Shown: positions 1 through 64,000 of the stretch, in pieces | Numbering within the stretch: the stretch's first letter is position 1 | Layout of the letters: every line of letters starts with the position of its first letter | Source of the DNA: Patescibacteria group bacterium | Lineage (GTDB): Bacteria; Patescibacteriota; Minisyncoccia; Phycocordibacterales; Phycocordibacteraceae | Direction: 5' to 3' | Assembly (NCBI GenBank): GCA_038064495.1 | Contig: JBBTSZ010000002.1 | Span: 16,717-80,716 of the forward strand | Length of the DNA: 64,000 nt | The notes under the pieces: model-generated | Told to the model about the DNA's origin: nothing | The model's input: only the letters and a program-made list of their open reading frames with translations | Databases searched by the model: none | Program-made: the position numbers and the translations under genes

Positions 1-534
1 AGTTGACTCGGTACAGGTGCTTGCACCAGGAACATTCTGGGCAGAAGTCCCTGAACTAGAAGCCCCGTTCTGAATATTTAACTGATTAAGATTACCAATC
101 TGCAAGCTCAAAATCTTCGGATTTATAAGTCCGAATACAATTGCAGGCGAGAGTACAAGCAGCAGGCCATAGAGTGTCTGCACAATAAGATGCCGAGCAT
201 CTTTCTTTTCTGTGATGCTGTCACCGCCCATGTACATAAGCCCTGCACGCATAAGTTGGAGCACTGCAATCACGGCCGCAAGACCAATACAAATTTTATA
301 AATATTATTAAGTACATTCGGAAGACTCTGTGAGTTACCAAACTGCTCAAAAATAGCTAAGTCAGTAAGGGGCTTAAACCCAGTTGAAGTGTCGGTGGGT
401 GCTGCCACGGGAGTAGGAGCTGCCGTGGCTGCATACACGAGGAGACTAAATGAACAGACTAGTATTCCTACAAAAAAAGGAACGACAAAAAGGGTCTTAA
501 CTATGGAAAGGTGTTTTTTAGACATAATGTTCAT
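1..534 (-). CDS. partial (3' end off-window) membrane protein: N-terminal signal/TM plus two further hydrophobic helices; last visible gene of the T4SS-like cluster
   Basis: Open frame on minus strand from ATG at 532-534 (second in-frame ATG at 523-525) to window edge; translation MNIMSKKHLSIVKTLFVVPFFVGILVCSFSLLVYAA... with hydrophobic segments; start is 1 nt after stop of upstream gene (536). Confidence 0.4.
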   Translation of the reverse strand, partial: MNIMSKKHLSIVKTLFVVPFFVGILVCSFSLLVYAATAAPTPVAAPTDTSTGFKPLTDLAIFEQFGNSQSLPNVLNNIYKICIGLAAVIAVLQLMRAGLMYMGGDSITEKKDARHLIVQTLYGLLLVLSPAIVFGLINPKILSLQIGNLNQLNIQNGASSSGTSAQNVPGASTCTEST

Positions 535-535
535 A

Positions 536-1513
536 TCAGAATCCGAATATACCTGAGCGAGGAGCTCCAAAAAGCACTGACAATAACGCAGAAGCACTTT
601 GATGAGTATCGCTGGTTTTTGCCCCGACGCCAACCGTAGCTGAACCAGCACCGCTACCCGTGCTTCTAATCGTAATACTCCTCGTTCCCCCACTACTCTG
701 ACCGTTCACGGTCCAGGTAATGGTTGGGTCTGCGCCAAAGAAGTACGGAACCACCGTCAGACTTTCTTCTGAATCAGTAAGGGTGTACGGACTCTTTAAT
801 GCATGACTAAAAAGTGTTCCAAGAAGCGCATCGGTTTTATAGATCCGAACAATAGGATCTACGGGAGCCACAAGCGTGCTTGCTTGCGCGACGATGGAGC
901 TGTCCAAATTTGTAACCGTGACTGTTATTTTGGCATCTCGATAGCGAACGGGAGCGGTGACTGAAAGCACCGAGCGACCAATACCTGATTGTTCCTGCAG
1001 TATCTGATCACCTGCTTTCCAGCTATAGACCAGGCTTGATTCCGGGATGCGAGTCCCAGCAGCGGTGCGCATATCTGCGATGGCTACAATATGTACCCTT
1101 CCTTCAGGTGCGATAAGGCCACCGCCTTCATAAAAGTAATGTGTGGTAGAAAGAGGTTCTTTCACGAGCGCAACATCTGCCGGACGCACACTAAGCGATT
1201 TGGTATATGTCTTCCCGCCGGTTGTTGCAGTCACCGTTATGGTCGTCGTTTGTCCCGGACCCCCAATGCCAATAGGCACACGCTCCACTCCACTCCCTTT
1301 TTGAACCACCTTCCCATTTACAGAAACAGTGACAACGCTTGCAGACAGGTCAATAACTGTGCTGTCGGCCGTTACAGTTACGGTTTCGTACGGACGAGGA
1401 TAGCCCGGGTTAATAGTGACGTTGAGGGGAGTGACGCCAGTAAATTGCGCGTGAGCTGGAAGCGCGCTGCATAAAAACACCAAGACGATAAGAGGACGAA
1501 AATGCCTCAGCAT
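536..1513 (-). CDS. secreted hypothetical protein (cleavable signal peptide, Thr/Val-rich beta-type)
   Basis: ORF 325 aa; N-terminus MLRHFRPLIVLVFLCSALPAHA^Q fits a Sec signal peptide; tightly packed in operon. Confidence 0.55.
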   Translation of the reverse strand: MLRHFRPLIVLVFLCSALPAHAQFTGVTPLNVTINPGYPRPYETVTVTADSTVIDLSASVVTVSVNGKVVQKGSGVERVPIGIGGPGQTTTITVTATTGGKTYTKSLSVRPADVALVKEPLSTTHYFYEGGGLIAPEGRVHIVAIADMRTAAGTRIPESSLVYSWKAGDQILQEQSGIGRSVLSVTAPVRYRDAKITVTVTNLDSSIVAQASTLVAPVDPIVRIYKTDALLGTLFSHALKSPYTLTDSEESLTVVPYFFGADPTITWTVNGQSSGGTRSITIRSTGSGAGSATVGVGAKTSDTHQSASALLSVLFGAPRSGIFGF

Positions 1514-1550
1514 GGCTACAGTATACCGTGAGAGACCCCTCGGGGTTTAG

Positions 1551-2096
1551 TTAACTGGGTATTGGTTGTTGCTCACTACGAGCACGTCGTGCTTGTCGCG
1601 CCTCAAGGTCCTTTTGTTGTTTCTCAACTCGGGCCTGTCGTATTTGATCTCGAGCACCTGCCCCAGCAGCACGAAGATTTGCAGCACGTAGTGCAATTTT
1701 TGCTTCAGGAGCCATTGCCCCGAGTGTTTTTCCGGCAAGGTGAGAGCCCGTACCTTTTGCGTTTTTCGCTGAATCTTCGTAACGAGTAATCATAATGAGT
1801 ACAATAGTTCCAAGTGTCAGCTCGGGGAGCATATCAAGGAACGGAATGAAGGTAATAACCGAAGTCGCCAGAATGGTTCCAAATTTAAGGAGTACATTTT
1901 TATTGAAATACTGAATACCCAGGAGCCGAAACCAAACCAAAAGACCAATCTCAACGGTTGCTCCGAGCATCATTGCGACAATGGCCCCGAAACCAGTTAA
2001 GTCAGCGAAGAACTGAATGATATCGGTAATACCAGCAAGGCTGACGAGAAGGATTGCACTGAGGCCCGATATTCGTTGCCTCGTTTGCTCACTCAT
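1551..2096 (-). CDS. small polytopic membrane protein with charged Ala/Arg-rich C-terminal tail
   Basis: ORF 181 aa, 3-4 hydrophobic helices; starts 4 nt after VirB4 stop (coupled). Confidence 0.5.
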   Translation of the reverse strand: MSEQTRQRISGLSAILLVSLAGITDIIQFFADLTGFGAIVAMMLGATVEIGLLVWFRLLGIQYFNKNVLLKFGTILATSVITFIPFLDMLPELTLGTIVLIMITRYEDSAKNAKGTGSHLAGKTLGAMAPEAKIALRAANLRAAGAGARDQIRQARVEKQQKDLEARQARRARSEQQPIPS

Positions 2097-2099
2097 AGG

Positions 2100-3929
2100 C
2101 TACGTGCCAGCGGGAGCACTCTCGGCACCCAATCGGTCCTTTTCTCGCTTAATGGCAAGGAGTTGCGATGGGTCTGAGGTGATGATCTGGTCCTCGGTGT
2201 AGGACGCCACTACCTTTATGGCGACATGCTTGAGACCAGCAAAGAACAATCCCTCTCCCACCCCACTTTCAAGAAGTAAGAACTTCTCTTGGTCAGTCAG
2301 GTTAAATGTATCTTTGAGCACATCAATCGTTGTTGGAGATTGCTTTAGGAGAAGTTGGATACTGGAGTTGGTGAGAATCGGCCTACCGTAGGGGCTCTTT
2401 AAGAAGTCTTCGACATCTTGGGTGATGGTTGCGAGCCCGAGGAAATACTTACGACCACGCTTCGCCATACTGAAAAGGAAGGATGCTGTGTCCTCAGACT
2501 TCATCATCCACCAGGCCTCATCAATAACGAGCAAACGTTTCTTAAGCTCATGGCGAACTGCGTTCCATATATAGTGCGTGATGATATACATCGCGATAGG
2601 TTTCAATTCATCCTCCATGTCACGGACCGAGAACACGACAAACTGTTTTTTTATATCTATATTTGACGGACGATTAATAAATCCAGCCCAGGTTCCCTTC
2701 GTGTATTTAGAAAGTCGCTGTACCAAGGACTCGCTCCCTGACATACCTGACAACACAGTCTCAAAATCTGAAAGGAGCGGCGGTTCAACACCGGTAAAGT
2801 CCACATCTCCCGTAATATCCTTCAGGGCATAGGTTTCCGTGATGGCACGGTCCACAATCGCATCCTCTTCAGGCGTAAGTCCCCCAAGCATAAGTCGGAA
2901 GAGCCCGACGAGATTAATGATGTTTGAGCGAAGAATATCTCCCGGTTCCTCATCTTCTTTTACGGGTGGGAGGTCAAACGGATTAATATGATGCTCTGAC
3001 GAGAGAGAAATGTTGAAGGTACGACCGCCGGTAGCTTCTGCAAGGTATTCGTATTCTTGCTCGGGGTCTATCACGATGACATCCGTATCAAACATGAGGG
3101 AGCGAAGAATTTCCAACTTAACTGCGTAGGACTTTCCAGAACCGGATTTTGCAAATACGACTGAGTTGTAGTTCTCAAGTGAGAAACGGTCAAAGAGTAT
3201 GAGGGACGCATTGTGGCGGTTAATACCGTAGAGAATGCCGCGGTCACTTGTGAGGTCAAACGAGACAAACGGAAAAATAGACGAAAGGGGAGACGAATTC
3301 AACTTGCTGTTGACGGCTAGCTCATCAAGAGCAAGGGGAAGTGTGGAGCGGAAGCCCTGCTCTTGTTGGAAGAGTGCAGGCTTGGTGTACACAAGCTTCG
3401 CATCAAGAATGCCTCTGACTTCCCCTTCCACCGTATCAAGTTCTTCTTTGGTGTTTCCATAGAGTGTAAGATACAGCCCCACATCAAAAAGTTTTTCCTC
3501 TGCTTGCTGGAGACGGTCACGAAGACTTTCAAGGTCCTGATAGGCCGTATCAAGAAGCGGGTCACGAACAAGCCCTTTCTCCTCTCGCTCTGAAATCTGG
3601 CTTTGTACTTCAGCCACCTTCTTTTGGAAGTTACGAAGAGCTGCTGCAGTCTCTACGGGATGCACAAAAAGCCCGATATCAAGCTCACGTGCAAGGTTAA
3701 TGATTTGCACGAACCACTCGTCCGTAAGGAAGCGCGGATAGGAGATGGTGTAAAAGGAACGAGAAAACTTTTCACCGAGCTCTATCTCCTTGGCCCCTAC
3801 CTTGAGCGCTGCTGGCGCAATAGCATCAGCCAAATCAAGTGCACCTTGCGCATAGATATCTTTCGGTAAGACCGGCGTGACGCTCGGAGCTTCTTTTTTA
3901 TTACGGTTGATGAAATCAAGAAGTGCCAT
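2100..3929 (-). CDS. virB4: VirB4/TrbE/CagE-family conjugal-transfer ATPase, C-terminal 609-aa portion (Walker A GSGKS, Walker B LLVIDEAWW)
   Basis: Motifs FAKSGSGKSYAVK and RLLVIDEAWWMM in translation; family assignment from established VirB4 signatures. Confidence 0.8.
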   Translation of the reverse strand: MALLDFINRNKKEAPSVTPVLPKDIYAQGALDLADAIAPAALKVGAKEIELGEKFSRSFYTISYPRFLTDEWFVQIINLARELDIGLFVHPVETAAALRNFQKKVAEVQSQISEREEKGLVRDPLLDTAYQDLESLRDRLQQAEEKLFDVGLYLTLYGNTKEELDTVEGEVRGILDAKLVYTKPALFQQEQGFRSTLPLALDELAVNSKLNSSPLSSIFPFVSFDLTSDRGILYGINRHNASLILFDRFSLENYNSVVFAKSGSGKSYAVKLEILRSLMFDTDVIVIDPEQEYEYLAEATGGRTFNISLSSEHHINPFDLPPVKEDEEPGDILRSNIINLVGLFRLMLGGLTPEEDAIVDRAITETYALKDITGDVDFTGVEPPLLSDFETVLSGMSGSESLVQRLSKYTKGTWAGFINRPSNIDIKKQFVVFSVRDMEDELKPIAMYIITHYIWNAVRHELKKRLLVIDEAWWMMKSEDTASFLFSMAKRGRKYFLGLATITQDVEDFLKSPYGRPILTNSSIQLLLKQSPTTIDVLKDTFNLTDQEKFLLLESGVGEGLFFAGLKHVAIKVVASYTEDQIITSDPSQLLAIKREKDRLGAESAPAGT

Positions 3930-3937
3930 ATAAAGAA

Positions 3938-4585
3938 TTAACGACTCGGGGCACCCCCCTCTCCAAAACGGATAGGACTTTCCATTTGGCCAATATTAAA
4001 CGAGCGATACATAAGTTCAATGGTCTCTTCCGTGTTGAGTGGCACGGCACGTATGCCCGCAGACGCGAGTCCTGCGGCAACAAGGGACATGCGCTGCTCT
4101 AACTGCACGCGATCTTCTTGGAACGAGTCACGCTCCCCTCCCCCGGTCCCTTTTTTCATACCCGGAAGAGAGAATGACTGAACCACCTTTGAGGTTCCTG
4201 ACGGGGTGTACGGAACAACGATATAAAACATCTTTGACATAATATCGGTTGAGTCGGTGAAGCCTCGCACAAACTGCATATATTCGCGCACCTGAATACG
4301 CATCAACTCACTCTGTTGTTTCTCCAAGCGCTCACTAAGGAGTGCGAGGTAGGGACGAATATCCATTTTCCGTGAGTGCACCACAATTTCAACGGTAAAA
4401 TCAAGTGTATTCAAAAACGATTGGAATCCACCAATGATTGCTTGCTGCTCGTCTTGAGATTTGAGCGAAAAGTTCAAGGATGAGCACATCATAATGCTCC
4501 GGTACCCATCATCTTTTAAAATAACGATACCGTTACGTACTTCCTTAACGGGTACAAAATCTTGAGTTGCTTGAGGTACAGCCAT
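3938..4585 (-). CDS. VirB4 N-terminal domain-like protein (215 aa); probably the N-terminal part of the same VirB4, separated by a frameshift in a G6 run
   Basis: N-terminus VPVKEVRNGIVILKDDGYRSIMM resembles VirB4/TrbE N-terminal domain; only 8 nt to next start with no RBS; adding one G to the GGGGGG run (minus strand, ~3954-3959) fuses frames to ~830 aa. Confidence 0.5.
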   Translation of the reverse strand: MAVPQATQDFVPVKEVRNGIVILKDDGYRSIMMCSSLNFSLKSQDEQQAIIGGFQSFLNTLDFTVEIVVHSRKMDIRPYLALLSERLEKQQSELMRIQVREYMQFVRGFTDSTDIMSKMFYIVVPYTPSGTSKVVQSFSLPGMKKGTGGGERDSFQEDRVQLEQRMSLVAAGLASAGIRAVPLNTEETIELMYRSFNIGQMESPIRFGEGGAPSR

Positions 4586-4588
4586 ACG

Positions 4589-5002
4589 TTATTTGGGAGC
4601 ATCCTGCTGATCTTTAATATCCAGTGACCAGGCCAATTCACGAAGCTTGTTCTGTGAAAGGCCGAGCTTCTGTCTTGTTTCAACAGGTGGAGCAACAGGA
4701 GCAACCTCCTCTACCTTCGGACTCGCGTCCTTCTTCCAAAGATAGAGCTTTCCCTTTGAATAGTAGGCAACGCCTGCCTCAATGATTTCTATAAAGCTTT
4801 TATTATTTATCTTATAGAACGCGAGTGCGGCAGAAAGAGCCGCAACGGGGATTGAAAGCGCTATACCAAGAAAGAGCGGTAGGTATAGAACGAAAATGGT
4901 GCACAAACCAGCACCCCCAGCGAGGTAGATGAATTGTTTGAGGGTAAACGGACCAAAAATCTTGTCCTCGACTTCAATAAATTGAGGTACCTGATACTCC
5001 AT
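4589..5002 (-). CDS. PrgI/VirB3-like small membrane protein
   Basis: 137 aa, N-terminus MEYQVPQFIEVEDKIFGPFT followed by two hydrophobic helices, positioned immediately upstream of VirB4 as in Gram-positive-type T4SS. Confidence 0.5.
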   Translation of the reverse strand: MEYQVPQFIEVEDKIFGPFTLKQFIYLAGGAGLCTIFVLYLPLFLGIALSIPVAALSAALAFYKINNKSFIEIIEAGVAYYSKGKLYLWKKDASPKVEEVAPVAPPVETRQKLGLSQNKLRELAWSLDIKDQQDAPK

Positions 5003-5050
5003 TACTCCCTAGTATATCAGGAGTTATAAGGTGCTTTGTATAAAACTACT

Positions 5051-5557
5051 CTAGTGATGGCCTCCTCCGTGCGACTTATCTTCTTTTTGACCCCCATGAC
5101 TACTACCTCCACCACCCATTTCCTTTGCTCTACCCCATGCTTGCCAAAAAAAGTGCCATAAAACACCAAAGACTCCACGACCAACACCAATCATTCGACT
5201 AAAAATACCACTATGCTCTCCGTGACTTTCATGAGATGAATGATTACTGACTTCCTCCCCACCTCTCTTACTTGTACTGCTTTCAACTACGTGATTTGGT
5301 TGTTCAGCTGATTCTGGAGTATCTGAGTCAGTAGCTTCTTCACCTCCAGCCGGACCCTCCTCTACTACTGTATATTCCCCATCGACTATTTGGTCACGAG
5401 CATCGAGGTTTCCTCGAATTTCATCGAGCCGCTCCTTTGGAGCCTCAGTATTTGCAGGTACGGGCGGCTGATACGGCACTACATCACGAGACTCACCTTC
5501 CTCAGGGTTCTGTGGTGGCTCCTCGTGGCTACCATTTCCTGGTGGGTTTTCAGACAT
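5051..5557 (-). CDS. acidic Gly/His/Glu-rich low-complexity protein with hydrophobic C-terminal segment
   Basis: ORF 168 aa, compositionally biased; within operon. Confidence 0.35.
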   Translation of the reverse strand: MSENPPGNGSHEEPPQNPEEGESRDVVPYQPPVPANTEAPKERLDEIRGNLDARDQIVDGEYTVVEEGPAGGEEATDSDTPESAEQPNHVVESSTSKRGGEEVSNHSSHESHGEHSGIFSRMIGVGRGVFGVLWHFFWQAWGRAKEMGGGGSSHGGQKEDKSHGGGHH

Positions 5558-5594
5558 GGTTCTAGCCTAGCAAGTAGTCTGCCTGATTGCACAC

Positions 5595-6686
5595 CTAGTG
5601 GAGGGGCTCACGGTACGGGTCTGCACCATAGCTTTCCACAGGATTACTAGGAGAAGCTGCTGAAACTTGCTGCGCAGGAAGAGGTGGAGCGGTAACCGCT
5701 GAGTGTGCAGCAGGTGCTTGAGGACCACCAAACCACGAAGAAGTGCTTTGTTCATGTGGATGAAGCTTTTCTTCCTCCATATCATGAGCCATCGTCCGCA
5801 TTCTTGGCTGTGAAGATTGTGGATTTGGAACGTAGGTATCCGCAGGTGGATTCGGCCTTAGGACAGCTACTTCAGGAGGGACGGGTGCTTGTAGCGGAGG
5901 GGTGACGACCGGCGGTGGTACTGACTGAGCTTGTACCGAAGGCCGAGCAGGAGGTGCCGGAACTACAGGAGGGATAGGTGCTGGAGTCACGGCCGGGGAG
6001 GAGTTCTTCAACATGGAAGGTATTTCAAGGTCATGCATTGGGACGCTAAATCTCTCCGCAAGTGACTTTGCGGAAGAAGCCGTTCCAGTAGGGGTCGAGT
6101 TAGGTGTAATTAAATTAATAGAACGTGGAGGAGTTGTCTCAGCGGGAGCTGAAGGAGCGACAGGAGCAGGGCTCGGTGGAACTATTGCCGGCGCGGGAGG
6201 AGGCGCTGCTGAAATGGCTGGAGGATATGGTGGAGTGCCGGTCGGTAAATTTTGCGGAACTTGCGGCCTCAGTGGAGGCGGAGTAACAGCTATAGGAGTA
6301 ACTACAGGCATTTTCTGAGTAATAGTTACAGGAGGTATCTCAACTGCAGGTGCCCCACTCACTGCTCCAGCCTCTTTCACTTTCTTATTAAGTGGCACGA
6401 ACACCTTCTCATTCAAATCCTTTACGAGATGTTCTGCTACGTCAGCGGGAAGTCCAAGTTCAAGTAGCCCACCATAAAACTCTGTAGGACTTACTAAACC
6501 AAGTAAAGTATTTCGAATTAGTCCCGTTACATTACCAACTATATCTACATGTAGTTGGTAGTTCTTCTGAAGATTAATAACAAAATCAAGCACAGTTTCA
6601 CCACTTAATTCTCCTTGCACAGCCAGCGGAGCCTTGCTGTAGGCTTCTAAAACTTCTTGCTCAGTGAATTGTTTCATATCAAACAC
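5595..6686 (-). CDS. proline-rich protein (N-terminal globular domain + ~250 aa P/A/V-rich region)
   Basis: ORF 363 aa; stop/start abutting neighbours. Confidence 0.5.
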   Translation of the reverse strand: MFDMKQFTEQEVLEAYSKAPLAVQGELSGETVLDFVINLQKNYQLHVDIVGNVTGLIRNTLLGLVSPTEFYGGLLELGLPADVAEHLVKDLNEKVFVPLNKKVKEAGAVSGAPAVEIPPVTITQKMPVVTPIAVTPPPLRPQVPQNLPTGTPPYPPAISAAPPPAPAIVPPSPAPVAPSAPAETTPPRSINLITPNSTPTGTASSAKSLAERFSVPMHDLEIPSMLKNSSPAVTPAPIPPVVPAPPARPSVQAQSVPPPVVTPPLQAPVPPEVAVLRPNPPADTYVPNPQSSQPRMRTMAHDMEEEKLHPHEQSTSSWFGGPQAPAAHSAVTAPPLPAQQVSAASPSNPVESYGADPYREPLH

Positions 6687-9374
6687 CTAAATAATTCCAC
6701 CCCAGCGCCTCCCTGCATCTGGATTCAAAGCTACCCCGCTGGTCATTCCAGTAAGAGCATCAAACCTAACAACTTCAGGTGAAGGTGCACCCGGTGCGGT
6801 GATGAGATTACGTATGTTGGTGATCGCAGTTCCGCTTAATTTATTTGGATCAAGAGCTGCAAGCTGTTCGCCTCGCATAGACCGAATAACATGATTCTGC
6901 TCAATAACAGAAGTAGGAAGCTTACTCACGCTCTCGTTTGTCAAAATGTTCAGTGTGTTCGGTGCATTCGCAACCGAGAAAAGATGGTTCCGGACATCGT
7001 TCATCGTGTTTGCACTCAATTTTCCAAAATCAATATTGTTAATTCGACCCGATGCAGTTAGAGCGTTCAGAGTATCTGTCTTCTTTAAGTTGTATTCAGG
7101 TATTTTCTTGAGAGCATCATCCGACATCGCATCAATGGTTACCCGAGCTCGTACCGGGTCATTGAAACGGTCATCACGAGCCTGTTGGAAGCCGTCTCGA
7201 ACGGACTGAGCGATATTTTTATTACTACCCACTTTATCGGCTTGGTCTTCCCGAACTACTGAGACAAAGTCGTAATCGCTTAATAACGAAGCACTTGCCT
7301 TCGATTGTGCAATTTGCTCAAAGCCTCGTTCACCCAATTTCTTAATCGCTGCATTAGCAGCATCACGAGCAGCAGTCCGTATCGGTGGAGCTTTCGTTGC
7401 ATCATTTGCTATGGCGAGACTCTCGCGAATCCCAACGTGGCGATTATCAAGCAGTCTTGCCTTCAGGTCCTCTGGCGTATCCTTGTACTTTAGAAGACTG
7501 CCAATTTTCTCATCAGAGAAAGCTTCAGCAACAGCTCTCCCTCCTTCTTGTACGGCATGTGATTTAAGTAGTTGTTCTTCTGAAAGCCCGTTAAGGAAAG
7601 TGGTTGTCTCTGCACTAAGAGCTCCTGCACGCGCTTCATCCTCAAGTTTTTGGAACGCCACTTCGTCGTCATACTTTTTCTTTAGCCCCTTGCCATACGT
7701 CCCGCTCTTAGCATCTGCAAAGACATGTCTAGTATCACTAAAGGTCGCGCCCTTGGATGGAATTGCTCCCGCCTTTATATCAGCGAGACCGAGTGCAGTC
7801 TGTGCAAGAGGGAGCCGTCGCGCATCAAGATTAGCACTTTGAAGCGGGCGCAGGATACGATTTACGGCAACTTGCCCGACCTTACCCCCGAACCCAGTTT
7901 TTTGCTGGAAACGTTGGAGTCCATACGCGTATCCTCCTACAGCCAGATTTGTTCCACGCGTCATGGTTCCAAACACAAGCGCACTCGCCGAGTTAACTGC
8001 AAAGTTTGAACCAAGCACACCCATACGACGTGAGGCGATGAGAGACATCATCATGAATCCGATAACAATGAAGAACAACACAAACGCTTGAAGATTTTGC
8101 GAAGCTCCAGCTACTGCCCCACCTGCGACAGCCTGCCCCAGATCACCCGTGGTACCAAGTCCAGAGCCAATCTTGATACTAATAAGAATGAGTAGCAGGT
8201 ATACCGGAGCAAAAAATGATTCGTTAAGAAGAAGACTCCACCAACGTTCAGCAAGTTTATGAAGTAAAGGCACTGCCATACCCGCAAAACCTATAGGAGA
8301 CGTCACAATTAAGAACACGAGAACAACCGCACGGCTGATAAGCATAATAGTCCCTGCGAGCAAGACAATCGCCACAATAGTGATGAGCAAAGAGTAAATC
8401 AACAAAAGAGTGATTTTCTCAAGAGGAGAACTACCTGTGGTAGAAGGGTCCGATCTAAAACCAAGAAACGTAGAACCACCGGTTAATTGCATAATCTGCC
8501 CCGAAATACCTTCATTAGCGCACGTCGTTGAGTCAGCACCAGTACAATTTGTACCAGCCTGTTCCGCAAGGACTGATGAGAAACCGTTAGCCACGTCAAT
8601 CACTGCTTCTGCAGCAAACAAACTAAAGTTAAGCAGTATCGCAAAGATAATAAGAGCAGGCAGCGCTCGCTTTGCCGTGAACTCCGACCGTTCAAGATTT
8701 AAAATAGTACTGACGCCCATGAAGATGAATCCGAATAAGAGAACTATATTGCCAACGTCTCGGAGTACTCCCCATGCAATCAAAAGACCTTCCGAGTTAC
8801 CAAAGTACTGAGCAAACTCAAATACCGTTTTGATAATGGTCCAGTTAAAAACGACACCGACAATCGTAAGAATCCATCCCGCAAGCGTAAACACTGCATA
8901 GCTAAGTGGGTAGAGTGTGACAGCAAGAAAACTATCTGCCAACCATCCAAACACGTCCGGGAATACTGAACTTGTTTCACTCGTACAACTTCCGTTCGCT
9001 GCACAGTTCGTGGTCGTACTCGCGAAATAGTTATTTTGAGAACCGGTTGAACCTAACAGTTTTCCAGAGGCATCTTTTGCAGTACACCCCTCATCCGAGA
9101 CGGCTGCTTCAGCACCACCACCAGCGGTACAGGTTGCGGTGCTACCAGCAGGATTTGTACAAGTATAGACCGTACTACCGAAACTGATCTCTGAAGTACA
9201 CGTCCAACCAGTACCGTACTTACCGGGGTTATTTGTGAGTGCCTCGGGCACGGTAGCTGCAAGGGTAATAGGGGCAACGCCAAATAAAACAAACAAGAAA
9301 GCAGTCCCCAGAAGAGCTCTACCCATCTTTTTTTGTATTAGGAAAGTGTTCACGGCAAGTGAAGCTATATACAA
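6687..9374 (-). CDS. VirB6/TrbL-like polytopic membrane protein with signal peptide and long soluble C-terminal extension
   Basis: 895 aa; N-terminal signal, Cys/Thr-rich ectodomain, then >=6 hydrophobic helices, then ~400 aa charged/alpha-helical tail; topology typical of VirB6-family channel proteins (inference). Confidence 0.5.
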   Translation of the reverse strand: MYIASLAVNTFLIQKKMGRALLGTAFLFVLFGVAPITLAATVPEALTNNPGKYGTGWTCTSEISFGSTVYTCTNPAGSTATCTAGGGAEAAVSDEGCTAKDASGKLLGSTGSQNNYFASTTTNCAANGSCTSETSSVFPDVFGWLADSFLAVTLYPLSYAVFTLAGWILTIVGVVFNWTIIKTVFEFAQYFGNSEGLLIAWGVLRDVGNIVLLFGFIFMGVSTILNLERSEFTAKRALPALIIFAILLNFSLFAAEAVIDVANGFSSVLAEQAGTNCTGADSTTCANEGISGQIMQLTGGSTFLGFRSDPSTTGSSPLEKITLLLIYSLLITIVAIVLLAGTIMLISRAVVLVFLIVTSPIGFAGMAVPLLHKLAERWWSLLLNESFFAPVYLLLILISIKIGSGLGTTGDLGQAVAGGAVAGASQNLQAFVLFFIVIGFMMMSLIASRRMGVLGSNFAVNSASALVFGTMTRGTNLAVGGYAYGLQRFQQKTGFGGKVGQVAVNRILRPLQSANLDARRLPLAQTALGLADIKAGAIPSKGATFSDTRHVFADAKSGTYGKGLKKKYDDEVAFQKLEDEARAGALSAETTTFLNGLSEEQLLKSHAVQEGGRAVAEAFSDEKIGSLLKYKDTPEDLKARLLDNRHVGIRESLAIANDATKAPPIRTAARDAANAAIKKLGERGFEQIAQSKASASLLSDYDFVSVVREDQADKVGSNKNIAQSVRDGFQQARDDRFNDPVRARVTIDAMSDDALKKIPEYNLKKTDTLNALTASGRINNIDFGKLSANTMNDVRNHLFSVANAPNTLNILTNESVSKLPTSVIEQNHVIRSMRGEQLAALDPNKLSGTAITNIRNLITAPGAPSPEVVRFDALTGMTSGVALNPDAGRRWGGII

Positions 9375-10891
9375 GGGCTAGCAGCAACAGTAAGCATTTT
9401 TGTGAAGAGCGATGGGGTTGTCTCAGAATCAGTAGCTACACTTTGTTCTTGGGCATACGTAATGTCGCTAATACTTGGCATAGAATTACTACCCAAAAGT
9501 GTCTGATAGGCTGCAGATGCTGTTGCAACTGCGCTTGTCTGGGTCTTTGCACTACCTCCAGACGCCCCGAGGTCAGCAATGATTTGATCAATAGTGTTAA
9601 TTGCAGCCCCAGCATTTGCGATTGCTGTTGTACCTTGCGTAATAATCGTCTGAACTTGAGACGCATTTGGACTATTCTGTGCACAGCTTGAGTTTTGGAT
9701 AGCAGTTTTTGCAGAATTTGCCGCGTCAGCTATCTTTGTCCAGTTTGTTTGGTACGCTTGCAACTGTACTTTTTGCTGCCCAAGCGTCGTAACAAAGTTG
9801 GTGCTTAAGTTCGAGTTGGCCGAGGCGTTACTATACTGAGTAGAATCAGCAGCCTGGTCTATAAAGGAACGTCCTCCTCCTGAACTTGGTTGAGAAAGGC
9901 CTCCAAGACCTGTTCCCCCAACTACGTTACTAACTAATTGTCCGATAAGCGCACCCACAATCTCGTTTAGTTCATCAGAAGAAGTAAGCTGGTCTACCGA
10001 ACTACCCAGGGTTTTGGTGAGTTGATCGTGAATGATAGCTCCTGGAGTGACAATATTTTGATGCAGACACGGAACAGTTCCTGATAGTTTTACCGACGGA
10101 GTTAATACTACTGGTGAAGTAGGTGTTGTAGGAGTGCCGTTGAAATTAAGAATTCCACCAGCCTGATTTACAGTTGTAGATGTATTTGAGGAGGCACAAT
10201 CACCCTGCCATGAGAGGAAACCATTTCCCCAACTCAGTTTTGTTTTCTCAGTATCTACCTGATTCGCTATTTGTTGTTTGAGGGCGTCGCGCTGAAGTAA
10301 ATCAGCACCAAATGGATTGTTTGCCGGGTTTGCTATTGCTGAAAAGAAAGCATCCCAACCACCCCCTTCTACAAATCGACCTTCATAGAGTGCATTCGGA
10401 TCATTGCTTACCTGATTTAGCGTATACGGATTTTGAAGGAAGAAACCATCACGTGTTGTTGAGATGAAGTAATCTCTACGGAGGGCAGCTGTTAAAACAT
10501 CTTGAAACGGTGACGTGATTGCTGTGTTTGTTTCAAGCTGATTCAAGAAATCATTAGCAACGGTGTCCCCCACCTTTAGGAGTCGCGTATCAAGATCAGT
10601 AATAAAAGCGGGAGAACCTTTAAAGCCAGAGTTAATCCAGTTAACGACACTCTTTGTTACCGACTGAAGTGCCACCTTACTTACGATGTAGGCAAGCGGA
10701 TCAAGAGCAAATTCCTTAACGTTCAAGGTAGTGTTTTGAACTGCTGAAAGTGAGTTAACAACATGGTTAGCTGGGTCGTACACAATGAACGCCCGTGTCG
10801 TACGAGGAAATGAGAGTACACCAATAAAGACAATACTGATAAGTCCTACACAAGTACGAAGCAAAAACTGATTTAAAGTAGTGGAACTCAT
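9365..10891 (-). CDS. membrane-anchored extracellular protein (N-terminal TM anchor), unknown function
   Basis: ORF 508 aa; overlaps neighbours by 10 and 4 nt. Confidence 0.5.
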   Translation of the reverse strand: MSSTTLNQFLLRTCVGLISIVFIGVLSFPRTTRAFIVYDPANHVVNSLSAVQNTTLNVKEFALDPLAYIVSKVALQSVTKSVVNWINSGFKGSPAFITDLDTRLLKVGDTVANDFLNQLETNTAITSPFQDVLTAALRRDYFISTTRDGFFLQNPYTLNQVSNDPNALYEGRFVEGGGWDAFFSAIANPANNPFGADLLQRDALKQQIANQVDTEKTKLSWGNGFLSWQGDCASSNTSTTVNQAGGILNFNGTPTTPTSPVVLTPSVKLSGTVPCLHQNIVTPGAIIHDQLTKTLGSSVDQLTSSDELNEIVGALIGQLVSNVVGGTGLGGLSQPSSGGGRSFIDQAADSTQYSNASANSNLSTNFVTTLGQQKVQLQAYQTNWTKIADAANSAKTAIQNSSCAQNSPNASQVQTIITQGTTAIANAGAAINTIDQIIADLGASGGSAKTQTSAVATASAAYQTLLGSNSMPSISDITYAQEQSVATDSETTPSLFTKMLTVAASPCI

Positions 10892-11889
10892 GGTTTCGTG
10901 TTTTGTGTTACCGCAGCAGTTTTAAAAGCGGCTCTCATAGCGGAACCAGTTGCTCCATCCGGAATCACAACTGCTTCAGAATCAAAAACGGTATTAAGTA
11001 GGCTAAGACTCCTCGCCATTTGTTGAAGCGTATTTTCATACGAACTAAGACCAATCATCGCGCGAAGCGGGTCCACTTTAATGCTCGCAAGGTCCAAAAT
11101 AACGTCGCTCATGTGCATGAGTGAGTTTGCAAGTCCAAGGTGTGCCGCCGCGGCTTCTTTCGGTACTGATATTTTCATCATCGCCTGTGCAATCTTCTGA
11201 TAATCCGTACCAATAAGAGTTACTTTTGCTAATGATGCAGCATCCCCTTTATTTACTGCGTCTGAAAAGTATTCAACTTCAGACTTCGTAGTCGGTGTGG
11301 TGTTAGCAGCAAAGGTTTTTTCTAGATCAGCCGCATAACGCGTAAGTGCTTCAGGACCCTCACCGGACACGCGTATCTGCCCCTGATTAAAGGCGTCCGG
11401 AACGACCTGGCTCGCCTTCAAATCTCCAACCCCAGCTTCCACAAACTTCACAATATCAGCCTGGGTAGGAGGAGTCGCGCCTCGCGTGCTGAGGTACTGC
11501 TCAAATAATTTGCGAGAAAACTGGTCGGTAACGGTAGTTGCTCCAGCAGTAACGCCAGGAATAGAGCTTATGTTTACCGGTGTGGTTGTTGCAGTTGCAA
11601 ACTTTGGCTTCACGAGGCCTTGGTTTACTGCTTCCCCATCGGTTACTTGTGCGTTTACGGAGTGAGCATTGTCCGGGTCGGTGCCATAGAGCGCTTCCTC
11701 CCAGTCCGGAAGGCCATCAGTGTCAGTGTCTTTTGCAGCATAGGTAACCAGGAGGTCGTGGGTTGATTCTGCGTCAACGGTTTTCGTGAAAAAAGGAACC
11801 GGACCGGAGACGACATAGGCCGAACCAATGAGCACTATGGAGATAGCTGATGCTGAAATGATGAGGGTGGTACGGGTAGAATAAGCCAC
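10888..11889 (-). CDS. membrane-anchored protein with Asp-rich (DTDxDGxPDWEE) calcium-binding-like motif; first gene of cluster
   Basis: ORF 333 aa; N-terminal hydrophobic helix; motif DTDTDGLPDWEEALYGTDPD. Confidence 0.5.
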   Translation of the reverse strand: MAYSTRTTLIISASAISIVLIGSAYVVSGPVPFFTKTVDAESTHDLLVTYAAKDTDTDGLPDWEEALYGTDPDNAHSVNAQVTDGEAVNQGLVKPKFATATTTPVNISSIPGVTAGATTVTDQFSRKLFEQYLSTRGATPPTQADIVKFVEAGVGDLKASQVVPDAFNQGQIRVSGEGPEALTRYAADLEKTFAANTTPTTKSEVEYFSDAVNKGDAASLAKVTLIGTDYQKIAQAMMKISVPKEAAAAHLGLANSLMHMSDVILDLASIKVDPLRAMIGLSSYENTLQQMARSLSLLNTVFDSEAVVIPDGATGSAMRAAFKTAAVTQNTKP

Positions 11890-11970
11890 AGTATGTACTC
11901 AAAATAGTAGCACGTAGAACACAACAAAAACGTGGACGGTTGTGTGGATGTGCACGAAAACAAAGGATTT

Positions 11971-12816
11971 TTACAAAAGTGAGGAAAGTTTTTTCCAAAC
12001 AGCGACCGGTACATCTTCTGCACGTACTTTTGGGTTAAGCCCGCACTCAGAAAAGGCCTGCGTTATCTCCCCTGCAGTCGCAATGGCCTCAAGATTCTTG
12101 ATAAGGAGCTTACGTTTGTGCGCAAAACCTGCATGGAGGACCGCGAAGAATCGCTCTTCTTCGGCGGGTGACGAAAAGGGCTGAGTAATGTTTCCGATAT
12201 ACAATACCGCTGAATCCACCTTCGGAGCGGGACGAAAGGCACCGCGTGGCACTGTAAAGCGATACTTTGGGGTACCAAATACCTTCACCGAAAGCGACAA
12301 AAGGCTCTCTTTTTTACTTCGAGTAATGCGCACCGCGACCTCTTTCTGCACGAGAAAGGTTATGTGGTTTGGTTTATAAGGTCCTGAAAGGAGGAAACGT
12401 AACAATTCTCCTGTGATGTAGTAGGGAATATTTGCGACCGCGACGTAGTCGCGAGGGAGTGTAGAGAGGTCAAACGTACGAACATCTCCCTGAACAAGGG
12501 TGAGTTTTCCGGACGCGATCTCTGTTTGGAACGTTTCCGTCAGTCTGGGAATGAGTTCTGCATCAGCCTCAACGGCAACAACATGCCCAGCCTCTGCTAG
12601 AAGTGACTTCGTGAGCATTCCCGTTCCGGGCCCGATTTCAAGCACCGTGCTGAGAGCAAAAAGATCGGCCGACTTTGCAATACGGTTTGCCGTAGCCTGG
12701 TGCATCAAAAAATTTTGTCCGAGTGATTGTTTCGCCACCACACCAATTTCTCTTGGATTATTTTTACCTCTTCCACCGGGTGTGTTTGAAGAATTGGTGT
12801 GATGGTTCGCGCGCAT
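11971..12816 (-). CDS. rsmA: 16S rRNA (adenine1518/1519-N6)-dimethyltransferase
   Basis: GQNFL motif and SAM-binding LEIGPGTGMLT in translation. Confidence 0.85.
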   Translation of the reverse strand: MRANHHTNSSNTPGGRGKNNPREIGVVAKQSLGQNFLMHQATANRIAKSADLFALSTVLEIGPGTGMLTKSLLAEAGHVVAVEADAELIPRLTETFQTEIASGKLTLVQGDVRTFDLSTLPRDYVAVANIPYYITGELLRFLLSGPYKPNHITFLVQKEVAVRITRSKKESLLSLSVKVFGTPKYRFTVPRGAFRPAPKVDSAVLYIGNITQPFSSPAEEERFFAVLHAGFAHKRKLLIKNLEAIATAGEITQAFSECGLNPKVRAEDVPVAVWKKLSSLL

Positions 12817-12820
12817 ACCT

Positions 12821-14743
12821 TTATATATGTATCACCCCCTCATCCTCCCGATCACCATACGTTACTTGCATAAGACCCGGATCAATATCATGTAAAAAAC
12901 TAGATGGTTCAGACATGTAGTCGGTGCCGTAAATACGCCTGACGCGCGCCATCGTGAGAATGAGGTGCGCTTTCGCTCGCGTCATTGCGACATAAAAGAG
13001 CCGGCGCTCTTCTTCTTCGTCTCGCTCCTCCTCTTGACCCATTCCTTCGTGCGGGAAGAGTCCCTCTTCCATACCCGAGACAAACACCACTTCAAACTCA
13101 AGACCCTTCGCAGCGTGCACCGTCATCAACGTCACACCCTTTGCATTTTTCTCATTCGTTTGCGGTCGGTCCAGTTCGTCTTGGTCACCTGCAAGCGCAG
13201 TATCGGCAAGGAAGGCATCAATACCTTCGGTGCCCGGGCGTGCGTCGTAGCGACTTGCGAGAGTCGCAAGTTCCTTTGCGTTCTCTAGTCGCTCGCGGTC
13301 CTCTTCCCCACCCTTAGCAAGCGTGTCTTCAATCCCAGAGAGCTGAATCACGCGACGCACGAACGCGGACGGCGCTGCGGCCCTACTTTCTTCATGGAGT
13401 GTTTGCACAAGTGATTCAAATGCTTCCACTTTCGCACGCACTGCAGGCGTCAAACCATCTTTCTTTCCTGCGGCAATTTTAGCGACCGTTACTTTTCCGA
13501 TGCCGCGCGGCGGAGATTGCACTGCTCGTACACGGTCGCTTTCGCGGGTAGGCTCTAGCGCAAGCCTGACCCATGCAAGTACATCCTTCACCTCTTTGCG
13601 GTCGAGAAAGCGCGTACCAAGAAGCCGGTACGGGATGCCCGCAGCGAGAAACGCTTCTTCAAGTGCACGCGACTGAAAGTTCGTACGGTACAGGACCGCA
13701 ATCTCTTCGGGAGGAATACCCTGACCCATAAACTCTCGCACGCTCATAGTGACACCTCGTGCTTCAAGTTCAGCCGAGTCCGATACATCAAGTCGAATAG
13801 GGTGTCCATCCGCATTGTCTGTGACGGAGCGCTTCTCTTTCCTATTCCTATTCTTCTCGATGATGGCATTACTCGCAGTCACAATAGTCTTCGTTGAGCG
13901 GTAATTGTGTTCAAGCACAATCGTTTTTGCTTCAGGGTAGGTTTCTTCAAATGCGAGTAAGTTTTCAATGGTTGCACCGCGCCAGGTGTAAATTGTTTGA
14001 TCTATATCTCCCACGACAAACAAATTTTTATGTGGAGCGGCAAGCAAGTTAGAAAGACGACCCTGTAGTTCGTTGGTGTCTTGGTACTCATCCACATGAA
14101 TGTAGGAGAAACGGTCCTGTGCACGTTTGCGGACTTCGGGATACTCTTCAAGCAGACGAACTGGTTTGACGATGAGGTCGTCGAAATCAAGAGCCTTCTC
14201 TTTTTTCAAAACATTTTCATAGTGACGCCACGCTTCGCTTGTGATGCGAGAACGAAAACTGTCCCGTCCAAATTTCGCTCGGTACTCTTCTTCGGTGTGC
14301 CCCTCCCCTTTTGCTTTGCTGATACGCGAGAGTATAAATCGTGGTGAGATTTCTTTCGGGTCTATTTCTAGAATCTTGAGCGCCTCTTTGATGGCGCGTT
14401 CTGAATCATCCCGGTCGTACACGCTGAAGTATCGCGGCACGCCCATCACTGAGCCGTAGTTCTGAAGCAGGTCGCGCCCGAGCCCATGGAAGGTGGCGAC
14501 GAACGGAAGCGGGCCGTCCTGAAGCAAGTTTCGAAGGCGCTCTTTCATCTCCCGGGCAGCTTTGTTTGTGAAGGTGACGGCAAGAATCCGCTCCGGAGGC
14601 GTCCCCTCCCGGATAAGGTGAAGGATGCGAGTGGTGAGGACTCGGGTTTTACCTGAGCCAGCTCCCGCCAGAATAGAAATAGGTCCCTCCGTCGTAAGGA
14701 CCGCTTCTTTTTGTCTGTCGTTGAGTCCTTGGAGGTAATTCAC
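12821..14743 (-). CDS. pcrA: UvrD/PcrA-family ATP-dependent DNA helicase
   Basis: Motifs AGAGSGKTRVLT, AVTFTNKAAREM; ORF extends to 14890 but conserved N-terminus begins near an in-frame GTG at 14743 (start uncertain). Confidence 0.8.
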   Translation of the reverse strand: MNYLQGLNDRQKEAVLTTEGPISILAGAGSGKTRVLTTRILHLIREGTPPERILAVTFTNKAAREMKERLRNLLQDGPLPFVATFHGLGRDLLQNYGSVMGVPRYFSVYDRDDSERAIKEALKILEIDPKEISPRFILSRISKAKGEGHTEEEYRAKFGRDSFRSRITSEAWRHYENVLKKEKALDFDDLIVKPVRLLEEYPEVRKRAQDRFSYIHVDEYQDTNELQGRLSNLLAAPHKNLFVVGDIDQTIYTWRGATIENLLAFEETYPEAKTIVLEHNYRSTKTIVTASNAIIEKNRNRKEKRSVTDNADGHPIRLDVSDSAELEARGVTMSVREFMGQGIPPEEIAVLYRTNFQSRALEEAFLAAGIPYRLLGTRFLDRKEVKDVLAWVRLALEPTRESDRVRAVQSPPRGIGKVTVAKIAAGKKDGLTPAVRAKVEAFESLVQTLHEESRAAAPSAFVRRVIQLSGIEDTLAKGGEEDRERLENAKELATLASRYDARPGTEGIDAFLADTALAGDQDELDRPQTNEKNAKGVTLMTVHAAKGLEFEVVFVSGMEEGLFPHEGMGQEEERDEEEERRLFYVAMTRAKAHLILTMARVRRIYGTDYMSEPSSFLHDIDPGLMQVTYGDREDEGVIHI

Positions 14744-14873
14744 TTGCCAACTATACCGTAAAATTGTTCTCAACAGGTGCTTTTTTAGGCGGTTGACCCT
14801 CCCTCCTCGGACGGTATACTGGCCAAGTTGATAGCTACGACTGAACGGTAGATACGGCTTATATAAGCCATAT

Positions 14874-16073
14874 TTGATTACAGACGACACTCCAGAGTTC
14901 CCCTTCTTCCTTATATTGTCTTTCTATAAAACTTTCGCTTCGGTGCTTTGCCGATTGAATCGAAATGCATATCTCGCAAGCACCCTTACCACCCTTGTGG
15001 GAGCTCTCTCGCTAGCCTCATCGCTAGCGTTTCCTATTACAACCAACGCCTATTGGTTGCCTTGGACTATATCCTTTGCCGGAAATCCAGGGGGTGAACC
15101 ACCTATCATTCACGATAGCAGCATTCCCCTCCTTCAGGCAGCAGTGAACTCGGACCCAAATCCAGAAAAGGGTGGGAGTGATATTCAACTCACCGAGGGC
15201 TCGGCGCTCATGGCCAACTCAGGCCCAGAAGGCACCCTTGCCGACATTGATATGACCTCATCTGCCGGACAAATTACCACCTACGTGGTACGTCCGGGCG
15301 ACACCATTTCCAACATCGCGAGGAATTTTGGTGTCTCCGCAAACACCATTTTGTGGGCTAACAACCTCACAACGAAGAGCAAGGTAACGCCAGGCACGAC
15401 TCTCGTTATTCTTCCGGTCTCCGGTCTTCAACACAAAGTAACAAAGGGCGAAACCCTTGCTGGTATTGCGAAGAAATTTAAAGCAGACGCAGGCGACGTT
15501 GCTTCCTATAACGGCCTCTCTGTCGGAGACGGCCTTACCGTTGGTGACATTCTCATAATTCCTGGAGGCGAACTCTCCGTTGCTTCAAGTAAAACGGCAA
15601 CGAGCGGTAAGACCAAAACCAACATTAAACAAGGTGGTGGGCTCGTCAGTATTTTGAAGAATCCCTACCGTGGTGGAAGTGGTGCTGAAATAGATGGTTA
15701 CTACACGAACCCCGTACCGGGCGGACTCCTCACCCAAGGCATCCATGGCTGGAACGGTGTTGATCTCGGTGCGCCTGCAGGTACACCGGTGTACGCAGCG
15801 GCAGGCGGAACGGTTATCGTCTCACGCGTCGGCGGATGGAACGGTGGTTACGGTAACTACATTGTTATCGATCATGGCAATGGAACCCAGACACTCTACT
15901 CCCATCTTTCAAGTGATAATGTTTCGGTAGGACAAACGGTTTCTCGTGCCGCAGCTATTGGTGCCGTAGGACACACCGGTGAAGCGACCGGAAACCATCT
16001 CCACTTTGAGGTTCGTGGTGCGCGGAATCCATTTGCGGGATGTACGGCCATGACCCACTGCTCTCCGAAGTAA
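14874..16073 (+). CDS. LysM-domain M23 family metallopeptidase (cell-wall endopeptidase)
   Basis: Two LysM-like repeats (YVVRPGDTISNIARNFG..., HKVTKGETLAGIAKKF...) and M23 motifs HxxxD/HLHFE; signal-like segment; start may be an in-frame TTG at 14955. Confidence 0.85.
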   Translation: MITDDTPEFPFFLILSFYKTFASVLCRLNRNAYLASTLTTLVGALSLASSLAFPITTNAYWLPWTISFAGNPGGEPPIIHDSSIPLLQAAVNSDPNPEKGGSDIQLTEGSALMANSGPEGTLADIDMTSSAGQITTYVVRPGDTISNIARNFGVSANTILWANNLTTKSKVTPGTTLVILPVSGLQHKVTKGETLAGIAKKFKADAGDVASYNGLSVGDGLTVGDILIIPGGELSVASSKTATSGKTKTNIKQGGGLVSILKNPYRGGSGAEIDGYYTNPVPGGLLTQGIHGWNGVDLGAPAGTPVYAAAGGTVIVSRVGGWNGGYGNYIVIDHGNGTQTLYSHLSSDNVSVGQTVSRAAAIGAVGHTGEATGNHLHFEVRGARNPFAGCTAMTHCSPK

Positions 16074-16101
16074 AAATCCCCTCGCATGAGGGGATTTTTA
16101 T
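16072..16101. terminator. bidirectional intrinsic terminator between convergent genes
   Basis: AAAAATCCCCTCGCATGAGGGGATTTTTA. Confidence 0.6.
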
Positions 16102-17642
16102 TCAAACCCAAACAACCCACGTGGCCGATACTGCAACGCTTCAAGAATATGAGATGGCTCAACCTTCTCGCTACCCGCGAGGTCCGCAATTGTGCGGGCG
16201 ACCCGCATCACTCGGTGATACGCACGCGGAGAAAGCTGTAATTTTGTTGCCGCAGATAGAAGCGTACTCCGGGCTCCGTCCGTAAATGCTCCAACTTTGT
16301 CTAATTCTTTTGCTGAAAGCAATGCGTTGCTCATGGAGTCACTTCCATGACGCTTTCGCGCAAGCTTTCGTGCGGAAAGCACCCGCTTACGTACGGTAAC
16401 GGAGGATTCTCCTTCAGTTAAGCTCGCCAAATCTTCATGTGCTACGTGTGGCACCTCAACCCACAAATCAAGACGGTCAGCGATAGGTCGTGAAATCTTT
16501 CGTGCTTGCTTGCGGGCAGCCCTCACCGCAACGTCACTATCAGCTGAAAGCGTGTCTGCAGGATTCATCGCCGCAACGAGCATACTGTCTGCCGGAAAGG
16601 TGATGGTTGCACGTGCGCGCGACACGGTGACCACCTTGTCTTCCAGTGGCTGACGCAGTGCCTCAAGGGTGCGCGCATCAAATTCCGGAAACTCATCGAG
16701 AAATAAAACCCCTTTGTGTGCGAGGGTTACTTCACCGGCACGTGGATACGCTCCCCCACCCACCATCGCCGTATGGGAAATCGTGTGATGCGGCGAACGA
16801 AACGGCGGATGGCGCACGGGCCCATCTGAAAGGGTGCCTGCTGTTGAATGGATAGCAGTAACCTCAAGCACCTCGTCCTCGGTTAAGGGTGGCAAGATAC
16901 CGGAAAGTGCACGCGCAAGCATCGTCTTTCCGGTTCCAGGTGGTCCATACAACACGAGGTTATGCCGTCCGGCTGCTGCTATTTCAAGCGCACGCTTCGC
17001 ACTCTCCTGCCCTTTTATCTCAGCAAGGTTCAGTACAATCGGTGCCTCTTCAGTTACCACAGTACGCTCTTTTTCTTCCAAAAGCTTATCGCCTTTCAAA
17101 TGGGCAACGAGCGCGCTAAGGGTCTCTGGCGCGTACACGCGAATGCCCTGTGCAAGAAGTGCTTCGTGTACATTTCCAGGCGGTACAAAGACACTCGTAT
17201 AACCGGCACCTTTCGCTGCAACCACTTGAGGTAATACACCGCGCACCGTGCGTAGCTTTCCATCAAGAGAGAGTTCTCCACAAAACAAAACGGGTTCTTT
17301 CGGAATAGATAGTTCCCCGGCAGCGGCAAGGTAGCAAAGCGCGAGCGCGACATCATAGTGCGAACCCTCTTTTTTCAAGTCCGCAGGAGAAAGCGAGAGT
17401 ACAATACGCCGGTTCTCTGCTTTCGGAGATTTAAATCCACTGTGACGAATCGCAGCTGCAATACGGTCCCGAGCTTCTTCAACAGCTTTATCTGCAAGAC
17501 CGACTATGGAAAAGGAGTGAAGACCCCGCGTAAGGTCAGCCTCTATCGTTACGAGCTCCGCCTTCGCGCCAACAGGCTGGGCCGCGTACAAGGAACCATA
17601 CCCATGGGTTTCAATCTTGCGAGCGGTGGGAGAAGCGGCCAC
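16098..17642 (-). CDS. comM: YifB/ComM family Mg-chelatase-like AAA+ ATPase
   Basis: Walker [11 protein letters not shown], ChlI-type motifs, N-terminal Lon-like domain. Confidence 0.85.
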
Positions 17643-17665
17643 GGCTCAATTGTACACCGGGACGG

Positions 17666-18016
17666 TTACAGGTGTGCCTTACACGTTGTGGCAGCAGGGT
17701 CTGCGTTAAGGCGCTCCCCTTCAATCTTTTCACCACAAACACTACACGTTCCGTAGGTCCCTTCTTCAATACGTACAAGCGCAGCGAGTACGTTGTTGTA
17801 GCGAATCTCCAGATCCTTCAGAATTGCGGTATTTTCTTCAAATCCTTCAATCAAGTCGGCCGCATCATTTGGGTCAGCCTCCTTCCCGGTTTCGCTTGGC
17901 ACTGCTTCCCAGTCAGTTGGGTTAGAGGGATTTCGTCTGCCAATACTCGCAAGCTCTGTTTCCAGTCTAGTCTTCTCTTCGGTCAGCACGGTTTTGAAAT
18001 GTGACGTGTCGTTCAT
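17666..18016 (-). CDS. DksA/TraR-family C4-type zinc-finger protein
   Basis: C-terminal CSVCGEKIEGERLNADPAATTCKAH. Confidence 0.65.
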   Translation of the reverse strand: MNDTSHFKTVLTEEKTRLETELASIGRRNPSNPTDWEAVPSETGKEADPNDAADLIEGFEENTAILKDLEIRYNNVLAALVRIEEGTYGTCSVCGEKIEGERLNADPAATTCKAHL

Positions 18017-18050
18017 GAGGGCTACTGTAGCATTCCTAGAAACAAAAATC

Positions 18051-19418
18051 CTACTGTTGCTTTGTGGCAGACAGGCGGTTTATGAGTTCAGCGAATGCAG
18101 ATTCGTCTCGCGCAACGATAAGGGTGGATTTATCACGATATCCGTACAAGAAAATGGTGCGTCCCTGACTATCCTTGAGTGCTCGTACATCATGGTTGCT
18201 TGCGACTTCGTCTACGAACTGTGGAGGGCGAATAATCTGCACGGGTGCGGGAATAGTTTGTACGGTCGTTACCAGTTTTCCTTTTACAAAAGTTGTTGAG
18301 GTAGCGTAGGTAGGAAGCAGAGCCGCAGGAGGGTCATACGCTGGATAGAGTTGAGCGAGTTCTGTCTCCATCAGCCCCTCCCACGTGAGCATGCCGGCAA
18401 AGGTTCGTTCATAGGAAAGCACACGAAGGATGAAGAAAGGCCTGGTCTCAGCTCCTGCATGCACAATACCGACAGTACTCTCTGGAGCGATGTTACGAAG
18501 AAGGATGTCGGGTGCCGCAAGCTGGAGCGCACCAAAGAGTCTTCCTCCAGGAAGTGCAATATCCATAACTGGGTTACCTGCGCTTGTGGATGCCTGACTC
18601 AGGTAAAGTACTCGCACTTGTCCCACGCTAAGTGGCTGGCGAGCAGATTCATTCAAGGCTGCGATAAGCGTATCCCCCTCTCCTTTCACGGGTTGGCGGT
18701 CATCAGCAAAGACAAGCGATGAGACCACCGGACCAGCAAGCGGTACGCTAGCGTGGCTACGTACATAGGTGTAGGCGGCATAGGCTCCCCCACCGGCAAG
18801 CAGAATAAGCACAAAACTAAAAGCGACAAGGAGCGCATTCTTATGCTGTTTCACCGCTTGCGCGGGTTGTGTAGCAAGTTTTCCCGCATCTCCTTCAGCA
18901 GCTAGTACAGAGAAGGTAGAAGCTTGTTTAGTATCAATACGGTCTGAGAAATCAGAACTATAGGTATGTATCGGCGAGACGTTTTCGAGTGATACCGGAG
19001 TGGGAGCTGGCGCGGGTGGGACGAACTCTTGCGGAGCAACAGGAACCGGGACCGGTGGAGGTGGTGGTAAGTTAGGAAGCGGTGCTGGAGGCGGCGCAGG
19101 CTGCGGAACAACAGGCGGAGCAGGAACTGGTTCAGGAGTCACGGGAAGTGCACTGTTCGGGATAGAAGCAGCTAGTGGCGTGGGGGTGGGCATGGTCCCT
19201 GGCAAGAAGTCACCCTCTTGTACCGGATCATACTTCGCACGCGCGCGAAGCCGCTCAAGTACCTCGTCCCGTTCCACAGGCGCCGGTCCTCCTGCAATCG
19301 GCGTGCCAGGAATTACCGGAGCTTTTCCAGAAAGCGCCGCAACGTCCTTCGCGTAGGTACGAATATATGACTGGGTCGAATCATCGGCCATAGTATTCCT
19401 TAAAGTATAACCGCTCAC
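18051..19418 (-). CDS. bitopic membrane protein with proline-rich N-terminal region
   Basis: ORF 455 aa; PxP-rich stretch then single TM (LLVAFSFVLILLAGGGAYAAYTYV) then ~240-aa domain. Confidence 0.5.
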   Translation of the reverse strand: MSGYTLRNTMADDSTQSYIRTYAKDVAALSGKAPVIPGTPIAGGPAPVERDEVLERLRARAKYDPVQEGDFLPGTMPTPTPLAASIPNSALPVTPEPVPAPPVVPQPAPPPAPLPNLPPPPPVPVPVAPQEFVPPAPAPTPVSLENVSPIHTYSSDFSDRIDTKQASTFSVLAAEGDAGKLATQPAQAVKQHKNALLVAFSFVLILLAGGGAYAAYTYVRSHASVPLAGPVVSSLVFADDRQPVKGEGDTLIAALNESARQPLSVGQVRVLYLSQASTSAGNPVMDIALPGGRLFGALQLAAPDILLRNIAPESTVGIVHAGAETRPFFILRVLSYERTFAGMLTWEGLMETELAQLYPAYDPPAALLPTYATSTTFVKGKLVTTVQTIPAPVQIIRPPQFVDEVASNHDVRALKDSQGRTIFLYGYRDKSTLIVARDESAFAELINRLSATKQQ

Positions 19419-19430
19419 TGCCGAGTAAAA

Positions 19431-19466
19431 GAAAAAACGCTACGCAAAACTGCGTAGCGTTTTTTC
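19431..19466. terminator. bidirectional intrinsic terminator
   Basis: AAAAAACGCTACGCAAAACTGCGTAGCGTTTTTT (perfect 11-bp stem, A-tract/T-tract). Confidence 0.7.
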
Positions 19467-19474
19467 AAACAGTC

Positions 19475-19990
19475 CTACCCGCGATAGCCGATAAGAAATT
19501 TCTTGGGTTCATCACACATGTCGGTGAACGCATGAGCAGCCTCCTTCAGTTTTGCTGAAGAGGACTTTCCAAACGAAATGACCTCCACCTGACACCCTTC
19601 GTTCATATCTAAGTACTCAATAAGCGGAACAAAGTCGCCGTCGCCGGTTGCAAGAATAATGGTATCGAGCTTCGGCGCGAGCTTCACTGCGTCAATCGCG
19701 AGGCCGACGTCCCAGTCGGCTTTTTTTGCACCGTCAGAAAAGACCTGGAGGCCTTTTACTTTGGTTTCGATGCCGATTTTCGTGAGCGCTTCAAAGAAGG
19801 CACTCTCTTCCCCACTGTCGGTTGAGATAACGTAGGCAATAGAACGAACGAGTACGCGGTCACCGACTGCTTCCTCGAGCACCTTCTGGAAATTAACGCG
19901 TGACTTATAGAGATGCTTTGCACTGTGATAGAGATTCTGTGTGTCTATGAAAACCCCAACGCGTTGCGCCGGATGCTTAATAACTGCCAT
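19475..19990 (-). CDS. NYN/LabA-like (PIN-fold) domain protein
   Basis: VGVFIDTQNLYHS... pattern typical of NYN domain. Confidence 0.7.
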   Translation of the reverse strand: MAVIKHPAQRVGVFIDTQNLYHSAKHLYKSRVNFQKVLEEAVGDRVLVRSIAYVISTDSGEESAFFEALTKIGIETKVKGLQVFSDGAKKADWDVGLAIDAVKLAPKLDTIILATGDGDFVPLIEYLDMNEGCQVEVISFGKSSSAKLKEAAHAFTDMCDEPKKFLIGYRG

Positions 19991-20187
19991 AAAAATAAAA
20001 AACTAATGTAATAAAATGGTAGCCCTTGCTACATGGTAGCACCTGCTTACAAAAACTTTAGAAACTAAGAGTTTTCAGAAAAGACTTAGATACAAGGCAC
20101 TGAAGAAATAAATCTAGAGGCGTACTTGAAGTACGACGGAAGATTTATTTTGAACAGCAACTAAGTAGATGAGCTTTCTTAGAAGCT

Positions 20188-20457
20188 CTACTTCTTAAGG
20201 CCGAGTTTCTTGATAAGTGCGTTATACCCGCGCTTATCATTCTTCTCCAAATAACGGAGATGAGCACGTCGGTCTGCAACCATCTGAAGAAGACCACGGC
20301 GACTATGAAAATCTTTCTGGTTTTTCTTAAGATGCTTGGCTAGTTCATCAATTTTACGTGACAAAATACCAACCTGGACCTCAGGGGATCCAGTATCTGA
20401 CTCGTGGCGCGCTGCATCCTTGATAACAGCGGTCTTTACTCGTTTTGTAAGCATTGG
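20188..20457 (-). CDS. rpsO: 30S ribosomal protein S15
   Basis: MLTKRVKTAVIKDAARHESDTGSPEVQVGILSRKIDELAKHL...; likely start at Met 12 of the ORF. Confidence 0.85.
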   Translation of the reverse strand, partial: PMLTKRVKTAVIKDAARHESDTGSPEVQVGILSRKIDELAKHLKKNQKDFHSRRGLLQMVADRRAHLRYLEKNDKRGYNALIKKLGLKK

Positions 20458-20571
20458 CAATACGTTACCACACCTTGATAAAAAGCGCAAGTGTTGCCTG
20501 GTCTACTCCCCCACCTGCCATTTACAAGTTGGTGAGCGTTTTGCGCACAATATCAGTGCTAAAATGAGACT

Positions 20572-21489
20572 ATGGATGCCGAAACGCTTAAGCGACAATT
20601 CCTTGAACACACAGAAATCGAGCGCGGACGTGCCGTAAAGACGATTCAAAACTACGACCACTACCTCACGGTGTTGTTTCGGGAAATGAAGATAGCCAGT
20701 GTTATTGATATTACTGAGGAGAAGATTCGCGAATTCCGCTTGTGGTTGAATCGACAACCCGGAACAGGGAGCGACACCATGAAGCGCCGCACGCAAAACT
20801 ACTATCTCATTGCACTACGTGCTTTTCTGAAATATCTCCGAAAACGAGGCATAGATGGCCTGAACCCTGAGCGTATTGAGCTTGCCAAAGTACCTGAACG
20901 CTCGCTTGACCTTATTACCGCGACCGAGCTTGAGCGCCTGATGGAAGCCCCAAAGAACGCTATGGAAAAGGAACAGAATCCTGAGAAGGCGCTTCGGTAT
21001 GCCCGCGATACAGCCATTTTAGAGCTCCTTTTCTCCACGGGACTTCGTGTTTCTGAGCTCTGTGCACTTAATACCGACATAGATTTATCTCGAGACGAAA
21101 TCTCGGTTCGCGGAAAAGGAGACAAAGTTCGGGTGGTATTCCTATCCCCTGCTTCAAAAGACGCAGTTCGTGCGTATCAGAAACTCCGCAAGGATATGGA
21201 GGAGGCCCTCTTTCTTGAGGGTAGACCTGATAAGCTCCATCGCATTACGCCCCGTGATATACAGCGCCACATTAAGACGTATGCGGCGCAGGCAGGCATC
21301 ACCAGCAAGGTTACGCCCCACACGCTTCGGCACGTGTTCGCCACTGACTTGCTCAGTAATGGAGCTGATATTCGCTCAGTCCAGGCACTTCTGGGCCATG
21401 CCTCCATCACGACTACCCAGATTTATACGCACGTGACCGATGTGCACCTCCGAGAGGTACACAAACGTTTCCACTCACGACAAAAATAA
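20572..21489 (+). CDS. tyrosine site-specific recombinase, XerC/XerD-like
   Basis: Catalytic motifs HTLRHVFAT and LLGHASITTTQIYTHV. Confidence 0.85.
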   Translation: MDAETLKRQFLEHTEIERGRAVKTIQNYDHYLTVLFREMKIASVIDITEEKIREFRLWLNRQPGTGSDTMKRRTQNYYLIALRAFLKYLRKRGIDGLNPERIELAKVPERSLDLITATELERLMEAPKNAMEKEQNPEKALRYARDTAILELLFSTGLRVSELCALNTDIDLSRDEISVRGKGDKVRVVFLSPASKDAVRAYQKLRKDMEEALFLEGRPDKLHRITPRDIQRHIKTYAAQAGITSKVTPHTLRHVFATDLLSNGADIRSVQALLGHASITTTQIYTHVTDVHLREVHKRFHSRQK

Positions 21490-21522
21490 CCGCCGATCCA
21501 AGGACCGGCGGTAGAGAACAAT

Positions 21523-21822
21523 CTATTTCTTTGATGATTTTGTTGCTTTCCTTCTCCATGTGGCTGAACCCGGTGCGAGTTCCTTTTGACAGTATTCAAT
21601 GACAAATTTCGGACAATCACGAACGTTCTTCAGGAATTCACCATGGAGAGCAGTCGCGGCTGCCGTAAAAACTGCAAGAGAACTCATGCCGAACTCGCTT
21701 TGAAAACTGTCAAACAGAGCGTTTATCTCAGATGCCCGCCTTTTCTGGCTCCGGACAAGTCGTTTAGGAGGTTCTATTCCGAATACCTCTCGATATTGTC
21801 GTTTCGTCATTTTTCTTGCCAT
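21523..21822 (-). CDS. small basic hypothetical protein
   Basis: ORF only; convergent with recombinase; low confidence it is expressed. Confidence 0.3.
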   Translation of the reverse strand: MARKMTKRQYREVFGIEPPKRLVRSQKRRASEINALFDSFQSEFGMSSLAVFTAAATALHGEFLKNVRDCPKFVIEYCQKELAPGSATWRRKATKSSKK

Positions 21823-21899
21823 TTTTAATCTCCCGGCAACTCGCCGCATACTACATCTTCTTATATTCGTGTCTAGGCACCGTCTGTTAGAATGCGCTC

Positions 21900-22694
21900 A
21901 TGCGTATTATGTCGTGGAATGTGAACGGTATTCGTGCCGCCCATAATAAAGGCAACTTCATGCCATTCATCAGGAAGTACAAGCCGGATATATTGTGTCT
22001 TCAAGAAACAAAAGCAGAGCAAGACCAATCCCCTCTTGACCTGCCTGACTACGAAGAATTCTGGAGTTCCTCTAAAAATAAAAAAGGCTATAGCGGAACG
22101 GCAATTTTCACAAAGATGACCCCGAACGATGTGTTCTACGGCATGCCGGAGGATCTTGCTACGAAGTTCGGACTCGCAAACGACGGCTATGGGGACCCGA
22201 ATCAAGAAGGAAGAATTGTTGCCCTCGATATGTTTGATTTCTACGTTGTCTCCGTATATACGCCAAACGCGAAGGACGATTTATCCAGACTCACGCTTCG
22301 CCATGAGCACTGGGACCCTGCATTTCTTGCGTACATGAAGCGGCTTGAAGAGGAAAAACCCGTTATTTTCTGCGGCGACTTGAATGTAGCGCATACCGAA
22401 GACGACCTCGCCCGCCCAAAAGAAAACAAAGGATTAAAGGGATTTACTGATGAAGAACGCGAAGGAATTGATAACATCACGAATGCTGGTTTTGTTGATA
22501 CTTTTCGGCTGTTTAAAAAAGGTAACGGCTTCTATACCTGGTGGAGTCATTGGGGTGGAGCACGAGAAAGAAATGTTGGCTGGCGGATTGACTATATCTT
22601 TGTATCAAAGAAATATGCAAAACATGTGAAGACCGCGGAGATATTTCCAGAAGCCCTCGGCTCTGACCACTGCCCCACCTCCATAACTCTTTAA
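21900..22694 (+). CDS. xth: exodeoxyribonuclease III (AP endonuclease)
   Basis: MRIMSWNVNGIRAA...CLQETK...SDHCP. Confidence 0.9.
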   Translation: MRIMSWNVNGIRAAHNKGNFMPFIRKYKPDILCLQETKAEQDQSPLDLPDYEEFWSSSKNKKGYSGTAIFTKMTPNDVFYGMPEDLATKFGLANDGYGDPNQEGRIVALDMFDFYVVSVYTPNAKDDLSRLTLRHEHWDPAFLAYMKRLEEEKPVIFCGDLNVAHTEDDLARPKENKGLKGFTDEEREGIDNITNAGFVDTFRLFKKGNGFYTWWSHWGGARERNVGWRIDYIFVSKKYAKHVKTAEIFPEALGSDHCPTSITL

Positions 22695-22700
22695 GGACAT

Positions 22701-22733
22701 TGTTATACACAGTATGTCCTTTACATTGTCCTA
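22701..22733 (+). terminator. putative terminator hairpin after xth
   Basis: GGACATTGTTATACACAGTATGTCC followed by TTTACATT. Confidence 0.4.
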
Positions 22734-22744
22734 TAAGATACTAT

Positions 22745-22990
22745 GCTATCTCTTAGCGGGGGACAGTGTGCATACCGAGAGGCAGTCACACCGCTCCCGG
22801 ACTTGAATGATCTTTGCGAGCTCTTTATATCAGGCGTATAGCGTGTAGGTAGGTCGTCCAACGTAATCGGGGCGTATCCCCTACTCATTCACTGGGTCCA
22901 ATCTACCGTTCCACGTGAAAGCGCAAACCCTTTGATACCGATCCGATTTCACTCCTGAGTGTCACCCAATAAGCCCCAGCTCCTTTTAGA
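22745..22990 (+). ncRNA. candidate structured ncRNA in 390-nt gap between convergent xth and cca (partial resemblance to tmRNA PK1 and 3' acceptor strand; unconfirmed)
   Basis: GTGTGCATACCGAGAGGCAG resembles tmRNA GGUGCAUGCCGAGGGGCGG (E. coli) / GCCGAGAGGCG (B. subtilis); AAGCCCCAGCTCC-TTTT near 22970-22987 resembles tmRNA 3' CCAGCUCC; but no recognisable GGGG..UUCGAC 5' tRNA-like half or GGTTCGA T-loop. Confidence 0.25.
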
Positions 22991-23085
22991 CACTCAACCT
23001 GGATCGGTAGTCAAAAAAGAGGCCAGAAATAAGGACCATCCCTTGATGATCTTTATCTCTGGCCTCTTTCTATTTCACATAAAAC

Positions 23086-24549
23086 CTAGGATACGTTGTG
23101 TTTACTGAGTATTTCCTTGATTTCTTGCTCCTCTTCTTGCTCCTTCCTCTTTTTTCCTGAATCACCAAGTTCTTTCAACTCCTCATCTCCCAGTTTTAAT
23201 AGTTCCAGAACTCGATTTCCTAAGTAATCCTTAGTGTTGCTTTTAGGATTCTCAAGTACATCCTCTAGGAGTGTATGCAGGATATAGCCTATCTTTGGAC
23301 CTGGTTCCACGTGAAAGGTCCCCATAAGGTCATTTCCGTCTAGTTTGAGCATTCCCACTGATATAGGGTCTCGTAGTGCCTGGTCTACCATTGCCTTGTA
23401 CTTTCTGAATCTGAATGGCTGCTCCTTCGGTCGACCCGTACCAATTCGGTCACAAATCCTAAGATTGAGCAAATCTTCTATATTTTCATCACCAACGTTC
23501 TGAATCATGCGGCGAACGGCCGAAAGGGTGATTTGGTCAGGATCTGAAAAAAACATGTGCCAACGGACCAATTTACTCACCTTTTCAATAGTTTCACGTG
23601 AAAATTTAAGGTCTTCTAGTGCTTTTCGGGTTACACGTGAACCCACAACCTCATGGCCGTGAAAGGTCCAATCGTTCTTTTCGTCAGACCAGCGTCTTGT
23701 TTCCGGCTTAGATACATCATGGAAGAGGGCGGCGAGACGTATATCAAAAGGCCAGTCTTTGTCCGCTGCGTGCTGAAGCGAGCGCATAAGGTGGCCAAAA
23801 ACGTCGTAACTATGGGCTTGATTTTGATCTATCCCGATACCGCGCACCAGGTCAGCAGATATATATTTCAGAATATCCAGCTGTTGTGCCAGTACGAGGG
23901 CCATCATGGGGTTCTTTGACTCCAGGATACGCACAAGCTCATCGCGAATCCTTTCACGTGAAATGTGCGAGAGATTCGGACCCTTCTCCAGAATCGCTGC
24001 TGCCGTATCCGTATCAAGCGCGAAGTTCAATTCCGCGACAAGTCGTACTGCACGCATAACGCGTAGAGCATCTTCTTCAAAACGCTCCGTAGCAATGCCC
24101 ACGGTACGCAGTACTTTGGCCGAAATGTCCTTTTGTCCTTGATACGGGTCAACAATATGTCCTTTATCTTCATCAAGGGCGATAGCGTTTATGGTGAAGT
24201 CGCGGCGTGCAAGGTCACCCTCAAGACTGGTACCAAACTCAACAGCATCCGGACGACGCTTATCTGAGTATCCCGTTTCGGTACGATACGGTGTGACCTC
24301 TATAATTGAGAGGGTAGGGTCTTCGCTCTCTGTCTTCACGCCAACCGTACCAAAATCATTTTCGTAAAAAGAATCGGGGAATATTCGTTGAATATCTTCA
24401 GGCAATGCATTTGTCGTTATATCCCAGTCTTTAGGGGCTCGTTTGAGGAGAAGATCACGAACGCAACCACCCACTAAATAGGCCTCGAACCCTTCCTTAC
24501 GGAGACCATCTGCTACAGTCTTCACTTCAACCGGAACGTCCATCTTCAT
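23086..24549 (-). CDS. cca: CCA-adding tRNA nucleotidyltransferase / poly(A) polymerase family with HD domain
   Basis: GGCVRDLLL...DxD nucleotidyltransferase head and HD motif LFHDVSK. Confidence 0.8.
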   Translation of the reverse strand: MKMDVPVEVKTVADGLRKEGFEAYLVGGCVRDLLLKRAPKDWDITTNALPEDIQRIFPDSFYENDFGTVGVKTESEDPTLSIIEVTPYRTETGYSDKRRPDAVEFGTSLEGDLARRDFTINAIALDEDKGHIVDPYQGQKDISAKVLRTVGIATERFEEDALRVMRAVRLVAELNFALDTDTAAAILEKGPNLSHISRERIRDELVRILESKNPMMALVLAQQLDILKYISADLVRGIGIDQNQAHSYDVFGHLMRSLQHAADKDWPFDIRLAALFHDVSKPETRRWSDEKNDWTFHGHEVVGSRVTRKALEDLKFSRETIEKVSKLVRWHMFFSDPDQITLSAVRRMIQNVGDENIEDLLNLRICDRIGTGRPKEQPFRFRKYKAMVDQALRDPISVGMLKLDGNDLMGTFHVEPGPKIGYILHTLLEDVLENPKSNTKDYLGNRVLELLKLGDEELKELGDSGKKRKEQEEEQEIKEILSKHNVS

Positions 24550-24608
24550 GCTGAGAATACTATCATAATAAACAAGATATATGGACGTAATGATGGTATG
24601 CTAGTAAC

Positions 24609-25292
24609 ATGAATTCTAAGGTTCGAGAAAAGGAACTCGCTATCGCCTTGAGAAGGAAAGGCCTTACGTACAGAGAAATTCTCGAGCGAGTACCTGTTGC
24701 AAAGAGCTCAATCTCGCTTTGGCTTAAAGACTTTCCATTGACAACAAAAGAGAAGGAAATACTTAAGAAACGGAAAAATACGGACATGACAAGGTGGAGA
24801 GCCATGGCGGGAGCCGCGCTTAGTCAGAGAAGAGTTGAGAGAGACAAAGCACTTTTCCTCGTTGCTCGCGAAGAGTTCCAGACGGCAATTAGAGAGCCTT
24901 TATTTCAGGTTGGTATAGCCTTGTATTGGGCGGAGGGAGCAAAGAGAGCTAGTACGTTTAGTTTCATTAATTCTGATGTAGATATGACAATTCTTATGCT
25001 TGACTGGGTAAGAAAATATCTAGTTCTCGCAGACGAAAACCAAATACGAATGAGGGTCTTCACACACAAGGCATTCGAGCATGAGCACCATGAGGTATGG
25101 TGGTCGAAGCAATGCGGTATTCCACTCGATAGGTTTGGAAAGACTATCTTTAAATCACAAAACGGACTTATAGTTAAGAAAAGACCGAATTATAAGGGCT
25201 GCGTTCGAATAGAACTTGGCAAAGTAGCTCATATACGGAAAATGGCCTACTGGCAACAGATGCTCATTGAATACTACAAGAAACAAAGGTAA
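24609..25292 (+). CDS. HTH-domain protein, possible LAGLIDADG-type homing-endonuclease-like fold
   Basis: N-terminal HTH (GLTYREILERVPVAKSSISLWLKDF); motif GIALYWAEGAK resembles LAGLIDADG block; adjacent to tRNA cluster. Confidence 0.4.
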   Translation: MNSKVREKELAIALRRKGLTYREILERVPVAKSSISLWLKDFPLTTKEKEILKKRKNTDMTRWRAMAGAALSQRRVERDKALFLVAREEFQTAIREPLFQVGIALYWAEGAKRASTFSFINSDVDMTILMLDWVRKYLVLADENQIRMRVFTHKAFEHEHHEVWWSKQCGIPLDRFGKTIFKSQNGLIVKKRPNYKGCVRIELGKVAHIRKMAYWQQMLIEYYKKQR

Positions 25293-25304
25293 TGTGTGCT
25301 AACT

Positions 25305-25378
25305 GCACCCGTAGCTCAGCGGATTAGAGCATCTCGCTTCGGACGAGAGGGTCGGGGGTTCGAGTCCCTCCGGGTGCA
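25305..25378 (+). tRNA. tRNA-Arg (anticodon UCG)
   Basis: Cloverleaf: acceptor GCACCCG/CGGGUGC, D-arm GCUC-AGCGGAUUA-GAGC, anticodon loop CUUCGGA, T-arm GGGGG-UUCGAGU-CCCUC. Confidence 0.9.
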
Positions 25379-25419
25379 CTAGAAAAAGGGCGAGTCCCTG
25401 TGATATAGTTCAGCGCGAA

Positions 25420-25490
25420 GCGGATATGGTTTAGTGGTAGAACGCGTCCTTGCCAAGGACGAGGCGGGAGTCCGATTCTCCCTATCCGCA
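25420..25490 (+). tRNA. tRNA-Gly (anticodon GCC)
   Basis: Acceptor GCGGAUA/UAUCCGC, anticodon arm CGUCC-UUGCCAA-GGACG, T-arm GGGAG-UCCGAUU-CUCCC. Confidence 0.9.
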
Positions 25491-25499
25491 CTGTCGAGC

Positions 25500-25524
25500 A
25501 AAAGCACCCATGAGGGTGCTTTTG
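25500..25524 (+). terminator. hairpin + T-tract after tRNA-Gly
   Basis: GCACCCATGAGGGTGCTTTT. Confidence 0.5.
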
Positions 25525-25526
25525 CG

Positions 25527-25700
25527 TTAAGGACAGTGCGGATAGAGTACGACGTCCAACGTCGTACGTGGAGAATCGGAAGGCGGAACGGGGTACCCAT
25601 CCAACAGGATGGGTCGCGAGCCGGGGTCGCGGAATCTGCGAGTGACGACGAGCTCGTATCTGTGGCCGATAGTGTACTCACGGTCTCCCTGACATTTCTC
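25527..25700 (+). ncRNA. candidate structured RNA (~175 nt) closed by long-range helix GUGCGG...CCGCAC with >=4 internal hairpins; identity unknown
   Basis: Hairpins GUACGACG-UCCAA-CGUCGUAC, ACCCAUCC-AACA-GGAUGGGU, CGCGA-GCCGGGG-UCGCG, palindromic ACGAGCUCGU; terminal pairing GTGCGG(25527)/CCGCAC(25691); region otherwise only covered by mutually overlapping spurious ORFs. Confidence 0.3.
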
Positions 25701-25828
25701 CCGCACACCTAAAAATCCAAAAATATAGGTTTTTCAAGCCCACAACAGACATTTTCCTTTACTAAAAACAGGGGATAAAGCTGTTAACATGTGGATAAAG
25801 GACAATGGACAAAAAGAGCGATTTTGTG

Positions 25829-25860
25829 ACCTGTTCGTAAACGAATAAGTAAATACAATG
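25829..25860 (+). promoter_or_regulatory. putative sigma70-like promoter upstream of yraN-like gene
   Basis: TTGACC ...15-16 nt... TATACT. Confidence 0.3.
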
Positions 25861-25868
25861 TATTTCTC

Positions 25869-26297
25869 TTGACCTCCACTAACGTCCTCTATACTTTAGC
25901 TATGGACATCTCTGGATTCAGTCGAAAAGAGATCGGAGCACTCGGAGAAAAGGTTGCCTGTGAGTATTTAAGGCGCAATGGTATGAAAATAGTGGCAAAA
26001 AATGTTGCTCGTAAAACGGGCGAGATTGATGTAATAGGAAAAGAGCACGACACGCTGCATTTCGTTGAAGTTAAAACAATTGTCTGTGAGGTGTTTCCGT
26101 CTGAAAGAAGTACTGACGACAGCTACGACCCATCAGCGAATTTACATGAGGCCAAAATACGGCGTGTGGCGCGCACGAGTGAATGGTACGTTGCATCTAT
26201 TGATTGGGAGGGGGAATGGCAGGTGGACGGGGTCTTGGTATGGCTCCGAAAGGCCGATGGGAGGGCGCTTGTTCGGTATCTGCCGCAAATCCTATAA
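25869..26297 (+). CDS. YraN/UPF0102 family endonuclease-like protein
   Basis: GE(K)xAxxYLxxxG...EIDVIGKE...HFVEVKT pattern; true start may be Met at 25902. Confidence 0.7.
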   Translation: MTSTNVLYTLAMDISGFSRKEIGALGEKVACEYLRRNGMKIVAKNVARKTGEIDVIGKEHDTLHFVEVKTIVCEVFPSERSTDDSYDPSANLHEAKIRRVARTSEWYVASIDWEGEWQVDGVLVWLRKADGRALVRYLPQIL

Positions 26298-26377
26298 ACC
26301 TGGTAGGATGCGTATAAGCGAGGTCGCTGTGCCCCTCGGGGCATGAGGCCTCGTTTGTTCGGTGCTTGCTGAGGGAA

Positions 26378-26528
26378 TCCGGTCATGAAGTAGCTCATTT
26401 GTTTTCGAATACTGTGTCGGGGTGTCGTATACCGGTAGTACGCTTGCTTTGGGAGCAAGATGACGGAGTTCGATTCTCCGCACCCCGACAGAGTATTTGA
26501 ATGAGTTCATGACCGGATCGACTCTTCG
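26378..26528 (+). repeat. imperfect inverted repeat (~35-40 nt arms) bracketing tRNA-Pro, plus a second 9-bp hairpin downstream
   Basis: 5' arm CCGGTCATGAAGTAGCTCATTTGTTTTCGAATACTGTG; 3' arm CAGAGTATTTGAATGAGTTCATGACCGG (reverse-complementary with indels); then CGACTCTTCGGGGAAGAGTCG. Confidence 0.55.
26418..26488 (+). tRNA. tRNA-Pro (anticodon UGG)
   Basis: Acceptor CGGGGUG/CACCCCG, anticodon arm CUUGC-UUUGGGA-GCAAG, T-arm CGGAG-UUCGAUU-CUCCG. Confidence 0.85.
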
Positions 26529-26585
26529 GGGAAGAGTCGGGTGACGAGTTCGATATTCAACCGCAAAGGCACTAATTGAAAGTAT

Positions 26586-27782
26586 CTATTTAAACCCAAT
26601 CGCCTTTGCGAGGAAGTTTCCGAGTTCTTGTATTTTCGTGCTGTACGAGTCGGTAGCATTCACCAGGCTCCCAGAGTCGTAGTACGTATCAAAGTCTCCA
26701 CCCGTGGCAGCTTTGAAGCTTCTACGCATATGCGTCGGCGTGATGACTCGTAGTTCACGCGTACTTTCGTCACCCGACAATTCGCTTGTGGTGATAAGTC
26801 CGATAAGCGCTCCTGAAGTGCTTACCGCTGCACCACCAGACGAACCTTCCTGAGCTGCCTTACCTCCATATATCGCAAGCACATCTGAACTCGTGGTAGT
26901 GAATGTGTAGACGTCTTTAATCTTTCCATACACGAGTGTTGGGGCGAGATGCGACGTTACTTCACTTGTCGTGAGGTACTGCGCACCATAGGAACCGAGT
27001 GCAACCTTTTGTCCGACGATGCCAGGCGATGTAGAAACATGAATAGCAGGATAGCTTCCTGGAAGGGGAGCACCGGTCGCACTACTTGTTATCGCAAGGA
27101 GCGCAAAATCATTTTCTCCCGTTCCGGTAGGTTGCGAACTAATGAGCGTGGTTGAGTTACTGCGCACCCAGGGTTCAGAGATATACAGCAGCTTACCTTT
27201 GTAGGCATTTTTTGCTGGGTTACCGGTACGAATAGCGCAGGAGATAACATTCTTGCCGAGAGTCTGTTCAAGCAGCACTGCCTGAGCAACGTGCGCAACA
27301 GTGAGTACGATTCCCCTGGAATCAATAATCACCCCGGTACCGGACACTCCGCGAAGTTGACTTGTGTGCGAGGTGCAAAGAATATTCACGACTGAAAGAG
27401 AAACAGTATCAAGAAGCGCGTCACCGGTTGAGCTCGCGGGGACGGGTGTTGTGGTTGCTACTGGAGCAGACCCGTTAGGAGTTGGAGGCTTTTGCAGGGG
27501 AGTCGGTTTGGTTGGTGTTGCTACCTCTGGCTTCGCTTTCGTGACTATCGCCTCAAGCCCAGGAACGAGAGACTCTACGGTTGTGGTCGGTACCGTAAAC
27601 ACAGGTGTTGTGGTCGGTACAAACGAACGGCTCACCCCTCCGACAGGGGTGAGCTTACCTTGGTTCGTGAGGGTTGAAACCGTTACTGCATTTGCTCCGG
27701 TATTGAAGTAGGAAATGAAGAGGGCAAGAGCAAGGGCTCCAAACGCAGCCAAAACATGCTCAACGTGCTGTCGCATTCCCAC
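26586..27782 (-). CDS. secreted/membrane-anchored trypsin-like (S1 family) serine protease
   Basis: His (LTVAHVA), Asp (NDFALLAI), Ser (GSSGGAAVS) catalytic-motif regions; N-terminal hydrophobic anchor. Confidence 0.75.
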   Translation of the reverse strand: MGMRQHVEHVLAAFGALALALFISYFNTGANAVTVSTLTNQGKLTPVGGVSRSFVPTTTPVFTVPTTTVESLVPGLEAIVTKAKPEVATPTKPTPLQKPPTPNGSAPVATTTPVPASSTGDALLDTVSLSVVNILCTSHTSQLRGVSGTGVIIDSRGIVLTVAHVAQAVLLEQTLGKNVISCAIRTGNPAKNAYKGKLLYISEPWVRSNSTTLISSQPTGTGENDFALLAITSSATGAPLPGSYPAIHVSTSPGIVGQKVALGSYGAQYLTTSEVTSHLAPTLVYGKIKDVYTFTTTSSDVLAIYGGKAAQEGSSGGAAVSTSGALIGLITTSELSGDESTRELRVITPTHMRRSFKAATGGDFDTYYDSGSLVNATDSYSTKIQELGNFLAKAIGFK

Positions 27783-27862
27783 ATGCTACCGCGGGCGCTC
27801 TAAAAAGCCATTGGCTCGGGACTGGGCAGTAGCTGCCCTGATATGGTATTCTCCCTCCTAAC

Positions 27863-27933
27863 GCGGGATTAGTTTAATGGTAGAACATCAGTTTTCCAAA
27901 CTGAGAGCAGGAGTTCGATTCTCCTATCCCGCA
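27863..27933 (+). tRNA. tRNA-Gly (anticodon UCC)
   Basis: Acceptor GCGGGAU/AUCCCGC, anticodon arm UCAGU-UUUCCAA-ACUGA, T-arm AGGAG-UUCGAUU-CUCCU. Confidence 0.9.
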
Positions 27934-28203
27934 CATGTCAGTCTGACGGACATTTTGCCCTCTTGCGAAAAACACCCTTTTGTTGAGCCGTCCTCTGCGA
28001 TCTCGTCCTTCAGGCCTCTCTTATTGAGACGTATGGAGAATAGGACTTTTTTTCTTGTCCAATCATCAAGAGGTTATTCGAATTTGTAGATTCTAACCCT
28101 ACCAACCCACAAATATTCACCGATGGAACTAATACCTCAGTGACAGGGCCAACACAATAAATCAAGGATTTGAAAAAAATCACTTTGTGTTGTCATTTGA
28201 GTT

Positions 28204-28797
28204 TTGGCTATGGGTTTAACTTTAGACACATTGGTGTATCATTTCCACAGGATTCATGATTTTGGGGAGGATCTTATGCAAGCACCGATTATTGCTGCCA
28301 TTGTTGGTGGATTGTTCGCCCTATTTGTAACTTTATTTGGCCATGCATATCTTACCTTTCTGCAGCTAAAGAAGGAGAAACACCTATCTTTGACGCTAGA
28401 AAGAAGACGTATATACAGTGAGCTGTGTGCAAGTCTAATGATTTCTTCATTCGACATGATTACAACTGACGAGGAGGGACCTGAGAACACAAGATTTCAG
28501 CGTCACGCGTGGGTTGCAGCAAATACAAAACAATTAAGTGATCTACAAGCAAAGATCAACGCTGCTTCGTTCTATGCAAGTGATTGTCTTAGAAAGGAGT
28601 TTGCTTTTTTGTCTGAGTTCCTGCACGTACTCATTATTGGAGGATCATATTCACGTGGCACGAAGGGAGACACAAGTGACGAGTTCCTGGAGAAACACTT
28701 GTATATTGAACATGACAAAACGATGGAGGATATATTTCAGGAGCCTTGGCAGCGTGCATTAAAATTAATGAAAAAAGAAGTTGGCCTCATTGATTGA
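28204..28797 (+). CDS. hypothetical single-pass membrane protein
   Basis: ORF 197 aa with one hydrophobic helix (IIAAIVGGLFALFVTLFGHAYL); AT-richer context. Confidence 0.4.
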   Translation: MAMGLTLDTLVYHFHRIHDFGEDLMQAPIIAAIVGGLFALFVTLFGHAYLTFLQLKKEKHLSLTLERRRIYSELCASLMISSFDMITTDEEGPENTRFQRHAWVAANTKQLSDLQAKINAASFYASDCLRKEFAFLSEFLHVLIIGGSYSRGTKGDTSDEFLEKHLYIEHDKTMEDIFQEPWQRALKLMKKEVGLID

Positions 28798-28806
28798 GTA
28801 ATATTA

Positions 28807-28831
28807 GGGGGCACCTTCGGGTGCCTCTTTC
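28807..28831 (+). terminator. intrinsic terminator
   Basis: GGGGCACCTTCGGGTGCCTCTTTCTT. Confidence 0.55.
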
Positions 28832-28840
28832 TTATGTCGA

Positions 28841-28870
28841 GGGACTTAGGGACTACAGGTACGTAATTCA
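28841..28870 (+). repeat. 30-bp direct repeat, copy 1 (GGGACTTAGGGACTACAGGTACGTAATTCA)
   Basis: 27/30 identical to copy at 30445-30474; both intergenic. Confidence 0.6.
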
Positions 28871-28972
28871 AGTTTTTTGCTTTGGTTTACGCCCTTCCTT
28901 AGCTCCATTCTTATACTTGGTCTACGCAACGCTCACGATTGCTTTTTGTTCCCACAGGAGTATCGTTAAACC

Positions 28973-29614
28973 ATGAGAGCTCGTACTTCACTCCTAGTAA
29001 TAGCCAATGTTTTCTTCCTATTTCTTGCAGTCTTCTGTGCAGTTCCAACGGACGTTCAGGCGTATGTTTCGGTTAAAGGATATTACAAAGCCAACGGCAC
29101 TTATGTAGCGCCCTATGTTCGCAGTAATCCAAATGGTCTGAAATACGATAATTACGGGTATAAACCTAGCCAAGGACTATATAATTCAACATATGGAACA
29201 AAAGGTGCAGCATGGGACACTCCGACCTACGTAACTGATCCCAACTATTACCAAGGTAAAGCTCTCTATGAACAGAGCAAAACAGTAGTAGGAAGCTCTT
29301 ACTCAACATATTCGAAGATACCTGCAATTCACCCCGCAAGAAACGTGTCGTACGTGACAAGTGCCTGGGTATCGAACAACCCAAACACACCCTGCAACCA
29401 GGCAACACTGAGAGCAGCTGAACGTGCTGAATGCATCACGTACAGGGCGCTATTTAATTCATATAAGTGGAATGTCACAACAACTGAATTTGATAACATT
29501 CATTATCGATGGGATCCGGAATTAAATATGTCGTATATGTGTTCCGATGGATATTCGTTCCGCTATGACACTGCTACTGGGAAACCAAAAGAGCTGTGTT
29601 ATCCAGATTTATAG
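28973..29614 (+). CDS. small secreted Tyr/Asn-rich protein
   Basis: Signal peptide MRARTSLLVIANVFFLFLAVFCAVPTDVQA. Confidence 0.5.
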   Translation: MRARTSLLVIANVFFLFLAVFCAVPTDVQAYVSVKGYYKANGTYVAPYVRSNPNGLKYDNYGYKPSQGLYNSTYGTKGAAWDTPTYVTDPNYYQGKALYEQSKTVVGSSYSTYSKIPAIHPARNVSYVTSAWVSNNPNTPCNQATLRAAERAECITYRALFNSYKWNVTTTEFDNIHYRWDPELNMSYMCSDGYSFRYDTATGKPKELCYPDL

Positions 29615-29699
29615 TACTGACAAGGTCCTAAGAGCTACTTAGATAGTACTGTCTTCTAGGGATCTAGATTCAATAACGCTCATAATCTTCTCTATCACC

Positions 29700-30044
29700 T
29701 TAGTAGTCGGTAGATTCTTGTTCCTCGTATGAGTCTCGTTGATCTACATACTCCTGACAACCCTCTATGAACGAATTTGAGTTACCGTCGCAATCGCTGA
29801 CGTCATTCTCTTCAGCCCATTCGTATCCAGCGGAATGTCCAGTTCCGTCGTCATATGGGTTTTCCGGCTCAGGAGCGTAATTTTCATTGACGTACGAGTC
29901 TTCGTATACGCCGTAATGATCACCAGAGACACTACCTCCTGAGGAATCGTCAGAGAATAAGGAATATGTGCCCCAGACAACTAGGCTCCAAAATGCCACC
30001 CCGACTATTATTTCCCAAGCCCCTTCTCCTCGTAGAGGTCTCAT
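29700..30044 (-). CDS. small acidic protein with N-terminal TM helix
   Basis: ORF; likely start MRPLRGEG...; coupled 3 nt downstream of preceding minus-strand gene. Confidence 0.4.
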   Translation of the reverse strand: MRPLRGEGAWEIIVGVAFWSLVVWGTYSLFSDDSSGGSVSGDHYGVYEDSYVNENYAPEPENPYDDGTGHSAGYEWAEENDVSDCDGNSNSFIEGCQEYVDQRDSYEEQESTDY

Positions 30045-30046
30045 AT

Positions 30047-30385
30047 TTATTTGAATAGCCAACTAAAGACTGACGCCCAGCGATTTTGGGATAGCCCATT
30101 TGACATGTTAGCTGGCAAGACTTTCGTCACTGCCGGAACTCTTTGTGTTTGATGATACTCAGCGCACTTCACCATAGAGGAATACCTAACGGAGCTGTTT
30201 CTCCAGCCATCATTACAGATGGCGCTCCCATCAGAGTCTGGACCAGCTGAACAGCTGACCCCACCATGACCAGAGCAAGCCCCGCTCGTGGCTAGTGCTA
30301 AAAGTGGAGAGGTAAGAAAGAGAACTGCAAGTAGACCTGCGCGGCGGACTGTGGGGTATACGCTACTTTGGAGGTTCCTGGACAT
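30047..30385 (-). CDS. small secreted Cys-containing protein
   Basis: Start chosen at Met giving signal peptide MSRNLQSSVYPTVRRAGLLAVLFLTSPLLALA; the longer ORF to 30610 would run through the direct repeat. Confidence 0.4.
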   Translation of the reverse strand: MSRNLQSSVYPTVRRAGLLAVLFLTSPLLALATSGACSGHGGVSCSAGPDSDGSAICNDGWRNSSVRYSSMVKCAEYHQTQRVPAVTKVLPANMSNGLSQNRWASVFSWLFK

Positions 30386-30444
30386 ACCAAAAGCATATAC
30401 CTCAGGAGAGATTAAACAAATGAATCCCAGATGGGCGCTGAACA

Positions 30445-30474
30445 GGGACTTAGGGACTACAGGGACGTGATCCA
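30445..30474 (+). repeat. 30-bp direct repeat, copy 2 (GGGACTTAGGGACTACAGGGACGTGATCCA)
   Basis: See copy 1. Confidence 0.6.
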
Positions 30475-30798
30475 CTGCACATACACTCACCTTAATACCC
30501 AGAGTACTTCTTCCGCTTCGGCTTCTGCACTTCCTCCACCTCAGGCTCAAACATCTTCCGTATGCTCCTGAAGTCAGCCAGAATGACAGAGTAGCCTGGA
30601 CTGAACCCAATGTCTTGAATGTCCTTTACGAGACGTTCCACCTCGGATCTGGTATCTTTATCCTCATTAGAAAAAGTTCTAACGTCCTCTACGAACCTGC
30701 ACACTCTAGTGCTAGTTCAGGTGACCGAGGTGCCTAGCCCTTAACTGCTCGCTGCAGGTGTAAACTGAAGGCAGACATTACCAATAGCGACATTCGAT

Positions 30799-31311
30799 AT
30801 GGCAACGAAAAAACAAATCGGGACAGCAAAAAAGAATGTTCGCAAAGCGCAAGCGGCATGGAAAGGTATGACTAAACGCCAGCACGCGCTCGCACAGCCT
30901 GAAGGTCGCAATCGCAAAAAGCCGGGAACGACCGGCAAAGGCAAGTTTTATCATATCGAAATTCGTCCGAAGTCGGACTTTACCTCGTTTCGCACCCAGG
31001 ATGTCGGAAAGAAAGGCGGGCTTGAGCGCATCGCGGGCCGCCGATCAAGCGGAAGCTGGGCGACCGCTACGTGGCTCATTTCGAAGGATAAGGCGCACTT
31101 AAGCGCGAAGGGAAAGCTTGTCGTTACCGACAAGAAAGATAAGGCATCGCTCGCCAAGGCAATCCGAGGAAGGGTTGTACATGTGAAGGGCGACATCTTT
31201 ACTGCGCATCCGGCGAAGAATGTGCCGGAAGCATCTAAGCCGACGTCCGCGATGAGACGGGCACAGGCGGCGAATATCAAGAAGGCGCAAGCGGCGCGTA
31301 ATAAAAAATAA
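30799..31311 (+). CDS. lysine/arginine-rich basic protein, unknown function
   Basis: ORF 170 aa, highly basic termini. Confidence 0.45.
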   Translation: MATKKQIGTAKKNVRKAQAAWKGMTKRQHALAQPEGRNRKKPGTTGKGKFYHIEIRPKSDFTSFRTQDVGKKGGLERIAGRRSSGSWATATWLISKDKAHLSAKGKLVVTDKKDKASLAKAIRGRVVHVKGDIFTAHPAKNVPEASKPTSAMRRAQAANIKKAQAARNKK

Positions 31312-31312
31312 T

Positions 31313-31723
31313 ATGAAAGGATTTGTAACCAACATCGAGCAGGTCACTCTTGAGAACGAGGACTTCCGCCGCGTCATCTATACCGCAAAGAACTGCCAAC
31401 TCGTGCTCATGTCACTTCCTGCCGGAACGGATATCGGAGAAGAGGTGCACACCGTCGATCAGTTCCTACGTATTGAAGAGGGCGAGGGCCAAAGCATTCT
31501 CGATGGTGTTGATCGTTATCTAACGGACGGGTCCGTCATTGTGGTTCCCGCGGGCGTTCGCCATAACATCATCAATACCTCCAAGAGCGAAGCGCTCAAA
31601 CTTTATTCCCTCTATGCGCCGCCGCACCACAAGGACGGCACCGTCCATGCGACGAAGGCCGACGCGGGAAAAGATAACGAGCACTTCGACGGCATCGTTA
31701 CTGACGACATTGGGCAAGCATAG
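31313..31723 (+). CDS. cupin-domain protein
   Basis: G(x)5HxH...E / PxGxxHxxxN cupin motifs (VHTVDQ..., VVPAGVRHNIIN). Confidence 0.65.
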   Translation: MKGFVTNIEQVTLENEDFRRVIYTAKNCQLVLMSLPAGTDIGEEVHTVDQFLRIEEGEGQSILDGVDRYLTDGSVIVVPAGVRHNIINTSKSEALKLYSLYAPPHHKDGTVHATKADAGKDNEHFDGIVTDDIGQA

Positions 31724-31868
31724 AACGCGGTCAAGTGTGTCGCATTTCTCGCTTTTCCGTTTTGGAGCCTAGACCGAGATGCCTCGACTTTGGTCTGGGG
31801 AATTTTCGCCAAGGAATCCTTGAAGTGCCTCACTCTACCCAGTTCGAGACTGAGGTGGGGTACAAAAA

Positions 31869-31899
31869 GAAAAGCCCCGCTCTAGAGCGGGGCTTTTCA
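31869..31899. terminator. bidirectional intrinsic terminator
   Basis: AAAAGCCCCGCTCTAGAGCGGGGCTTTT. Confidence 0.7.
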
Positions 31900-31911
31900 G
31901 AGGAGACTGAA

Positions 31912-32184
31912 TTACTTAACAGCGTCTTTAAGTGCCTTTGCAGCGCGGAACTTAGGAGTTCGGGTTGCGGCAATCTTAATGGTCTCTCCGGTGCGAGGGT
32001 TGCGTCCGGTGCGAGCTGGACGAGCCTTTGCCTGGAAAATACCAAGACCTGCGATTGATACTTCATCACCTGACTTAAGACCAGATGTGATTGATTCAAT
32101 TACCGTCTCAACTGCACGATCAGCATCTGCCTTCGTGCCGCCAAGTACTTCCTGAACCTTCATTACGATATCTGCTTTGTTCAT
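31912..32184 (-). CDS. hup: DNA-binding protein HU
   Basis: MNKADIV...GLGIFQAKARPARTGRNPRTGE... Confidence 0.9.
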   Translation of the reverse strand: MNKADIVMKVQEVLGGTKADADRAVETVIESITSGLKSGDEVSIAGLGIFQAKARPARTGRNPRTGETIKIAATRTPKFRAAKALKDAVK

Positions 32185-32354
32185 ACGAGATAATTAGGGC
32201 TAATCCCTTTCGGGGCTTATACGAGCCCCGATTGAGGGCTACGCCAAAAAGTATAGGAAATGAGCCATTTTATGCAATAGGGCCAAAAAAACCTGTGGAT
32301 AGTGGATTTTCTGAGTCCTCGCGAAAACTGATTTAACGGCCTACTTACTAGCTT

Positions 32355-33905
32355 TTAGCGAGCAAACTCAACAACGCGGTTTTCCCGAATCACATTCACT
32401 TTAATTTCTCCGGGGTATTTCAACTCCTTTTGTACGCGCTCCGCAATATCGCGCGCGAGTTTGTGCATAGCGAGGTCTGAGACCTTACCCGGGTTCACAA
32501 AGATACGAATTTCGCGCCCTGCTTGTATCGCATACGACTTTTCAACACCAGGGAAGCCAACTGCAATGCGCTCGAGATCACCGAGTCTCTCTAGATATCG
32601 CTCTACGGTGTCGCGTCTGGCACCCGGGCGGCCCGCAGAGATGGCATCTGCCACCTGCACAATGATGGACTCCGGTGTTTCGTACGGATACTCCTCATGA
32701 TGTGACTGCATTGCCTGAATCACTTCCTTGGACACAGCAAATTTCTCAAGAATACGCCGCCCGATTTCTACATGGGTACCCTGCACTTCGTGGTCAACCG
32801 CCTTGCCAATGTCATGAAGCAAAGCACCGGCGCGTGCAACGTCAGCATCAGCACCGAGCTGGTCTGCGAGCATGCCGGCGATGTGCGCCATCTCTACCGA
32901 GTGCTGAAGTACGTTTTGTCCGTAGCTCGTGCGGAAGTAGAGGCGACCAAGGAGCGTCACGAGACGCGCATCAAGACCCACCACACCTACCTCGTACGCC
33001 GCTTCCTCACCTTTTTGCTTCACTATCTCGGCTACATCCTGACGGGCCTTCTCCACAATCTCCTCAATCTTCGTCGGTTGGATGCGTCCATCAGCAATGA
33101 GTTGCTCAAGCGCGATCTTTGCAATGTGACGACGCAGTGGATCAAACGAAGAAAGCGTGATCTTGTCGGGTGCGTCATCAATGAGCACATCCACACCCGT
33201 GGCGCGCTCAAATGCCTTAATGTTTCGGCCCTCTTTTCCAATAACCTTACCTTTCACCTCTTCTGAGGGGATGGCGACTGAAAGGGTAGTAACCTCACTG
33301 TTCACATTTGTTGCCATGCGGTGGATGGTGGAGAGGAGAATGGAGCGTGCCTTCTCTTCTAGCTGTGAGCGCCCGTGTGCCTCAAGTTTCTGCAGACGTG
33401 CGAGCAAGGATTCAGACTGGCTTTCTTCCAAATCTTTCATAAGTGCTTCGCGAGCCTCTTGCTCAGAAAGACGTCCAAGACGAACGAGTTCAAGCCTCCG
33501 CTCCTCACGGAGCTTCTCTGCTTCACGCTTCACATTTGCCGCTTCGTTCTCGCGATTACGCACATCTTCCGATTCTTCTGCCAGATTTCGCTCACGTTCA
33601 TCGAGAAATTCCTCACGCTTTTCAAGACGTTCGGTAGCTTTCTTGAGGAGCTCAGCCTGTTCTTTGAGTGGCTGCTCCATTTCGTCTTCAAGACGTTCAG
33701 CACGCTCTTCGGCTTCCGCGAGAATCTTTGCAGCACGCTCTTTGGCATCAAGCATCTGCTGCTTGATTTCAAGTTCAAGTGACCCGCGTTGACCAAGTGC
33801 AATCAACAGTCGGAGCACATAGCCGACGGCAATTCCTGCGAGCCCTGAGAGGGCGAGAAGGCTTAATATTAATTTTATAGACATACGTTTTGTGCGTGAG
33901 TCCAA
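32355..33905 (-). CDS. rny: ribonuclease Y (N-terminal TM, KH and HD domains)
   Basis: KH motif GKEGRNIKAFERATGVD; HD motif HSVEMAHIAGMLA...LLHDIGK. Confidence 0.9.
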   Translation of the reverse strand: MDSRTKRMSIKLILSLLALSGLAGIAVGYVLRLLIALGQRGSLELEIKQQMLDAKERAAKILAEAEERAERLEDEMEQPLKEQAELLKKATERLEKREEFLDERERNLAEESEDVRNRENEAANVKREAEKLREERRLELVRLGRLSEQEAREALMKDLEESQSESLLARLQKLEAHGRSQLEEKARSILLSTIHRMATNVNSEVTTLSVAIPSEEVKGKVIGKEGRNIKAFERATGVDVLIDDAPDKITLSSFDPLRRHIAKIALEQLIADGRIQPTKIEEIVEKARQDVAEIVKQKGEEAAYEVGVVGLDARLVTLLGRLYFRTSYGQNVLQHSVEMAHIAGMLADQLGADADVARAGALLHDIGKAVDHEVQGTHVEIGRRILEKFAVSKEVIQAMQSHHEEYPYETPESIIVQVADAISAGRPGARRDTVERYLERLGDLERIAVGFPGVEKSYAIQAGREIRIFVNPGKVSDLAMHKLARDIAERVQKELKYPGEIKVNVIRENRVVEFAR

Positions 33906-33908
33906 AGA

Positions 33909-34023
33909 CCCCAGCTACTTTGTTGTTCGCTCCGGTACTCATTCACCGTATACGCACATACGGCTCATTTCGTTCCTCACTCACGCCTCGTATCTGAGGG
34001 CTTTTGAGCACACGCATTTAAAT
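33909..34023 (+). repeat. intergenic repeat family, copy A
   Basis: CCCCAGCTACTTTGTTGTTCGCTCCGGTACTCATTCACCGTATACGCACATACGG...TTCCTCACTCACGCCTCG...GCATTTAAA; ~85% identical to copy B over ~80 nt. Confidence 0.65.
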
Positions 34024-34102
34024 CAAATAGTGAAAAGAAGACCTGAAATCCATCGTAACTATCAGTCAGCCGTCTCGGTACGGACTCACAGTACCACAAA
34101 GG

Positions 34103-34133
34103 AAAAACGCCCGCTTGGCAGGCGTTTTTCGCT
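34103..34133. terminator. bidirectional intrinsic terminator (downstream of clpP on minus; also closes a possible short plus-strand transcript)
   Basis: AAAAACGCCCGCTTGGCAGGCGTTTTTC. Confidence 0.65.
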
Positions 34134-34144
34134 GTTTACGAGAT

Positions 34145-34753
34145 CTACTTTACTTTGTAGACGACGTCCACAATCCCATACTTCTTCGCCTCCTCAGCCG
34201 TTAGGAAGAAATCACGGTCCACATCGCGTTCAATTTTCTCAAGTGGCTGGCCGGACTGCTTTGCGAGAATTTTATTCAAGCGATCGCGTAGCGAGAGGAT
34301 GCGCTTCGCACTGATTTCAATATCAGCTGCCTGTCCTTCGGCACCACCATGTGGCTGATGAATCATGATGTCCGCGTTCGGAAGCGCAAAACGCTTTCCC
34401 TTAGCACCGGACGCAAGAATGATGGAGCCCATGGATGCCGCCATACCAACAGCAACCGTCGCGACGTCCGGCTTGATGTGATTCATGGCGTCAACAATGG
34501 CGAGCCCTGAGTGTACGTGCCCGCCGGGAGAATTCACGTAGAGGAAGATATCTTTCTTCGGGTCTTCGGCTTCAAGGAAGAGGAGTTGAGAAATGATGAG
34601 GTTGGCTACATCGTCATCAATACCACCGCCAAGAAACACAATGCGCTCACGAAGAAGGCGTGAGTAGATATCGTAGGCTCGCTCGCCGAACTGCGATTTC
34701 TCGATAACCATAGGAACAAGCATGGACGCGCTCGGAAGGGTAGTTTTTTTCAT
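34145..34753 (-). CDS. clpP: ATP-dependent Clp protease proteolytic subunit
   Basis: Catalytic Ser (GMAASMG) and His (MIHQP) motifs. Confidence 0.9.
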
Positions 34754-34825
34754 ACGTAAGCAGTTAGTGAAGGCATAGTACCAAAAAAGCTAGGTTTGTG
34801 AAAAACACGCCTTGGTCCCAGGAAT

Positions 34826-34981
34826 TTATTGCACTGCTGTCGGCACGGTGTTTCGGGCCTGTTGTTCAGCAAGGCGTTGGCCCCACACATAAAACGCACC
34901 AACGATAAGGAGAAAAACGATAAGCAGAATCGCGAGCACGCTGCCGGTAGAACTCTTTGGCGCAAAGTCTTCTTCATCCAT
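34826..34981 (-). CDS. possible 51-aa single-pass membrane peptide (MDEEDFAPKSSTGSVLAILLIVFLLIVGAFYVWGQRLAEQQARNTVPTAVQ)
   Basis: Read by eye; not in the ORF track (<60 aa); alternative to the compositionally odd 75-aa ORF 34750..34977 in another frame. Confidence 0.3.
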   Translation of the reverse strand: MDEEDFAPKSSTGSVLAILLIVFLLIVGAFYVWGQRLAEQQARNTVPTAVQ

Positions 34982-35074
34982 AGGGAAAGTATATGCCTAC
35001 CCTACGCACACGCGAAATGGTGGATATGAAAAAGCGCCAGCAAGGGTACTGTCGCTTTTTCAGAGAAGCAGGAC

Positions 35075-35593
35075 TTACTTCTTAGTGCTATAGAGCTCGC
35101 ACGCACGTGCAAAAGCCTGTTTCGCTACGTCCTTACCTTCAAATCCGTTAATCACTACTTCCTTATTTTGTAGTTGCTTGTAGGTACTGTAGAAATGTTC
35201 AACTTCTTTTAGAGTGTGCTTGTTCACATCAGCAAGGTCGTTCACTTCCTTCCAGCGTGGGTCGTCTACTGGTACCGCAATAACTTTATCGTCAGCATCT
35301 CCAGCATCAATCATGTGCATGATGGCGACCGGACGGGCACGTACCAAAATACCGGGCGCAAGCGGATAGCTGGTGAGCAAGATGACATCAAGCGCGTCCC
35401 CGTCATCCCAGAGTGTCTGAGGCACAAAGCCATAATCTACCGGGAACGCTTGAGTGGTATAGGAAACACGATCAAGCGCAATAAGACCTGTTTCCTTATC
35501 CACCTCGTACTTATTCATAGAGCCCTTGTTGATTTCAATGATGACGTTCATTTCGTCAGCGGTTCCCGGAGCAATATCGTGTAGCAAGTTCAT
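35075..35593 (-). CDS. ppa: inorganic pyrophosphatase
   Basis: Family I PPase motifs (DGDALDVILL, DxxDxK). Confidence 0.9.
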   Translation of the reverse strand: MNLLHDIAPGTADEMNVIIEINKGSMNKYEVDKETGLIALDRVSYTTQAFPVDYGFVPQTLWDDGDALDVILLTSYPLAPGILVRARPVAIMHMIDAGDADDKVIAVPVDDPRWKEVNDLADVNKHTLKEVEHFYSTYKQLQNKEVVINGFEGKDVAKQAFARACELYSTKK

Positions 35594-35616
35594 GATAGGT
35601 GTATGTAAGCGATTAG

Positions 35617-37026
35617 TTAGGCTTCGTCGCGCGCGTCGTCCGCGTCAGCAATAGAGGCGTTGTCTTCATCTGATTTAGTGGATTCTGCTTCAGCAGAAAG
35701 GGTATTGTTTTCACTATCATCCTCGGTGACGATTGAATCTGACTCACCAGTGTCCACGCCAGCTTCCTTTGCAGGATCTGATTCCTCCGCTGCTTCAGCG
35801 ATTTCAATTGCTATTTCGGCGTCCGCAATAGCCGCACCTGCAGCAGCAACGCGGGCTGATGCGGAAGACTCCTCAGGAGCAGCTTCAGCAACGTTACTTC
35901 CACCAACTGAATTAATATCAATATTCCAGCCGGTCAGTTTTGCAGAAAGGCGTACATTCTGTCCTCCACGACCAATCGCAAGAGATTGCTGGTCCTCAGA
36001 CACGGTTACCTTTGCACGGTGGTCTGCTTCATCAAGCTCAACAGAGAGCACGGACGCAGGTGAAAGCGACTCCTTAATAAAGGAGGTAGGATCCTCAGAC
36101 CATTCAATGATATCAATGCGCTCACCACCGAGCTCACTCATAACGGTAGATACACGTACACCACGCTGGCCCACAAGAGAACCAACCGGGTCCACATGTG
36201 CTTCAACGGATGCAATCGCAATTTTGGTGCGACTTCCTGGCTCACGCGCGAGACCCTTTACCTCGATTGCTCCCGAAGCAAGTTCCGGTGCCTCCATCTC
36301 AAAGAGTTTAATCACAAAGCGAGGATGACTACGAGAAAGGCGAAGATACACGCCACGGAATCCCTCATCTACGGCGTAGAGGTAGGCACGAATACGCTCA
36401 CCGGGACGGTACCGCTCACCGGGAATCTGTTCCTCGTACGGGATGATACCGGTTGCACGTCCGAGGTCGATGAAGATGGCACCACGCTCAACGCGCTGTA
36501 CGACACCGGAGACAATCTCACCCTTCTTGTGACCAAACTCATCAAGAATAGAAATCTTTTCTGCCTCGCGAATCTTTTGAATTACTACCTGCTTTGCGGT
36601 TTGGGCAGCAATGCGACCGAAGTCGTCCTGTGGTTCAAGAGGGAAGACAATCTCATCCCCAAGTGCAACATCGCGCTTAATGCGACGAGCGTCATCAATC
36701 AGCATGTGCTTCTCAGCGTCGTAGCGCGGAAGTTCACCTTCAGCTACTTCCTCTTCGCGGTCGTGGTGCGGATGAACGATTTCCTCCTCCTCACCTTCCT
36801 CCGGGAAGCGAACCATAGTGTCATCAACGACGGTCTTCACCTGCTCAAAGGTAACGGTACCGGAATTCATATCCAGTTTTCCACGAACAATTTGTCCGCG
36901 CTTTCCGTACTCCTTCTTATAGGCAGTCGCCATAGCGCTTTCAATAGCGTCTACCATGACTTCTTTTGTGATACCGCGCTCTTCAAACTCACCGAGCACT
37001 GAATTGATTGTCTTGAGGTCCAACAT
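35617..37026 (-). CDS. nusA: transcription termination/antitermination factor NusA with acidic C-terminal tail
   Basis: Conserved N-terminus MLDLKTINSVLGEFEERGITKEVMVDAIESAMATAYKK, S1 and KH regions; start taken at Met 9 of ORF. Confidence 0.9.
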   Translation of the reverse strand: MLDLKTINSVLGEFEERGITKEVMVDAIESAMATAYKKEYGKRGQIVRGKLDMNSGTVTFEQVKTVVDDTMVRFPEEGEEEEIVHPHHDREEEVAEGELPRYDAEKHMLIDDARRIKRDVALGDEIVFPLEPQDDFGRIAAQTAKQVVIQKIREAEKISILDEFGHKKGEIVSGVVQRVERGAIFIDLGRATGIIPYEEQIPGERYRPGERIRAYLYAVDEGFRGVYLRLSRSHPRFVIKLFEMEAPELASGAIEVKGLAREPGSRTKIAIASVEAHVDPVGSLVGQRGVRVSTVMSELGGERIDIIEWSEDPTSFIKESLSPASVLSVELDEADHRAKVTVSEDQQSLAIGRGGQNVRLSAKLTGWNIDINSVGGSNVAEAAPEESSASARVAAAGAAIADAEIAIEIAEAAEESDPAKEAGVDTGESDSIVTEDDSENNTLSAEAESTKSDEDNASIADADDARDEA

Positions 37027-37186
37027 ATGTCTGTATTTAATTGTTCGCACCAGGGATTGATTGCTCGCCCTTTAATAAGAAATGCCCGCTTCGCGGACAT
37101 CTCGGATACCCATAACGTACCATATATAGGAGCACTTCGTCAATAAACACCAATGTGGTAGGGTGGCTCCAGAAAGGAGAGCACTC

Positions 37187-37387
37187 ATGCCGAGGCTTTT
37201 TGTGAGCTGGGTGGACCGCTGTCCATCAAAACCTATCGAGTTTGGAAACACTACGCTCGACTATCACGATCCGAGTTCTGATAAAGATATCAAACTACTC
37301 CAGCTCACTATTGGGAATAGGCTGGAGAAGGAAGTAGGAGGGATTCATATTGTTACCATCCTGTGGTTTAAGCTATTGACTGAATAA
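37187..37387 (+). CDS. small hypothetical protein (66 aa) upstream of pilB
   Basis: Strong SD AAAGGAG 7 nt before ATG at 37187. Confidence 0.4.
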   Translation: MPRLFVSWVDRCPSKPIEFGNTTLDYHDPSSDKDIKLLQLTIGNRLEKEVGGIHIVTILWFKLLTE

Positions 37388-37460
37388 TTCTCCACGATTG
37401 CACCATATACGCGCCGCATCTTCTCGTGCGGCGCGTTATACTTTTAGCAAGCATCTTTCT

Positions 37461-39215
37461 ATGCAAGTTTCAGAGACCGAACTAAAAACTTTTATTCTCG
37501 ATTCCGGGCTTGTTCCACGCAAAGATGTGGAAGCGGCAGACGAGGAAGCCAAGAAACGAAATCAATCCATCGGTGACATTCTGGTGTCATCCGGCGCACT
37601 CACTCCAGACGCACTTCGTCGCATCAAGGCGTACGTGCTCGGTATCCCTTTCGTGAATCTAAAAGATAAGAAGATTGAGCTCGATGTGCTCTCCCTTATC
37701 CCGGAGCCAATCGCACGCACGCACAGCATTGTCGCGTTTCGTAAGGACGGCACGAACCTTGAAGTGGCGATGCTTGATACCCAGGACCTCCAAGCCATCG
37801 ATTCAGTCAGAAAGAAGACCGGACTCAAGATTTTGCCTCGTCTTACGGACGACGACTCTCTCAAACACTCACTCCTTCAGTATCAAAAATCCCTTAAAGA
37901 GGAGTTTGGTGACCTCATTGCGACCGAGGCTGGCAGGATTAACCTAATAAAGGACGCGGACGGAGATGATGTCTCCGGTGAGGACCTAAAGAAAATGGCA
38001 GAAGACCTGCCAATTGTGCGTATTGTAGACACCCTCCTTCGTCACGCCATCATCCAGGATGCTTCCGATATTCATATTGAACCTATAGAGGAGGCAACGC
38101 TCGTGCGGTACCGCATCGACGGCATTCTCCACGACGCGATGACGCTCCCGAAGAATGCAGGTCCCGGCATCACCGCTCGTATTAAGGTGCTTGCAAACTT
38201 AAAGCTCGACGAGAAGCGTCTTCCCCAGGACGGACGTTTCAAGATGGAAACCGAGACCGACAAAGTGTCCTTCCGTGTCTCACTTCTCCCAACCTACTAC
38301 GGAGAAAAAATCGTGATGCGTCTTTTGCGTGAGACCGGCGACGGGTTCTCCCTTGAAGGGCTCGGGTTCCACGGAGAAACTCTTGAGCGCATCCACTCCG
38401 CAACCAAACAAACGACGGGCATCATCCTCATCTCAGGACCAACGGGTTCCGGTAAAACCACGACCTTGTACACGGTGCTCGATATCTTGAATCGTCCGGA
38501 CGTGAACATCTCCACGATTGAAGACCCGATTGAATATCAGATGAAGCGCGTGAACCAAACGCAGGTGAACCCAGCCATCGGCTTCACGTTTGCAAACGGA
38601 CTACGCGCACTCCTTCGCCAGGACCCGAACGTCATCATGGTGGGAGAAATTCGTGATGGTGAGACTGCCTCGCTCGCGATTAATGCAGCACTCACCGGAC
38701 ATGTCGTACTTTCTACTATTCACACCAACTCCGCGAGTGGCGCCATTCCGCGTTTGATGGATATGGGCGTGGAACCCTTCCTCCTCGTGTCCACCCTGAA
38801 GCTGATTGTGGGACAGCGTCTCGTCCGTAGACTCTGTGACGACAAAGAAGCCTATACGCTTGATGATACGGAGCGTGCAAAAGTCGCAGCTGACGAGCAT
38901 TTTGAAGCGGCGTTCGGTGCACTTAAAGAAGAAAAGCTCACCAAGGACGACATGAAGCTCGGAGCACTTCCGTTCTATCATCCCAAACCGTCTGCAGAGT
39001 GTGAGGACGGGTACAAGAGCCGACTCGGTATTCATGAAATCCTTGCCGTTTCTCCAACCATCAAGGATTTAATTCTCCACGGCGCGTCTCCCGACGATAT
39101 TGAAAAGCAGGCACGCAAAGAAGGAATGCTCACGATGCTTGAAGACGGCATCTTCAAAGCCGCACGTGGCGTGACCTCACTTGAAGAAGTGCTTCGCGCC
39201 GTCAACGACGGGTAG
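37461..39215 (+). CDS. pilB: type IV pilus assembly ATPase PilB (GspE family)
   Basis: N-terminal GSPII_E_N-like region, Walker A GPTGSGKTTT, Asp box, His box; start taken at MQVSETEL. Confidence 0.85.
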   Translation: MQVSETELKTFILDSGLVPRKDVEAADEEAKKRNQSIGDILVSSGALTPDALRRIKAYVLGIPFVNLKDKKIELDVLSLIPEPIARTHSIVAFRKDGTNLEVAMLDTQDLQAIDSVRKKTGLKILPRLTDDDSLKHSLLQYQKSLKEEFGDLIATEAGRINLIKDADGDDVSGEDLKKMAEDLPIVRIVDTLLRHAIIQDASDIHIEPIEEATLVRYRIDGILHDAMTLPKNAGPGITARIKVLANLKLDEKRLPQDGRFKMETETDKVSFRVSLLPTYYGEKIVMRLLRETGDGFSLEGLGFHGETLERIHSATKQTTGIILISGPTGSGKTTTLYTVLDILNRPDVNISTIEDPIEYQMKRVNQTQVNPAIGFTFANGLRALLRQDPNVIMVGEIRDGETASLAINAALTGHVVLSTIHTNSASGAIPRLMDMGVEPFLLVSTLKLIVGQRLVRRLCDDKEAYTLDDTERAKVAADEHFEAAFGALKEEKLTKDDMKLGALPFYHPKPSAECEDGYKSRLGIHEILAVSPTIKDLILHGASPDDIEKQARKEGMLTMLEDGIFKAARGVTSLEEVLRAVNDG

Positions 39216-39232
39216 GAGGACATCCTCACATT

Positions 39233-39330
39233 CCCAACTGCTTTGTTGTTCGCTCAGGTACTCGTTCACCGTATATGAATACGACTCACTTCATTCCTCA
39301 CTCACGTCTCGCATTTAAAAACGTGAGAAC
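39233..39330 (+). repeat. intergenic repeat family, copy B (directly upstream of pilC)
   Basis: CCCAACTGCTTTGTTGTTCGCTCAGGTACTCGTTCACCGTATATGAATACGACTCACTTCATTCCTCACTCACGTCTCGCATTTAAAAA. Confidence 0.65.
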
Positions 39331-39354
39331 GTCCTCATGCTACGATATTTGTAA

Positions 39355-40572
39355 ATGAAATTCCGAGTCACGCTCAAGAGTGAGAATGGTTCTGAAGAGA
39401 AGCGGGTAATAGAGGCCGCGTCACGTTTCGCAGTATATGGAGAAGTAGAGAAAGAGGGTGCCACAGTGGTCTCTATTGAAGACGGAGAGGGGAGCACGAT
39501 TGATTTTAAGAAACTCACCACCTTTAATATCGGCACCGGAGTGAAGTTTGAAGAGCGTATTGTCTTTACGAAAAACCTTTCAGCCATGCTTTCAGCAGGG
39601 CTTTCACTTTCTCGTGCACTCTCTGTTATTGAGCGTCAAACGCGCAACAAACGCTTGAAGGAGATTGTCGTGAGTCTCTCAGAAGAGGTGAAGAAAGGCT
39701 CTGCGTTCCACGAGGCGCTTGCCATGCATCCAAAGATCTTCACCAAGCTCTTTATTGCGATGACAAAAGCAGGAGATGAGTCCGGCACCGTTGCCGATGC
39801 ACTGAAGATTGTGGCTCGACAGATGGAACGTTCCAACAACCTCAGCAAGAAGATCCGCGGCGCGATGATTTATCCGTGCATTATTCTCTCCGCCATCGTT
39901 ATTATCGGTGTGCTGATGCTTATGTACGTGGTCCCAACGCTCTCCAATACCTTTAAGGAACTCGGTGTTGCACTTCCATTTGCGACACAGGTCATTGTGA
40001 ATGCGTCCGACTTCATGGCCTCGCACGTGATTCTGGTGTTCATTATGCTCGGAGCATTCTTCGGCATCATTCTCCTCTTCACACGCTCAAAGGTTGGCTC
40101 ACGCTTGATACTTGCCGCATCGCTCCACATGCCGGTGATTGGAGACCTCGTGCGCGAAACCATGAGCGCTCGCGCCGCTCGAACCATGTCCTCACTCCTT
40201 ACGTCCGGAGTTGAAATGCTTACGGCTATTTCCATTACGGAAGAAGTGGTTGGAGACAATATCTTCGGAAAGGTAGTCGGAGAAGCTGCCGTACGTGTAA
40301 AAAAGGGTGAGGCACTTTCAGCTGCCTTCATGGCCTATCCAGATCTCTATCCCGTCTTTATCTCAGACATGATTGCCGTGGGTGAAGAAACCGGAAATGT
40401 CTCTAACATGCTTCTGCAGGTGGCTGAATACTACGAAACGGACGTGGAAGACCGCACGAAAGATTTATCCACAATCATTGAACCCATTCTCATGCTCGTC
40501 ATCGGTGTTGCGGTCGGTATTTTTGCGGTTGCGATGATTACGCCGATTTACTCCCTCTCTTCAAAGATCTAA
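39355..40572 (+). CDS. pilC: type IV pilus inner-membrane platform protein PilC (GspF family)
   Basis: Two T2SSF-type repeats with 3 TM helices. Confidence 0.85.
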   Translation: MKFRVTLKSENGSEEKRVIEAASRFAVYGEVEKEGATVVSIEDGEGSTIDFKKLTTFNIGTGVKFEERIVFTKNLSAMLSAGLSLSRALSVIERQTRNKRLKEIVVSLSEEVKKGSAFHEALAMHPKIFTKLFIAMTKAGDESGTVADALKIVARQMERSNNLSKKIRGAMIYPCIILSAIVIIGVLMLMYVVPTLSNTFKELGVALPFATQVIVNASDFMASHVILVFIMLGAFFGIILLFTRSKVGSRLILAASLHMPVIGDLVRETMSARAARTMSSLLTSGVEMLTAISITEEVVGDNIFGKVVGEAAVRVKKGEALSAAFMAYPDLYPVFISDMIAVGEETGNVSNMLLQVAEYYETDVEDRTKDLSTIIEPILMLVIGVAVGIFAVAMITPIYSLSSKI

Positions 40573-40589
40573 GGAGTGTGTTTAAAAAT

Positions 40590-40700
40590 CCCAACTCCTT
40601 CGTTATCCACTGCTCTCAAAGATTCACCGTACTAAAGAGTAGGACTCGTCTTTTCCTTTGTGGGCGTCTCGGATTTGCGAATTTTTTAGCTCACACTCCA
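40590..40700 (+). repeat. intergenic repeat family, copy D (diverged; upstream of pilin gene)
   Basis: TCCCAACTCCTTCGTTATCCACTGCTCTCAAAGATTCACCGTACTAAAGAGTAGGACTCGTCTTTTCC...GCGTCTCGGATTT; shares blocks CCCAACT, CTT.GTT, TTCACCGTA, GACTC, CGTCTCG.ATTT with A/B. Confidence 0.5.
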
Positions 40701-40725
40701 CGTTTGCGTGCGGTATCATACGTGC

Positions 40726-42450
40726 ATGGTTCCTTCTCGTTCCATTCGCGGTGTCACACTCGTAGATGCGATTGTTGGTTCTGCACTCGTTCTCGTTATT
40801 TTCCTTGCACTTGTGGGCCTCATGCGTGCCTCACTCCTCGTTGCTTCTCTCGCAAAAGTAAAAGCCGGCGCAACTGCCGTTGCAAACACGCAACTGGAGT
40901 ATATTCGCTCACTTCCGTACGACTCAGTCGGAACCGTTGGTGGTATTCCTGCCGGCGAGATTGCTCAGTATTCAACTACTACCCAAAACTCCGTCGCCTA
41001 CGGCCTAAAAACATTCATTGAGTATGTAGACGACCCTGCTGACGGAACTGATGCGGCTGACACAAACACCATCACCACGGACTACAAACAGGTAAAAGTC
41101 ACGGTGAGTTATCTGGTGAAGGGACAACTCCGACAGGTTTCAATGGTCTCAAATTATGCTCCCCCTTCTATCGAAACGGCAACGAACGGAGGAACACTCA
41201 AGGTAATTGTAGTAAACGCAACCGGAGCGCCTGTCGCAGGTGCGCAGGTGCGCGTGGTAAATGCAAGTACGTCACCCACCATTGATGTCACGACGTTCTC
41301 TGACGTGCTTGGAGAAGTCTTGCTCGGGGGTGCCGCGACGTCCACACAGTATCAAGTATATGTCTCTAAAACTGGCTACTCCAGCGCTCAAACATATGCG
41401 CGGGATGGAACGAATCAGAATCCTAACCCGGGATATCTTACGGTAGTAAAGAACGCTACGACCGCGGGAACCTTTGCCATTGACGCGCTAGCCTCCTTTA
41501 CGATGAATACTTATTTCCCAATTGCAGCAACCACCACACTTGACGCATTTAACGATACTTCACTACTCGCGAGTCAGACAAATACGCAGATAAATGCAAG
41601 TGAGCTAACCTTGTTGGATAACGGCGCAACGGGGTACTCCTTAAGTGGTTCAGCTGATTCTGTTGCTATTTCGCCTCCACTTCTTGTGTCTTGGGTCGTT
41701 GCTTCAACCACCACTTCTTCGCCATCTGGGACACAAGCTCGCGTGAGAGTCTATGACGGAAGCGGATACCTCCTCCCCGATGCAGAAGTCCCGGGGAACA
41801 GCTCCGGTTTTGACGGACCGTCTATTGACCTGACACAGGTATCAACGACCTCCTATCCAACGTTGTCACTTCACGCTGACCTTTCCACAAACGCAACAAC
41901 GACAACTCCCACAATTGCTTATTGGAGTATCACAGCTCTTGTAGGACCTACCCCTGCACCGAACGTCCCGTTCACGTTTACGGGAGCAAAAACCATTGGA
42001 ACAACTGGAGCTGGAGCAGCCATTTACAAAACCGTCATCTCATCACTCACTTCTGGTCTGGGCACAATCACACTTTCTCCGGAATGGGATTCCTATCTAC
42101 TTTCCGTTACAGGCTATGACGTAGTGGATGCCTGCTACGCGCCATCGTATGCGCTCTCGCCTGCGAGCGTGACCACAGCTTCTCTGTATATAGATACACA
42201 AACAGCTAACTCAATGCTTGTTGCGGTGCGCGACACCACGGGTGCGTATGTGAGTGGGGCATCAGTCACTCTGTCTCGCACTGGTTACTCAAGTACCGTC
42301 CAAACCTCATCCTGCGGTGCGGCGTACTTTGGAAGTATTACGGCAGATAATGCATACAGCGTACAAATTCAAAAGACAGGCTACACAACTACCACGTACA
42401 CGAACGTAACGGTTGGCGGCCAGACGTTTTATTCAGCTTCTTTCCCGTAA
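40726..42450 (+). CDS. large prepilin-type (pseudopilin) protein, Thr/Ser-rich with two carboxypeptidase-regulatory-like beta-sandwich segments
   Basis: N-terminus MVPSRSIRG^VTLVDAIVGSALVLVIFLAL (type IV pilin-like, acidic residue at +5); segments LKVIVVNATGAPVAGAQVRVV... and SVTLSRTGYSSTVQ... resemble CarbopepD_reg-like folds (inference). Confidence 0.6.
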   Translation: MVPSRSIRGVTLVDAIVGSALVLVIFLALVGLMRASLLVASLAKVKAGATAVANTQLEYIRSLPYDSVGTVGGIPAGEIAQYSTTTQNSVAYGLKTFIEYVDDPADGTDAADTNTITTDYKQVKVTVSYLVKGQLRQVSMVSNYAPPSIETATNGGTLKVIVVNATGAPVAGAQVRVVNASTSPTIDVTTFSDVLGEVLLGGAATSTQYQVYVSKTGYSSAQTYARDGTNQNPNPGYLTVVKNATTAGTFAIDALASFTMNTYFPIAATTTLDAFNDTSLLASQTNTQINASELTLLDNGATGYSLSGSADSVAISPPLLVSWVVASTTTSSPSGTQARVRVYDGSGYLLPDAEVPGNSSGFDGPSIDLTQVSTTSYPTLSLHADLSTNATTTTPTIAYWSITALVGPTPAPNVPFTFTGAKTIGTTGAGAAIYKTVISSLTSGLGTITLSPEWDSYLLSVTGYDVVDACYAPSYALSPASVTTASLYIDTQTANSMLVAVRDTTGAYVSGASVTLSRTGYSSTVQTSSCGAAYFGSITADNAYSVQIQKTGYTTTTYTNVTVGGQTFYSASFP

Positions 42451-42490
42451 TATGCGTGACTCCACTCCGTCAGAGAACAAATCGCGAGGA

Positions 42491-43099
42491 ATGCTAAAAA
42501 AACAAAAGCATTGTCTACCAGGATTCACTCTAGTTGAAATGATTGTCGTAATTTTTGTTACGGGTATTGTAGGGATTGCACTAAACTCTCTCATTGTAAA
42601 TTTTTATCGCTCAAATGCGTACTTGCTTCAGCAAACTTCAGCAATTGACAGTGCTCATCGCGGACTTGAGACTTCCTTTGTTGATTTGCGTGAGGCATCG
42701 TATGGCGACGATGGTTCGTATCCAATTCTGTCAGCAGCAACCTCCTCAGTCATCTTTTTCAGCGACATTAACGGAGATGGTTCGGTTGAGAAAGTTCGCT
42801 TGTATCTACAAAGTGGTACTTTCTATCGCGGTGTTACTAACTCCACCTCGAGCCCACCGGTCTACACTGGGCAATCTGAAGCAACAACGACCATTGCGAC
42901 GTACGTACGAAACGCCTCCAGCACACCACTCTTCAGGTATTACGGTGTAGATGGTATAGAACTCTCCGCGACAAGTACGGTAGATGTTTCAAAGATTAGT
43001 TCAGTATCAACCTCTGTCATGGTGGACCTCAATCCGCTTCGCGCACCTGATATCCTTACGCTACAAGCAACTGCCACTCTCAGAAACCTTCGACAATAA
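42491..43099 (+). CDS. prepilin-type minor pilin/pseudopilin
   Basis: Canonical class III signal MLKKQKHCLPG^FTLVEMIVVIFVTGIVGIAL. Confidence 0.7.
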   Translation: MLKKQKHCLPGFTLVEMIVVIFVTGIVGIALNSLIVNFYRSNAYLLQQTSAIDSAHRGLETSFVDLREASYGDDGSYPILSAATSSVIFFSDINGDGSVEKVRLYLQSGTFYRGVTNSTSSPPVYTGQSEATTTIATYVRNASSTPLFRYYGVDGIELSATSTVDVSKISSVSTSVMVDLNPLRAPDILTLQATATLRNLRQ

Positions 43100-43101
43100 T
43101 T

Positions 43102-44526
43102 ATGCACACCTCACCCCGCGGATACCTTATGCTTATGGCCATTGTATTCGGCTCCATTTTTCTTGGTGTTGTTGGGGCTCTCAGTAGCTTTGTACTGACG
43201 GAAAATAAACTGCAAAGCAGTAACACTGATAAAAACAAAGGATTTGCAATTGCGGAAGCTGGTATTGAATACTACAAATGGCATCTCGCACACTTTCCAG
43301 CTGACTTACAGAATGGAACAGGGGTACCGGGACCGTACACTATTCCATATTACGACCCAGAAACGGGTGCGCAGACAGGAACAGTTACTCTTACCGTCAC
43401 CGGGAACAGTTTGTGTGGGGGAGTAACTTCCATAGATCTAGAATCAAAAGGACAGTCTGTTGGGAGTACGAAAACGGCTACTATTTTTGCCCGTTATGCC
43501 AGGCCCACTGTTGCCGAATACGCATATGTCTTAAACAATACGGTCTGGGCAGGCGCAGATCGCATTATTAACGGCAAATACCACAGTAATGGAGGAATTC
43601 GCATGGACGGGACCGCAAACGCACCCGTGACCAGTTCACTTTCAAGCTGGTCGTGTACGTCGTCCTACGGTTGTAGTCCAACTGCGACAAAAGACGGTGT
43701 TTGGGGAGCGGGACCAAACCAAAATCTCTGGAGCTTTCCTGTACCACAGATAGACTTCTCAGCAATTGCAGCGAATTTTACGACACTCCAAGCAACGGCA
43801 CAGGCACAGGGTATTTATTATTCACGGTTTAGTTCTGGGAATGGGGGGGTCTCCTTCTACAAGGGCTACCACTTAGTCTTTAATAATGGTGGAACCGTAA
43901 CGGTCTATAAAGTAACAAGCCAAAATATTCTTCAGGCTTGGCCAATTAACAATCCAAGCGCCTCAAGCCAGATTTCTGACTATACGAGCATCAAGAATGA
44001 AACCCTCGTTGGTACGTACACCATCCCTGCTGCTTGCCCACTTATTTATATTGAGGACCATGTGTGGATTGAAGGAGTCGTAAGTCAAAAAGTGACCGTG
44101 GTGGCAGCTGACGCGGTGCACTCTGGTGTCGTGCCCTACGTCGTGATTAAAGGAAATATCACCTATGCAACCAATAACGGAAGCTCAGGACTTACGGTAA
44201 TTTCTCAGGGAGACGTGCTCATCAGTCCAAACTCACCGCAAAATATGAATCTGAACGGCATCTTTATTGCGCAGACCGGGGCGTTTGGTAGGAATCTGTA
44301 CGCCTGTCCAAGTAGTTACGAGCCGAGAGGAACACTCACCATTCAAGGAACAACCGTTTCGTATAAACGAACAGGTACTCGTTGGGTGAACGGCTGTGGT
44401 TCGGGTAGTGATGCAGGGTACCAAAGTCGTATTGACTCCTATGACCGAAAACTAGCGACCGACCCACCTCCGTTTACTCCGTATACCTCAACCGACTTTA
44501 AATTCGTTGACTGGCGCCAAAAGTAA
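43102..44526 (+). CDS. PilX-like minor pilin / pilus-associated protein with N-terminal hydrophobic anchor
   Basis: MLMAIVFGSIFLGVVGALSSFVLTE N-terminus; follows pilin genes with 2-nt spacing. Confidence 0.5.
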   Translation: MHTSPRGYLMLMAIVFGSIFLGVVGALSSFVLTENKLQSSNTDKNKGFAIAEAGIEYYKWHLAHFPADLQNGTGVPGPYTIPYYDPETGAQTGTVTLTVTGNSLCGGVTSIDLESKGQSVGSTKTATIFARYARPTVAEYAYVLNNTVWAGADRIINGKYHSNGGIRMDGTANAPVTSSLSSWSCTSSYGCSPTATKDGVWGAGPNQNLWSFPVPQIDFSAIAANFTTLQATAQAQGIYYSRFSSGNGGVSFYKGYHLVFNNGGTVTVYKVTSQNILQAWPINNPSASSQISDYTSIKNETLVGTYTIPAACPLIYIEDHVWIEGVVSQKVTVVAADAVHSGVVPYVVIKGNITYATNNGSSGLTVISQGDVLISPNSPQNMNLNGIFIAQTGAFGRNLYACPSSYEPRGTLTIQGTTVSYKRTGTRWVNGCGSGSDAGYQSRIDSYDRKLATDPPPFTPYTSTDFKFVDWRQK

Positions 44527-44538
44527 GAGTGGTATCAT

Positions 44539-45288
44539 GTGCGCATGCTCATCGTCGCCAACTGGAAGGCCTTTGTAGAGACTAAAGACAAGGCGGGACG
44601 CCTTCTTGTGAGTGCAAAACGCATCAGCGCACAGCACCATCATGACATTGTGCTCGCGCCACCAGCACCCTTTCTCGGTCTCCTTGCGGGCACGAATCGT
44701 TCCAAAGTTGCATTTGCTGCGCAGGATGTTTCAGCTACGCTTGGCGGAGCGGAAACGGGTGAGGTTACGGCTCCCGTTCTCGCCGGATTCAAAGTAAGTC
44801 ATGTCATTATTGGTCACTCGGAGCGTCGTGCACGTGGAGACACTGATGTAACTGTTCTTGAAAAAGTGCGACGAGCACTTGCACACGGCCTCACTCCAAT
44901 CTTGTGCATTGGTGAAAAAACACGTGACGACGACGGGGCGTATCTGCAATTCCTACGGTCACAGCTCTCCGCCATCTACGAACCGCTGACTCTGAAAGAA
45001 CGTCTCAAAATTATTGTTGCCTATGAACCTATTTGGGCTATCAATCATGATGCTGGCGAAGCCATCGGGCACGCTGACTTAACAGAAATGGTGCTCTATA
45101 TCCGAAAGCTTCTAAGCGAGTATCTTCCTGGGAAGGGCTCAACTTCGGCGAAGATTTTGTATGGTGGTTCGGTTGAGACGGGGAATGCACGAGACCTTGC
45201 GGCAAGTTCCGGCATTGATGGGTTTCTTGTCGGCCACGCAAGTACTGATACCACGACGTTCACTGCCTTGTGTAAGGCAGTGTCCTAA
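44539..45288 (+). CDS. tpiA: triosephosphate isomerase
   Basis: ANWK, IGHSERR, active-site E region. Confidence 0.9.
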   Translation: MRMLIVANWKAFVETKDKAGRLLVSAKRISAQHHHDIVLAPPAPFLGLLAGTNRSKVAFAAQDVSATLGGAETGEVTAPVLAGFKVSHVIIGHSERRARGDTDVTVLEKVRRALAHGLTPILCIGEKTRDDDGAYLQFLRSQLSAIYEPLTLKERLKIIVAYEPIWAINHDAGEAIGHADLTEMVLYIRKLLSEYLPGKGSTSAKILYGGSVETGNARDLAASSGIDGFLVGHASTDTTTFTALCKAVS

Positions 45289-45293
45289 GCGCT

Positions 45294-46430
45294 ATGCGGA
45301 GCGTCCGCGACATACCTGAATATAAAAATGTACCTATCTTGGTACGTGCAGCACTGAACGTACCGGTCGCGGATGGCGTGGTCGTTGATACGTTCAGACT
45401 TCGTCAGGCACTGCCGACCATAGCGTATTTACAAGAGCGTGGAGCCAAAGTAATTTTACTCGGTCACGTTACCGGCACAGGAGCAGAATCTCTGAAGCCT
45501 ATGTACGAAGTACTGAAGAAAATGCTTCCTGCTGTTGAGTTCTCACCAACCACTATTGGGAAAGAAGTGCGCGCGCTCGTGCGCGCCATGCGACCGGGAG
45601 ATGTCCTCATGCTTGAGAATCTCCGCCGCTTTAAAGGAGAGGAATCAAATGACCTTGATTTTACAGCGTCACTTGCGGAACTTGCTGACGTATTTGTACA
45701 GGACGCCTTTGATGTATGTCATCGAGCACACGCATCCGTGGTAGGCCTTCCGAAGTTGCTTCCGTCGTACCTCGGACTGTTGGTAGAGAAAGAAGTTGAA
45801 GAATTATCAAAAGCGCTTTCTCCTAAACATCCCGCACTCGCGATAATTGCTGGCGCAAAATTCAGTACCAAGGAGCCAGTGCTCCATACACTTCTGTCGT
45901 CCTACGACCAGGTCTTCGTTGGCGGCGCGCTTGCGAATGACTTTCTTGAGGCTAAAGGATTTTTCGTTGCAGATTCACTCGTCTCGGGAGGAAATGAAAC
46001 CGAGATGAAGAAATTGGCAGCACTACCAGAACTTCTGTTGCCAGAAGATGTCTATGTGGCAGAAAAGGAAGCTGCGCGCTCCGAGAGCAAAATTGTGAGT
46101 GTTTCTGACATCTCTGACCACACCGCGATTCTTGATGTGGGACCGAACAGTATTACATCACTCCTTCCGTATATTAAAAAAGCGAAAACCATACTATGGA
46201 ACGGAACGCTCGGGCGGTACGAACATGGCTTTACCGAAGGAACGCGCCTTCTGGCTGAAGCCATTACCGAGAGTAACGCACACAGTATTCTTGGTGGGGG
46301 AGACACGGTAGCAGCACTTGATGCACTAGGGCTCACCAAAAAGTTCTCCTTTGTTTCTACCGGAGGTGGAGCGATGCTGGACTTCCTCGCTGAAGGAACC
46401 CTCCCTGGGCTTGAGGCGCTTACAAACTAA
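45294..46430 (+). CDS. pgk: phosphoglycerate kinase
   Basis: Global PGK similarity (N-terminal R/D basic patch, ATP-binding C-domain). Confidence 0.9.
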   Translation: MRSVRDIPEYKNVPILVRAALNVPVADGVVVDTFRLRQALPTIAYLQERGAKVILLGHVTGTGAESLKPMYEVLKKMLPAVEFSPTTIGKEVRALVRAMRPGDVLMLENLRRFKGEESNDLDFTASLAELADVFVQDAFDVCHRAHASVVGLPKLLPSYLGLLVEKEVEELSKALSPKHPALAIIAGAKFSTKEPVLHTLLSSYDQVFVGGALANDFLEAKGFFVADSLVSGGNETEMKKLAALPELLLPEDVYVAEKEAARSESKIVSVSDISDHTAILDVGPNSITSLLPYIKKAKTILWNGTLGRYEHGFTEGTRLLAEAITESNAHSILGGGDTVAALDALGLTKKFSFVSTGGGAMLDFLAEGTLPGLEALTN

Positions 46431-46833
46431 GAGCTCTCTTAATCCTTTCAGCAACACGCTCACGTTCTTCAAGACTTACCTCGGACCTCGGTTCAAAGGT
46501 AACTGGATCAGCATCAAAGAAGGGAATAAGGTGCACATGCAAATGGAATACCTTCTGACCCCCGGCAGGTTCATTGTTAATGATGATACGCATGCCTTCT
46601 GCCCCAACTCCTTCTCGTATAGCCGGAGCAATGCGTCGTGACGTCTCCATAGTCGCTCGCAAAGCTTCTGGGTCCGCATCAAAAAAGTTTCGCATGTGTT
46701 TCTTCGGAATCACAAGTGCGTGACCCGTACTATCTGGTGCGTTATTCAAAAAGGCATACGTATTCACGTCTTCAAAGAGTGGAACTGAAGGCACTTCGCG
46801 ACTGATTATTTTGCAGAAGATGCAGTCATCCAT
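46420..46833 (-). CDS. HIT-family (histidine triad) hydrolase
   Basis: HVHxHxH-type motif HLHVHLIP. Confidence 0.85.
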   Translation of the reverse strand: MDDCIFCKIISREVPSVPLFEDVNTYAFLNNAPDSTGHALVIPKKHMRNFFDADPEALRATMETSRRIAPAIREGVGAEGMRIIINNEPAGGQKVFHLHVHLIPFFDADPVTFEPRSEVSLEERERVAERIKRALSL

Positions 46834-46882
46834 ATAGGCAAAGGATACTCTATTTTCTCATTCTGTTACAATTCTCTCCACC

Positions 46883-48616
46883 ATGTACCCCCTCCACGAC
46901 GCACTTACCGATGAACTTCGTCAAGAACTGAAAGCACACGACGACTTCACAGCAGGATTGCTCGCCCGTCGCGGTATACGAACAGGCGCCGAAGCGGAAA
47001 CATTCCTCTCACCTTCCTACGAGGCGCACATCCATGACCCACTGCTCATCCTCAACCTGGAGAAGGCAGCGAAGCGTGTTGCGAGCGCACTTGATACGAA
47101 CGAGAAAATTGCAGTGTGGAGTGACTACGACTGCGACGGAATACCGGGTGGCGTCATTCTGCATGATTTTCTTAAAAAGGTCGGCGCAAATTTTTGTAAC
47201 TACATTCCGCATCGCCATAACGAAGGCTATGGTGTGAACATTCCAGGAATTGAACAATTGGCACGTGACGGGGTACAGCTCGTCATCACCGTAGATTCCG
47301 GCATCACCGACCTTGAAGCAGTTGCCCGCGCGAAAGAACTCGGCATGGATGTGATTGTGACTGACCACCATCTTCCGGGAGACATCCTACCGGACGCGTT
47401 TGCGGTCATTGATCCGAAACAACATGGTGAAACTTATCCGTTTCGTGAACTCTGCGGAGCAGGACTCGCCTGGAAGCTCGTATGCGCAGTACTCACCGTT
47501 GGTTTTACTGGGAGGGAAGCGATACCCGAAGGATGGGAAAAGTGGCTCCTTGATATGGCAGGGCTCGCAACGATTGCCGACATGGTGCCTCTTACGGGAG
47601 AGAACCGTGTTATCGCAAAGTACGGACTTCTCGTCATGCGCAAGTCTCCACGACTCGGTTTGAATAGACTCTGCAAAGTTGCCCGCGTAGACCAGCGAAA
47701 GATTACCGAGGATGACGTCGCGTTCATGATTGCTCCACGCGTGAACGCGGCGTCACGCATGGGTGACCCACGTGATGCGTTCACACTCCTCACTACTACA
47801 GACGAAACCATTGCCGATACACTCGCCAAGAAACTTGAGGCGGTGAATCGAAGTCGCAGGGCGGCAAGCGGTGCTATTACGCGCGCAGTGCATGAAAAAC
47901 TCGCGCATCGAAAAGAAACAGAAGAAATACCGGAAGTCATTGTACTTGGGGATCCCGATTGGCGACCCGGTCTTCTCGGTCTGGTTGCAAGCGGTATCGC
48001 TGACGAATACGAACGGCCGGTATTCTTGTGGGGACGGGAAGGTTCACAAGTGTTGAAGGGATCGTGCCGTGGAGGCCCGGGCGGCCTACATGTGGTTGAC
48101 CTCATGACGGCAGCGGGAGATGTCCTTTCTGAGTTTGGTGGTCATGCTGCCGCAGGAGGTTTCAGTCTACTTCCCGAAAACGTGTTTCAGCTTGAAGAAA
48201 GATTTATTCAAGCGTTCCACACACTCCCACCACCCGGGGGTGATGACCGCTTCAGTCGTGCAGACGCACATATCACCCCAAGTGAAGCGACTCGCGAACT
48301 TCTTTCGCGACTGACGCGCATGGCACCCTTTGGTATGAGCAATCCAAAACCGACCTTTGTGATGCGCGGGGTGCTACTACAGAAAGTCTCGTGGTTTGGA
48401 AAGTCTGAAGAACATCTGCGCATCACCATTACAAATGCCGTGGACGACTTTGATGAACATGCCATCGAGGCAATCGCATTTTATGCGACCCGGGAACTGG
48501 GCTCATCAGTTAAGTTGCTCACGGCAGGTTCCACAGCAACTATTTTGGCAACACTGGAGCAGGATTTGTTTACGAGGGGACAGCCGGTAAGGCTTCGCCT
48601 TGTCGCGATCACGTAG
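46883..48616 (+). CDS. recJ: single-stranded-DNA-specific exonuclease RecJ
   Basis: DHH (VITDHH) and DHHA1 motifs. Confidence 0.85.
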   Translation: MYPLHDALTDELRQELKAHDDFTAGLLARRGIRTGAEAETFLSPSYEAHIHDPLLILNLEKAAKRVASALDTNEKIAVWSDYDCDGIPGGVILHDFLKKVGANFCNYIPHRHNEGYGVNIPGIEQLARDGVQLVITVDSGITDLEAVARAKELGMDVIVTDHHLPGDILPDAFAVIDPKQHGETYPFRELCGAGLAWKLVCAVLTVGFTGREAIPEGWEKWLLDMAGLATIADMVPLTGENRVIAKYGLLVMRKSPRLGLNRLCKVARVDQRKITEDDVAFMIAPRVNAASRMGDPRDAFTLLTTTDETIADTLAKKLEAVNRSRRAASGAITRAVHEKLAHRKETEEIPEVIVLGDPDWRPGLLGLVASGIADEYERPVFLWGREGSQVLKGSCRGGPGGLHVVDLMTAAGDVLSEFGGHAAAGGFSLLPENVFQLEERFIQAFHTLPPPGGDDRFSRADAHITPSEATRELLSRLTRMAPFGMSNPKPTFVMRGVLLQKVSWFGKSEEHLRITITNAVDDFDEHAIEAIAFYATRELGSSVKLLTAGSTATILATLEQDLFTRGQPVRLRLVAIT

Positions 48617-48632
48617 AGGCCCCTGAAAAGCG

Positions 48633-48750
48633 CCCATCTGGGTTGTTACTCGCTTCGCTCAAAGCTTCACTGTACCAGCGTGTACACCTCAGCTTTTCGC
48701 TCGCTCGTGTCTAGCATCTGAACACTTTTCAGCGACCTCTTACAAGCAAG
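48633..48750 (+). repeat. intergenic repeat family, copy C (diverged; directly upstream of rnhA, ends in GTTATACT 9 nt before ATG)
   Basis: CCCATCTGGGTTGTTACTCGCTTCGCTCAAAGCTTCACTGTACCAGCGTGTACACCTCAGCTTTTCGCTCGCTCGTGTCTAGCATCTGAACACTTTTCAGC. Confidence 0.4.
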
Positions 48751-48764
48751 GTTATACTGCACAC

Positions 48765-49187
48765 ATGCATTTCACACTCTACGCAGACGGAGGAGCGCGC
48801 GGTAACCCAGGGCCAGCGGGTGCAGGCGCCGTTGTGTTTGATTCCCTCGGTAAGCGCGTGGTTGAGGTAGCTGATTACCTCGGTGTTGCAACAAATAACA
48901 TCGCCGAGTACGAAGCGATTCTGCGCGGACTTACCAAGCTCCAAGCGTCGTTTTCACAAGAACACCTCACCACTATGGAACTGACGATTCGTATGGATAG
49001 CAAACTCGTGATTGAACAGTTGAAAGGTAACTACAAAGTGAAGCATCCAAACCTCGTGCCACGGTATCTTGAGGTGAAGAATCTCATTGCACGAAATTTT
49101 ACGAAGGTGCACTTTGAGCACGTTCCACGCGAAAAGAATAAGGACGCTGATGCGCTTGCCAACGAAGCGATGGACAAGGGTCGCTGA
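48765..49187 (+). CDS. rnhA: ribonuclease HI
   Basis: YADGGARGNPGPAG...E...D...H...D RNase H fold motifs. Confidence 0.85.
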   Translation: MHFTLYADGGARGNPGPAGAGAVVFDSLGKRVVEVADYLGVATNNIAEYEAILRGLTKLQASFSQEHLTTMELTIRMDSKLVIEQLKGNYKVKHPNLVPRYLEVKNLIARNFTKVHFEHVPREKNKDADALANEAMDKGR

Positions 49188-49198
49188 CCCTCCGATTC

Positions 49199-50683
49199 AT
49201 GCAGGACCTGCTCGCACTCCTTGCACTCATCAGTTTTGCACTCGGCGTTGCGTGCGCGTCAATAGTTATAGTTCCGCACGTGGGACTGTATTTTTTGCTT
49301 CTTCTTGCCCTCGTCTGCTTTGGGGCGTGGTTCTTTGCGCGAAAAGATTGGTATCTGATTCCTTCCCTCTTTCTCTTATTCCTTGCGTTTGGCATAGGGA
49401 GAGTCATGCTTACTCCACAAGAACTACCGCATACGTTTGAAGAACGAGTCGGAACAAAGGTAACGCTTGTTGGTACGATTGCGAGTGATCCTGATATTCG
49501 CGAGACGACCCAACGGATTACAGTCCGAATACAGGAGGGGAGTGAACACACCAAGGTCCTTGTCGTCACTGACCGATACACAGCGTTTTCCTATGGCGAT
49601 CAGATTTCAGTTGAAGGTATGCTGACGCGACCGAAACCCTTTGAAACTGACGGAGGTCGGGAGTTTGCGTATGACCAGTTTCTCGCAAAGGACGGAATCT
49701 TTTCCATGATTAATTTCGCACGCGTTGAAAAGACGGGCATGACAGACTCACTGCTCATGCGCGGACAGCAACTTCTCTACGAGGGTAAACATCAGTTTGC
49801 TAAAGGACTTGAAGCGAGTCTTTCAGAACCACACGCAAGCCTTGCTGAGGGACTCCTTGCAGGAGGGAAACAAGGTCTCGGCAAATCTCTCCTTGATGCG
49901 TTCACCATAACGGGATTACTTCCCATCATCGTTCTTTCTGGCTACAACGTCATGATTGTCGCCGAAGCTATACTTATCGGCTTCTCGTTTTTGAGAAAGC
50001 GCCATGCGCTCGTCCTCGCAACGCTCACCATTATTTTGTTTATTCTCGCAGCCGGTGGAGGCTCGTCTGCAGTACGGGCAGGACTCATGGCTGGACTCGC
50101 ACTCTTTGCACGCATGACCGGTCGCACCTACGACGCACTGCGAGCCCTCGCTGCCACGTTCGTCATCCTGCTTCTGTACAATCCACTTCTGCTTATCTAC
50201 GATCCTGGATTTCAATTCTCATTTGCGGCAACTCTCGGTCTCATTGTCGCGTCCCCACTGTTTGGAAAAAGACTGCTCCGCATTCGCATGAAAAGTATTC
50301 GTGAAGTGCTTTCGACCACGCTTGCCGCACAACTCTTCGTGCTTCCGCTCCTTTTGTATCAAACGGGGAATCTTTCGCTCGTCGCGATTCCTGCAAACAT
50401 ACTCGTACTTCCGGTTATTCCCTTTGCCATGGCGTTCGCTGCAATCGCCGGCGTGGTCGGAATTCTCGTTCCACTAGCAGCTCCTTTCTTTGGACTACCA
50501 GCGTACGCACTCCTTTCATATGTCATCGGTGTTGCCGAGAGCGCCTCTCATATTCCATTTGCGCACGTCATCATCCCGCTCTTTTCTGCAGTTTTCCTGC
50601 TGGTCGCCTACAGCTTGATTGCTGTGCTCGTTGTTCGGTTACAAAAAAGCGCAGCCTCTACGGCTGCGCTCCCTACACCGTAA
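49199..50683 (+). CDS. comEC: ComEC/Rec2-family competence channel protein (OB/DUF4131 + polytopic competence domain, no beta-lactamase domain)
   Basis: N-terminal TMs, OB-like VTLVGTIASDPDIRETTQRITVRI, then ~8 TM helices. Confidence 0.75.
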   Translation: MQDLLALLALISFALGVACASIVIVPHVGLYFLLLLALVCFGAWFFARKDWYLIPSLFLLFLAFGIGRVMLTPQELPHTFEERVGTKVTLVGTIASDPDIRETTQRITVRIQEGSEHTKVLVVTDRYTAFSYGDQISVEGMLTRPKPFETDGGREFAYDQFLAKDGIFSMINFARVEKTGMTDSLLMRGQQLLYEGKHQFAKGLEASLSEPHASLAEGLLAGGKQGLGKSLLDAFTITGLLPIIVLSGYNVMIVAEAILIGFSFLRKRHALVLATLTIILFILAAGGGSSAVRAGLMAGLALFARMTGRTYDALRALAATFVILLLYNPLLLIYDPGFQFSFAATLGLIVASPLFGKRLLRIRMKSIREVLSTTLAAQLFVLPLLLYQTGNLSLVAIPANILVLPVIPFAMAFAAIAGVVGILVPLAAPFFGLPAYALLSYVIGVAESASHIPFAHVIIPLFSAVFLLVAYSLIAVLVVRLQKSAASTAALPTP

Positions 50684-50691
50684 GCGCGCTC

Positions 50692-51288
50692 CTACGAGAT
50701 TGCTTTTGTGTAGCGATTTTCAACTACAGACCAGTTTACATTTGAGAGAAATGCATCAACGTAGGTCATTTTTTCTGCTGGCACATAGTCCACCATGTAG
50801 GCGTGTTCCCACAAATCAACCGCAAGCAGAATAGGAAGTCCTGATAGTTGCCCAAGCTCGTGGTCGTTCACAAAAGCAGTGTGAAGGGTGCTTGCTGAAG
50901 GGTCACTGTAGACCACTACCCAGCCGATGCCGCGAGTGCCGGCAACCTCCTTACTATGTGCGAGAAAACCATCCCAGCTTCCATACTTCTCGTTCACGGC
51001 AGTTTGGAATGCATGGGTCGCTGTCGGCGGAGTATTGCCGCCCTCAAGCTGCTCAAAGTAGTACTCATGCATGCGCATACCATCAAACTCAAAGCCCAGA
51101 CGACGTCTGAGTTCGTTAATGGCGTACGCATTTCCCTCAGCATCCATTTCTTTATACGAAGCAATTTTCTCCATAATCAGATTTACGTGCTTTACGTAGC
51201 CAGCATACAAAGCCAAATGAACTTCAATTTGCTTTGGTGAGAGTCCTTTGAGTTCAGGGAAGGTAAAGGTTCGCGTTGCGTAGATCAT
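50692..51288 (-). CDS. sodA: Fe/Mn superoxide dismutase
   Basis: DxWEHAYY-type motif DLWEHAYM, His ligands. Confidence 0.85.
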   Translation of the reverse strand: MIYATRTFTFPELKGLSPKQIEVHLALYAGYVKHVNLIMEKIASYKEMDAEGNAYAINELRRRLGFEFDGMRMHEYYFEQLEGGNTPPTATHAFQTAVNEKYGSWDGFLAHSKEVAGTRGIGWVVVYSDPSASTLHTAFVNDHELGQLSGLPILLAVDLWEHAYMVDYVPAEKMTYVDAFLSNVNWSVVENRYTKAIS

Positions 51289-51384
51289 ATAGAGATATCG
51301 TTATGTCACTACTATACTCCTTTTCGATAGAGGTTGTCGGACAAGCAAAAGAGGAGTATGAAAAGAGAGGAAAGGAGACGTGTC

Positions 51385-51861
51385 ATGAAGTTAGCCACGT
51401 TAGTTCTTATTCGAACAAACAACGCGGTCCTACTTGGTAGGAAAAAGACCGGAGAAGTAGGGCGCGGACTCTTGAATGCGCCGGGTGGAAAACAGGAACC
51501 TGGTGAAACTCTCCGGGCATGTGCCGCTCGTGAGGTGAAAGAGGAGACAGGTCTCACCATTTCTTCCGCCCTCTTGAACGAAGCAGCAATACTTACCTGC
51601 TACACGAAGGACATTCCTGATTTCAGGGTCTATGTATACATGACGTTTGCGTATCGTGGTGAGCCAATTGAGACTTCGTCCATGGAACCTGCCTGGTATT
51701 CAACCCTGGCACTTCCCGTAGACGAGATGCATGAAGCCGACCGACACTGGTTCGTTCGTGCGTTGTCCGGTAAACGCTTTAATGCTCACATCATGTACAA
51801 CGAACGAGGGAGCGGGTTCCGCAAAATCAAATTTGCTGCGTTTACTCCGTTTCCTCAATGA
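51385..51861 (+). CDS. NUDIX hydrolase
   Basis: Nudix box GGKQEPGETLRACAAREVKEETGL; SD AAAGGAG 7 nt upstream of ATG 51385. Confidence 0.8.
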   Translation: MKLATLVLIRTNNAVLLGRKKTGEVGRGLLNAPGGKQEPGETLRACAAREVKEETGLTISSALLNEAAILTCYTKDIPDFRVYVYMTFAYRGEPIETSSMEPAWYSTLALPVDEMHEADRHWFVRALSGKRFNAHIMYNERGSGFRKIKFAAFTPFPQ

Positions 51862-51900
51862 GCTTCGCTTCGGCGGAGCTCATTTGCGTATACTGAAGGC

Positions 51901-52776
51901 ATGAGCGAGAGGAACGGAAGAGAAGGATTGTACTGGCTGTTTCTTATCGTGTTAGTTGTCTGTAACGTGTACGTATTTTTGGTCCTCTACACGCCTCCTA
52001 CGCATACTCTCCGGGTTTCATTTTTGGATGTGGGCCAAGGCGACTCTATTTTGATACAGGGACCAACCGGCATACAAATGCTCGTGGATGGGGGTCCGGA
52101 CCGCTCCGTACTGCGCGAGCTTTCGCACGAACTCCCACCGTGGGATAGGACTATCGATGTACTTGTGGAAACGCATCCTGACAAAGATCATATTGCTGGG
52201 CTGGGTGATGTGCTTGAGCGTTACCGCGTGAAGTACTTTCTCGAGTCGGGGATTCCAGACCGAACCAGTGTATCGCTTCATGTGAAGGACGACGTCACAA
52301 AAGAAAAAGGAATACAGCACATAACGGTAAAGCGAGGTATGCGCCTCAACCTTGGTGGGGGAGCCTACGCATATGTGCTCTTTCCGGACCGTGATGAATC
52401 CACTCAAACAGAAACCAACGACGGCTCAATCGTACTCCACGTGGTGTATGGAGCCACTTCATTCCTACTTACTGGAGATTTACCGAGCACGTACGAGGAC
52501 TACCTGGTAGGACTCGATAGCCACGACGGGAATCTCACCAGTACGGTACTCAAGGCAGGTCATCACGGCTCAAAATATTCAACCGATAGTCTGTGGCTCG
52601 CTGCGGTCACCCCAAGCTACGTAGTCATTTCCGCAGGGAAAGATAATTCGTATGGGCATCCTGCACCGGAGACGCTCGCGCGAATTACCGATTACGGGAA
52701 AGCACAAATACTTTCAACGATTGATGTGGGCCGGATTGATTTTACGAGTAACGGCACAACGCTTATCTACAAGTAA
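51901..52776 (+). CDS. membrane-anchored metallo-beta-lactamase-fold protein, ComEC C-terminal-domain-like (stand-alone)
   Basis: N-terminal TM; LDVGQGDSILIQ...DGG...HPDKDHIAG motifs match ComEC beta-lactamase-like domain. Confidence 0.7.
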   Translation: MSERNGREGLYWLFLIVLVVCNVYVFLVLYTPPTHTLRVSFLDVGQGDSILIQGPTGIQMLVDGGPDRSVLRELSHELPPWDRTIDVLVETHPDKDHIAGLGDVLERYRVKYFLESGIPDRTSVSLHVKDDVTKEKGIQHITVKRGMRLNLGGGAYAYVLFPDRDESTQTETNDGSIVLHVVYGATSFLLTGDLPSTYEDYLVGLDSHDGNLTSTVLKAGHHGSKYSTDSLWLAAVTPSYVVISAGKDNSYGHPAPETLARITDYGKAQILSTIDVGRIDFTSNGTTLIYK

Positions 52777-52842
52777 TTGACAGAGCGAGGCTTTGTTGTG
52801 TATTATTACAGGCGATTCGGTCTTTGGATAAGAGGAAATAGC

Positions 52843-53124
52843 ATGAAGATACATGGCTTTGGACGGGTGCAGCCGGTAGCTCCGGTAGTGGCACCAGTGC
52901 GTCGGATATATGCAGGAGCTCCCGTTCGTCTGGCAAAAGAATATATTCTTGAGCGGCGGGACAGTCGGCGCGAGACGTTCCATGCACCACATGACGAGGG
53001 GGCAATAAAGACGGGGAAGCGAATTCTCGGGGTAGCCCAGAACGCCTCACCGGCAGCATTCCGTGCTGCCGGTGGAAAGTACATTCGTCTTTCCGACGAT
53101 ACGATCTTGTATCCAGCACACTAG
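52843..53124 (+). CDS. small hypothetical protein (93 aa)
   Basis: SD AAGAGGAAA before ATG; followed by terminator; competing antisense ORF rejected. Confidence 0.45.
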   Translation: MKIHGFGRVQPVAPVVAPVRRIYAGAPVRLAKEYILERRDSRRETFHAPHDEGAIKTGKRILGVAQNASPAAFRAAGGKYIRLSDDTILYPAH

Positions 53125-53127
53125 AAA

Positions 53128-53187
53128 AAGGGCCGGCGGATGCGCCGGCCCTCAAACAAAAACGGCCCCGAGGGGCCGTTTTCTTTT
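53128..53187. terminator. tandem hairpins forming bidirectional terminator
   Basis: GGGCCGGCGGATGCGCCGGCCC and AACGGCCCCGAGGGGCCGTTTTCTTTT. Confidence 0.65.
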
Positions 53188-53189
53188 CG

Positions 53190-53432
53190 CTAGATGATGC
53201 CGGCTTTCTTCAAAGTCGCGTGCGCCCCATTTTTCTTCAGGGTGCGCATACCAGCGGTGGAGACATCAATAAGGACGGTCGTACCGAGTTCAGCCACAAA
53301 AATACGCCGCTTCTGTAGATTGGCCTTCCGGCGGACTTTGCCCGTTGGGTTGAACTGCGTTGCACGGGTACGGTTAGAGTACCGCCCACCGATTTGGGTC
53401 GTCTTTCCAGTGATTGCGCATTCGCGAGCCAT
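53190..53432 (-). CDS. rpmB: 50S ribosomal protein L28
   Basis: MARECAITGKTTQIGGRYSNRTRATQ... Confidence 0.85.
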   Translation of the reverse strand: MARECAITGKTTQIGGRYSNRTRATQFNPTGKVRRKANLQKRRIFVAELGTTVLIDVSTAGMRTLKKNGAHATLKKAGII

Positions 53433-53465
53433 AGTGGGGCCATGCTAGCATGAGGCAGTCAGCTT

Positions 53466-54107
53466 ATGCAACCCGATACCGCTCTCCAGATTCTCTATTT
53501 CGTTGTGCTCATTATTTCCATCATCATTCATGAGGTGGCTCATGGATATGCCGCAAACTCGCTTGGAGACCCAACGGCCAAACTCCTTGGACGGTTAACA
53601 TTGAATCCGCTTCCGCATATTGATCCTATTGGCTCCATCATTGTGCCCTTGCTGTGTGTTATTTCTCCCGGGCACTTCTTTTTTGGCTGGGCAAAGCCGG
53701 TTCCGTACAACCCTCACAATTTACGTAATAAGCGGTGGGGTGAGGCAATTGTTGGTATTGCTGGCGTTGCCACGAACCTCATTATTGCGGTAGCGTTCGG
53801 ACTCCTTGCGCGCTATGCGTACGCTTCAGGCATGGACACCTTTGGACAGGCAGCAAGCGTGATTGCACTCGTGAATCTATTCCTCGGCATGTTTAACTTG
53901 ATTCCGATTCCACCCCTGGACGGGTTTACCGTACTGCGCGGCATATTGCCGTATCGCTATGCAATCGCCTTCCGTTCGTTTGAAGAGAAACTCCAGCAAG
54001 GAGGCCTCCTCATGCTCATTGGCTTTTTGTTCCTGTTCAGCTACGTCTTTGCCGGACCCTTCTCGCTGTTTGTTGAGTACCTCTTCCGGATTCTTATTGG
54101 TGTGTAA
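53466..54107 (+). CDS. site-2 protease (M50) family membrane metalloprotease
   Basis: HEVAHG (HExxH) within TM helix, second motif region NLFLGMFNLIPIPPLDG. Confidence 0.75.
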   Translation: MQPDTALQILYFVVLIISIIIHEVAHGYAANSLGDPTAKLLGRLTLNPLPHIDPIGSIIVPLLCVISPGHFFFGWAKPVPYNPHNLRNKRWGEAIVGIAGVATNLIIAVAFGLLARYAYASGMDTFGQAASVIALVNLFLGMFNLIPIPPLDGFTVLRGILPYRYAIAFRSFEEKLQQGGLLMLIGFLFLFSYVFAGPFSLFVEYLFRILIGV

Positions 54108-54114
54108 TGAAAAT

Positions 54115-54759
54115 ATGAAAGTAACAAAGTATGGGCACGCCTGTGTATTGATTGAGCAGGGTACTGTTCGAATACTTATTGACCCAGGAATGTGGAGCTC
54201 AGTCCCTGCCCTTACAGAACTCGACGTAGTTCTGATTACGCACGAACATTTTGATCATATTGATATCGAGACCATTGAAACTCTTGTCGAACAAAACCCA
54301 AATGTAGTCATCTTTACCAATGACCAGGTAGGGAAAATCCTGAAAGAAAAGAAGCTCTCGTATACTCGATTACAAGACGGCGACACTACTGAGGTACAAG
54401 GTATCGTAGTACAGGGCATTGGTACCAAACACGATATTGTGTATGGTCCCTCATCTCCTTGTGAAAATACTGGCTACCTCATTAACAACGAATTCTTTTT
54501 TCCAGGCGACGCACTCTCAGTTGTTCCAACCACACAAGTCCGCGTTCTAGCACTACCGACAGGGGGGCCTTGGATGAAGTTCTCTGAAGCAATCGACTAT
54601 GCGAAGAAACTCAAACCAGCCCTTGTCTTTCCCGTCCACGATGCCCTTTACACGGAAGAAGTGCGACGAGGACTCGTCCCAAGAGTTATCGGTACGCATT
54701 TGGAGTCAGCAGGGATTGTTTTCAAAGACTTGAAAGATACTGAGACAATAGAGGTATGA
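54115..54759 (+). CDS. MBL-fold metallo-hydrolase
   Basis: HxHxDH motif ITHEHFDHID; start at MKVTKYGHAC. Confidence 0.7.
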   Translation: MKVTKYGHACVLIEQGTVRILIDPGMWSSVPALTELDVVLITHEHFDHIDIETIETLVEQNPNVVIFTNDQVGKILKEKKLSYTRLQDGDTTEVQGIVVQGIGTKHDIVYGPSSPCENTGYLINNEFFFPGDALSVVPTTQVRVLALPTGGPWMKFSEAIDYAKKLKPALVFPVHDALYTEEVRRGLVPRVIGTHLESAGIVFKDLKDTETIEV

Positions 54760-55322
54760 GAGAAGTGGAAGTAAAGGCGCATCTACGAAACAAAGAAGAG
54801 CTTCTAGGAAAGCTCACGGAGTCTGGGGCTGTGTTTGCAAAGTCCGTCACCCAGAACGATACGGTCTTTGTTCGAGACGCCTCCACAATGGAGAAGTTTC
54901 TCGGTAATGATTGCTTTCTTCGTATACGAGAAACACCAGAAAGCATTATCTTCACACTGAAATACCACCCGAACCGGACAGGAAATGGCAACGCGCTTGC
55001 CATGCCGCTTGAGCATGAACTAACCGTAAGTAACAAGAAAGAACTTGAGGAAATGCTTCGTCTCATGGGCTTTGTGCCGGCACTTGTCATCAACAAGACA
55101 CGAGAGAGTTGTCACGTGGGAGATTTTGAAATCTGTGTTGATGAAGTGGAAGACCTAGGCTCATTTATTGAGGTGGAGCGACTCACTGAACATGAAGAAG
55201 AGGTTGAGCCTGTTATTAAGGACATGAAAGAATTTCTATGCTCACTCGGAGTTGCAGAAAGCGACATGGGTGTAAAACGGTACGATATTCAACTTCTTGA
55301 GAAACAATTCGGTACGAACTAA
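54756..55322 (+). CDS. CYTH-domain protein (class IV adenylyl cyclase / triphosphatase fold)
   Basis: N-terminal EVEVKAHL...EFLRIRE pattern; 4-nt overlap with upstream gene. Confidence 0.65.
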   Translation: MREVEVKAHLRNKEELLGKLTESGAVFAKSVTQNDTVFVRDASTMEKFLGNDCFLRIRETPESIIFTLKYHPNRTGNGNALAMPLEHELTVSNKKELEEMLRLMGFVPALVINKTRESCHVGDFEICVDEVEDLGSFIEVERLTEHEEEVEPVIKDMKEFLCSLGVAESDMGVKRYDIQLLEKQFGTN

Positions 55323-55390
55323 GTGCAGTTTTTAGAAAGAGGAGTACTATTGCCGACGGACCAGATTTCAAAAAAGGGGGAGAGAATAGG

Positions 55391-55738
55391 ATGCAGTACC
55401 TCAGTAAGTTGCTCGTGCTCGTTGTTGCACTTGAGCCCTATGCACTCGCTCGTGGAGAGCCGGCAATATATCCGACCATGTCTGAAACGTCTGAATTGAA
55501 GACATTCCGCTTGAAGCCACGCGCTCCTCGTTCCGAGATGCCCGATACACGCGAGGCAGACGTCTCCGTTCCAACACCACGATTGAGTCGGGACCTGAAG
55601 AGTAAGGGTACAAAAGTGGTGGTTCTCTGGTACGACGAGTCAGAATGGGCTGACCCAGAGCACCCCTCCACGCTTTCAGCTGGAAGTGGCAAAGGCGGAC
55701 TCCGCTTACGTCTCACGATTCCGCTTGAAGATAAATAG
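55391..55738 (+). CDS. small secreted hypothetical protein
   Basis: Signal peptide [20 protein letters not shown]. Confidence 0.5.
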
Positions 55739-55752
55739 GCCAAAAAGCCAAG

Positions 55753-55782
55753 AAGGCCCGGAGCATGCTCCGGGCCTTTCAT
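55753..55782 (+). terminator. intrinsic terminator
   Basis: AAGGCCCGGAGCATGCTCCGGGCCTTTCAT. Confidence 0.55.
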
Positions 55783-55856
55783 GTAGGCCCTGGTTGCTTT
55801 TCTTAAGGCATTCCTCTATAGTGAGCCAATCCCGCGGTGCGGGTTTTCATTTACGA

Positions 55857-56267
55857 ATGGCAACAATTCAACAGCTTACAAAAAAGGCACGCAGCAATAA
55901 AACTCGAAAGAGTAAGGTTGTGGCTCTTGGTCGTGGCTTCAATGCGCTTAAAAACCGTCCGGAATACTATCCGGCTCCCTTTAAGCGCGGTGTGTGTGTC
56001 AAAGTAACCACGAAAACCCCCCGCAAACCAAACTCCGCTATTCGTAAGATTGCTCGTGTACGCCTCACGAACGGTATGGAAGTAACGGCCTACATTCCCG
56101 GAGAGGGACACAACCTCCAGGAGCACTCCGTGGTTCTTCTTCGCGGTGGTCGCGTGAAGGATATTGGTGTGCAATACACCGTAGTGCGCGGAAAGCTTGA
56201 TACTGCTGGTATTGATAAGCGCCGTCGCGGTCGCTCTAAGTACGGTGCGAAAAAGCCTAAAGCGTAG
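55857..56267 (+). CDS. rpsL: 30S ribosomal protein S12
   Basis: ...[19 protein letters not shown]...GGRVKD...; start at [10 protein letters not shown]. Confidence 0.9.
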
Positions 56268-56275
56268 TTTTTGAT

Positions 56276-56746
56276 ATGCGACATCCCGTAAAAAATAAAT
56301 ATCCTCGCCGCCCTGACTCTAAATACCAGTCAGATGCTATTTCTCGTTTCATCAACACGGTTATGTGGGATGGAAAGAAAGACACGGCAACCAAGGTGGT
56401 TTACGACGCACTCGAACTTTTGAAAAAAGGTGAGACTGAGCAGGACCCAATTGAACTCTTTGAGACCGCTATTCGTAACGTATCTCCACTTATGGAAGTG
56501 CGTTCTCGTCGTGTGGGTGGAGCTAACTATCAGGTGCCTCGTGAAGTCCCACAACAGCGCCGTACCTCGCTCGCGTACCGTTGGCTCATCAACGCAGCTC
56601 GCGCAAAGAAGGGGAAGCCTATGGCTGAGAAGCTTGCTGAGGAGATTCTCCTTGCAGTAAAGAACGAAGGTTCTGCTATCAAAAAGAAGGACGACATGCA
56701 CCGCATGGCTGATGCCAATAAGGCATTTGCGCACTTCGCCTGGTAA
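56276..56746 (+). CDS. rpsG: 30S ribosomal protein S7
   Basis: Global S7 similarity. Confidence 0.9.
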   Translation: MRHPVKNKYPRRPDSKYQSDAISRFINTVMWDGKKDTATKVVYDALELLKKGETEQDPIELFETAIRNVSPLMEVRSRRVGGANYQVPREVPQQRRTSLAYRWLINAARAKKGKPMAEKLAEEILLAVKNEGSAIKKKDDMHRMADANKAFAHFAW

Positions 56747-56768
56747 TCAAAGCTCGCCCTTACAAGGT

Positions 56769-56800
56769 AAAAGGCGCCACAGGGCGCCTTTTACATTTTC
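56769..56800 (+). terminator. intrinsic terminator after rpsG
   Basis: AAAAGGCGCCACAGGGCGCCTTTTACATTTTC. Confidence 0.65.
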
Positions 56801-56868
56801 TGAATTATGTGTTAATATAATTACGGAAGAGCATCCTGCTCGAACGAATCATTGAAAGGGAGAATAGA

Positions 56869-57732
56869 ATGTTACCTAGAAATCGTCGCCTAGCACTGGC
56901 TGAACCAAAGGTTAAGCCAACCGTGCTCCATTGCGGAGTTAGTGCAACAACTCTGTACGACATGAATGATGAACCAGACTCTGAGCTCCTTCTTGGAGAG
57001 GAGTTCCATGTTGTGAGTATCGAAGGTGACAAATGTTGGGGATTTGCTCCGACAACACTCATGCCGGGATATGTGATGGTTGCATCTTTGACCGACACTC
57101 ACGTGGTGCATTCGCACCGCATCATCACGCCGTCAGCCATTGTTCGAGAACAACCACTGGCGAGAAGCAAGGAACTCGATTTGCTCGGTATGAATTCGCT
57201 CATCACGGTCATTAACCACAAGGGAGACTTCCGCCAGATGATAGGTGGCGGTTGGGTTCGGGTGGCAGATACCCGTGAAGTCATGCGTGGCAAATACGAC
57301 TGGGTTGCTCTTGCTGAGCAGCTTGTTGGGCTGGCCTATAAATGGGCCGGCCGGAATACGTCGCGCGCGAAAGAGGGTGGCATCGACTGTTCTGGACTCG
57401 TGAACATTGTTCGGCTTGCTGCGCATCGGGACCCGGTACCGCACAATGCTGGCCGTATGTTCACCGAACTCCTCGAGAAGAAACAAGCACAACTTGTTCT
57501 ACCTGAAGGAGAAGCCTACATGCCGAGCATTCATGTCATCCAACGCGGTGACTTGGTGTTCTGGAAAGGGCATGTGGGAATCATGACGTCCGAATACGAC
57601 ATGATTCATGCGACCGTTGACTTCGGCAAGGTGGTGGCTGAACCGCTCAGGGAAGTCATCGGCCGTCGTCGTGAAAAGGGCAAGGGCGATGTCACCGGCA
57701 TTCTCCGCTTCAAACGAAACAATGTTCTCTAA
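56869..57732 (+). CDS. NlpC/P60 (C40) family cysteine peptidase with N-terminal SH3-like region
   Basis: Catalytic Cys motif GIDCSGLV, downstream His (GHVGIM). Confidence 0.8.
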   Translation: MLPRNRRLALAEPKVKPTVLHCGVSATTLYDMNDEPDSELLLGEEFHVVSIEGDKCWGFAPTTLMPGYVMVASLTDTHVVHSHRIITPSAIVREQPLARSKELDLLGMNSLITVINHKGDFRQMIGGGWVRVADTREVMRGKYDWVALAEQLVGLAYKWAGRNTSRAKEGGIDCSGLVNIVRLAAHRDPVPHNAGRMFTELLEKKQAQLVLPEGEAYMPSIHVIQRGDLVFWKGHVGIMTSEYDMIHATVDFGKVVAEPLREVIGRRREKGKGDVTGILRFKRNNVL

Positions 57733-57735
57733 CCT

Positions 57736-57774
57736 CGGGGCGCAGACAGAATGTCTGCGCCCTTTGCTTTTTCC
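57736..57774 (+). terminator. intrinsic terminator
   Basis: GGGGCGCAGACAGAATGTCTGCGCCCTTTGCTTTTT. Confidence 0.7.
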
Positions 57775-57863
57775 TGACTTTTTCCGTATCTTGTACCTAA
57801 CGCCTCGGCGGGCTTTTTAATTTACCAACGCCTCAAACAAGCATTTCGCTTACCAGTATCCTT

Positions 57864-60011
<2,148 letters not shown>

Positions 60012-60035
60012 AGATCCTCTCTACTCTAGTGAACA

Positions 60036-60060
60036 AAAGCGCCTAACGGCGCTTTTGTTG
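60036..60060 (+). terminator. intrinsic terminator after fusA
   Basis: AAAAGCGCCTAACGGCGCTTTTGTTG. Confidence 0.7.
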
Positions 60061-60134
60061 TAGGTGTAGAAGTCACCTGCTTGACGATAGCGAAAGAGAC
60101 TTGATAATAAGCGCATAGCTATAAGAAATCTCGC

Positions 60135-60404
60135 ATGTTTGAAACCCCTTTTAAGAAAAGTGTCCCTACAGAAGAGGCCCCAGCACCTTGGGAACCATCG
60201 AACACGGAACTCGCGGTGATGTGCCAGCTTACTGGTACGGACGTACACGCAACTCTCCCTGAGATTCGACAGGCTCTCCGGAAGTCTATTGAAATGGACA
60301 AGCAACACTGGGAGAATGCTGAGGGTAAGAGCGCTTTCGACGGACTCGCACGTACCTTTCCAGACAATGCCACCGTAATTGAATGGGCTAGCAGGGAAGA
60401 CTAA
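60135..60404 (+). CDS. small hypothetical protein (89 aa) inserted between fusA and tuf
   Basis: ORF flanked by terminators on both sides; no obvious SD. Confidence 0.4.
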   Translation: MFETPFKKSVPTEEAPAPWEPSNTELAVMCQLTGTDVHATLPEIRQALRKSIEMDKQHWENAEGKSAFDGLARTFPDNATVIEWASRED

Positions 60405-60423
60405 GAGATTCCTGACCGACGTT

Positions 60424-60451
60424 AAAAATAGCTACCGAAGGTAGCTATTTT
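60424..60451 (+). terminator. intrinsic terminator
   Basis: AAAATAGCTACCGAAGGTAGCTATTTTGCTTG. Confidence 0.7.
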
Positions 60452-60662
60452 GCTTGACCTTTCATTCTACGCCGTGTAACTTTACTTCTAACGCGAGTAC
60501 GGCGCTCTTTTCAATGTTTTTCGGCCATAGGGACGAACAACTGCTGGAAAGGCGCTGCGCGGGGAACGCTTAGCGCCTTGGTCGTCTAGCCTCAGCTTCA
60601 CAGCTGGAGCCGGACAGGCGCGGCAAAAGTTATTACTTTTAGCTACCAGTAATTTTACGCTT

Positions 60663-61862
60663 ATGGCAGATGCATTTGATCGCAGCAAGCCGCACATGAA
60701 CGTAGGAACCATCGGTCACGTGGACCATGGTAAGACCACGCTCACGGCTTCTATCCTCAATGTGCTCAATCTTAACTCCGCAGCAGGCTACAAGGCCCGC
60801 GCTGAGAAGGTTGAGAACATCGACAACGCTCCAGAAGAGAAAGCTCGTGGAATCACGATCGCTCTTCACCACTCTGAGTACGAGACACCGAATCGTCACT
60901 ACGCTCACATTGACGCTCCGGGTCACGCTGACTACATCAAGAACATGATTACGGGTGCTGCCCAGATGGATGGTGCAGTACTTGTAGTCGCCGCGACCGA
61001 CGGCGCAATGCCCCAGACGCGCGAGCACATCCTTCTTGCAAAGCAGGTGGGTGTACCTCGTCTCATTGTTTTCCTTAACAAAGTGGACATGGTTGATGAT
61101 AAGGACATGGTGGATCTCGTTGAAGAGGAAATCCGCGACCTTCTCGCCAAGCAGGGCTTCGATAAGGACACTCCTGTCGTGAAGGGTTCTGGTCTCAAGG
61201 CGCTTGAGGCTACTGACGCTTCTGACGAATGGGCTCTTAAGGTAAAGGAACTCGTCGACACGATGGATTCTTACTTCCCAGACCCAGTTCGTGAGACGGA
61301 CAAGCCGTTCCTTATGCCAATCGAGGACATCTTCTCAATTGAAGGACGCGGAACCGTCGTTACCGGCCGTATCGAACGAGGTATGGTCAAGGTAGGTGAA
61401 GAAGTTGAAATTGTCGGCCTTCAGCCAACAACCAAGACGACCATCACCGGTATTGAAATGTTCAACAAGCAGCTTCAGGAAGGACAGGCTGGCGACAACG
61501 CAGGTATCCTTCTTCGTGGAACGAAGAAGGAGGACGTGCATCGCGGTCAGGTGCTTGCGAAGACCGGTACGGTTACTCCGCACACTGACTTTGAAGCAGA
61601 GGTCTACATCCTTTCTAAGGATGAGGGTGGTCGTCACACACCATTCTTCTCTGGCTACAAGCCACAATTCTACATCCGAACAACGGACGTTACTGGAGAG
61701 GTAACGCTCGCTGAAGGAAAGGAAATGGTTATGCCAGGAGACACGGTTACCTTCAAGGTAAAGCTCACGGCACCTATCGCACTTGAGGACAATACCCGCT
61801 TCGCTATTCGCGAAGGAGGTAAGACCGTTGGTGCTGGTGTGGTGACGAAGATCACTGCGTAA
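60663..61862 (+). CDS. tuf: elongation factor Tu
   Basis: [19 protein letters not shown] motifs. Confidence 0.95.
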
Positions 61863-61885
61863 AATAGCCTGCTACTATTACTCGT

Positions 61886-62248
61886 ATGGCTACCACCGCG
61901 AAGAAAACAACGAAGAAAGCAGCAGCCGCTGAGGCTGCGGCTGAGCCCAAGCTTCGCATCCGTGTCCGAGCCTATGAGCATAAAATCCTCGATCTTTCGG
62001 TGAAGCAGATTATGGATACTGCGAATCGCTTTGATGCGAAAATCGTAGGACCCGTACCGCTTCCAACTGAGATAAAGCGATGGACCGTGAATCGCTCAAC
62101 GTTCGTCCACAAAGACGCGCGCGAGCAGTTTGAGATGCGCATTCACAAGCGACTCATTGATATTCTTTCTCCAAACCCAAAGGTTATTGAGGCTCTTACG
62201 AATCTCAATCTACCGTCGGGCGTCACGATTGATGTGAAGATGGTGTAA
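61886..62248 (+). CDS. rpsJ: 30S ribosomal protein S10 (with Ala/Lys-rich N-terminal extension)
   Basis: LRIRVRAYEHKILD... core. Confidence 0.9.
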   Translation: MATTAKKTTKKAAAAEAAAEPKLRIRVRAYEHKILDLSVKQIMDTANRFDAKIVGPVPLPTEIKRWTVNRSTFVHKDAREQFEMRIHKRLIDILSPNPKVIEALTNLNLPSGVTIDVKMV

Positions 62249-62395
62249 GGAAGTGCTTCCAAAAGTTCTCCACTGACTTTGTTATCGTTCGGAAAATATC
62301 TTTCACCGTACCAGCACGTACGACTCAAGATATTTTCCTCCGACGCCTCGTCATTGAAGTTTTTTGAAAACACTTAGTAAAGAAGAAACAAAAGC

Positions 62396-62427
62396 AAAAC
62401 CGCCCGAAAGGGCGGTTTTGCTTTTGA
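62396..62427 (+). terminator. intrinsic terminator after rpsJ
   Basis: AAAACCGCCCGAAAGGGCGGTTTTGCTTTTG. Confidence 0.7.
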
Positions 62428-62488
62428 CTTTTGTAATACCTTGTTGTATAAAGCCGTTGTGCAGCCAGGTCTGCAGAAAGGGTTTGAG

Positions 62489-62938
62489 ATGTCTAATTTT
62501 TTGAAGTGGAGCACCAGCTTCACCATTCTGTACCTTATCGCTGTCGTGTTCGGATACCTCACCGGAGATCTCCTTCGTGGCATCGTTTTAGCTGTTCTCA
62601 CAATCATCGGGTTAGCACTCACTGGTGCACTTGCGTGGCCGGAATTACACATCGGCTTCGCAAGCTGTTGCGGGGTGCTCGTCGCCAGATCGGCAACAGC
62701 TGCATTGAATCCTGTGCTGTCGCCGACTTCTCTCGAGATCGGTATTGGGGTCGCGTGCGCAATTGTGGGAAGCGTTTGTGGTTTTGTGGCGCTCTACCTT
62801 GCCTCGTTCAATCCTGTGAAGGCTGAAGACGAGAAGGGCTGGGACTGCTTTGCCGCGTCCTTGCCGTTCGGTGTCGGCACCATCCTCGGCGGGGCAATCC
62901 TTCTCTATCGGCGCTGGTACAAGCCGGCTACGGTCTGA
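62489..62938 (+). CDS. hypothetical polytopic membrane protein (4 TM) inserted between rpsJ and rplC
   Basis: ORF (track start 62441; Met at 62489 precedes first TM). Confidence 0.5.
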   Translation: MSNFLKWSTSFTILYLIAVVFGYLTGDLLRGIVLAVLTIIGLALTGALAWPELHIGFASCCGVLVARSATAALNPVLSPTSLEIGIGVACAIVGSVCGFVALYLASFNPVKAEDEKGWDCFAASLPFGVGTILGGAILLYRRWYKPATV

Positions 62939-62955
62939 TCCAAGCAATCGAACTC

Positions 62956-62995
62956 AAACGGGCGCGGAGAAATCCGCGCCCGTTTTATTTTCCTC
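62956..62995 (+). terminator. intrinsic terminator
   Basis: AAACGGGCGCGGAGAAATCCGCGCCCGTTTTATTTT. Confidence 0.7.
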
Positions 62996-63023
62996 CGTCT
63001 AAAAGGCCGGCTTTACGTTATAT

Positions 63024-63051
63024 AAAAGGCGGGACTTGCGTCCCGCCTTCG
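63024..63051 (-). terminator. intrinsic terminator for the minus-strand small gene
   Basis: On minus strand AAGGCGGGACGCAAGTCCCGCCTTTTATAT. Confidence 0.6.
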
Positions 63052-63073
63052 TCTTTGCGACGACCGCGTGTCG

Positions 63074-63265
63074 TCAGAGTGTTTCGGTGCTGAGCCAGCA
63101 TTCGGAGCGAATGTCTGCCCAACCCTCGGATTGAATGTCACCACCCCATCCTTCGCGGATTCCGCCATGACCTTCGCTGATGCCGGCGCTTCCTCCATCT
63201 CCGATGAAAACACTACCACCGTCGGATCTTGTGGGACGCTTGGTCCCACCCCATCCTTCGCGCAT
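63074..63265 (-). CDS. Gly/Trp-rich repeat-containing small protein (63 aa; REGWGG x2, SEGHGG, SEGWAD)
   Basis: Strong SD GAAAGGAG 7 nt upstream of ATG (63263-63265, minus); own terminator; nucleotide-level repeats CCACCCCATCCTTCGCG. Confidence 0.5.
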   Translation of the reverse strand: MREGWGGTKRPTRSDGGSVFIGDGGSAGISEGHGGIREGWGGDIQSEGWADIRSECWLSTETL

Positions 63266-63416
63266 GATTTTCTCCTTTCTGACCGCACAATCGGGTCTGT
63301 TCGAAGCATAGCACCAGAATTTGCATTTGGGAGGCACCACCTGTATAGTCCCTAAGTCGCTATGTACGAGCTTTTGGCTCGGACCAATGGCCGGGAGAGC
63401 TCTCTGGAGCTCCTAA

Positions 63417-63450
63417 CCGCGCTGTTGTACAGCGCGATTTCTATTTTTAC
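63417..63450 (+). promoter_or_regulatory. hairpin + U-tract ending 3 nt before rplC start codon (attenuator/leader structure)
   Basis: CCGCGCTGTTGTACAGCGCGATTTCTATTTTTAC then TGC ATG. Confidence 0.4.
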
Positions 63451-63453
63451 TGC

Positions 63454-64000
63454 ATGAAATTTATCCTCGCCCGAAAAGGTCGCATGACTCAAGTCTTCGA
63501 AGAAGATGGTCGTGTTAATGCTGGAACCGTTCTTACGGTAGGCCAGAACATTGTCACGCAGGTGAAGAGTGCGACCACGGATGGCTACGGAGCGGTTCAG
63601 ATTGGCTACGAGGTTCAGAAACTCGCGCGCGTGAACAAGCCTCAGGCAACGAAGGCATTTAAAGTACTCAAGGAATTCCGTACGGATACCCCAGAAGCGT
63701 TTACTGTCGGCAGTGAACTCACGATTGATACCTTCGCTGAAGGCGAGACCATTCAGGTTGCCGGTACCTCAAAGGGTAAGGGCTTCCAGGGTGTCGTGAA
63801 GCGTCATGGTTTCAAGGGAGGTCGACGTTCTCACGGCCAGAAGCACTCAGAGCGTGAGGCTGGTTCTATCGGCGGTGGTCCTGGACGTGCTGGTGGTCGC
63901 GTGACCCTCGGCATGAAGATGGCTGGGCGTATGGGTGGCGACCGTGTTACGGTAACGAATCTCAGGGTGCTCCGCGTTGACCCGGCAAACAGCCAGATAA
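63454..64000 (+). CDS. rplC: 50S ribosomal protein L3 (3'-truncated by window edge)
   Basis: MKFILARKGRMTQVFEEDGRV...VAGTSKGKGFQGVVKRH... Confidence 0.9.
   Translation, partial: MKFILARKGRMTQVFEEDGRVNAGTVLTVGQNIVTQVKSATTDGYGAVQIGYEVQKLARVNKPQATKAFKVLKEFRTDTPEAFTVGSELTIDTFAEGETIQVAGTSKGKGFQGVVKRHGFKGGRRSHGQKHSEREAGSIGGGPGRAGGRVTLGMKMAGRMGGDRVTVTNLRVLRVDPANSQI

Follow-up and report, generated by a model that had tools for sequence, protein, structure and literature searches.

A gene cluster at the left end of the 64,000-nucleotide stretch of DNA analysed here (the window) is very probably a chromosomal, relaxase-free, pilus-encoding type IV secretion system (T4SS) of Patescibacteria, in the Paceibacteria arrangement and related to the conjugation systems (MPF-FATA) of monoderm bacteria. 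An earlier reading made from the sequence alone had proposed an apparatus of the T4SS type that includes VirB4, PrgI/VirB3 and VirB6-like proteins, which domain matches support (for the VirB6-like protein at the level of orthologues), and had ranked the cluster as the best candidate for an undescribed system, a claim that falls to the published Patescibacteria T4SS with the same parts and context (PMC10633639, PMC12102498, PMC12857230). Because this T4SS type was already described in 2023-2025, we regard the system as genuine and of biological importance, though not as new. Patescibacteria T4SSs have been reported in 2,417 of 3,035 genomes (Quinonero-Coronel 2025, PMC12102498), with VirB4, TrsD, PrgI/VirB3, VirB6 and VirB2-like pilins as their parts and, in Paceibacteria, a context that has no relaxase and lies in the dnaA/dnaN/rnpA/ksgA neighbourhood (PMC12102498); they are also covered in a 2025 review (PMC12857230). 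The window offers a clean, complete Paceibacteria example rather than a new kind of system, in which the motor appears more constrained than DnaA of the same genomes and accessory genes, conserved in position, make up more than half of the cluster.

Gene order and the conserved T4SS core

Ten complete minus-strand ORFs (333, 508, 895/879, 363/360, 168, 137, 215, 609, 181 and 325 aa) span positions 536-11889, and an eleventh, starting at 525-534, is cut at the window's left edge (Table 1), which recovers the tightly spaced eleven-gene cluster of the sequence-only reading. The spacing given in that reading, with overlaps of 4-10 nt and gaps of at most 40 nt, stands in part: the 333- and 508-aa genes do share 4 nt, an overlap of 10 nt between the 508- and 895-aa genes requires a TTG start, and the remaining intergenic gaps (0-48 nt) reach a maximum of 48 nt, beyond the limit. 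The public gene call for the 895-aa gene instead uses ATG 9326, probably the true start, which yields a protein of 879 aa and replaces the overlap with a 38-nt gap. Spacing alone suggests that the cluster may be transcribed as a single operon; a scan of the cluster for promoters and terminators was uninformative because sites were no more frequent than expected by chance. That these genes have orthologues, with their order kept, in the genomes of 80 other species (the best 80 of at least 574 relatives) marks them as something other than chance ORFs.

Table 1. Genes of the cluster in window coordinates
Feature	Position	Strand	Basis
VirB2/TrbC-like T4SS pilin, 175 of 306 aa within the window	1..525	-	PF18895/TrbC in orthologues
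325-aa secreted beta-rich protein, conserved C-terminal FG[FL]	536..1513	-	
181-aa polytopic membrane protein, 3-4 TM, fast-evolving, position conserved	1551..2096	-	
VirB4-type ATPase, C-terminal motor part, 609 aa	2100..3929	-	NF045971, PDB 4ag5, Pfam
TrsD-like protein, VirB4 N-terminal domain as its own ORF, 215 aa	3938..4585	-	N-termini of VirB4 models
PrgI/VirB3-like small membrane protein, 137 aa	4589..5002	-	PF12666
168-aa acidic, Gly/His-rich protein, lineage-variable addition	5051..5557	-	
363-aa protein, ~100-aa helical N-domain and long proline-rich region, no TM	5595..6686	-	
Extended VirB6/TrbL-like polytopic membrane protein, 895 aa	6687..9374	-	Sub-threshold TrbL, topology, position
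508-aa secreted/anchored all-helical protein	9365..10891	-	
333-aa product of the first gene, membrane-anchored (TM 9-27), extracytoplasmic	10888..11889	-	

Consistent with the VirB4-type ATPase of the earlier reading, the 609-aa ORF matches the NCBIfam model NF045971 conju_CD1110 above its cut-off (E=6e-110, 368.7 bits vs 325, model positions 183-733 of 752), with further matches to Pfam P-loop_TraG (4e-24) and AAA_10 and to the PDB sequences of VirB4 (4ag5, E=1.8e-42) and TrwK (6e-7). Both the Walker A motif AKSGSGKS (3129-3152, aa 260-267) and the Walker B motif LLVIDE (2517-2534, aa 466-471) are kept in all 78 of 78 orthologues. Across the same loci VirB4 has a median identity of 76.5% and DnaA one of 56.5%, with VirB4 the higher in 55 of 58; by this comparison VirB4 is under strong purifying selection, with a constraint exceeding that on DnaA. 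Weak partial matching to CedB (E=9e-10, 37.8 bits vs a cut-off of 700) was also seen in the cluster, as was a CedD match of 19.6 bits (cut-off 600), both confined to the shared P-loop region.

VirB4 is here encoded by two genes, first a TrsD-like ORF for the N-domain and then the ORF of the ATPase. The 215-aa product matches only the N-termini of NCBIfam VirB4 models (NF045975, E=6e-9, 103-233; NF045971, E=2e-6, 2-102), while the TrsD model itself stays below its cut-off (E=0.0055) and PF26593 TraC-like is a precomputed annotation. A separate TrsD-like ORF of ~210 aa is present in 79 of the best 80 loci from at least 574 relatives, and in 76 of the same best 80 it is directly preceded by the PrgI gene, which lies two genes upstream of virB4. 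The proposed PrgI/VirB3-like protein is confirmed by Pfam PrgI (PF12666, E=1.6e-9, 38.6 bits vs a cut-off of 27), and by analogy it would tether VirB4 to the membrane.

The VirB6/TrbL-like protein, with the signal peptide and long charged tail noted before, was seen again, though with TrbL below the Pfam cut-off (E=2.4e-4, 21.4 bits vs 25.9, covering model positions 24-213 of 215). Its signal/anchor helix is followed by a Cys-rich N-terminal ectodomain, about seven further TM segments and a coiled-coil-like C-terminal tail of ~415 aa in which 25% of residues are charged, and this topology fits the VirB6/TrbL type, as does the gene's position. TrbL was matched by 6 of 38 orthologues (best 1.9e-7) and TrbL_4 by 1 of 38, and the family profile found no VirB6 among PDB sequences. 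We therefore call this copy VirB6-like, an assignment drawn from orthologue-level matches and context, its own Pfam score being below the cut-off.

The earlier reading saw no obvious pilin, and here the truncated ORF supplies one. Its full-length gene occupies L001:10989-11909 of the public contig. The fragment alone gives sub-threshold Pfam matches to TrbC (E=6e-4) and T4SS_pilin (E=1e-3), while PF18895 was matched by 36 of 41 orthologues (best 3e-11) and TrbC by 22 of 41. A signal peptide and two hydrophobic helices are recognisable in the protein, which has 12 Cys in all and a C-terminal extension that is both Cys-rich and variable. Orthologues and context together identify the edge-cut gene as encoding a VirB2-like pilin.

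Lineage-specific accessory proteins

Seven lineage-specific envelope proteins accompany the T4SS core (7 of 12 genes), and it is in these accessory genes, not in the identity of the T4SS, that any new biology may lie. The 333-aa protein combines a thrombospondin-type-3 Ca-binding motif (invariant D54, D56, D58 and D62) with a four-helix-bundle domain, and the 508-aa protein has conserved WINSGF-GSP and TPGS motifs and a C-terminal 3-helix bundle. Two proline-rich proteins had been reported, of which one is clearly so: the 363-aa protein, at 18.7% Pro, found no match in family searches (Pfam, NCBIfam), and its slot is filled by an ORF in 46 of 47 loci, with a Pro-rich product in close relatives and an acidic one in those farther away. 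The acidic His/Gly-rich protein corresponds to the 168-aa ORF by measured composition (D+E 18.5%, G 15.5%, H 6.5%); it returned no family match and nothing by tblastn in 80 related loci (the best 80 of at least 574), and a Gly-rich ORF occupies its slot in only a few relatives. No meaningful family match was obtained for the 181-aa protein, and in most loci examined a protein with 2-5 TM segments is encoded between virB4 and the 325-aa gene.

The 325-aa gene is present in 77 of the 80 best loci among at least 574 relatives. Its product has a signal peptide ending in AQ (invariant A22 and Q23) and matches Pfam Cadherin-like (E=0.0096), with PF12733 precomputed in several homologues and no match among PDB sequences; it probably consists of tandem Ig/cadherin-like sandwiches and is a candidate surface or pilus-associated adhesin. 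Just outside the window, a 413-aa TolB-like protein is encoded, whose family found no match in a Pfam search. When profiles of the 333-, 508-, 325-, 895- and 413-aa families were compared with PDB, only the TSP3/Ca-motif match, coiled-coil noise and a weak TolB match (E=0.019) were returned, and two predicted structures gave generic helical bundles only. The cluster yielded neither a VirB8-like protein nor a VirB1-like hydrolase, the nearest candidate for the latter being an M23/LysM peptidase 3 kb off. It is conceivable, though we consider it improbable, that the Paceibacteria-specific accessory set forms an extracellular or wall-spanning module, made up of the 333-aa anchor and the 508-aa, Pro-rich, 181-aa polytopic, Ig-like and TolB-like 413-aa proteins. 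With the VirB2-like pilin and its variable Cys-rich surface domain, such a module would stand in for VirB1, VirB5 and VirB8 and make of a monoderm conjugation core a host-piercing conduit that takes up host RNA or DNA.

Chromosomal setting and the question of mobility

To the left of the window, the public contig continues with the pilin remainder and one further gene, then yidC, rnpA, dnaA and dnaN; the suggested check of this side thus added neither a relaxase nor VirD4. The order uvrD-ksgA-[cluster]-yidC-rnpA-dnaA-dnaN recurs, whole or in part, in 80 related species loci, the best 80 of at least 574 relatives (73-92% identity), scored where the fetched flanks reach the housekeeping genes. 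Most of these relatives are MAGs with names such as Patescibacteria, Paceibacteria, Kaiserbacteria or Parcubacteria, the rest being labelled only 'bacterium', and by their taxonomy the cluster's VirB4 would fall in the published Patescibacteria clade. Judged by this synteny, the cluster is a core chromosomal locus beside the replication origin, vertically inherited and not a mobile element.

That the cluster is instead the transfer module of an ICE or integrated plasmid moving DNA between cells is extremely improbable, in line with the earlier view that it does not serve plasmid conjugation. Among ATPase models the VirB4 does come nearest to that of CD1110/CTn2-type conjugation, PrgI and TrbL belong to families of conjugation proteins, and a tyrosine recombinase gene is found at 20572-21489, but this recombinase is 9 kb distant, past other housekeeping genes. 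As the sequence-only reading had stated for the window, neither a relaxase nor a coupling protein (T4CP, of the VirD4 or TcpA kind) turned up in searches that covered the cluster, the 20 larger ORFs scanned elsewhere in the window and ~10 kb on its left side, and no mobile-element borders were recognised. The cluster is flanked by the housekeeping genes ksgA and yidC/rnpA/dnaA, its flank order is constant among the 80 species genomes (the best 80 of at least 574) wherever the fetched flanks extend that far, its divergence follows that of the genome and its GC content is like that of the flanks, while published surveys found relaxases in just 103 of 3,035 genomes. We reject a mobile element because of the synteny and the absence of relaxase and T4CP from the regions searched; the rest of the genome may still hold a gene for a coupling protein.

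Possible functions and relation to known systems

Much of bacterial diversity belongs to the Patescibacteria, which live attached to other microbes. To our knowledge, no T4SS other than theirs is known on which the survival of its bearer depends. Following VirB4, VirB3, VirB6 and VirB2 in other T4SSs, a VirB4 hexamer would dock on PrgI and VirB6 at the cytoplasmic membrane, and its ATP use would pull pilin from the membrane for polymerisation into a pilus of conjugative type, or a conduit, that crosses the wall and may contact the host cell carrying the ultrasmall bacterium. For the cargo, the literature offers two options: proteins are exported to the host, or macromolecules of the host, such as DNA or RNA, are imported. 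We lean slightly, and speculatively, toward a host-tapping, import-supporting role.

In its specific form, as a nucleic-acid import machine like ComB (Helicobacter) or Ced (archaeal) that draws on host DNA or RNA as a nucleotide supply, import is rather unlikely. It would suit Patescibacteria, which lack nucleotide synthesis. In Southlakia epibionticum the T4SS is essential (Wang 2023, PMC10633639), its genes and pilin array being needed for epibiotic growth and ComEC dispensable (PMC10633639, PMC12857230), and host RNA uptake with possible T4SS pili is reported for strain OT8. A requirement for host-dependent growth has been demonstrated for Southlakia; for the present cluster, what speaks for it is the strong conservation of VirB4. 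The partial CedB match (E=9e-10) points the same way but is weak, CedB and CedD reaching 38 and 20 bits vs cut-offs of 700 and 600 in the shared P-loop region only; moreover, the ComB-type VirB7, VirB9 and VirB10 are absent, domain searches found a nucleic-acid-binding domain in no cluster protein, and a T4SS as uptake route is without direct evidence anywhere. Tentatively possible, but less likely than not, is a system that exports effectors or other proteins, or one that only builds an adhesive pilus; either would attach to the host and manipulate it with no transfer of nucleic acids. Wang et al. proposed protein export or an alternative role because there is no relaxase and no nearby T4CP, protein-exporting T4SSs without a T4CP are known (Ptl, Brucella VirB), and secreted or surface proteins abound in the cluster, among them the Ig-like protein of 325 aa, the helical protein of 508 aa and the pilin with its Cys-rich extension. 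Against this, no effector candidates or secretion signals are recognisable, and type IV pili, encoded at 37398-44526, already give adhesion in studied relatives.

Among known systems, archaeal Ced and Helicobacter ComB are not matched, as the cluster gave neither CedA/CedB assignments nor VirB7-, VirB9- or VirB10-like matches. With Agrobacterium VirB/VirD4 (MPF-T) it shares VirB2-, VirB3-, VirB4- and VirB6-type parts and presumably the same VirB4-driven pilus assembly. The MPF-FATA systems (pCF10 Prg/Pcf, CTn2 CD1110, pGO1 Trs) share the CD1110-like VirB4, PrgI and the lack of an outer-membrane core, and in pGO1 Trs, as here, TrsD is a separate N-domain protein; in contrast to them, the present cluster has no relaxase, PcfC/T4CP, PrgK-type hydrolase, PrgL/VirB8-like protein or PrgB adhesin, has a VirB2-like pilin that monoderm systems lack, and is chromosomal and vertically inherited. 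Southlakia SEML1_0006-0019 (PMC10633639), whose low locus-tag numbers suggest a position near the start of the numbered genome, has the same VirB4/VirB3/VirB6 core and VirB2-like pilins and likewise no recognisable relaxase or coupling protein in the cluster, but belongs to another class (Saccharimonadia) and has a six-pilin array and adjacent peptidase and lysozyme genes, whereas here we found one pilin gene, no hydrolase inside the cluster and different accessory genes. From the published Paceibacteria T4SS (PMC12102498) there is no essential difference, the parts, the missing relaxase and the dnaA/dnaN/rnpA/ksgA site being the same; to that description we add remarks, gene by gene, on the accessory genes that lack annotation and on the pilin's Cys-rich extension.

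Gene array and divided VirB4 motor

The ORF listing, together with the left edge read in all six frames, shows minus-strand genes closely packed from window position 11889 down to position 1 (see table); neighbours overlap by 4 nt at one extreme and stand 48 nt apart at the other. The sequence-only reading also gave a 10-nt overlap, which arises at the 895-aa gene only with a TTG start not used in the public annotation. Scanning for promoters and terminators yielded sites no commoner than chance, and the term "operon" is therefore based on spacing and conserved order.

Features of the T4SS gene array and of the remainder of the window
Feature	Coordinates	Strand	Basis or remark
333-aa ORF	10888-11889	-	ORF listing
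508-aa ORF	9365-10891	-	ORF listing
895-aa ORF	6687-9374	-	879 aa from ATG at 9326, per public gene call
363-aa ORF	5595-6686	-	ORF listing
168-aa ORF	5051-5557	-	ORF listing
137-aa ORF	4589-5002	-	ORF listing
215-aa ORF	3938-4585	-	ORF listing
609-aa ORF	2100-3929	-	ORF listing
181-aa ORF	1551-2096	-	ORF listing
325-aa ORF	536-1513	-	ORF listing
Partial ORF (pilin)	1-525	-	interrupted by window edge
Secreted peptidase	14874-16073	+	M23 + two LysM domains; 3 kb from cluster, divergent from uvrD
Competence/DNA-processing genes	16098-17642; 46883-48616; 49199-50683; 51901-52776	-; +; +; +	
455-aa protein	18051-19418	-	outside cluster
Tyrosine recombinase, 305 aa	20572-21489	+	Phage_integrase + N-terminal SAM-like domain
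GC dip	28001-30000		42% GC vs about 50% elsewhere
Type IV pilus gene set	37398-44526	+	

The 609-aa protein matches NCBIfam NF045971, the model for CD1110-family VirB4-like conjugal transfer ATPases (E=6e-110; 368.7 bits, cut-off 325), over model positions 183-733 of 752, with further matches to Pfam P-loop_TraG and AAA_10 and to the solved VirB4 C-terminal domain (PDB 4ag5, E=1.8e-42). Its Walker A (AKSGSGKS, aa 260-267) and Walker B (LLVIDE, aa 466-471) motifs are both kept in 78 of 78 VirB4 orthologues. The N-terminal ~180 model positions absent from this ORF are provided by the upstream 215-aa TrsD-like ORF, which aligns to NF045971 at positions 2-102 (E=2e-6) and to a second VirB4 model at positions 103-233 (E=6e-9), matches TrsD weakly and is listed under PF26593 (TraC-like) in a public index. 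The VirB4 function is thus divided between two genes, an arrangement like that of TrsD/TrsE on pGO1. The 137-aa protein matches PF12666 (PrgI/VirB3) at 38.6 bits (cut-off 27).

Membrane, secreted and pilus proteins

The 895-aa protein combines roughly 7 TM helices with an extensive hydrophilic region at its C-terminus, and aligns with nearly the whole TrbL model at a score below the cut-off (21.4 vs 25.9 bits, E=2.4e-4); TrbL is hit by 6 of its 38 orthologues (best 1.9e-7) and TrbL_4 by 1. It is a probable, rather than proven, VirB6/TrbL-like protein, in line with the "extended VirB6" class of a recent review (PMC12857230). We also note its Cys-rich N-terminal ectodomain (8 Cys). Earlier descriptions of its charged tail and of the acidic, Gly/His-rich 168-aa protein hold, while of two claimed proline-rich proteins only the 363-aa protein (18.7% Pro) lies within the cluster range. 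The second one meant may be the 455-aa protein, whose long N-terminal half is rich in proline; it has a single TM segment and matches no Pfam family.

The ORF cut by the window edge encodes a signal peptide and two hydrophobic helices, with sub-threshold matches to both TrbC/VirB2 and T4SS_pilin. Its orthologues match PF18895 (T4SS_pilin) in 36 of 41 cases (best 3e-11) and TrbC in 22 of 41, meaning that a pilin gene is present at the edge, contrary to the earlier statement that no obvious pilin was seen. On the public contig that continues the cluster to the left, the full pilin is 306 aa long (L001:10989-11909, that is, window 1-525 plus 396 nt past the edge). These VirB2-like pilins share a conserved ~140-aa part followed by a C-terminal extension of highly variable length, and whole orthologues from the related species' loci (L005-L084) span 134-580 aa. 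In the window copy the extension is rich in cysteine (12 Cys across the 306 aa), and it may be a fast-evolving domain at the pilus surface, stabilised by disulfides.

The 325-aa gene encodes a secreted, beta-rich protein that gives weak Cadherin-like and Ig-like signals. Within the cluster, neither a VirB8-like protein nor a VirB1-like hydrolase was identified. Peptidases such as the nearby M23/LysM protein are counted as VirB1-like and associated with virB4 in Paceibacteria (PMC12102498), and this one is a candidate VirB1-like wall hydrolase; the fetched flanks of related loci end at uvrD, short of its position.

Chromosomal setting and conservation

The 325-aa sequence occurs identically on public contigs, among them a 93-kb contig of GCA_964357455.1, and NCBI identical proteins include locus tags AAB472_00090 and AAB472_00130 ("Patescibacteria group bacterium"; contig up to 566 kb). 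Past the left edge, the remainder of the pilin gene is followed on the same strand by a 413-aa gene, whose product carries a TM helix at its N-terminus plus a beta-rich domain (weak TolB-propeller match, E=0.019), then by yidC and rnpA on the opposite strand, and then by dnaA and dnaN. To the right lie ksgA/rsmA and genes for a UvrD/PcrA helicase, the M23/LysM peptidase and a ComM-like protein. The site is chromosomal and origin-proximal, with no relaxase or T4CP nearby: neither relaxase nor VirD4 was found in the left continuation, and Pfam searches of 20 larger ORFs elsewhere in the window gave no relaxase or T4CP.

With each species represented by a single genome, a scan for VirB4 relatives detected at least 574 loci, and we searched all window proteins against the best 80 (73-92% identity), mostly MAGs named Paceibacterota, Paceibacteria, Kaiserbacteria, Parcubacteria, Nomurabacteria or Patescibacteria, with some labelled "bacterium" only. 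The recurring order is uvrD - ksgA - 333 - 508 - VirB6 - 363 - PrgI - TrsD - VirB4 - (membrane protein) - 325 - pilin - 413 - yidC - rnpA - dnaA - dnaN, with the pilin and 413-aa genes exchanged in a few loci. Among these 80, TrsD is present in 79, the 325-aa gene in 77, PrgI in 76, the 413-aa gene in 66, dnaA in 60 and the pilin in 58. Envelope proteins diverge fast (median identities 29-37%). VirB4 is more conserved than DnaA from the same loci (median 76.5% vs 56.5%, higher in 55 of 58), an effect size somewhat inflated because loci were picked by VirB4 similarity. Between virB4 and the 325-aa gene, most loci encode a 2-5-TM protein whose sequence similarity is mostly gone; after VirB6, close relatives carry a Pro-rich ORF and distant relatives an acidic one, and the 168-aa Gly/His-rich gene has been added locally. 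We read the cluster, from this comparative evidence, as a vertically inherited core chromosomal locus adjoining the origin. An integrative conjugative element was rejected, as the same gene order recurs beside housekeeping genes across related loci and neither relaxase nor T4CP turned up in the cluster, its left flank or the other window ORFs searched. One 333-aa orthologue (L078:3119-4021) contains an in-frame stop codon, which could reflect a pseudogene, an assembly error or recoding.

Elsewhere in the window, the type IV pilus genes form a second, distinct envelope machine, including a PilB-type ATPase (T2SSE, E=5e-122), PilC (T2SSF), a 580-aa protein bearing CarboxypepD_reg domains, a prepilin of 228 aa that shows an N-methylation motif, and a 474-aa protein without a Pfam match. 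The competence set comprises a ComM-like Mg-chelatase ATPase, RecJ, ComEC (Competence and DUF4131) and a separate metallo-beta-lactamase-fold protein; a conventional DNA-uptake route thus exists alongside the T4SS. The tyrosine recombinase is probably a Xer-type housekeeping enzyme rather than a mobile-element integrase. ORFs in the GC dip are short (197, 213 and 120 aa).

Mechanism and relation to the published system

What is directly seen comprises the gene content, a motor split over two genes whose ATPase motifs are intact, the pilin, and the membrane and secreted partners. By established T4SS biology, VirB4, anchored at the membrane by PrgI/VirB3 and VirB6, would drive pilin extraction and power assembly of a pilus or channel, a structure that would reach across to the host cell. 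For cargo, Wang et al. (PMC10633639) proposed protein export or another role, and Quinonero-Coronel et al. (PMC12102498) import of DNA or other macromolecules; a 2026 preprint reports that a cultivated relative takes up host RNA and shows tubular structures that may be T4SS pili.

The sequence-only reading of a T4SS-type machine was good; its suggestion of an undescribed system fails, since the system is already known (PMC12102498, PMC12857230). Genuine questions concern the accessory proteins, the cargo and the Cys-rich extension of the pilin, but they lie within that known system, which the 2025 review treats as a recognised newcomer (PMC12857230). In the published survey, VirB4 occurs in 2,417 of 3,035 Patescibacteria genomes, with TrsD, PrgI/VirB3, VirB6 and VirB2-like pilins nearby, relaxase almost always absent and, in Paceibacteria, dnaA, dnaN, rnpA and ksgA as context (PMC12102498); our cluster agrees with this description at every point.

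Follow-up and report, generated by a model that had tools for sequence, protein, structure and literature searches.

The DNA that we analyzed (hereafter, the window) is a 64,000-nt stretch from a Patescibacteria group bacterium, in which the convergent genes xth (21900-22694, + strand, with an Exo_endo_phos domain) and cca (23086-24549, - strand, with a PolyA_pol head and RNA-binding and HD domains) are separated by a gap of 391 nt (22695-23085). The original prediction drew attention to this gap as unusually large and free of genes, and it is indeed the second largest of the window's 67 intergenic gaps, whose median size is 40 nt, and the largest among those that separate convergent gene pairs. 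(The largest gene-free gap of the window, at 53156-53958, has 803 nt, lies between divergent genes and gave no match in Rfam.) The hairpins that had been noticed at both ends of the gap are present as well, in the form of the repeat AAGGACAT/ATGTCCTT at its start and a longer hairpin (23019-23066) at its end. Two blocks inside the gap had been quoted as resembling segments of tmRNA. The first of these, GTGTGCATACCGAGAGGCAG, lies exactly at 22766-22785, as reported, while the second, AAGCCCCAGCTCCTTTT, occupies 22971-22987, its reported start having been off by one base.

With the cca protein as query, we collected 80 related loci (71-82% identity) from Parcubacteria, Paceibacterota, Kaiserbacteria and Patescibacteria MAGs; the analysis covered 64 kb of the source genome and 9-kb pieces of its relatives. 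According to blastn and iterated nhmmer searches, about 78 of the 80 loci have kept the nucleotide sequence of the gap at the same position, immediately downstream of cca, which is more than would be expected by chance, and the nhmmer conservation in these loci covers HMM positions 2-300. The conserved element is single-copy. In one subclade, the identity of xth falls to 44-47%, and the element is nonetheless kept. It also still abuts cca where xth is not in the locus or is displaced by 0.6-3 kb, inserts of this size being located between the element and xth in loci L034, L050, L068, L070, L071 and L072. A further search with the cca protein for distant lineages returned, among the matches listed, only relatives with at least 77% identity. 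Exact patterns specific to the predicted RNA recovered just 8-45% of its known members, and we roughly estimate that they would give hundreds to thousands of chance matches in metagenomes.

As the original prediction allowed for two possibilities, a tmRNA that is permuted or very divergent and a structured RNA of another kind, we looked for known RNAs. ARAGORN detected four tRNAs in the window and no tmRNA. Rfam 15 at gathering thresholds yielded solely the four tRNAs in the 64-kb window, and a search of the whole window at E<=0.5 gave no candidate for a tmRNA, RNase P RNA, 6S RNA or SRP RNA. At E<=10, neither the standard nor the permuted tmRNA models matched the gap; the only matches in the region 22600-23200 were those of miRNA-type models on the plain terminator hairpin, and 22750-23000 was empty. 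Rfam searches of 22 homologous loci (15 + 7) that included the tmRNA models gave no matches either. The absence of a tRNA-like 5' acceptor half and of a T-loop, which the original prediction had itself remarked on, was borne out by pattern searches: the T-loop pattern GTTCRANYC is absent from both strands of all 71 homologous gaps (the window and 70 others), and a GGRGCYG 5' partner for CAGCUCC was not found on the + strand. Moreover, no reading frame for a tag peptide is conserved among the homologues, the best case being shared by three near relatives at most.

A promoter scan of the gap predicts a sigma70-type promoter on the + strand (22720-22747), with the -35 box TTTACA (22720-22725), a 16-nt spacer and the -10 box TATGCT (22742-22747). 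The corresponding pattern GTCCTT[TG]AC-N15-19-TAnnnT was found in 66 of 71 homologous gaps, e.g., as TTGACT-16-TATAAT in locus L010, and conservation of the -10 box is highest at the canonical positions T1, A2 and T6. We infer that the transcript starts near 22755, about 7-9 nt 3' of the -10 box.

The inverted repeat at the start of the gap, with arms AAGGACAT (22693-22700) and ATGTCCTT (22714-22721), overlaps the xth stop codon. Both its arms and its loop are kept as sequence across loci, and it may be a terminator of xth or an operator. In its loop, 8 nt upstream of the -35 box, is a DnaA-box-like site, TTATACACA (22703-22711, + strand), which occurs at the same position in homologous gaps: it is perfect in 30 of 71 of them and has at most one mismatch in 62 of 71. 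The repeat, with the consensus TTATNCACA of this site in its loop, is followed by a second TGTCC repeat within the promoter spacer (22727-22731), which gives a composite motif (22693-22731). A similar sequence, TGTCCATTGTCCTTTATCCACA, is located near tRNA genes at 25790-25815 on the - strand, and the two sites may have an operator or promoter element in common.

Downstream of the promoter, the predicted RNA would fold into three separate hairpin domains. The first is a hairpin predicted by the minimum-free-energy fold at 22756-22800 (CGGGGG...CUCCCG, with an inner GUGUG/CACAC pairing). This hairpin, which holds the block at 22766-22785 that had been compared to the PK1 segment of tmRNA, differs among subclades and is missing in a whole subclade, which we call short-type (L036, L060, L077 and others). 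It is followed by a CU-rich tandem motif, AUGAUCUUUGCGAGCUCUUUAU (22807-22828), whose consensus is GUUCUUUG-nn-AGCUCUUUC and which is a conserved block in all loci. In predicted folds of the short-type RNAs, the first CU-rich copy can pair with a 5'-terminal AAAGGA.

The second domain is a long central hairpin (22833-22924) made up of four helices. P_a pairs GGCGU (22833-22837), or alternatively GCGU (22841-22844), with GCGC (22921-22924), and P_b0 pairs GCGUG (22841-22845) with CACGU (22912-22916). P_b is formed by GUCC (22856-22859) and GGGU (22894-22897), and P_c by GGGG (22869-22872) and CCCC (22878-22881), which enclose the conserved loop CGUAU (22873-22877). RNAalifold recovered P_a, P_b0 and P_c with compensatory changes in the clade to which the window belongs. 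In this clade, P_b and the flanking helices are not cleanly aligned; P_b and one adjacent helix can be recognized solely through inspection and per-clade folding, and the assignment of P_b in the window, made by analogy, is weaker. The sequence 3' of the central domain changes in both length and content between loci.

The third domain is a two-tier hairpin at 22934-23011 (+ strand). Its outer stem pairs approximately 22934-22944 with 23001-23011, and its inner stem pairs UGAGUGUC (22956-22963) with GACACUCA (22989-22996). The inner stem closes a 25-nt apical loop, ACCCAAUAAGCCCCAGCUCCUUUUA (22964-22988), for which the alignment columns give the consensus caCCA..anGCCCc-n-gCuCC-uuuUu. The motif GCCCC-N1-4-(G)CYCC is found in essentially all loci, and loop variants among the homologues include GCCCCAGCUCC, GCCCCUUCCCC and GCCCCAACCCC. 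It is this loop that contains the block that had been likened to a tmRNA acceptor strand.

For the 3' domain, plain MAFFT alignments analyzed with RNAalifold revealed no structure, the stems being out of register. (In a separate brute-force comparison of column pairs, based on an E-INS-i alignment, noise obscured any covariation.) In view of the stems' poor register, we seeded a covariance model (R1) with 17 sequences from a subclade in which they are in register, and then iterated the search. The R1 model detects the window's copy (22934-23011) with 37.2 bits; its matches at E<=0.0085 comprise 50 loci, without exception on the strand that was expected. (R1 also matches weakly at 31863-31932, a GC-rich hairpin in the 3' end of the ORF 31735-32058 that has sub-threshold Rfam matches to an rnk leader and a toxic small RNA, and is probably a plain hairpin.) The iterated model, R3, gives the window's copy 57.1 bits (E 5e-10) and has 64 matches, i.e., the window and 63 loci. 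For the central domain, model R2, which was derived from 13 short-type sequences, finds 33 loci; its match in the window covers 22807-22938, with 23.4 bits and E 3e-5.

It is important to consider that alignments fitted to covariance models bias covariation counts toward the modeled structure, and that controls in which the pairing partners are slid, which offer a fairer comparison, correct this bias only partly; with this reservation, 91.8% of cells are paired in the R1 alignment, as compared with 40-52% in slid controls, and 212 cells have changes in both partners, as compared with 26-47. In the R3 alignment, which has 62 distinct sequences, the corresponding values are 91.7% versus 38-51% for paired cells and 305 versus 50-74 for double-change cells, and there are compensatory changes at all 21 of 21 pairs. 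None of 500 shuffles of the 3' domain matches the observed pairing values. In the central domain, 91.3% of cells across the 33 loci are paired, as opposed to 24-56% in slid controls, with 70 double-change cells as opposed to 9-21. Additionally, G.U pairs exceed A.C pairs 2:1 in both structured domains, and this excess agrees with the direction of the promoter and the U-run in indicating an RNA transcribed from the + strand.

Beyond the 3' domain is the long terminator hairpin (23013-23076), in which GAGGCCAG (23019-23026) pairs with CUGGCCUC (23059-23066), flanked by an A-run and a U-run. Based on folding and on a terminator scan of the - strand, we predict that it can function as a bidirectional intrinsic terminator that serves both the small RNA and cca. 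The sequence of the hairpin (23019-23066) is not conserved between loci, and in short-type loci a U-run comes directly after the 3' domain. Considering the promoter, the nhmmer conservation and the covariance model matches together, we place the predicted transcription unit at 22755-23070 on the + strand, as far as the U-run that follows the terminator hairpin, both ends being estimates; its conserved core ends at approximately 23011-23014. The RNA would thus have a length of about 260-320 nt in the window and about 215 nt in the short-type subclade.

Some of the locus appears to be conserved for other purposes. The central hairpin contains a parS-like palindrome, GTTCCACGTGAAAG (22908-22921), whose core match TTCCACGTGAAA (22909-22920) resembles the parS consensus bound by ParB/Spo0J, TGTTNCACGTGAAACA. 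The pattern TTYCACGTGAAA has 6 matches in the 64-kb window, where 1.4 are expected, and 5 of these fall within 22909-23963: the one in the RNA gene and four in cca (23305-23316, 23592-23603, 23631-23642 and 23952-23963). Of the 80 related loci, 79 retain this cluster, and these 79 have the motif only in cca, at fixed codon positions, and in the gap, with 3-4 sites inside the cca ORF, 1-3 in the downstream gap and 4-kb flanks that are free of it. (In the extracted pieces of relatives L001-L080, the sites are at about 4587, 4947, 5234 and 5460-5800.) Some homologues have lost the copy inside the RNA and have another copy elsewhere in the gap, which implies that the block is probably conserved as DNA. 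Judging by these matches, the cluster looks like the chromosome's centromere region and is a candidate for it.

We also observed that nearly all genes at 536-20490 are on the - strand and nearly all at 37398-64000 are on the + strand, with the switch at about 20500-37400. Such a divergent pattern of gene orientation is typical of replication origin regions. A search of the 64-kb window for oriC revealed no dnaA gene and no cluster of DnaA boxes, and GC skew was uninformative.

Taken together, the fixed synteny, the promoter, the covariation in two domains, the terminator, the lack of a conserved ORF and the lack of a matching Rfam family lead us to conclude that the gap probably contains an independently transcribed, structured small non-coding RNA gene on the + strand. 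Two features that are used in general to recognize small-RNA genes are found here, namely a non-coding stretch placed between its own predicted promoter and a Rho-independent terminator, and a secondary structure with compensatory changes, seen here in model-fitted alignments. One caveat is that covariation in the outer 3' stem, which has A and U tracts, would also be expected of a simple bidirectional terminator. The predicted RNA is shared by a whole clade of ultra-small CPR bacteria (Parcubacteria/Paceibacteria and Kaiserbacteria-like organisms), next to cca in nearly all loci as detailed above. Neither Rfam 15 nor the searchable literature was found to contain a description of such an RNA, and it is therefore a new small-RNA family with respect to these sources. 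RNase P RNA, 6S RNA and SRP RNA were considered and rejected, given that there is no Rfam match and that their architectures are incompatible with the element. For example, 6S RNA (RF00013) forms one rod-like hairpin that has a large bubble at its center, in contrast to the three domains of the element.

A large part of bacterial diversity belongs to the CPR/Patescibacteria, about whose non-coding RNAs, to our knowledge, next to nothing is known. As the element is single-copy, is 215-320 nt in length, has two covarying domains and maintains its synteny even where xth is only 44% identical, an important role is more likely than a strain-specific one. It is a concrete and testable candidate for metatranscriptomic studies and for experiments in those few CPR co-cultures that can be cultivated. 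The parS-like cluster, the DnaA-box-like site and the apparently leaderless genes described below are independently useful for studying chromosome and translation biology in CPR bacteria.

As to the function of the RNA, we tentatively prefer a role as a trans-acting, base-pairing regulator, a mechanism that we regard as possible rather than probable. The exposed C/U-rich apical loop (CCA..GCCCC-N-GCUCC-UUUU) would pair with G/A-rich segments of target RNAs, and the second GCUCUUU copy might possibly pair with targets too. Because a DnaA-box-like site adjoins the promoter and a parS-like site is located inside the gene, expression of the RNA may be linked to replication and segregation. We prefer the base-pairing mechanism because the C/U-rich loop and the repeated GCUC(C)UUU resemble the seeds of small RNAs with C-rich loops, the pairing partners of which are purine-rich sites. 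RsaE/RoxS and other Rsa RNAs of Gram-positive bacteria, with their UCCC/CCCC motifs, share several features with the element: a stand-alone gene, a sigma70-type promoter, an intrinsic terminator, unpaired C-rich motifs in hairpin loops and a repeated CU-rich motif. However, there is no homology to this family (at E<=10, no Rfam model of any kind matched 22750-23000), and the element is 2-3 times longer and has an extra conserved central domain. Another difference is that their usual type of target is doubtful in this host, which is without Shine-Dalgarno enrichment.

Specifically, Shine-Dalgarno sequences are found upstream of 11% of the starts in the window, as compared with a background of 12% (63 start regions), and pairing of the RNA with ribosome-binding sites is therefore doubtful. 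A -10-like box, TAnnnT, ends 5-9 nt before the start in 30% of genes (e.g., xth, cca and the gene at 24609), compared with a background of 5%, which suggests that mRNAs encoded in the window are mostly leaderless. When we calculated duplex energies for 64 start regions, there were two outliers, one upstream of 5595-6686 and one at the rny start, with AGCUGGGGU, neither of which is significant after correction for multiple testing. A conserved complementary site in the neighborhood was not found.

Nearly as likely as base-pairing, and thus also no better than a possibility to be kept in mind, is that the same small RNA binds a protein, which it would sequester or with which it would form part of an RNP. 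Several distinct loop and internal-loop motifs are conserved on covarying helices (CGUAU, AACG/A-rich, GAAA-containing and C-rich motifs), as would suit protein recognition. Clade-wide synteny and a single copy, which are properties of housekeeping RNAs, also suit this explanation, as do the genome's paucity of Shine-Dalgarno sequences and the lack of a convincing mRNA target. On the other hand, the gene context points to no partner, as xth and cca are not known partners of small RNAs, and the RNA is unlike 6S, SRP, RNase P and Y RNAs.

It is also conceivable, albeit improbable, that the element is not an ordinary accessory regulator but a lineage-specific housekeeping RNA of Parcubacteria (an RNP component or a global regulator) whose gene is part of the centromere and whose promoter is controlled by DnaA. 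If such a housekeeping role is correct, replication and segregation would be coupled to RNA-level control in organisms whose translated mRNAs would be mostly leaderless and free of Shine-Dalgarno sequences.

We next consider explanations that do not involve a small-RNA gene. We judge it quite unlikely that the gap encodes no functional RNA and has been kept only as DNA, i.e., for centromere-like parS sites, a DnaA box or operator, and bidirectional terminators of xth and cca. The parS-like sites, the DnaA-box-like site and the promoter do explain part of the conservation at the DNA level. In particular, parS-like sites are restricted to cca and the gap in 79 loci, where the internal copy has decayed another is often seen elsewhere in the gap, and the DnaA-box-like site is conserved. 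The palindrome GTTCCACGTGAAAG matches the parS core and is one of the 4-6 sites of the conserved cluster that spans cca and the gap; however, this DNA-level feature, which overlaps the RNA gene, leaves the remainder of the element unexplained, and there are homologues that drop the site from the RNA yet retain the structure. Similarly, the outer 3' stem, between its A and U tracts, is in the style of a bidirectional terminator: in short-type loci this stem, and in the window the hairpin at 23019-23066, is GC-rich, has A/U tracts on its sides and could terminate both the small RNA and cca. In contrast, a bidirectional terminator needs no covarying inner stem, no 25-nt loop, no 90-nt upstream domain and no promoter. 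Compensatory changes are found in the inner 3' stem, P_a, P_b and P_c, which are not terminator helices; the unpaired CGUAU and the 25-nt C-rich loops are conserved; G.U pairs outnumber A.C pairs; and the conserved promoter is directed into the gap, where no gene comes after it. The DNA-level sites thus leave the covarying helices, the conserved loops and the promoter unexplained.

Even less probable is a small protein gene, or a cis-acting element in the 3' UTR of xth or cca. Short ORFs of 13-55 amino acids do occur in the gap, and where the CU-rich motif begins, an AUG follows AAGGA in some of the copies. However, the start codon at this position drifts between AUG, CUG, AAG, ACG and UAG, indels are not multiples of three, and the ORFs are not conserved, with weak peptide similarity in three near relatives only. 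As for a UTR element, the predicted RNA has its own promoter and persists where xth is displaced, and a strong predicted terminator on the - strand (the hairpin at 23019-23066 and its U-run) separates it from cca. A type I toxin on the - strand was likewise considered and rejected, along with a small conserved ORF and a cca or xth UTR.

Finally, a very divergent or circularly permuted tmRNA (ssrA) is the explanation to which we give almost no credence, and of the two alternatives in the original prediction it is the different structured RNA that stands, in view of the promoter, the covarying helices in two domains and the terminator. The attraction of a tmRNA had been that two short blocks resemble the E. 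coli tmRNA, in that GUGCAUACCGAGAGGCAG is similar to the PK1 region and CCAGCUCC to the 3' acceptor strand that includes CAGCUCC. In addition, the length is similar, the element adjoins cca, the gene for the CCA-adding enzyme, and a canonical ssrA is not seen within the 64-kb window. However, the element differs from tmRNA in having no T-loop, no acceptor stem that joins its ends, no conserved tag frame and no covariance model or ARAGORN match, and neither resembling block is what it seemed: the first is in a hairpin that varies by clade and is lost in a whole subclade, and the second is part of the variable apical loop of a strongly covarying hairpin. In relatives, the acceptor-like block reads CCCCUUCCCC, CCCCAACCCC and similar sequences, a variation that is incompatible with a G3.U70 alanine acceptor stem. 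A false tmRNA lead is thereby removed.

Regarding other contents of the window, a TrbL/VirB6-like protein is encoded at 6687-9374, within a block of large unannotated ORFs, and a T2SSE/T2SSF gene pair (the ATPase and platform of a type IV pilus or secretion system) is at 37398-40572. The window also encodes RNase Y, NusA, ClpP, UvrD and an NYN-domain protein.

Follow-up and report, generated by a model that had tools for sequence, protein, structure and literature searches.

Genomic islands and prophages integrate into the T-loop sublocation of tRNA and tmRNA genes by means of tyrosine integrases (K. Williams' classification), and the direct repeat flanking the inserted DNA usually begins in the T-loop, runs to the end of the tRNA gene and variably beyond, so that the tRNA is kept intact by a replacement 3' end. 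Other systems exploit folded nucleic acids. In CTXphi-type IMEX elements, a single-stranded DNA hairpin att site is recombined at dif by the host XerC/D, whereas MITEs, REPINs and IS200/IS605-type palindrome-associated elements are small, non-coding, repeated and hairpin-rich, and are presumably mobilised in trans. Group I introns occur in tRNA anticodon loops in Patescibacteria and interrupt tmRNA genes at the T-loop (PMC13011429), in both cases colonising these genes without destroying them. Finally, tRNA-like minihelix mimics include the tRNA-like domain of tmRNA, viral tRNA-like structures and YrlA. Patescibacteria (the CPR) make up a large share of bacterial diversity, but very few of their mobile elements or non-coding RNAs are characterised. 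A literature search found no description of an element such as the one analysed here, and the published study of Patescibacteria tRNA introns concerns anticodon-loop group I introns.

We analysed a window of 64,000 nucleotides from a Patescibacteria group bacterium (GCA_038064495.1, contig JBBTSZ010000002.1, positions 16,717 to 80,716), in which the initial annotation had pointed out an unassigned, highly structured region of about 175 nt (25527-25700) behind tRNA-Gly, bounded by GTGCGG...CCGCAC. This observation is confirmed, with slightly shifted bounds: GTGCGG (25536-25541) pairs with CCGCAC (25701-25706) and encloses clean hairpins (Table 1). The + strand has a minimum free energy of -81.8 kcal/mol (z = -3.87), and 0 of 200 shuffles folded as well, whereas the - strand folds worse (z = -1.6). 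Scans with Rfam returned only the four tRNAs of the window at gathering thresholds, and only tRNAs and chance hits at E <= 10 over 25380-25900. In contrast, a covariance model built from related copies (R1) finds this element, and no other copy, in the window. The three ORFs overlapping the region are spurious: they have no credible Pfam hit, no relative keeps any of them open over its full length, and their tblastn matches are mostly translations across the tRNA gene, plus short fragments due to nucleotide similarity within the element.

The interpretation given in the initial annotation is only partly supported. It was right that this is a genuine structured non-coding element absent from Rfam and that the overlapping ORFs are spurious, but not that its size and closed helix suggest SRP, 6S or 5S-like RNA, and it is not a relative of tmRNA or RNase P RNA either. 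The closing helix is not a generic terminal stem but a mimic of the tRNA-Gly acceptor stem, formed by an antisense copy and a direct copy of the adjacent tRNA 3' end that pair with each other. The annotation had missed that the 5' part is a perfect antisense of this tRNA 3' end. The GGAA that it placed in a tetraloop lies inside helix P3.

Table 1. Features of the element and of its flanking tRNA gene (positions in the window).
Feature	Position	Strand	Description	Support
tRNA-Gly(GCC)	25420..25491	+	Target or partner gene; its 3' segment S1 (T-loop C56 to discriminator +1, 25473-25491) is copied in both orientations in the element	ARAGORN; Rfam tRNA, 69 bits; inverted repeats
Terminator	25498..25525	+	Perfect 12-bp terminator-like hairpin (GCAAAAGCACCC/GGGTGCTTTTGC); native tRNA terminator and tip of the long S1-loop-A palindrome	Inverted repeat; same kind of terminator directly after the tRNA at empty sites of related genomes
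A1	25532..25545	+	Antisense of the tRNA acceptor 3' strand, discriminator and trailer (GACAGTGCGGATAG); 5' strand of helix P1a; the element proper starts at 25536	14/14 complementary to 25482-25495; covariance model alignment
5' hairpin	25547..25567	+	Optional hairpin (9 bp, loop CCA) that splits the antisense segment	Covaries across the family (90% paired, all 8 pairs show double changes)
A2	25570..25580	+	Antisense of the T-stem 3' strand and T-loop (GGAGAATCGGA); 5' strand of helix P1b	11/11 complementary to 25471-25481; tracks this tRNA's unusual TCCGA T-loop
Core arm 1	25582..25622	+	Helix Pa (25582-84 with 25620-22), conserved purine internal loop (GGA/GA) and hairpin P2 (25588-25617, with an 8-bp stem)	Compensatory GGC:GCC <-> GCC:GGC exchange in Pa; conserved G and A loop residues
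Core arm 2	25625..25667	+	Long hairpin P3 (GGUCGCGGA.../...UCUGUGGCC) with the near-invariant G·U pair (25629·25663)	G·U in 71 of 77 copies
GA and P4	25668..25681	+	GA (equivalent to T-loop G57 A58, pairing with 25576-77), then the small P4 hairpin (GTG TACT CAC, 25672-25681)	Covariance model alignment
S2	25684..25706	+	Eroded direct copy of the tRNA 3' end (TCTCCCT...TTTCTCCCGCAC), lacking the TAT of CTATCCGC; 3' strand of P1b and P1a	Direct repeat; most other copies are exact at 14/14 or longer
Whole element	25536..25706	+	Element as delimited by the covariance model	122.5 bits, E about 1e-28

The element belongs to a family with more than 100 copies in Patescibacteria genomes and metagenomes. 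On the tRNA strand, a complete tRNA (whose 3' end is S1) is followed by a spacer (the tRNA's own terminator or a mini-hairpin), by A (a Watson-Crick antisense of the last ~22 nt of the tRNA, from T-loop to discriminator, often split by a hairpin), by a conserved three-way-junction core, and by S2 (a direct repeat of the tRNA 3' end). A pairs with S2 and closes the element, which results in a duplex copy of the acceptor and T-stem region of the tRNA. The 5' end of each copy is antisense to its own tRNA, and its 3' end is identical to it, although S2 is eroded in the window. In 77 distinct copies, 91.3% of the pair cells are paired, against 67.3% in shuffles and 35-46% in slid controls, and there are 703 double-change cells against 204. 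The excess of G·U and U·G cells (199) over A·C and C·A cells (56) indicates that the tRNA-sense strand is the one that folds. The unpaired purines of the junction are also conserved.

Almost all copies lie just downstream of, and co-oriented with, a tRNA gene of nearly any specificity or a tmRNA gene. Each of the 37 tabulated hits in 80 related genomes has a co-oriented tRNA upstream, within 130 nt in 34 cases, the three exceptions being the tandem copy of locus L075 and the two copies with cargo (loci L015 and L045). Among 81 metagenome hits, 54 lie within 150 nt of a co-oriented tRNA, covering about 16 amino-acid specificities, and one follows a tmRNA. The distribution is patchy: among related species, 15 of 69 tRNA-Gly(gcc), 8 of 52 tRNA-Gly(tcc) and 8 of 62 tRNA-Pro genes carry a copy (13-22% of the orthologous genes), and empty sites show only the tRNA and its terminator. 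The direct repeat starts at C56 (position -18) in most copies but has a variable end: it spans 16-60 nt, and reaches 56-60 nt when it includes the terminator. We found tandem arrays, truncated copies and chimeras, as well as cargo ORFs between the tRNA and the element in L015 and L045. Core variants do not cluster by tRNA type (only 7 of 30 best matches share it). In L075, near-identical spacer, hairpin and core sit behind two different tRNA-Gly genes, with A and S of each copy re-matched to its own tRNA. One could suppose that A is a copy of the tRNA's own 5' strand, i.e., the remnant of a tandem tRNA duplicate. This is rejected because in three clear cases where the T-stem has a G·U pair, A follows the complement of S, and because A also pairs with the T-loop and the discriminator.

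We then compared these traits with those of the described systems. As in elements that use the T-loop sublocation, the direct repeat usually begins in the T-loop and flanks the insert, the tRNA is preserved, tmRNA is also a target and cargo is occasionally present. However, there is no ORF inside the element and no integrase, one family uses nearly all tRNA species, the size is MITE-like, and there are an antisense copy of the target and a conserved structured core. With CTXphi-type elements it shares, by our own derivation, the integrated order of hybrid site, hairpin loop, inverted arm, body and hybrid site (S1-spacer-A-core-S2), together with a strand-specific fold whose stem imitates the duplex target, tandem copies and the lack of an encoded recombinase. 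It differs from them in its target (the T-loop and 3' end instead of dif), in its size of 150-220 nt without genes, in arms re-matched to about 20 different targets, and in an identity block of 16-60 nt. It also shares with MITEs, REPINs and IS200/IS605-type elements strand-specific folding with imperfect stems, but its inverted arms differ with every tRNA instead of being a constant transposase site, its direct repeats are long and variable instead of a fixed target-site duplication, and insertion is behind tRNA genes in one orientation. Insertion next to the conserved T-loop TTCGA would fit the preference of IS200/IS605-derived elements for sites 3' of a fixed tetra- or pentanucleotide, although these insert without duplication and, in the loci examined, which are not whole genomes, no RAYT or TnpA-like gene was seen. 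Relative to group I introns, the element has a comparable guide-like segment complementary to exon sequence, but the complementarity is a ~22-nt antisense of the 3' exon-like part, and the upstream tRNA is complete in every copy with a detected tRNA. As in tRNA-like mimics, the terminal helix reproduces the acceptor and T stems of a specific tRNA, with an identical 3' end (including CCA where it is encoded). Yet the T-loop is replaced by a paired extension plus a ~100-nt junction domain, the discriminator and position +1 are also paired, and there is no evidence of processing or charging.

The analysis thus establishes the existence of the family, its architecture and its position behind tRNA and tmRNA genes, whereas mobility, its mechanism and any recognition or catalysis by the core are inferred. 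With moderate confidence, we favour the hypothesis of a small, non-autonomous mobile or integrative element that targets the universally conserved T-loop and 3' end of tRNA genes, and that brings or regenerates a replacement 3' end, such that the tRNA is never inactivated. In this view, the folded tRNA-sense strand (RNA or single-stranded DNA) would be the substrate or guide for propagation, the A:S stem would imitate the target, and the core would be the recognition or catalytic module. The window copy would be old, since S2 is eroded and A now matches S1 better than S2, and the terminator between the tRNA and A would keep A out of the tRNA transcript. The patchy presence, the direct repeat with its mostly fixed start and variable end, tandem, chimeric and cargo-bearing copies, shuffled cores, and the re-matched copies of L075 support this view, as do a second core with the same architecture behind tRNA-Arg in relatives and the circularly closed unit S-spacer-A-core, which folds compactly with 73-78% of the bases paired. 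Against it, clustering of the ORFs within 2.5 kb of the 81 metagenome copies gave only housekeeping genes and, in 3 loci, an HTH/LAGLIDADG-like gene whose co-occurrence with the element in the 80 loci is not significant (Fisher p = 0.10). Thus, no integrase, transposase or reverse transcriptase recurs near the copies, nor was a recombinase found among the cargo. One sequence pattern found nothing in viral contigs, the four hits of another are chance matches (the covariance model has 0 hits there), and blastn gave no hits in phage or plasmid collections. Intragenomic copies are mostly old and divergent (median core identity of 0.66 within loci against 0.63 between loci), and the hypothesis does not account for how A and S2 would be rewritten for a new tRNA.

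A host-beneficial structured RNA tied to its tRNA is less likely, but remains a serious rival. It could be a mimic of the acceptor/T-arm minihelix processed by the tRNA machinery (RNase P, RNase Z, CCA-adding enzyme), possibly charged, or acting as a decoy. Alternatively, it could be a cis-acting switch in which A masks the tRNA 3' half by pairing with S1, or is neutralised by S2, with the core as sensor. The strong purifying selection on structure, the near-invariant G·U pair and the conserved unpaired purines look like those of a functional RNA, and apparently orthologous copies (the window and loci L017, L025 and L012) have kept their hairpins through compensatory changes. The covariance model even aligns weakly to tRNA-Gly itself (12 bits). 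A minimal copy in locus L121 sits inside a tight tRNA operon, with CCA included in S2, and must be co-transcribed, and in the window a read-through transcript would fold A onto S1 and destroy the tRNA fold, so both alternative pairings exist physically. Yet the patchy presence, the shuffling of cores among tRNA types, and the tandem, truncated and chimeric copies weigh against this view. So do the eroded S2 of the window, the strong terminator that separates the tRNA from the element in many copies, and the extension of the direct repeat into trailers and terminators, which is a DNA-level duplication rather than an RNA requirement.

An intron-like or ribozyme element of the T-loop is unlikely. 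In this case, S1-spacer-A-core would be an intervening sequence between tRNA position 58 and S2, removed or rearranged by RNA catalysis (self-splicing, self-cleavage or ligation), and would spread by reverse splicing into the T-loops of pre-tRNAs. The unit boundary is indeed usually at C56-A58, either S1 or S2 could complete the same tRNA, the T-loop of tmRNA is a site of group I introns, the circular unit folds compactly, and the conserved G·U lies about 5 nt from the core/S2 junction. However, Rfam models of group I introns (RF00028, the P3-P9 core), group II introns and small ribozymes (hammerhead, twister, HDV-like, hatchet, pistol) have no match at E <= 10 in the window, nor at E <= 1 in five other loci, where nothing but tRNAs was found. 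No consistent splice-site nucleotides appear at the boundaries when copies are read side by side, S1 is intact wherever a tRNA is detected, no tRNA that needs S2 was found, and Patescibacteria reportedly lack group II introns (PMC13011429), so no intron-encoded reverse transcriptase is expected. A divergent housekeeping RNA (SRP, 6S, 5S, RNase P or tmRNA) has only its size and closed helix in its favour and can be practically discarded, because a multi-copy, tRNA-linked and variably present element, with several copies per locus in some genomes, is incompatible with a single-copy essential RNA. It is also very unlikely that the element is a by-product without function, i.e., a quasi-palindrome extended from the terminator by template switching, or that an overlapping ORF is a real gene: S1-terminator-A is a near-perfect long palindrome, but the core between A and S2 is conserved and covaries across very different tRNA contexts, and the ORFs lack conservation and domains. 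A more speculative possibility, unlikely but not excluded, is a protein-free, nucleic-acid-guided mobile replicon of bacteria. The unit S-spacer-A-core would then be a circular RNA or ssDNA of 150-220 nt shaped as a branched rod, like a viroid or mini-circle, whose arm A would be a programmable guide for the 3' end of any tRNA or tmRNA. Its core would be a new catalytic or recombination-directing RNA that cuts and joins at the T-loop, copying the target end so that the tRNA survives.

The family is widespread in groundwater, soil and sediment metagenomes and is attached to the most conserved genes in the cell, but it is invisible to Rfam and to gene callers, which produce spurious ORFs over it. 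If it is mobile, it exploits the universal T-loop as a landing pad and re-templates both an antisense and a sense copy of each new target, which no described transposon, integrative element or intron is known to do. This would imply either a novel hijack of a host enzyme or RNA-guided or RNA-catalysed recombination. If it is instead a host RNA, it is a gene-specific mimic or mask of the tRNA 3' end with a sensor-like core, which would be a new layer of tRNA control. In both cases, the well-defined copies, the covariance model and the natural empty and filled sites provide a directly testable system, and are of practical value for the annotation of CPR genomes.

The model of the second core (R2) was not found outside the tRNA-Arg sites of this clade. 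A Xer-like gene, surrounded by housekeeping genes, lies about 4 kb upstream in the same genome (locus L001, 964-1881). Finally, the additional GACAG/CTGTC pairing in the window could suggest that A was copied from the pre-tRNA, but this is doubtful because GTTAAGGACA resembles the native post-terminator flank GTTGGGGACA seen at empty sites.

The observation made in the initial annotation holds: the structured segment at 25536-25706 (+) of the window begins with GTGCGG and ends with CCGCAC and contains several clean hairpins. As RNA, the + strand folds to -81.8 kcal/mol (z = -3.87, with 0 of 200 shuffles as stable), whereas the - strand gives only z = -1.6. A search of Rfam 15, which had been set beforehand as a check, returned nothing here except the four tRNAs of the window, both at gathering thresholds and at E <= 10 on positions 25380-25900. 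The three overlapping ORFs (109, 92 and 59 aa) have no credible Pfam hit, and none is kept open in any relative. Their apparent tblastn matches are mostly translations across the conserved tRNA gene, plus short fragments arising from nucleotide similarity within the element.

The initial annotation did not notice that the 5' part of the element is an exact antisense of the 3' end of the neighbouring tRNA-Gly(GCC). Two blocks are complementary, at 14/14 and 11/11 positions respectively, to the acceptor 3' strand, the discriminator and 5 trailer bases, and to the T-loop and T-stem 3' strand; they are separated by a perfect 9-bp hairpin. The 3' end of the element (TCTCCCT...TTTCTCCCGCAC) is a degraded direct copy of the same tRNA 3' end, and a perfect 12-bp terminator-like hairpin lies between the tRNA and the element. 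The helix described initially as closing the structure is thus an antisense copy and a sense copy of the tRNA end pairing with each other.

The window comes from a Hainich groundwater Patescibacteria genome (ERZ1292624, GCA_964357455.1). Eighty species-level relatives share the synteny CCA-adding enzyme, tRNA-Arg(tcg), tRNA-Gly(gcc), tRNA-Pro(tgg), tRNA-Gly(tcc); they are Paceibacterota/Kaiserbacteria-like, with 71-82% identity in the CCA-adding enzyme. A motif search followed by a covariance model (R1, 163 positions, 45 pairs) found 38 hits in these loci (individual loci are hereafter designated by L and a number). One of the 38, in L022, overlaps the tRNA-Gly(tcc) gene and was set aside. Each of the other 37 has a co-oriented tRNA upstream, and 34 of them lie within 130 nt of it, the remaining three being the second tandem copy in L075 and the two copies with putative cargo in L015 and L045. 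The tRNAs are Gly(gcc), Gly(tcc), Gly(ccc) and Pro(tgg), with weak hits behind Arg(tcg). There is exactly one copy in the window (122.5 bits).

We then scanned public metagenomes with a core-only DNA pattern, which returned at least 120 stretches, of which 80 were examined. R1 confirmed 81 hits in those, and 54 of them lie within 150 nt downstream of a co-oriented tRNA (Ser, Val, Pro, Arg, Gly, Cys, Trp, Ala, Leu, Lys, Thr, Phe, Glu, Ile, His and Met). One copy follows a tmRNA gene. Twenty hits have no co-oriented tRNA detected upstream; some of these sit at contig ends, and others appear to be solo or rearranged copies. In every well-preserved copy, the 5' segment is antisense to its own tRNA, and the 3' segment is identical to its own tRNA. 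No copy was found in viral contigs, where one pattern gave no hit and the four hits to the other are at the chance level and fail the covariance model, and none was found in the phage or plasmid collections.

On the tRNA strand, the complete tRNA, whose 3' end we call S1, is followed by a spacer, which is either the tRNA's own intrinsic terminator or a mini-hairpin with a GAACGAAGTGAG-type loop. Then come A1 (the antisense of the acceptor 3' strand plus discriminator plus position +1), an optional variable hairpin, A2 (the antisense of the T-stem 3' strand and T-loop, ending ...TCGAA), the core, ...GACCGA with an optional hairpin P4, and finally S2, the direct copy of the tRNA 3' end. A denotes the two antisense segments together. 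The core is a three-way junction. Its helix Pa has a textbook compensatory exchange (GGC:GCC <-> GCC:GGC, and also AGC:GCU), a purine internal loop (GGA/GA) leads into hairpin P2, and the long hairpin P3 (GGUCGCGGA.../...UCCGUGACC) has a bulged A and a G·U pair present in 71 of 77 copies. A recurring short motif of the type GAG-YGN(N)NGNY-GA (GAACGAAGTGAG, GAGCGACGGCGA, TGAGCAAAGCGAAT) caps otherwise unrelated hairpins and spacers, at the tip of P3 in the window and in the spacers and P3/P4 tips of many copies (e.g., L010, L039, L046, L075). It includes GCGAAGC-like sequences, which form very stable DNA mini-hairpins, and might hint at a single-stranded DNA form or a shared protein-binding loop.

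Coordinates of the element, its parts and associated features in the window and in other loci (L numbers)
Feature	Locus	Coordinates	Strand	Details
Structured element	window	25536-25706	+	GTGCGG...CCGCAC
First antisense block	window	25532-25545		14/14 complementary to 25482-25495
Second antisense block	window	25570-25580		11/11 complementary to 25471-25481
T-loop of tRNA-Gly(GCC)	window	25471-25477		TCCGATT
Tip of P3	window	25642-25654		GAGTGACGACGAG
Conserved repeated boxes	window	25771-25815		GGGGATAAAG..., GTGGATAAAGGACA
Sigma-70-like promoter	window	about 25869-25897		TTGACC-17-TATACT
R1 hit set aside	L022	2394-2530		19 bits
Element with second core	L046	4013-4162	-
Element with second core	L062	4168-4311	-
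Element with second core	L073	5675-5818	-
Element with second core	L059	5566-5714	-
Element with second core	L072	1590-1719	-
Element with second core	L075	5684-5846	-
Possible cargo gene	L015	2942-3586	-
Possible cargo gene	L045	984-1460	+
Possible cargo gene	L045	1666-2547	-
tRNA operon region with minimal copy	L121	3211-3640	+	contains a ~100-nt copy

To assess the structure, we analysed 77 distinct copies. In these, 91.3% of pair cells are canonical, against 67.3% in column shuffles and 35-46% when partners are slid by 1-3 columns; 41 of 45 pairs show double changes, and 703 cells carry a change on both sides, against 204 expected. This alignment was fitted to the model, and it therefore leans towards the structure, but RNAalifold on an independent MAFFT alignment recovered Pa, P2 and P3 with compensatory changes. 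G·U plus U·G cells outnumber A·C plus C·A cells by 199 to 56, so the tRNA-sense strand is the folding strand.

The repeats are DNA-level copies of the target. The direct repeat between the tRNA and the 3' end of the element starts at T-loop C56 (CGA...) in most copies, although in those carrying a P4 hairpin the exact repeat starts just after it, and it ends anywhere from the discriminator to 41 nt beyond. It is 56 nt long in L012 and 60 nt in L155, in both cases including the whole terminator, and where the gene encodes CCA the repeat includes it. A is the Watson-Crick complement of S, not a copy of the tRNA's own 5' strands: in three clear cases in which the tRNA T-stem has a G·U pair, A carries the complement. 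A also follows idiosyncrasies of the target, e.g., the TTCAA loop of tRNA-Pro (GGAGAATTGAA) and the unusual TCCGA T-loop of the window's tRNA-Gly. The latter, also seen in L010, L012, L017, L041 and L051, has C at position 55, where U (pseudouridine 55) is nearly universal, and the antisense arm carries the matching G (GGAGAATCGGA). S1-spacer-A forms a near-perfect long palindrome with the terminator at its tip.

The distribution and organisation of the copies bear on mobility. Among the 80 sister species, only 15 of 69 tRNA-Gly(gcc), 8 of 52 tRNA-Gly(tcc) and 8 of 62 tRNA-Pro(tgg) genes carry a copy, and empty sites show the tRNA, its terminator and the conserved boxes upstream of yraN. Tandem arrays occur in L075, L107 and L102, in L145 a run of consecutive tRNA genes each carries its own copy, and truncated derivatives and an A/S chimera (L015) also occur. 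In L015 and L045, protein genes lie between tRNA-Gly(tcc) and its A-core-S2 module, inside the direct repeats, as possible cargo; one is a C39-like cysteine peptidase and two are unknown proteins. Core variants do not group by tRNA type, since only 7 of 30 best matches share the tRNA type (e.g., a tRNA-Gly(tcc) copy is closest to a tRNA-Arg(gcg) copy). In L075, and less completely in L017, the copies behind tRNA-Gly(gcc) and tRNA-Gly(tcc) share a nearly identical core (core identity 0.86 and 0.93). In L075 the spacer and 5' hairpin are shared as well, yet A1, A2 and S2 are each matched to their own tRNA. Near-identical central cores are also combined with different spacers, 5' hairpins and P4 modules. 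Finally, an unrelated core (GACCUUGCGAGCAUUUUAUGG...AAAAUCCGCAAGGUGUACUGAAACUGUAAG) follows tRNA-Arg(tcg) in eight relatives with the same layout, i.e., mini-hairpin spacer, antisense acceptor, hairpin, antisense T arm, core, P4, then a direct copy of the tRNA 3' end. It has no Rfam match and is not present in the window.

Other results argue against a simple selfish reading. No recombinase, transposase or reverse transcriptase recurs near the copies examined, and most intragenomic copies are old, with a median core identity of 0.66 within loci against 0.63 between loci. The copies in the window, L017, L025 and L012 look orthologous, because the site, the terminator type and the hairpin position are the same, and they have kept the 5' hairpin through compensatory changes (UACGACGU/ACGUCGUA, CACGGCGU/ACGCCGUG, CACGGUGU/AUACCGUG). 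The conserved G·U pair and junction purines are typical of RNAs with a specific tertiary fold or protein partner. In addition, a minimal copy in L121 lies between tRNA-Leu and tRNA-Pro in a tightly packed four-tRNA operon (Leu/Pro/Gly/Arg), where it must be part of the polycistronic pre-tRNA; only 9 nt of the antisense arm are kept there, and the encoded CCA is included in both repeats.

We compared the element with candidate families, most of which fail at least one defining test. The Rfam RNA families show no model match. Group I introns and small ribozymes show no model match either, and no gene is interrupted. Integrase-type islands share the direct-repeat logic, but here there is no integrase, and one family serves about 20 targets. 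MITEs, REPINs and IS200/605 derivatives differ because the arms here are target-derived, the duplication is long and variable, and no partner enzyme is seen in the loci examined, although for IS200/605 derivatives insertion next to the conserved T-loop TTCGA would fit. By our own derivation, IMEX elements share the architecture, but the target and size differ. We found no description of the element in full-text literature searches, although absence from the literature searched is not proof that it is undescribed; the nearest paper treats anticodon-loop group I introns of Patescibacteria tRNAs and mentions T-loop introns in tmRNA.

The analysis establishes that the feature is real, conserved and absent from the catalogues, whereas its mobility, the mechanism and the recognition or catalytic role of the core are inferred. 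The unit S-spacer-A-core, closed on itself, is predicted to fold into a compact branched rod with 73-78% of bases paired, in which a 22-33-bp A:S stem is capped by the spacer at one end and the three-way junction at the other. By our own derivation, the integrated order S-loop-A-body-S is that of a folded single-stranded hairpin att site that recombines with a duplex target, as CTXphi does at dif. The start of the repeat in the T-loop is the classic T-loop sublocation of tRNA/tmRNA-integrating elements. Our best reading, held with moderate confidence, is therefore a tRNA-gene-targeting, protein-less and non-autonomous mobile element, whose folded strand presents a duplex imitation of the target next to a conserved recognition or catalytic module, and which would use a host or helper enzyme. 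A and S could be rewritten for a new tRNA by stepwise hopping between similar tRNAs followed by quasi-palindrome correction against S1, by heteroduplex repair during guide-target pairing, or by an RNA-level route. In the window copy, S2 has decayed while A is still perfect against S1. A read-through transcript would therefore unfold the tRNA (minimum free energy structure of 25420-25708), which the intervening terminator presumably prevents.

A host RNA that mimics or masks the tRNA 3' end remains possible, if less likely than a mobile element. An intron-like or ribozyme element is unlikely, and a functionless by-product or a known RNA family more unlikely still. The interpretation in the initial annotation is thus partly supported: its suggestion of a novel ncRNA is right in spirit, but the idea of an SRP, 6S or 5S RNA is wrong. 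The family is of interest because it is widespread, is attached to universal genes, has an architecture that matches none of the described systems we found, and is directly testable with existing metatranscriptomes and simple biochemistry.

The surroundings of these tRNA genes show two further features. In several sister species, single tRNA genes, or pairs of them, are locally inverted in the otherwise conserved Arg-Gly-Pro-Gly cluster: tRNA-Pro in L013, L024, L046, L054, L060, L075, L077 and L080, tRNA-Gly(gcc) in L026, L028 and L054, and tRNA-Arg plus tRNA-Gly in L052 and L080. This may be linked to the inverted tRNA-end copies or to the endonuclease-like genes. The conserved repeated boxes between the tRNA-Gly terminator and yraN, found in nearly all relatives (at the same position in most of L003-L082), sit upstream of a good sigma-70-like promoter and may be a regulatory site.

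Follow-up and report, generated by a model that had tools for sequence, protein, structure and literature searches.

A leader-trailer helix around tRNA-Pro(UGG) and the tRNA remnants surrounding it in Kaiserbacteria-like Patescibacteria

The window, the whole stretch of 64,000 nt of Patescibacteria DNA that was analyzed here, is chromosomal DNA of a Kaiserbacteria-like, ultra-small bacterium from groundwater and carries a tRNA-Pro(UGG) gene flanked by a long inverted repeat. At the RNA level, this repeat corresponds to a helix in which the end of the leader pairs with the start of the trailer, prolonging the acceptor stem. The module of left arm, tRNA, right arm, and hairpin is conserved at one locus, downstream of yraN, in a subset of Kaiserbacteria-like Patescibacteria, and comparison of the loci indicates that it is maintained by selection acting on the sense-strand RNA. 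According to the alignments, the long helix builds on a shorter one of 14 to 15 bp that is shared with relatives and has been lengthened in the window only, and it appears to represent an extended or composite version of the usual arms. A first-pass annotation of this DNA had missed the older tRNA-Pro pieces in the flanks, the shared 14- to 15-bp core, and the nature of the site as an apparent locus of recurrent tRNA gene replacement. We lean modestly toward a model in which the helix serves, in the RNA, both to clamp a tRNA that lies inside the scars of nuclease-driven gene replacement and as a platform for its processing.

The helix and hairpin in the window

ARAGORN and Rfam alike place the tRNA at 26418-26488/9 (Table 1). 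CCA is not encoded, with C74 alone being present, and the sequence of the tRNA is identical to that of the copies in three relatives (L047, L061, and L067). Judging from its sequence, the extended −10 box behind yraN is the probable promoter, in which case the tRNA-Pro leader would be ~100 nt long. The block TGnTA(G/A)(G/A)(A/G)T is retained at the same noncoding position in relatives, both in the alignment and in the leaders, and a similar TGnTAnnnT lies 7 to 15 nt upstream of the 5' ends of the other three tRNAs in the window. A simple sigma-70 scan did not list the box because its −35 element is weak. The predicted distance from promoter to tRNA is ~110 nt for tRNA-Pro, whereas the neighboring tRNAs adjoin their predicted promoters. 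The left arm, which resembles the TGATATACTGT box upstream of the HNH-like ORF described below, was itself considered as the tRNA's own promoter and was rejected, since transcription would then begin within the tRNA and the bias toward G·U mismatches (see below) indicates that the arm is transcribed.

TABLE 1 Features of the tRNA-Pro(UGG) locus, in window coordinates
Feature	Position	Strand	Basis and remarks
Probable promoter, extended −10 box TGgTAGGAT	26301..26309	+	Read from sequence; directly past yraN stop codon
Structured leader, GTATAAGCGAGGTCGCT..GCCTCGTTTGTTCGG	26313..26360	+	By-eye similarity to D-loop insert of L007/L053/L067/L076
Outer tRNA-Pro remnant GGTGCTTGCTGAGGGA	26361..26376	+	Anticodon-stem 5' strand and loop, ending GGGA
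Outer left arm, window-specific extension: ATCCGGTCATGAA, GTAG bulge, CTCATT, loop	26377..26403	+	Inverted-repeat pair I4, 13/13; fold
Inner left arm TTCGAATACTGTGT	26404..26417	+	Pairs with 26488-26501; continuous with acceptor stem
Functional tRNA-Pro(UGG)	26418..26488	+	Acceptor stem CGGGGTG/CACCCCG; discriminator A73; ARAGORN; Rfam tRNA, 57 bits
Right arm ACAGAGTATTTGAATGAGTTCATGACCGGAT	26488..26518	+	Begins with A73 and C74, paired with U-1 and G-2; inverted-repeat search and fold
9-bp hairpin CGACTCTTC-GGG-GAAGAGTCG	26519..26539	+	GGG loop; immediately 3' of right arm
Decayed older tRNA-Pro 3' part GGTGACGAGTTCGATATTCA (variable region and T arm), then block start ACCGCAAAGGCACTAATTGA	26540..26579	+	

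Within the helix, T26417 through T26404 pair with A26488 (the discriminator) through A26501 over 14 positions, with a single G·G and a single G·U among them. Farther out, CTCATT at 26394-99 is matched by AATGAG at about 26500-05, and ATCCGGTCATGAA (26377-89) pairs with TTCATGACCGGAT (26506-18) at 13 of 13 positions. The helix therefore consists of 14 + 6 + 13 bp, ~33 bp overall, with two bulges of 4 and 6 nt on the 5' strand. The minimum free energy fold of 26370-26545 retains the cloverleaf, the long helix, and the hairpin at −86.8 kcal/mol (z = −8.5), and none of 200 shuffled sequences folds as well. The duplex of the two arms alone has an energy of −37.6 kcal/mol, against −11.7 ± 3.0 kcal/mol for 1,000 shuffles (z = −8.6). 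These results bear out the first-pass annotation, which had described ~38 nt before and ~28 nt after the tRNA as complementary with a few indels (here the arms at 26377-26417 and 26488-26518), a precursor folding into a long helix with the tRNA as an insertion, a further 9-bp hairpin, and the restriction of this arrangement to tRNA-Pro: a contiguous leader-trailer helix is absent from the other three tRNAs in the window. That annotation had also raised the possibility that the arms belong to an unrelated palindromic repeat occurring without tRNAs; no such repeat, and no other copy of the arms, was found in the window.

The outer part of the helix is nearly private to this genome. Among 217 loci, the outer-arm motif occurred in this genome's own copies and in one homologous layer of the related locus L150, together with two isolated 11-mer matches (L156 and L195) that were taken as chance. 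In nine relatives the left side lacks the outer left-arm block. The right-hand partner of this block has been retained in the outer layer of L150, and the right arm is homologous to the trailer downstream of the outer 3' remnant in that locus. The extra outer helix of the window comprises 19 bp without a mismatch, while L150 shows ~3 changed positions in the homologous right arm. A bidirectional terminator serving the convergent yraN and protease genes was rejected as an explanation of the inverted repeat: such a terminator would have the entire tRNA as its loop, and a U tract is absent. An unrelated inverted duplication lies near tRNA-Pro at 25536-25580, where the 3' end of tRNA-Gly(GCC) is repeated in inverse orientation around the terminator of that gene.

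Distribution and covariation in relatives

The comparison set comprised about 200 related loci, with ~600 tRNAs scanned, and a helix was counted where at least 11 of 14 leader-trailer positions formed contiguous pairs. By this measure it was present at 24 of 178 tRNA-Pro(UGG) genes and at almost no other tRNA, in keeping with the earlier description of the helix as unusual. The distribution is bimodal, with 22 of the 178 having 13 or 14 of 14 contiguous pairs. The helix was found in none of the genes for tRNA-Gly(UCC) (0/110), tRNA-Gly(GCC) (0/101), tRNA-Arg(UCG) (0/88), tRNA-Phe (0/25), tRNA-Ile (0/25), and tRNA-Met (0/23), and not one of the ~400 Gly, Arg, Phe, Ile, and Met tRNAs attains 11 contiguous pairs. 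It measures 14 to 15 bp in 16 of 21 arm-bearing loci and is followed immediately by a hairpin of 8 to 10 bp, which keeps the same position in nearly all of these loci and shows compensatory changes, for example, cgActc..gagTcg in the window versus cgGctc..gagCcg in L150. The inner left arm of the window is homologous to the arms of 14 to 15 nt in L150, L207, L008, L036, L013, L047, L039, and L159.

Across the 21 distinct arm-bearing loci, both sides change at 13 of the 14 arm pairs, and the non-Watson-Crick cells comprise 27 G·U, 3 A·C, and 7 others. As these 21 sequences were chosen for pairing, the percentage paired is circular, and the independent evidence consists of the bimodal distribution, the sequence variety, and the G·U/A·C asymmetry only. 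This asymmetry follows the strand of the tRNA also in loci with an inverted gene, such as L031, and the excess of G·U over A·C therefore argues that pairing is kept in the sense RNA. Compensatory changes together with sense-strand G·U changes are as expected for an element of the precursor RNA; the earlier reading of the helix as a processing stem is plausible. No bubble is left at the cleavage site: the U-1:A73 pair forms in all 21 loci and the G-2:C74 pair in 19 of them; in L042, UGGU pairs with an encoded ACCA. In L139 the leader begins at the arm, and the helix is present without outer remnants, which suggests that it is a precursor feature in its own right.

Shuffling of the left arm in silico lowered the probability of the inner acceptor stem from ~1.0 to 0.18 in L013, 0.39 in L008, and 0.51 in L150, three loci in which the outer pieces closely resemble the inner tRNA. 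The same treatment of the window left correct folding at 0.98, the arms being unneeded for in silico folding there because the remnants have decayed. It is conceivable, but in our judgment improbable, that the long inverted repeat is a by-product of template switching or palindrome extension at a hairpin-prone site and has no function here. The dispensability of the window arms in these folds would agree with a neutral scar of this kind, as would the nearby duplication of the tRNA-Gly(GCC) 3' end, the tRNA self-fragments that are common at the related loci (5 to 14% of tRNAs, versus ~0.4% expected by chance), and a short fold-back, TTTGGGAG..CTCCCAAA, at the junction upstream of a nuclease-like open reading frame (ORF) in L094. 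However, the helix has been kept, with compensatory changes, in species that share only 31 to 78% identity in YraN, the helix length of 14 to 15 bp is constant and the adjoining hairpin is conserved, the mismatches carry the G·U bias, and the outer 19 bp of the window remain perfectly paired though the homologous arm in L150 has diverged.

Older tRNA-Pro layers and putative nuclease genes at the locus

The flanks of the module contain pieces of an older tRNA-Pro (Table 1). Upstream of the arm, the remnant at 26361..26376 aligns in position with CTGCTGAGGGA (L159), TTGCAGAGGGA (L207), and CTGCTGTGGGA (L150). The outer 5' half is still nearly full in L159, and an intact ..GCTTTGGG stands immediately upstream of the arm in L144 and L076; in the window the arm is preceded by a decayed ..GCTGAGGGA only. 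The structured leader before it, which forms hairpins in the predicted primary transcript, is tentatively a decayed outer tRNA-Pro 5' part with a D-loop insert; its homology to the insert AAGCGGAGC..CTTCGCT..CCTCGAACAAA of L007, L053, L067, and L076 is weak. Downstream, 26540..26579 aligns with L150, L005, and L008 (GATGACGGAGTTCGATTCTCC ACC.CAAGGG.ACTAATTG), in which the ACCGCAAAGGCACTAATTGA block splits the junction of the outer T stem and acceptor. The tRNA-Pro of the window thus appears, from these alignments, to enter after the GGG of the decayed anticodon loop of an older tRNA-Pro.

Nesting of this kind recurs in the relatives as intact nested tRNA-Pro genes, with two layers in L007, L053, L067, L144, and L200 and three layers in L076, L150, L156, and L174; we found no published description of such nested tRNA genes in the literature searched. 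The outer 5' part stops at ..TTTGGG, placing the insert point after G37 at position 37/38 (clear in L144 and L076), and the outer 3' part restarts at about the anticodon-stem 3' strand, ~nt 40 (BLAST q40-71). The acceptor sequence usually differs between inner and outer copies, which indicates an outside source for the inner copy. Differences in type also occur between the outer 5' and 3' parts (L008, L013, and L144), and the outer anticodon-stem 3' strand is usually missing, as in L076. Direct repeats of the tRNA 3' part occur downstream of the live gene in L013, L052, L042, and L005, and only 27 to 120 nt separate the live tRNA from the 3' remnants.

Archaeal tRNA genes may be split or may contain introns at position 37/38, and Nanoarchaeum has half-genes. 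The related loci share with them a break after nucleotide 37, the canonical archaeal/eukaryal intron site, and a helix of ~14 bp that joins the sequence following the 5' half to that preceding the 3' half, reminiscent of the split tRNAs of Nanoarchaeum. The outer tRNA-Pro might accordingly be taken as the gene, with an insert at 37/38 that is removed and halves that are joined or, as a split tRNA, held by the arms. We regard this as very improbable, and for the window it is close to refuted. The host is a bacterium, and the helix caps a complete functional tRNA while the outer halves are decayed. In the window the outer gene lacks the acceptor 5' strand and the D arm and has a decayed T arm, so that removal of the insert restores no functional outer tRNA, and in the relatives the missing anticodon-stem strand and the mixed types of the outer parts tell against it as well. 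The first-pass annotation had suggested a bulge-helix-bulge-like context, which does not hold: the 4- and 6-nt bulges lie on the same strand, and the 3-4-3 geometry is absent from the junctions. No splicing-endonuclease domain was found among the ~40 window ORFs scanned. Rfam searches at permissive thresholds (E up to 10) of the window region, and searches of ten related loci, returned the tRNA and noise only, with no intron match, which rules out a known ribozyme, intron, or riboswitch.

Integrative elements at tRNA genes reportedly leave duplicated tRNA 3' halves at their att sites, as Williams is said to have described in 2002. The direct repeats of tRNA 3' parts downstream of the live gene and the break in the anticodon loop resemble this arrangement; unlike it, the loci contain no integrase or element body, the spacing is 27 to 120 nt, and 5' fragments also gather upstream. 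Integrase-mediated insertion was rejected on the same spacing and because the nearest tyrosine recombinase (20572-21489), 5 kb away, is Xer-like and syntenic in all relatives. A MITE-like transposon was likewise rejected: the arms are unique in the window, the module occurs at the tRNA-Pro locus only among the loci compared, and there is no clean duplication beyond GGG.

It is possible to view the arms more generally as terminal inverted repeats or recombination sites of a small nonautonomous tRNA-Pro cassette that inserts into the anticodon loop of the resident tRNA-Pro, such that pairing matters in DNA, as a cruciform or hairpin, and not in RNA. Several features of the nested copies would suit such an element: they share a fixed left junction after GGG, the layers recur with arms homologous from layer to layer (the inner arms of L150 and L076 resemble older-layer arms), the junction GCTGAGGGAAT is repeated in independent layers, and several arms start with GTCA and finish with TGAC. 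We nevertheless consider it unlikely, as the mismatches are strongly strand asymmetric and the arm sequences have been free to diverge yet still pair. In the window and the fetched related loci the module is never found away from tRNA-Pro, no clean target-site duplication extends beyond GGG, L150 is explicable by unequal recombination between alleles at a shared GCACCCCGAC, and L139 has arms without outer remnants.

Small ORFs with similarity to nucleases are present at some of the related loci. An HNH-like ORF of 125 to 135 aa lies between yraN and tRNA-Pro in L033 and L079; its distribution at this site is patchy (2 of 80 genome loci). A complete tRNA-Pro(UGG) stands directly 3' of the HNH-like ORF in 6 of 6 contexts examined, the two being fused such that the stop codon lies inside the 5' end of the full replacement tRNA, and in L094 the ORF is preceded by a truncated resident tRNA-Pro. 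The GIY-YIG ORFs of relatives (Pfam E = 1e-17) follow a duplicated tRNA[1-21], and a complete tRNA-Pro(CGG) or tRNA-Gln stands immediately 3' of them. The HNH assignment is weak, with 4 of 26 family members matching Pfam HNH (best E = 3e-5), weak PDB matches to McrA and Hpy99I, and no significant match in Pfam or NCBIfam for the L094 ORF alone. The family comprises at least 170 clusters (homologs at E ≤ 1e-6), none with a recorded Pfam domain.

A comparable case is T4 SegB, a GIY-YIG protein encoded in a tRNA gene cluster that is a free-standing homing endonuclease mediating intronless homing (PMC2330249). As with SegB, the small GIY-YIG and HNH-like genes of the relatives adjoin tRNA genes, are patchy, and have pieces of the target tRNA duplicated beside them, a pattern to be expected after gene conversion by a donor that carries a nuclease. 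Unlike SegB, they belong to cellular genomes rather than phages, the ORF is fused to a full replacement tRNA, the old copies pile up nested, and the ORFs of the relatives are putative nucleases. A scan of viral contigs for the 5' 24-mer of the tRNA-Pro gave no match and hence no sign of a phage vector. Group I introns also occur in the anticodon loop of Patescibacteria tRNA genes, and some carry HNH genes (PMC13011429). The phylum and the target region are the same; the inserts described here differ in lacking a group I signature by Rfam, in being far too short, and in consisting of a complete tRNA, not a ribozyme.

In the model toward which we lean, the locus would be a hot spot at which nuclease gene cassettes, represented in relatives by the HNH-like ORF fused to tRNA-Pro and by the GIY-YIG ORFs at other tRNAs, swap the tRNA gene for the copy brought along and leave fragments of the old gene. 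The arm module and the cassettes are linked by their shared locus and a shared junction (..GGG / TTTGGGA); an intermediate bearing both arms and a nuclease gene was not found among the related loci. The window, in which 26297-26586 holds no nuclease ORF, can at most be a decayed descendant of a nuclease cassette and would represent a nuclease-less descendant of such a replacement.

A broader account, which we offer tentatively as a possible one, treats the small nuclease genes of Patescibacteria as selfish replacement cassettes, with an unannotated HNH-like family associated with tRNA-Pro(UGG) and a GIY-YIG family associated with tRNA-Gln and tRNA-Pro(CGG). Every such cassette would break an essential single-copy tRNA gene in a loop and survive by supplying a replacement tRNA, which would again be a target; repeated rounds would yield nested, Russian-doll tRNA genes, and the helix and hairpin would let the live innermost tRNA fold and be cut from a transcript of dead half-tRNAs. 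The genomic context shows that layered tRNA gene fossils occur in streamlined CPR genomes too and connects them with two small nuclease families that adjoin tRNA genes; a concrete hypothesis is also supplied for the HNH-like family. This context provides a way to explain orientation flips and the xenologous replacement of tRNAs, may account for breaks in assemblies at the tRNA loci of metagenome bins, and is a source of tRNA misannotation. Three assemblies end within this tRNA-Pro. Inversion between the arms was rejected as the cause of the flips: inverted loci carry an inverted copy of the yraN-end promoter region.

Possible maturation of the enclosed tRNA

Under the clamp model, the helix would pin both ends of the live tRNA together, and the pinned tRNA could fold as an independent domain within a transcript that carries look-alike half-tRNAs. 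The helix would also form a double-stranded handle, and RNase P could act only once this had been cleaved or unwound. The most economical guess is cleavage of the RNase III type; the 3' end would then be trimmed to C74 and completed by the CCA-adding enzyme, the gene for which lies 2 kb from tRNA-Pro. The promoter, the transcript limits, and every processing step in this scheme are ones that we infer, as is the origin of the nesting.

A close bacterial parallel is the RNase III stems of rRNA, in which the 5' and 3' flanks likewise pair as a long duplex around the mature RNA; here the pairing is conserved by covariation. Unlike those stems, the helix encloses a single tRNA, runs without a gap into the acceptor stem, and at 14 to 15 bp in most relatives is short for RNase III. 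No rnc gene or RNase III domain was found among the ~40 window ORFs scanned. For the neighboring nuclease-fold protein YraN, a conceivable processor of the precursor, the sole PDB match was an uncharacterized UPF0102 structure.

Bacterial RNase P is hindered where the leader pairs so as to lengthen the acceptor stem, and such pairing must be unwound; a helix continuous through the cleavage site is an anti-determinant for the enzyme (PMC9433436). In the known pairing between the leader and the 3'-RCCA, N(-1) and N(-2) also pair with the discriminator and the next C, and such pairing of 2 to 4 bp is a mild anti-determinant (Zhu et al. 2022, PMC9433436); by comparison, the helix described here is 14 to 33 bp long and conserved, occurs specifically at tRNA-Pro, and has a fixed hairpin behind it. 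The continuous helix could therefore slow maturation and not help it. It might even act as a regulatory brake, restraining RNase P so that tRNA-Pro is kept as a stable inactive precursor until a helicase or nuclease opens the helix. The pairing of U-1 and G-2 without a bubble at the cleavage site is consistent with a brake, given that the catalytic step-up of the bacterial enzyme is inhibited when N(-1) and N(-2) are paired to the 3' end (PMC9433436). We think it quite improbable, however: a condition-dependent element is not evident, throttling of tRNA-Pro would be costly for small genomes with single-copy tRNAs, and an extended acceptor stem aids RNase P on eukaryotic tRNA-like substrates (PMC8457004). 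In MALAT1 mascRNA, a leader-trailer helix past the acceptor stem is required for efficient RNase P processing (PMC8457004). There, as here, a tRNA-like domain is embedded in a long transcript with a helix beyond the acceptor stem, but that substrate is eukaryotic and needs a bulged A beside the cleavage site, through which the present helix is continuous.

If the helix is a working precursor element, as the clamp model holds, it would be a lineage-specific and tRNA-Pro-specific addition to bacterial tRNA maturation. It would run counter to the rule that a paired leader hinders RNase P and would point to an unrecognized opening step in organisms with minimal RNA-processing machinery. A precedent for a dedicated route exists in Escherichia coli, in which tRNA-Pro undergoes a special one-step, C1-dependent 3' maturation by RNase E (PMC5291269, PMC8860583). 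The present tRNA is likewise a tRNA-Pro with a C1:G72 end, for which a processing route of its own is thus possible; the E. coli route differs in that it involves RNase E, an encoded CCA, and terminator removal, whereas the tRNA described here has no CCA and the window encodes RNase Y.

A helix enclosing tRNA-Pro(UGG)

The window contains four tRNA genes, and in that for tRNA-Pro(UGG) A73 and C74 are encoded but the CCA end is not; the same pattern, with a discriminator and C74 but no C75 or A76, is found in 4/4 of them (25378-79, 25490-91, 26488-89, and 27933-34). The first-pass annotation held that the flanks of tRNA-Pro are complementary, and this was borne out. The inner parts of the two flanks, here called arms, pair over 14 positions, including one G·G and one G·U (T26417...T26404 with A26488...A26501), and run unbroken into the acceptor stem, and they are followed by a middle pairing (CTCATT with AATGAG) and an outer one in which ATCCGGTCATGAA (26377-89) pairs with TTCATGACCGGAT (26506-18) at 13/13 positions. 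The long helix around the tRNA that the annotation envisaged was recovered on folding of 26370-26545, which gave −86.8 kcal/mol (z = −8.5) with the arms paired; the arm-arm duplex by itself is predicted at −37.6 kcal/mol, and its shuffles at −11.7 ± 3.0. The additional 9-bp hairpin that the annotation placed after the repeat is also present. Against the case that the arms are an unrelated palindromic repeat, no second copy of them was found elsewhere in the window. The suggestion of a bulge-helix-bulge-like context was not upheld, and a bulge-helix-bulge intron or split tRNA is essentially excluded for the window.

Features of the tRNA-Pro locus in the window and contexts of the nuclease genes in related loci (L-numbers)
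Feature	Position or loci	Strand	Basis or remark
CCA-adding enzyme gene	23086-24549		in tRNA gene cluster
yraN	25902-26297		UPF0102, nuclease-fold protein
Extended −10 box	26301-09		~110 nt 5' of tRNA-Pro
Outer anticodon-arm remnant, GGTGCTTGCTGAGGGA	26361-76	+	alignment with outer remnants of relatives
tRNA-Pro(UGG)	26418-26488	+	ARAGORN; Rfam 57 bits
Hairpin, 9 bp	26519-39	+	directly 3' of right arm
Outer T-arm remnant and block that breaks the T arm in L005, L008, and L150	26540-79	+	alignment
HNH-like family contexts	L033, L079, L094, L215, L216, L217
GIY-YIG contexts	L135/L198, L208-L214

The window is part of the chromosome of a Hainich groundwater organism that belongs to the Patescibacteria (CPR), and its YraN homologs carry the names Kaiserbacteria or Paceibacterota. 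The neighboring genes are ordinary (Xer-type recombinase, exonuclease III, CCA-adding enzyme, tRNA-Arg, tRNA-Gly, and yraN), and beyond tRNA-Pro lie a trypsin-like protease on the opposite strand, a tRNA-Gly, and RNase Y. Relatives were sampled as 80 genome loci via YraN and more than 100 metagenome loci via the 24-mer at the tRNA-Pro 5' end. The order Arg-Gly-yraN-Pro-protease-Gly is retained almost everywhere among them; yraN lies immediately 5' of tRNA-Pro in 80/80 genome loci and also upstream of it in metagenome loci L133 and L200, where YraN identity is only 31 to 36%. The extended −10 box (TGnTAGGAT), directly after the yraN stop codon, is retained in relatives, and a comparable box stands 7 to 15 nt upstream of the other three window tRNAs. 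The tRNA-Pro promoter and the yraN end appear to overlap.

Within the conserved order, single tRNA genes switch orientation in genome relatives (L008-L087): the orientation of tRNA-Pro relative to yraN is reversed in 12/80 loci, where a decayed copy of the promoter region from the end of yraN, likewise inverted, accompanies the gene, and about 11 loci have an inverted Gly(GCC) and/or Arg(UCG) gene. Three independent assemblies of the same genome (L002, L003, and L004) stop within tRNA-Pro (~26435, 26440, and 26460), and contigs of several relatives (L007, L051, L071, L078, and L087) end at most a few hundred bases from yraN, which suggests that the locus contains repeats or varies among strains. 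Among the unannotated open reading frames (ORFs) of 2100-9374, the product of 2100-3929 resembles a VirB4/TraG ATPase and that of 6687-9374, weakly, TrbL/VirB6. DNA-uptake or transfer machinery is indicated by these two and by PilB/PilC, ComEC, and ComM, which are encoded elsewhere in the window.

Conservation of the helix in relatives

The helix was scored as the number of paired positions among 14, counted outward from −1:73. Scores for tRNA-Pro(UGG) were bimodal, with at least 11 in 24/178 genes, 22 of which reached 13 to 14. The annotation had called the structure unusual, and the counts agree, as no score of at least 11 was found in relatives among Gly(UCC) (0/110), Gly(GCC) (0/101), Arg(UCG) (0/88), Phe (0/25), Ile (0/25), or Met (0/23) genes. 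The same design occurs at other tRNAs in single loci, namely, Val and Ala (L097), Pro(GGG) (L098 and L134), and Pro(CGG) (L156). In L097 (8440-9240), tRNA-Val(UAC) and tRNA-Ala(UGC) each have an outer 5' tRNA piece that ends in the D loop, structured spacers, and a complete tRNA, of a different sequence type, enclosed by complementary arms of 13 bp; in the Ala case, the T arm and the 3' strand of the acceptor stem of an outer copy come next.

Comparison of 21 distinct loci with arms resolved at least two families of arm sequence, with some singletons besides, and both sides have changed in 13/14 arm pairs. These loci were chosen for pairing, so their percentage paired is circular, and the weight rests on sequence variety, the empty middle of the score distribution, and the mismatch spectrum. 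The helix is 14 to 15 bp long in 16/21 loci, and the hairpin of 8 to 10 bp immediately 3' has compensatory changes of its own (for example, window versus L150). Conservation in relatives contradicts a neutral palindrome. Non-Watson-Crick cells comprise 27 G·U, 3 A·C, and 7 others, and this G·U excess speaks against a DNA palindrome, in which both transition mismatches would be equally frequent; in an inverted gene (L031), the bias tracks the tRNA strand. A reading of the arms as DNA-level cassette ends is contradicted by the same bias and by the confinement of the module to a single locus. Comparative sequence evidence indicates that arm pairing is selected at the RNA level, on the sense strand, and at that level a conserved helix and hairpin around tRNA-Pro are demonstrated. 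In L139, the arm begins directly after the promoter and remnants of older tRNA-Pro genes are absent; the helix thus belongs to the precursor as such. It is a real, unusual precursor structure and a new variant of leader-trailer pairing.

Nested tRNA-Pro copies and a proposed role

Arm-bearing genes lie a median of 91 nt from yraN, and the common CGGGCCG-type armless gene lies 23 nt from it. The extra DNA is composed of fragments left by older tRNA-Pro genes. The outer tRNA-Pro of L007, L053, and L067 begins with nt 1-20, a D-loop insert of ~75 nt, and nt 21-37 ending in GGG; next comes the inner tRNA-Pro between its two arms, then the hairpin and a short spacer (in L007, GGCCCCGAA), and last outer nt 40-72. 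The outer acceptor and T arms are closed in the predicted fold. L144 and L200 are nested similarly without the D-loop insert, and four loci (L076, L150, L156, and L174) have three layers. Acceptor sequences are usually unlike between inner and outer copies. Compared with nine relatives, the window helix is extended on both sides by its outer 19 bp. L150 retains the right-hand part of this extension, after its outer 3' remnant, and the window gene therefore represents an older layer, overlaid in L150. Two further arrangements were seen: a putative tRNA-Pro(CGG) gene in L193 (reverse strand from 3325) with a T-loop insert of ~115 nt and no inner tRNA, and an outer tRNA-Pro in L098 with a T-loop insert and two successive 3' remnants.

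The helix may clamp the ends of the live tRNA-Pro, so that look-alike half-tRNAs of the same transcript would be kept from mispairing. When the left arm was shuffled in silico, the inner acceptor stem fell in probability to 0.18-0.51 (L013, L008, and L150); the window tRNA-Pro was unaffected, because the remnants there have decayed. Leader pairing with the tRNA 3' end impedes bacterial RNase P, and unwinding is required (PMC9433436); a prior cut or unwinding step would therefore be needed, for which RNase III would be the obvious candidate to cut the helix. It is possible that the helix instead acts as a brake on RNase P. In mascRNA, RNase P is aided by an extended acceptor stem (PMC8457004), and E. 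coli tRNA-Pro has its own 3' maturation route (PMC5291269, PMC8860583). We infer the processing pathway of the tRNA-Pro precursor, and likewise the origin of the nested locus.

Nuclease genes and their probable part in tRNA replacement

In L033 and L079, an ORF of 125 to 135 aa occupies the gap between yraN and tRNA-Pro and runs into the tRNA 5' end, and in L094 a homolog lies between a tRNA-Pro truncated at TTTGGGAG and a new complete tRNA-Pro. This HNH-like family (~125 to 135 aa) comprises at least 170 protein clusters in Patescibacteria (homologs, E ≤ 1e-6), none with a recorded Pfam domain; the family alignment has invariant positions C..C, D-HH, N, and C..C-H, and a Pfam HNH match was obtained in 4/26 members (best E = 3e-5). 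In 6/6 contexts, Campbellbacteria and Saccharibacteria included, the ORF immediately precedes a complete tRNA-Pro(UGG), and in 5/6 it is itself preceded by a hairpin (TTTGGGA-N11-TCCCAAA) made of the anticodon-loop sequence and its complement. A −10-like box is usually found 5' of the ORF, placed as for a leaderless mRNA.

Relatives also carry GIY-YIG genes (81 to 100 aa; Pfam E = 1e-17), flanked on one side by a duplicated tRNA[1-21] and a conserved structured block (TCGCCTCAYCGGCGACCYGCCGAAGAGGCRGG) and on the other by a complete tRNA-Pro(CGG) or tRNA-Gln in all contexts examined. In L135, the stop codon of this ORF lies within the tRNA-derived repeat. Self-fragments of tRNAs (at least 12 nt, within 300 nt) accompany 5 to 14% of the genes for Pro, Gly, and Arg tRNAs and occur in either orientation; chance would give ~0.4%. 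Together with the orientation switches, this pattern resembles that of free-standing endonucleases such as T4 SegB in intronless homing (PMC2330249), except that here the cassette itself brings the replacement tRNA gene. The tRNA-Pro locus records repeated replacement of the tRNA-Pro gene, probably driven by nucleases.

A canonical terminator (~25501-25526) stands 3' of the window tRNA-Gly(GCC) (25420-25491), and past it part of the gene's 3' end recurs in inverted form (within 25492-25580): nt 63-72 return as their reverse complement at 25536-45 and nt 52-62 at 25570-80, with a 24-nt hairpin inserted at the T-stem/acceptor junction. This piece looks like a fossil of an oppositely oriented tRNA-Gly copy.
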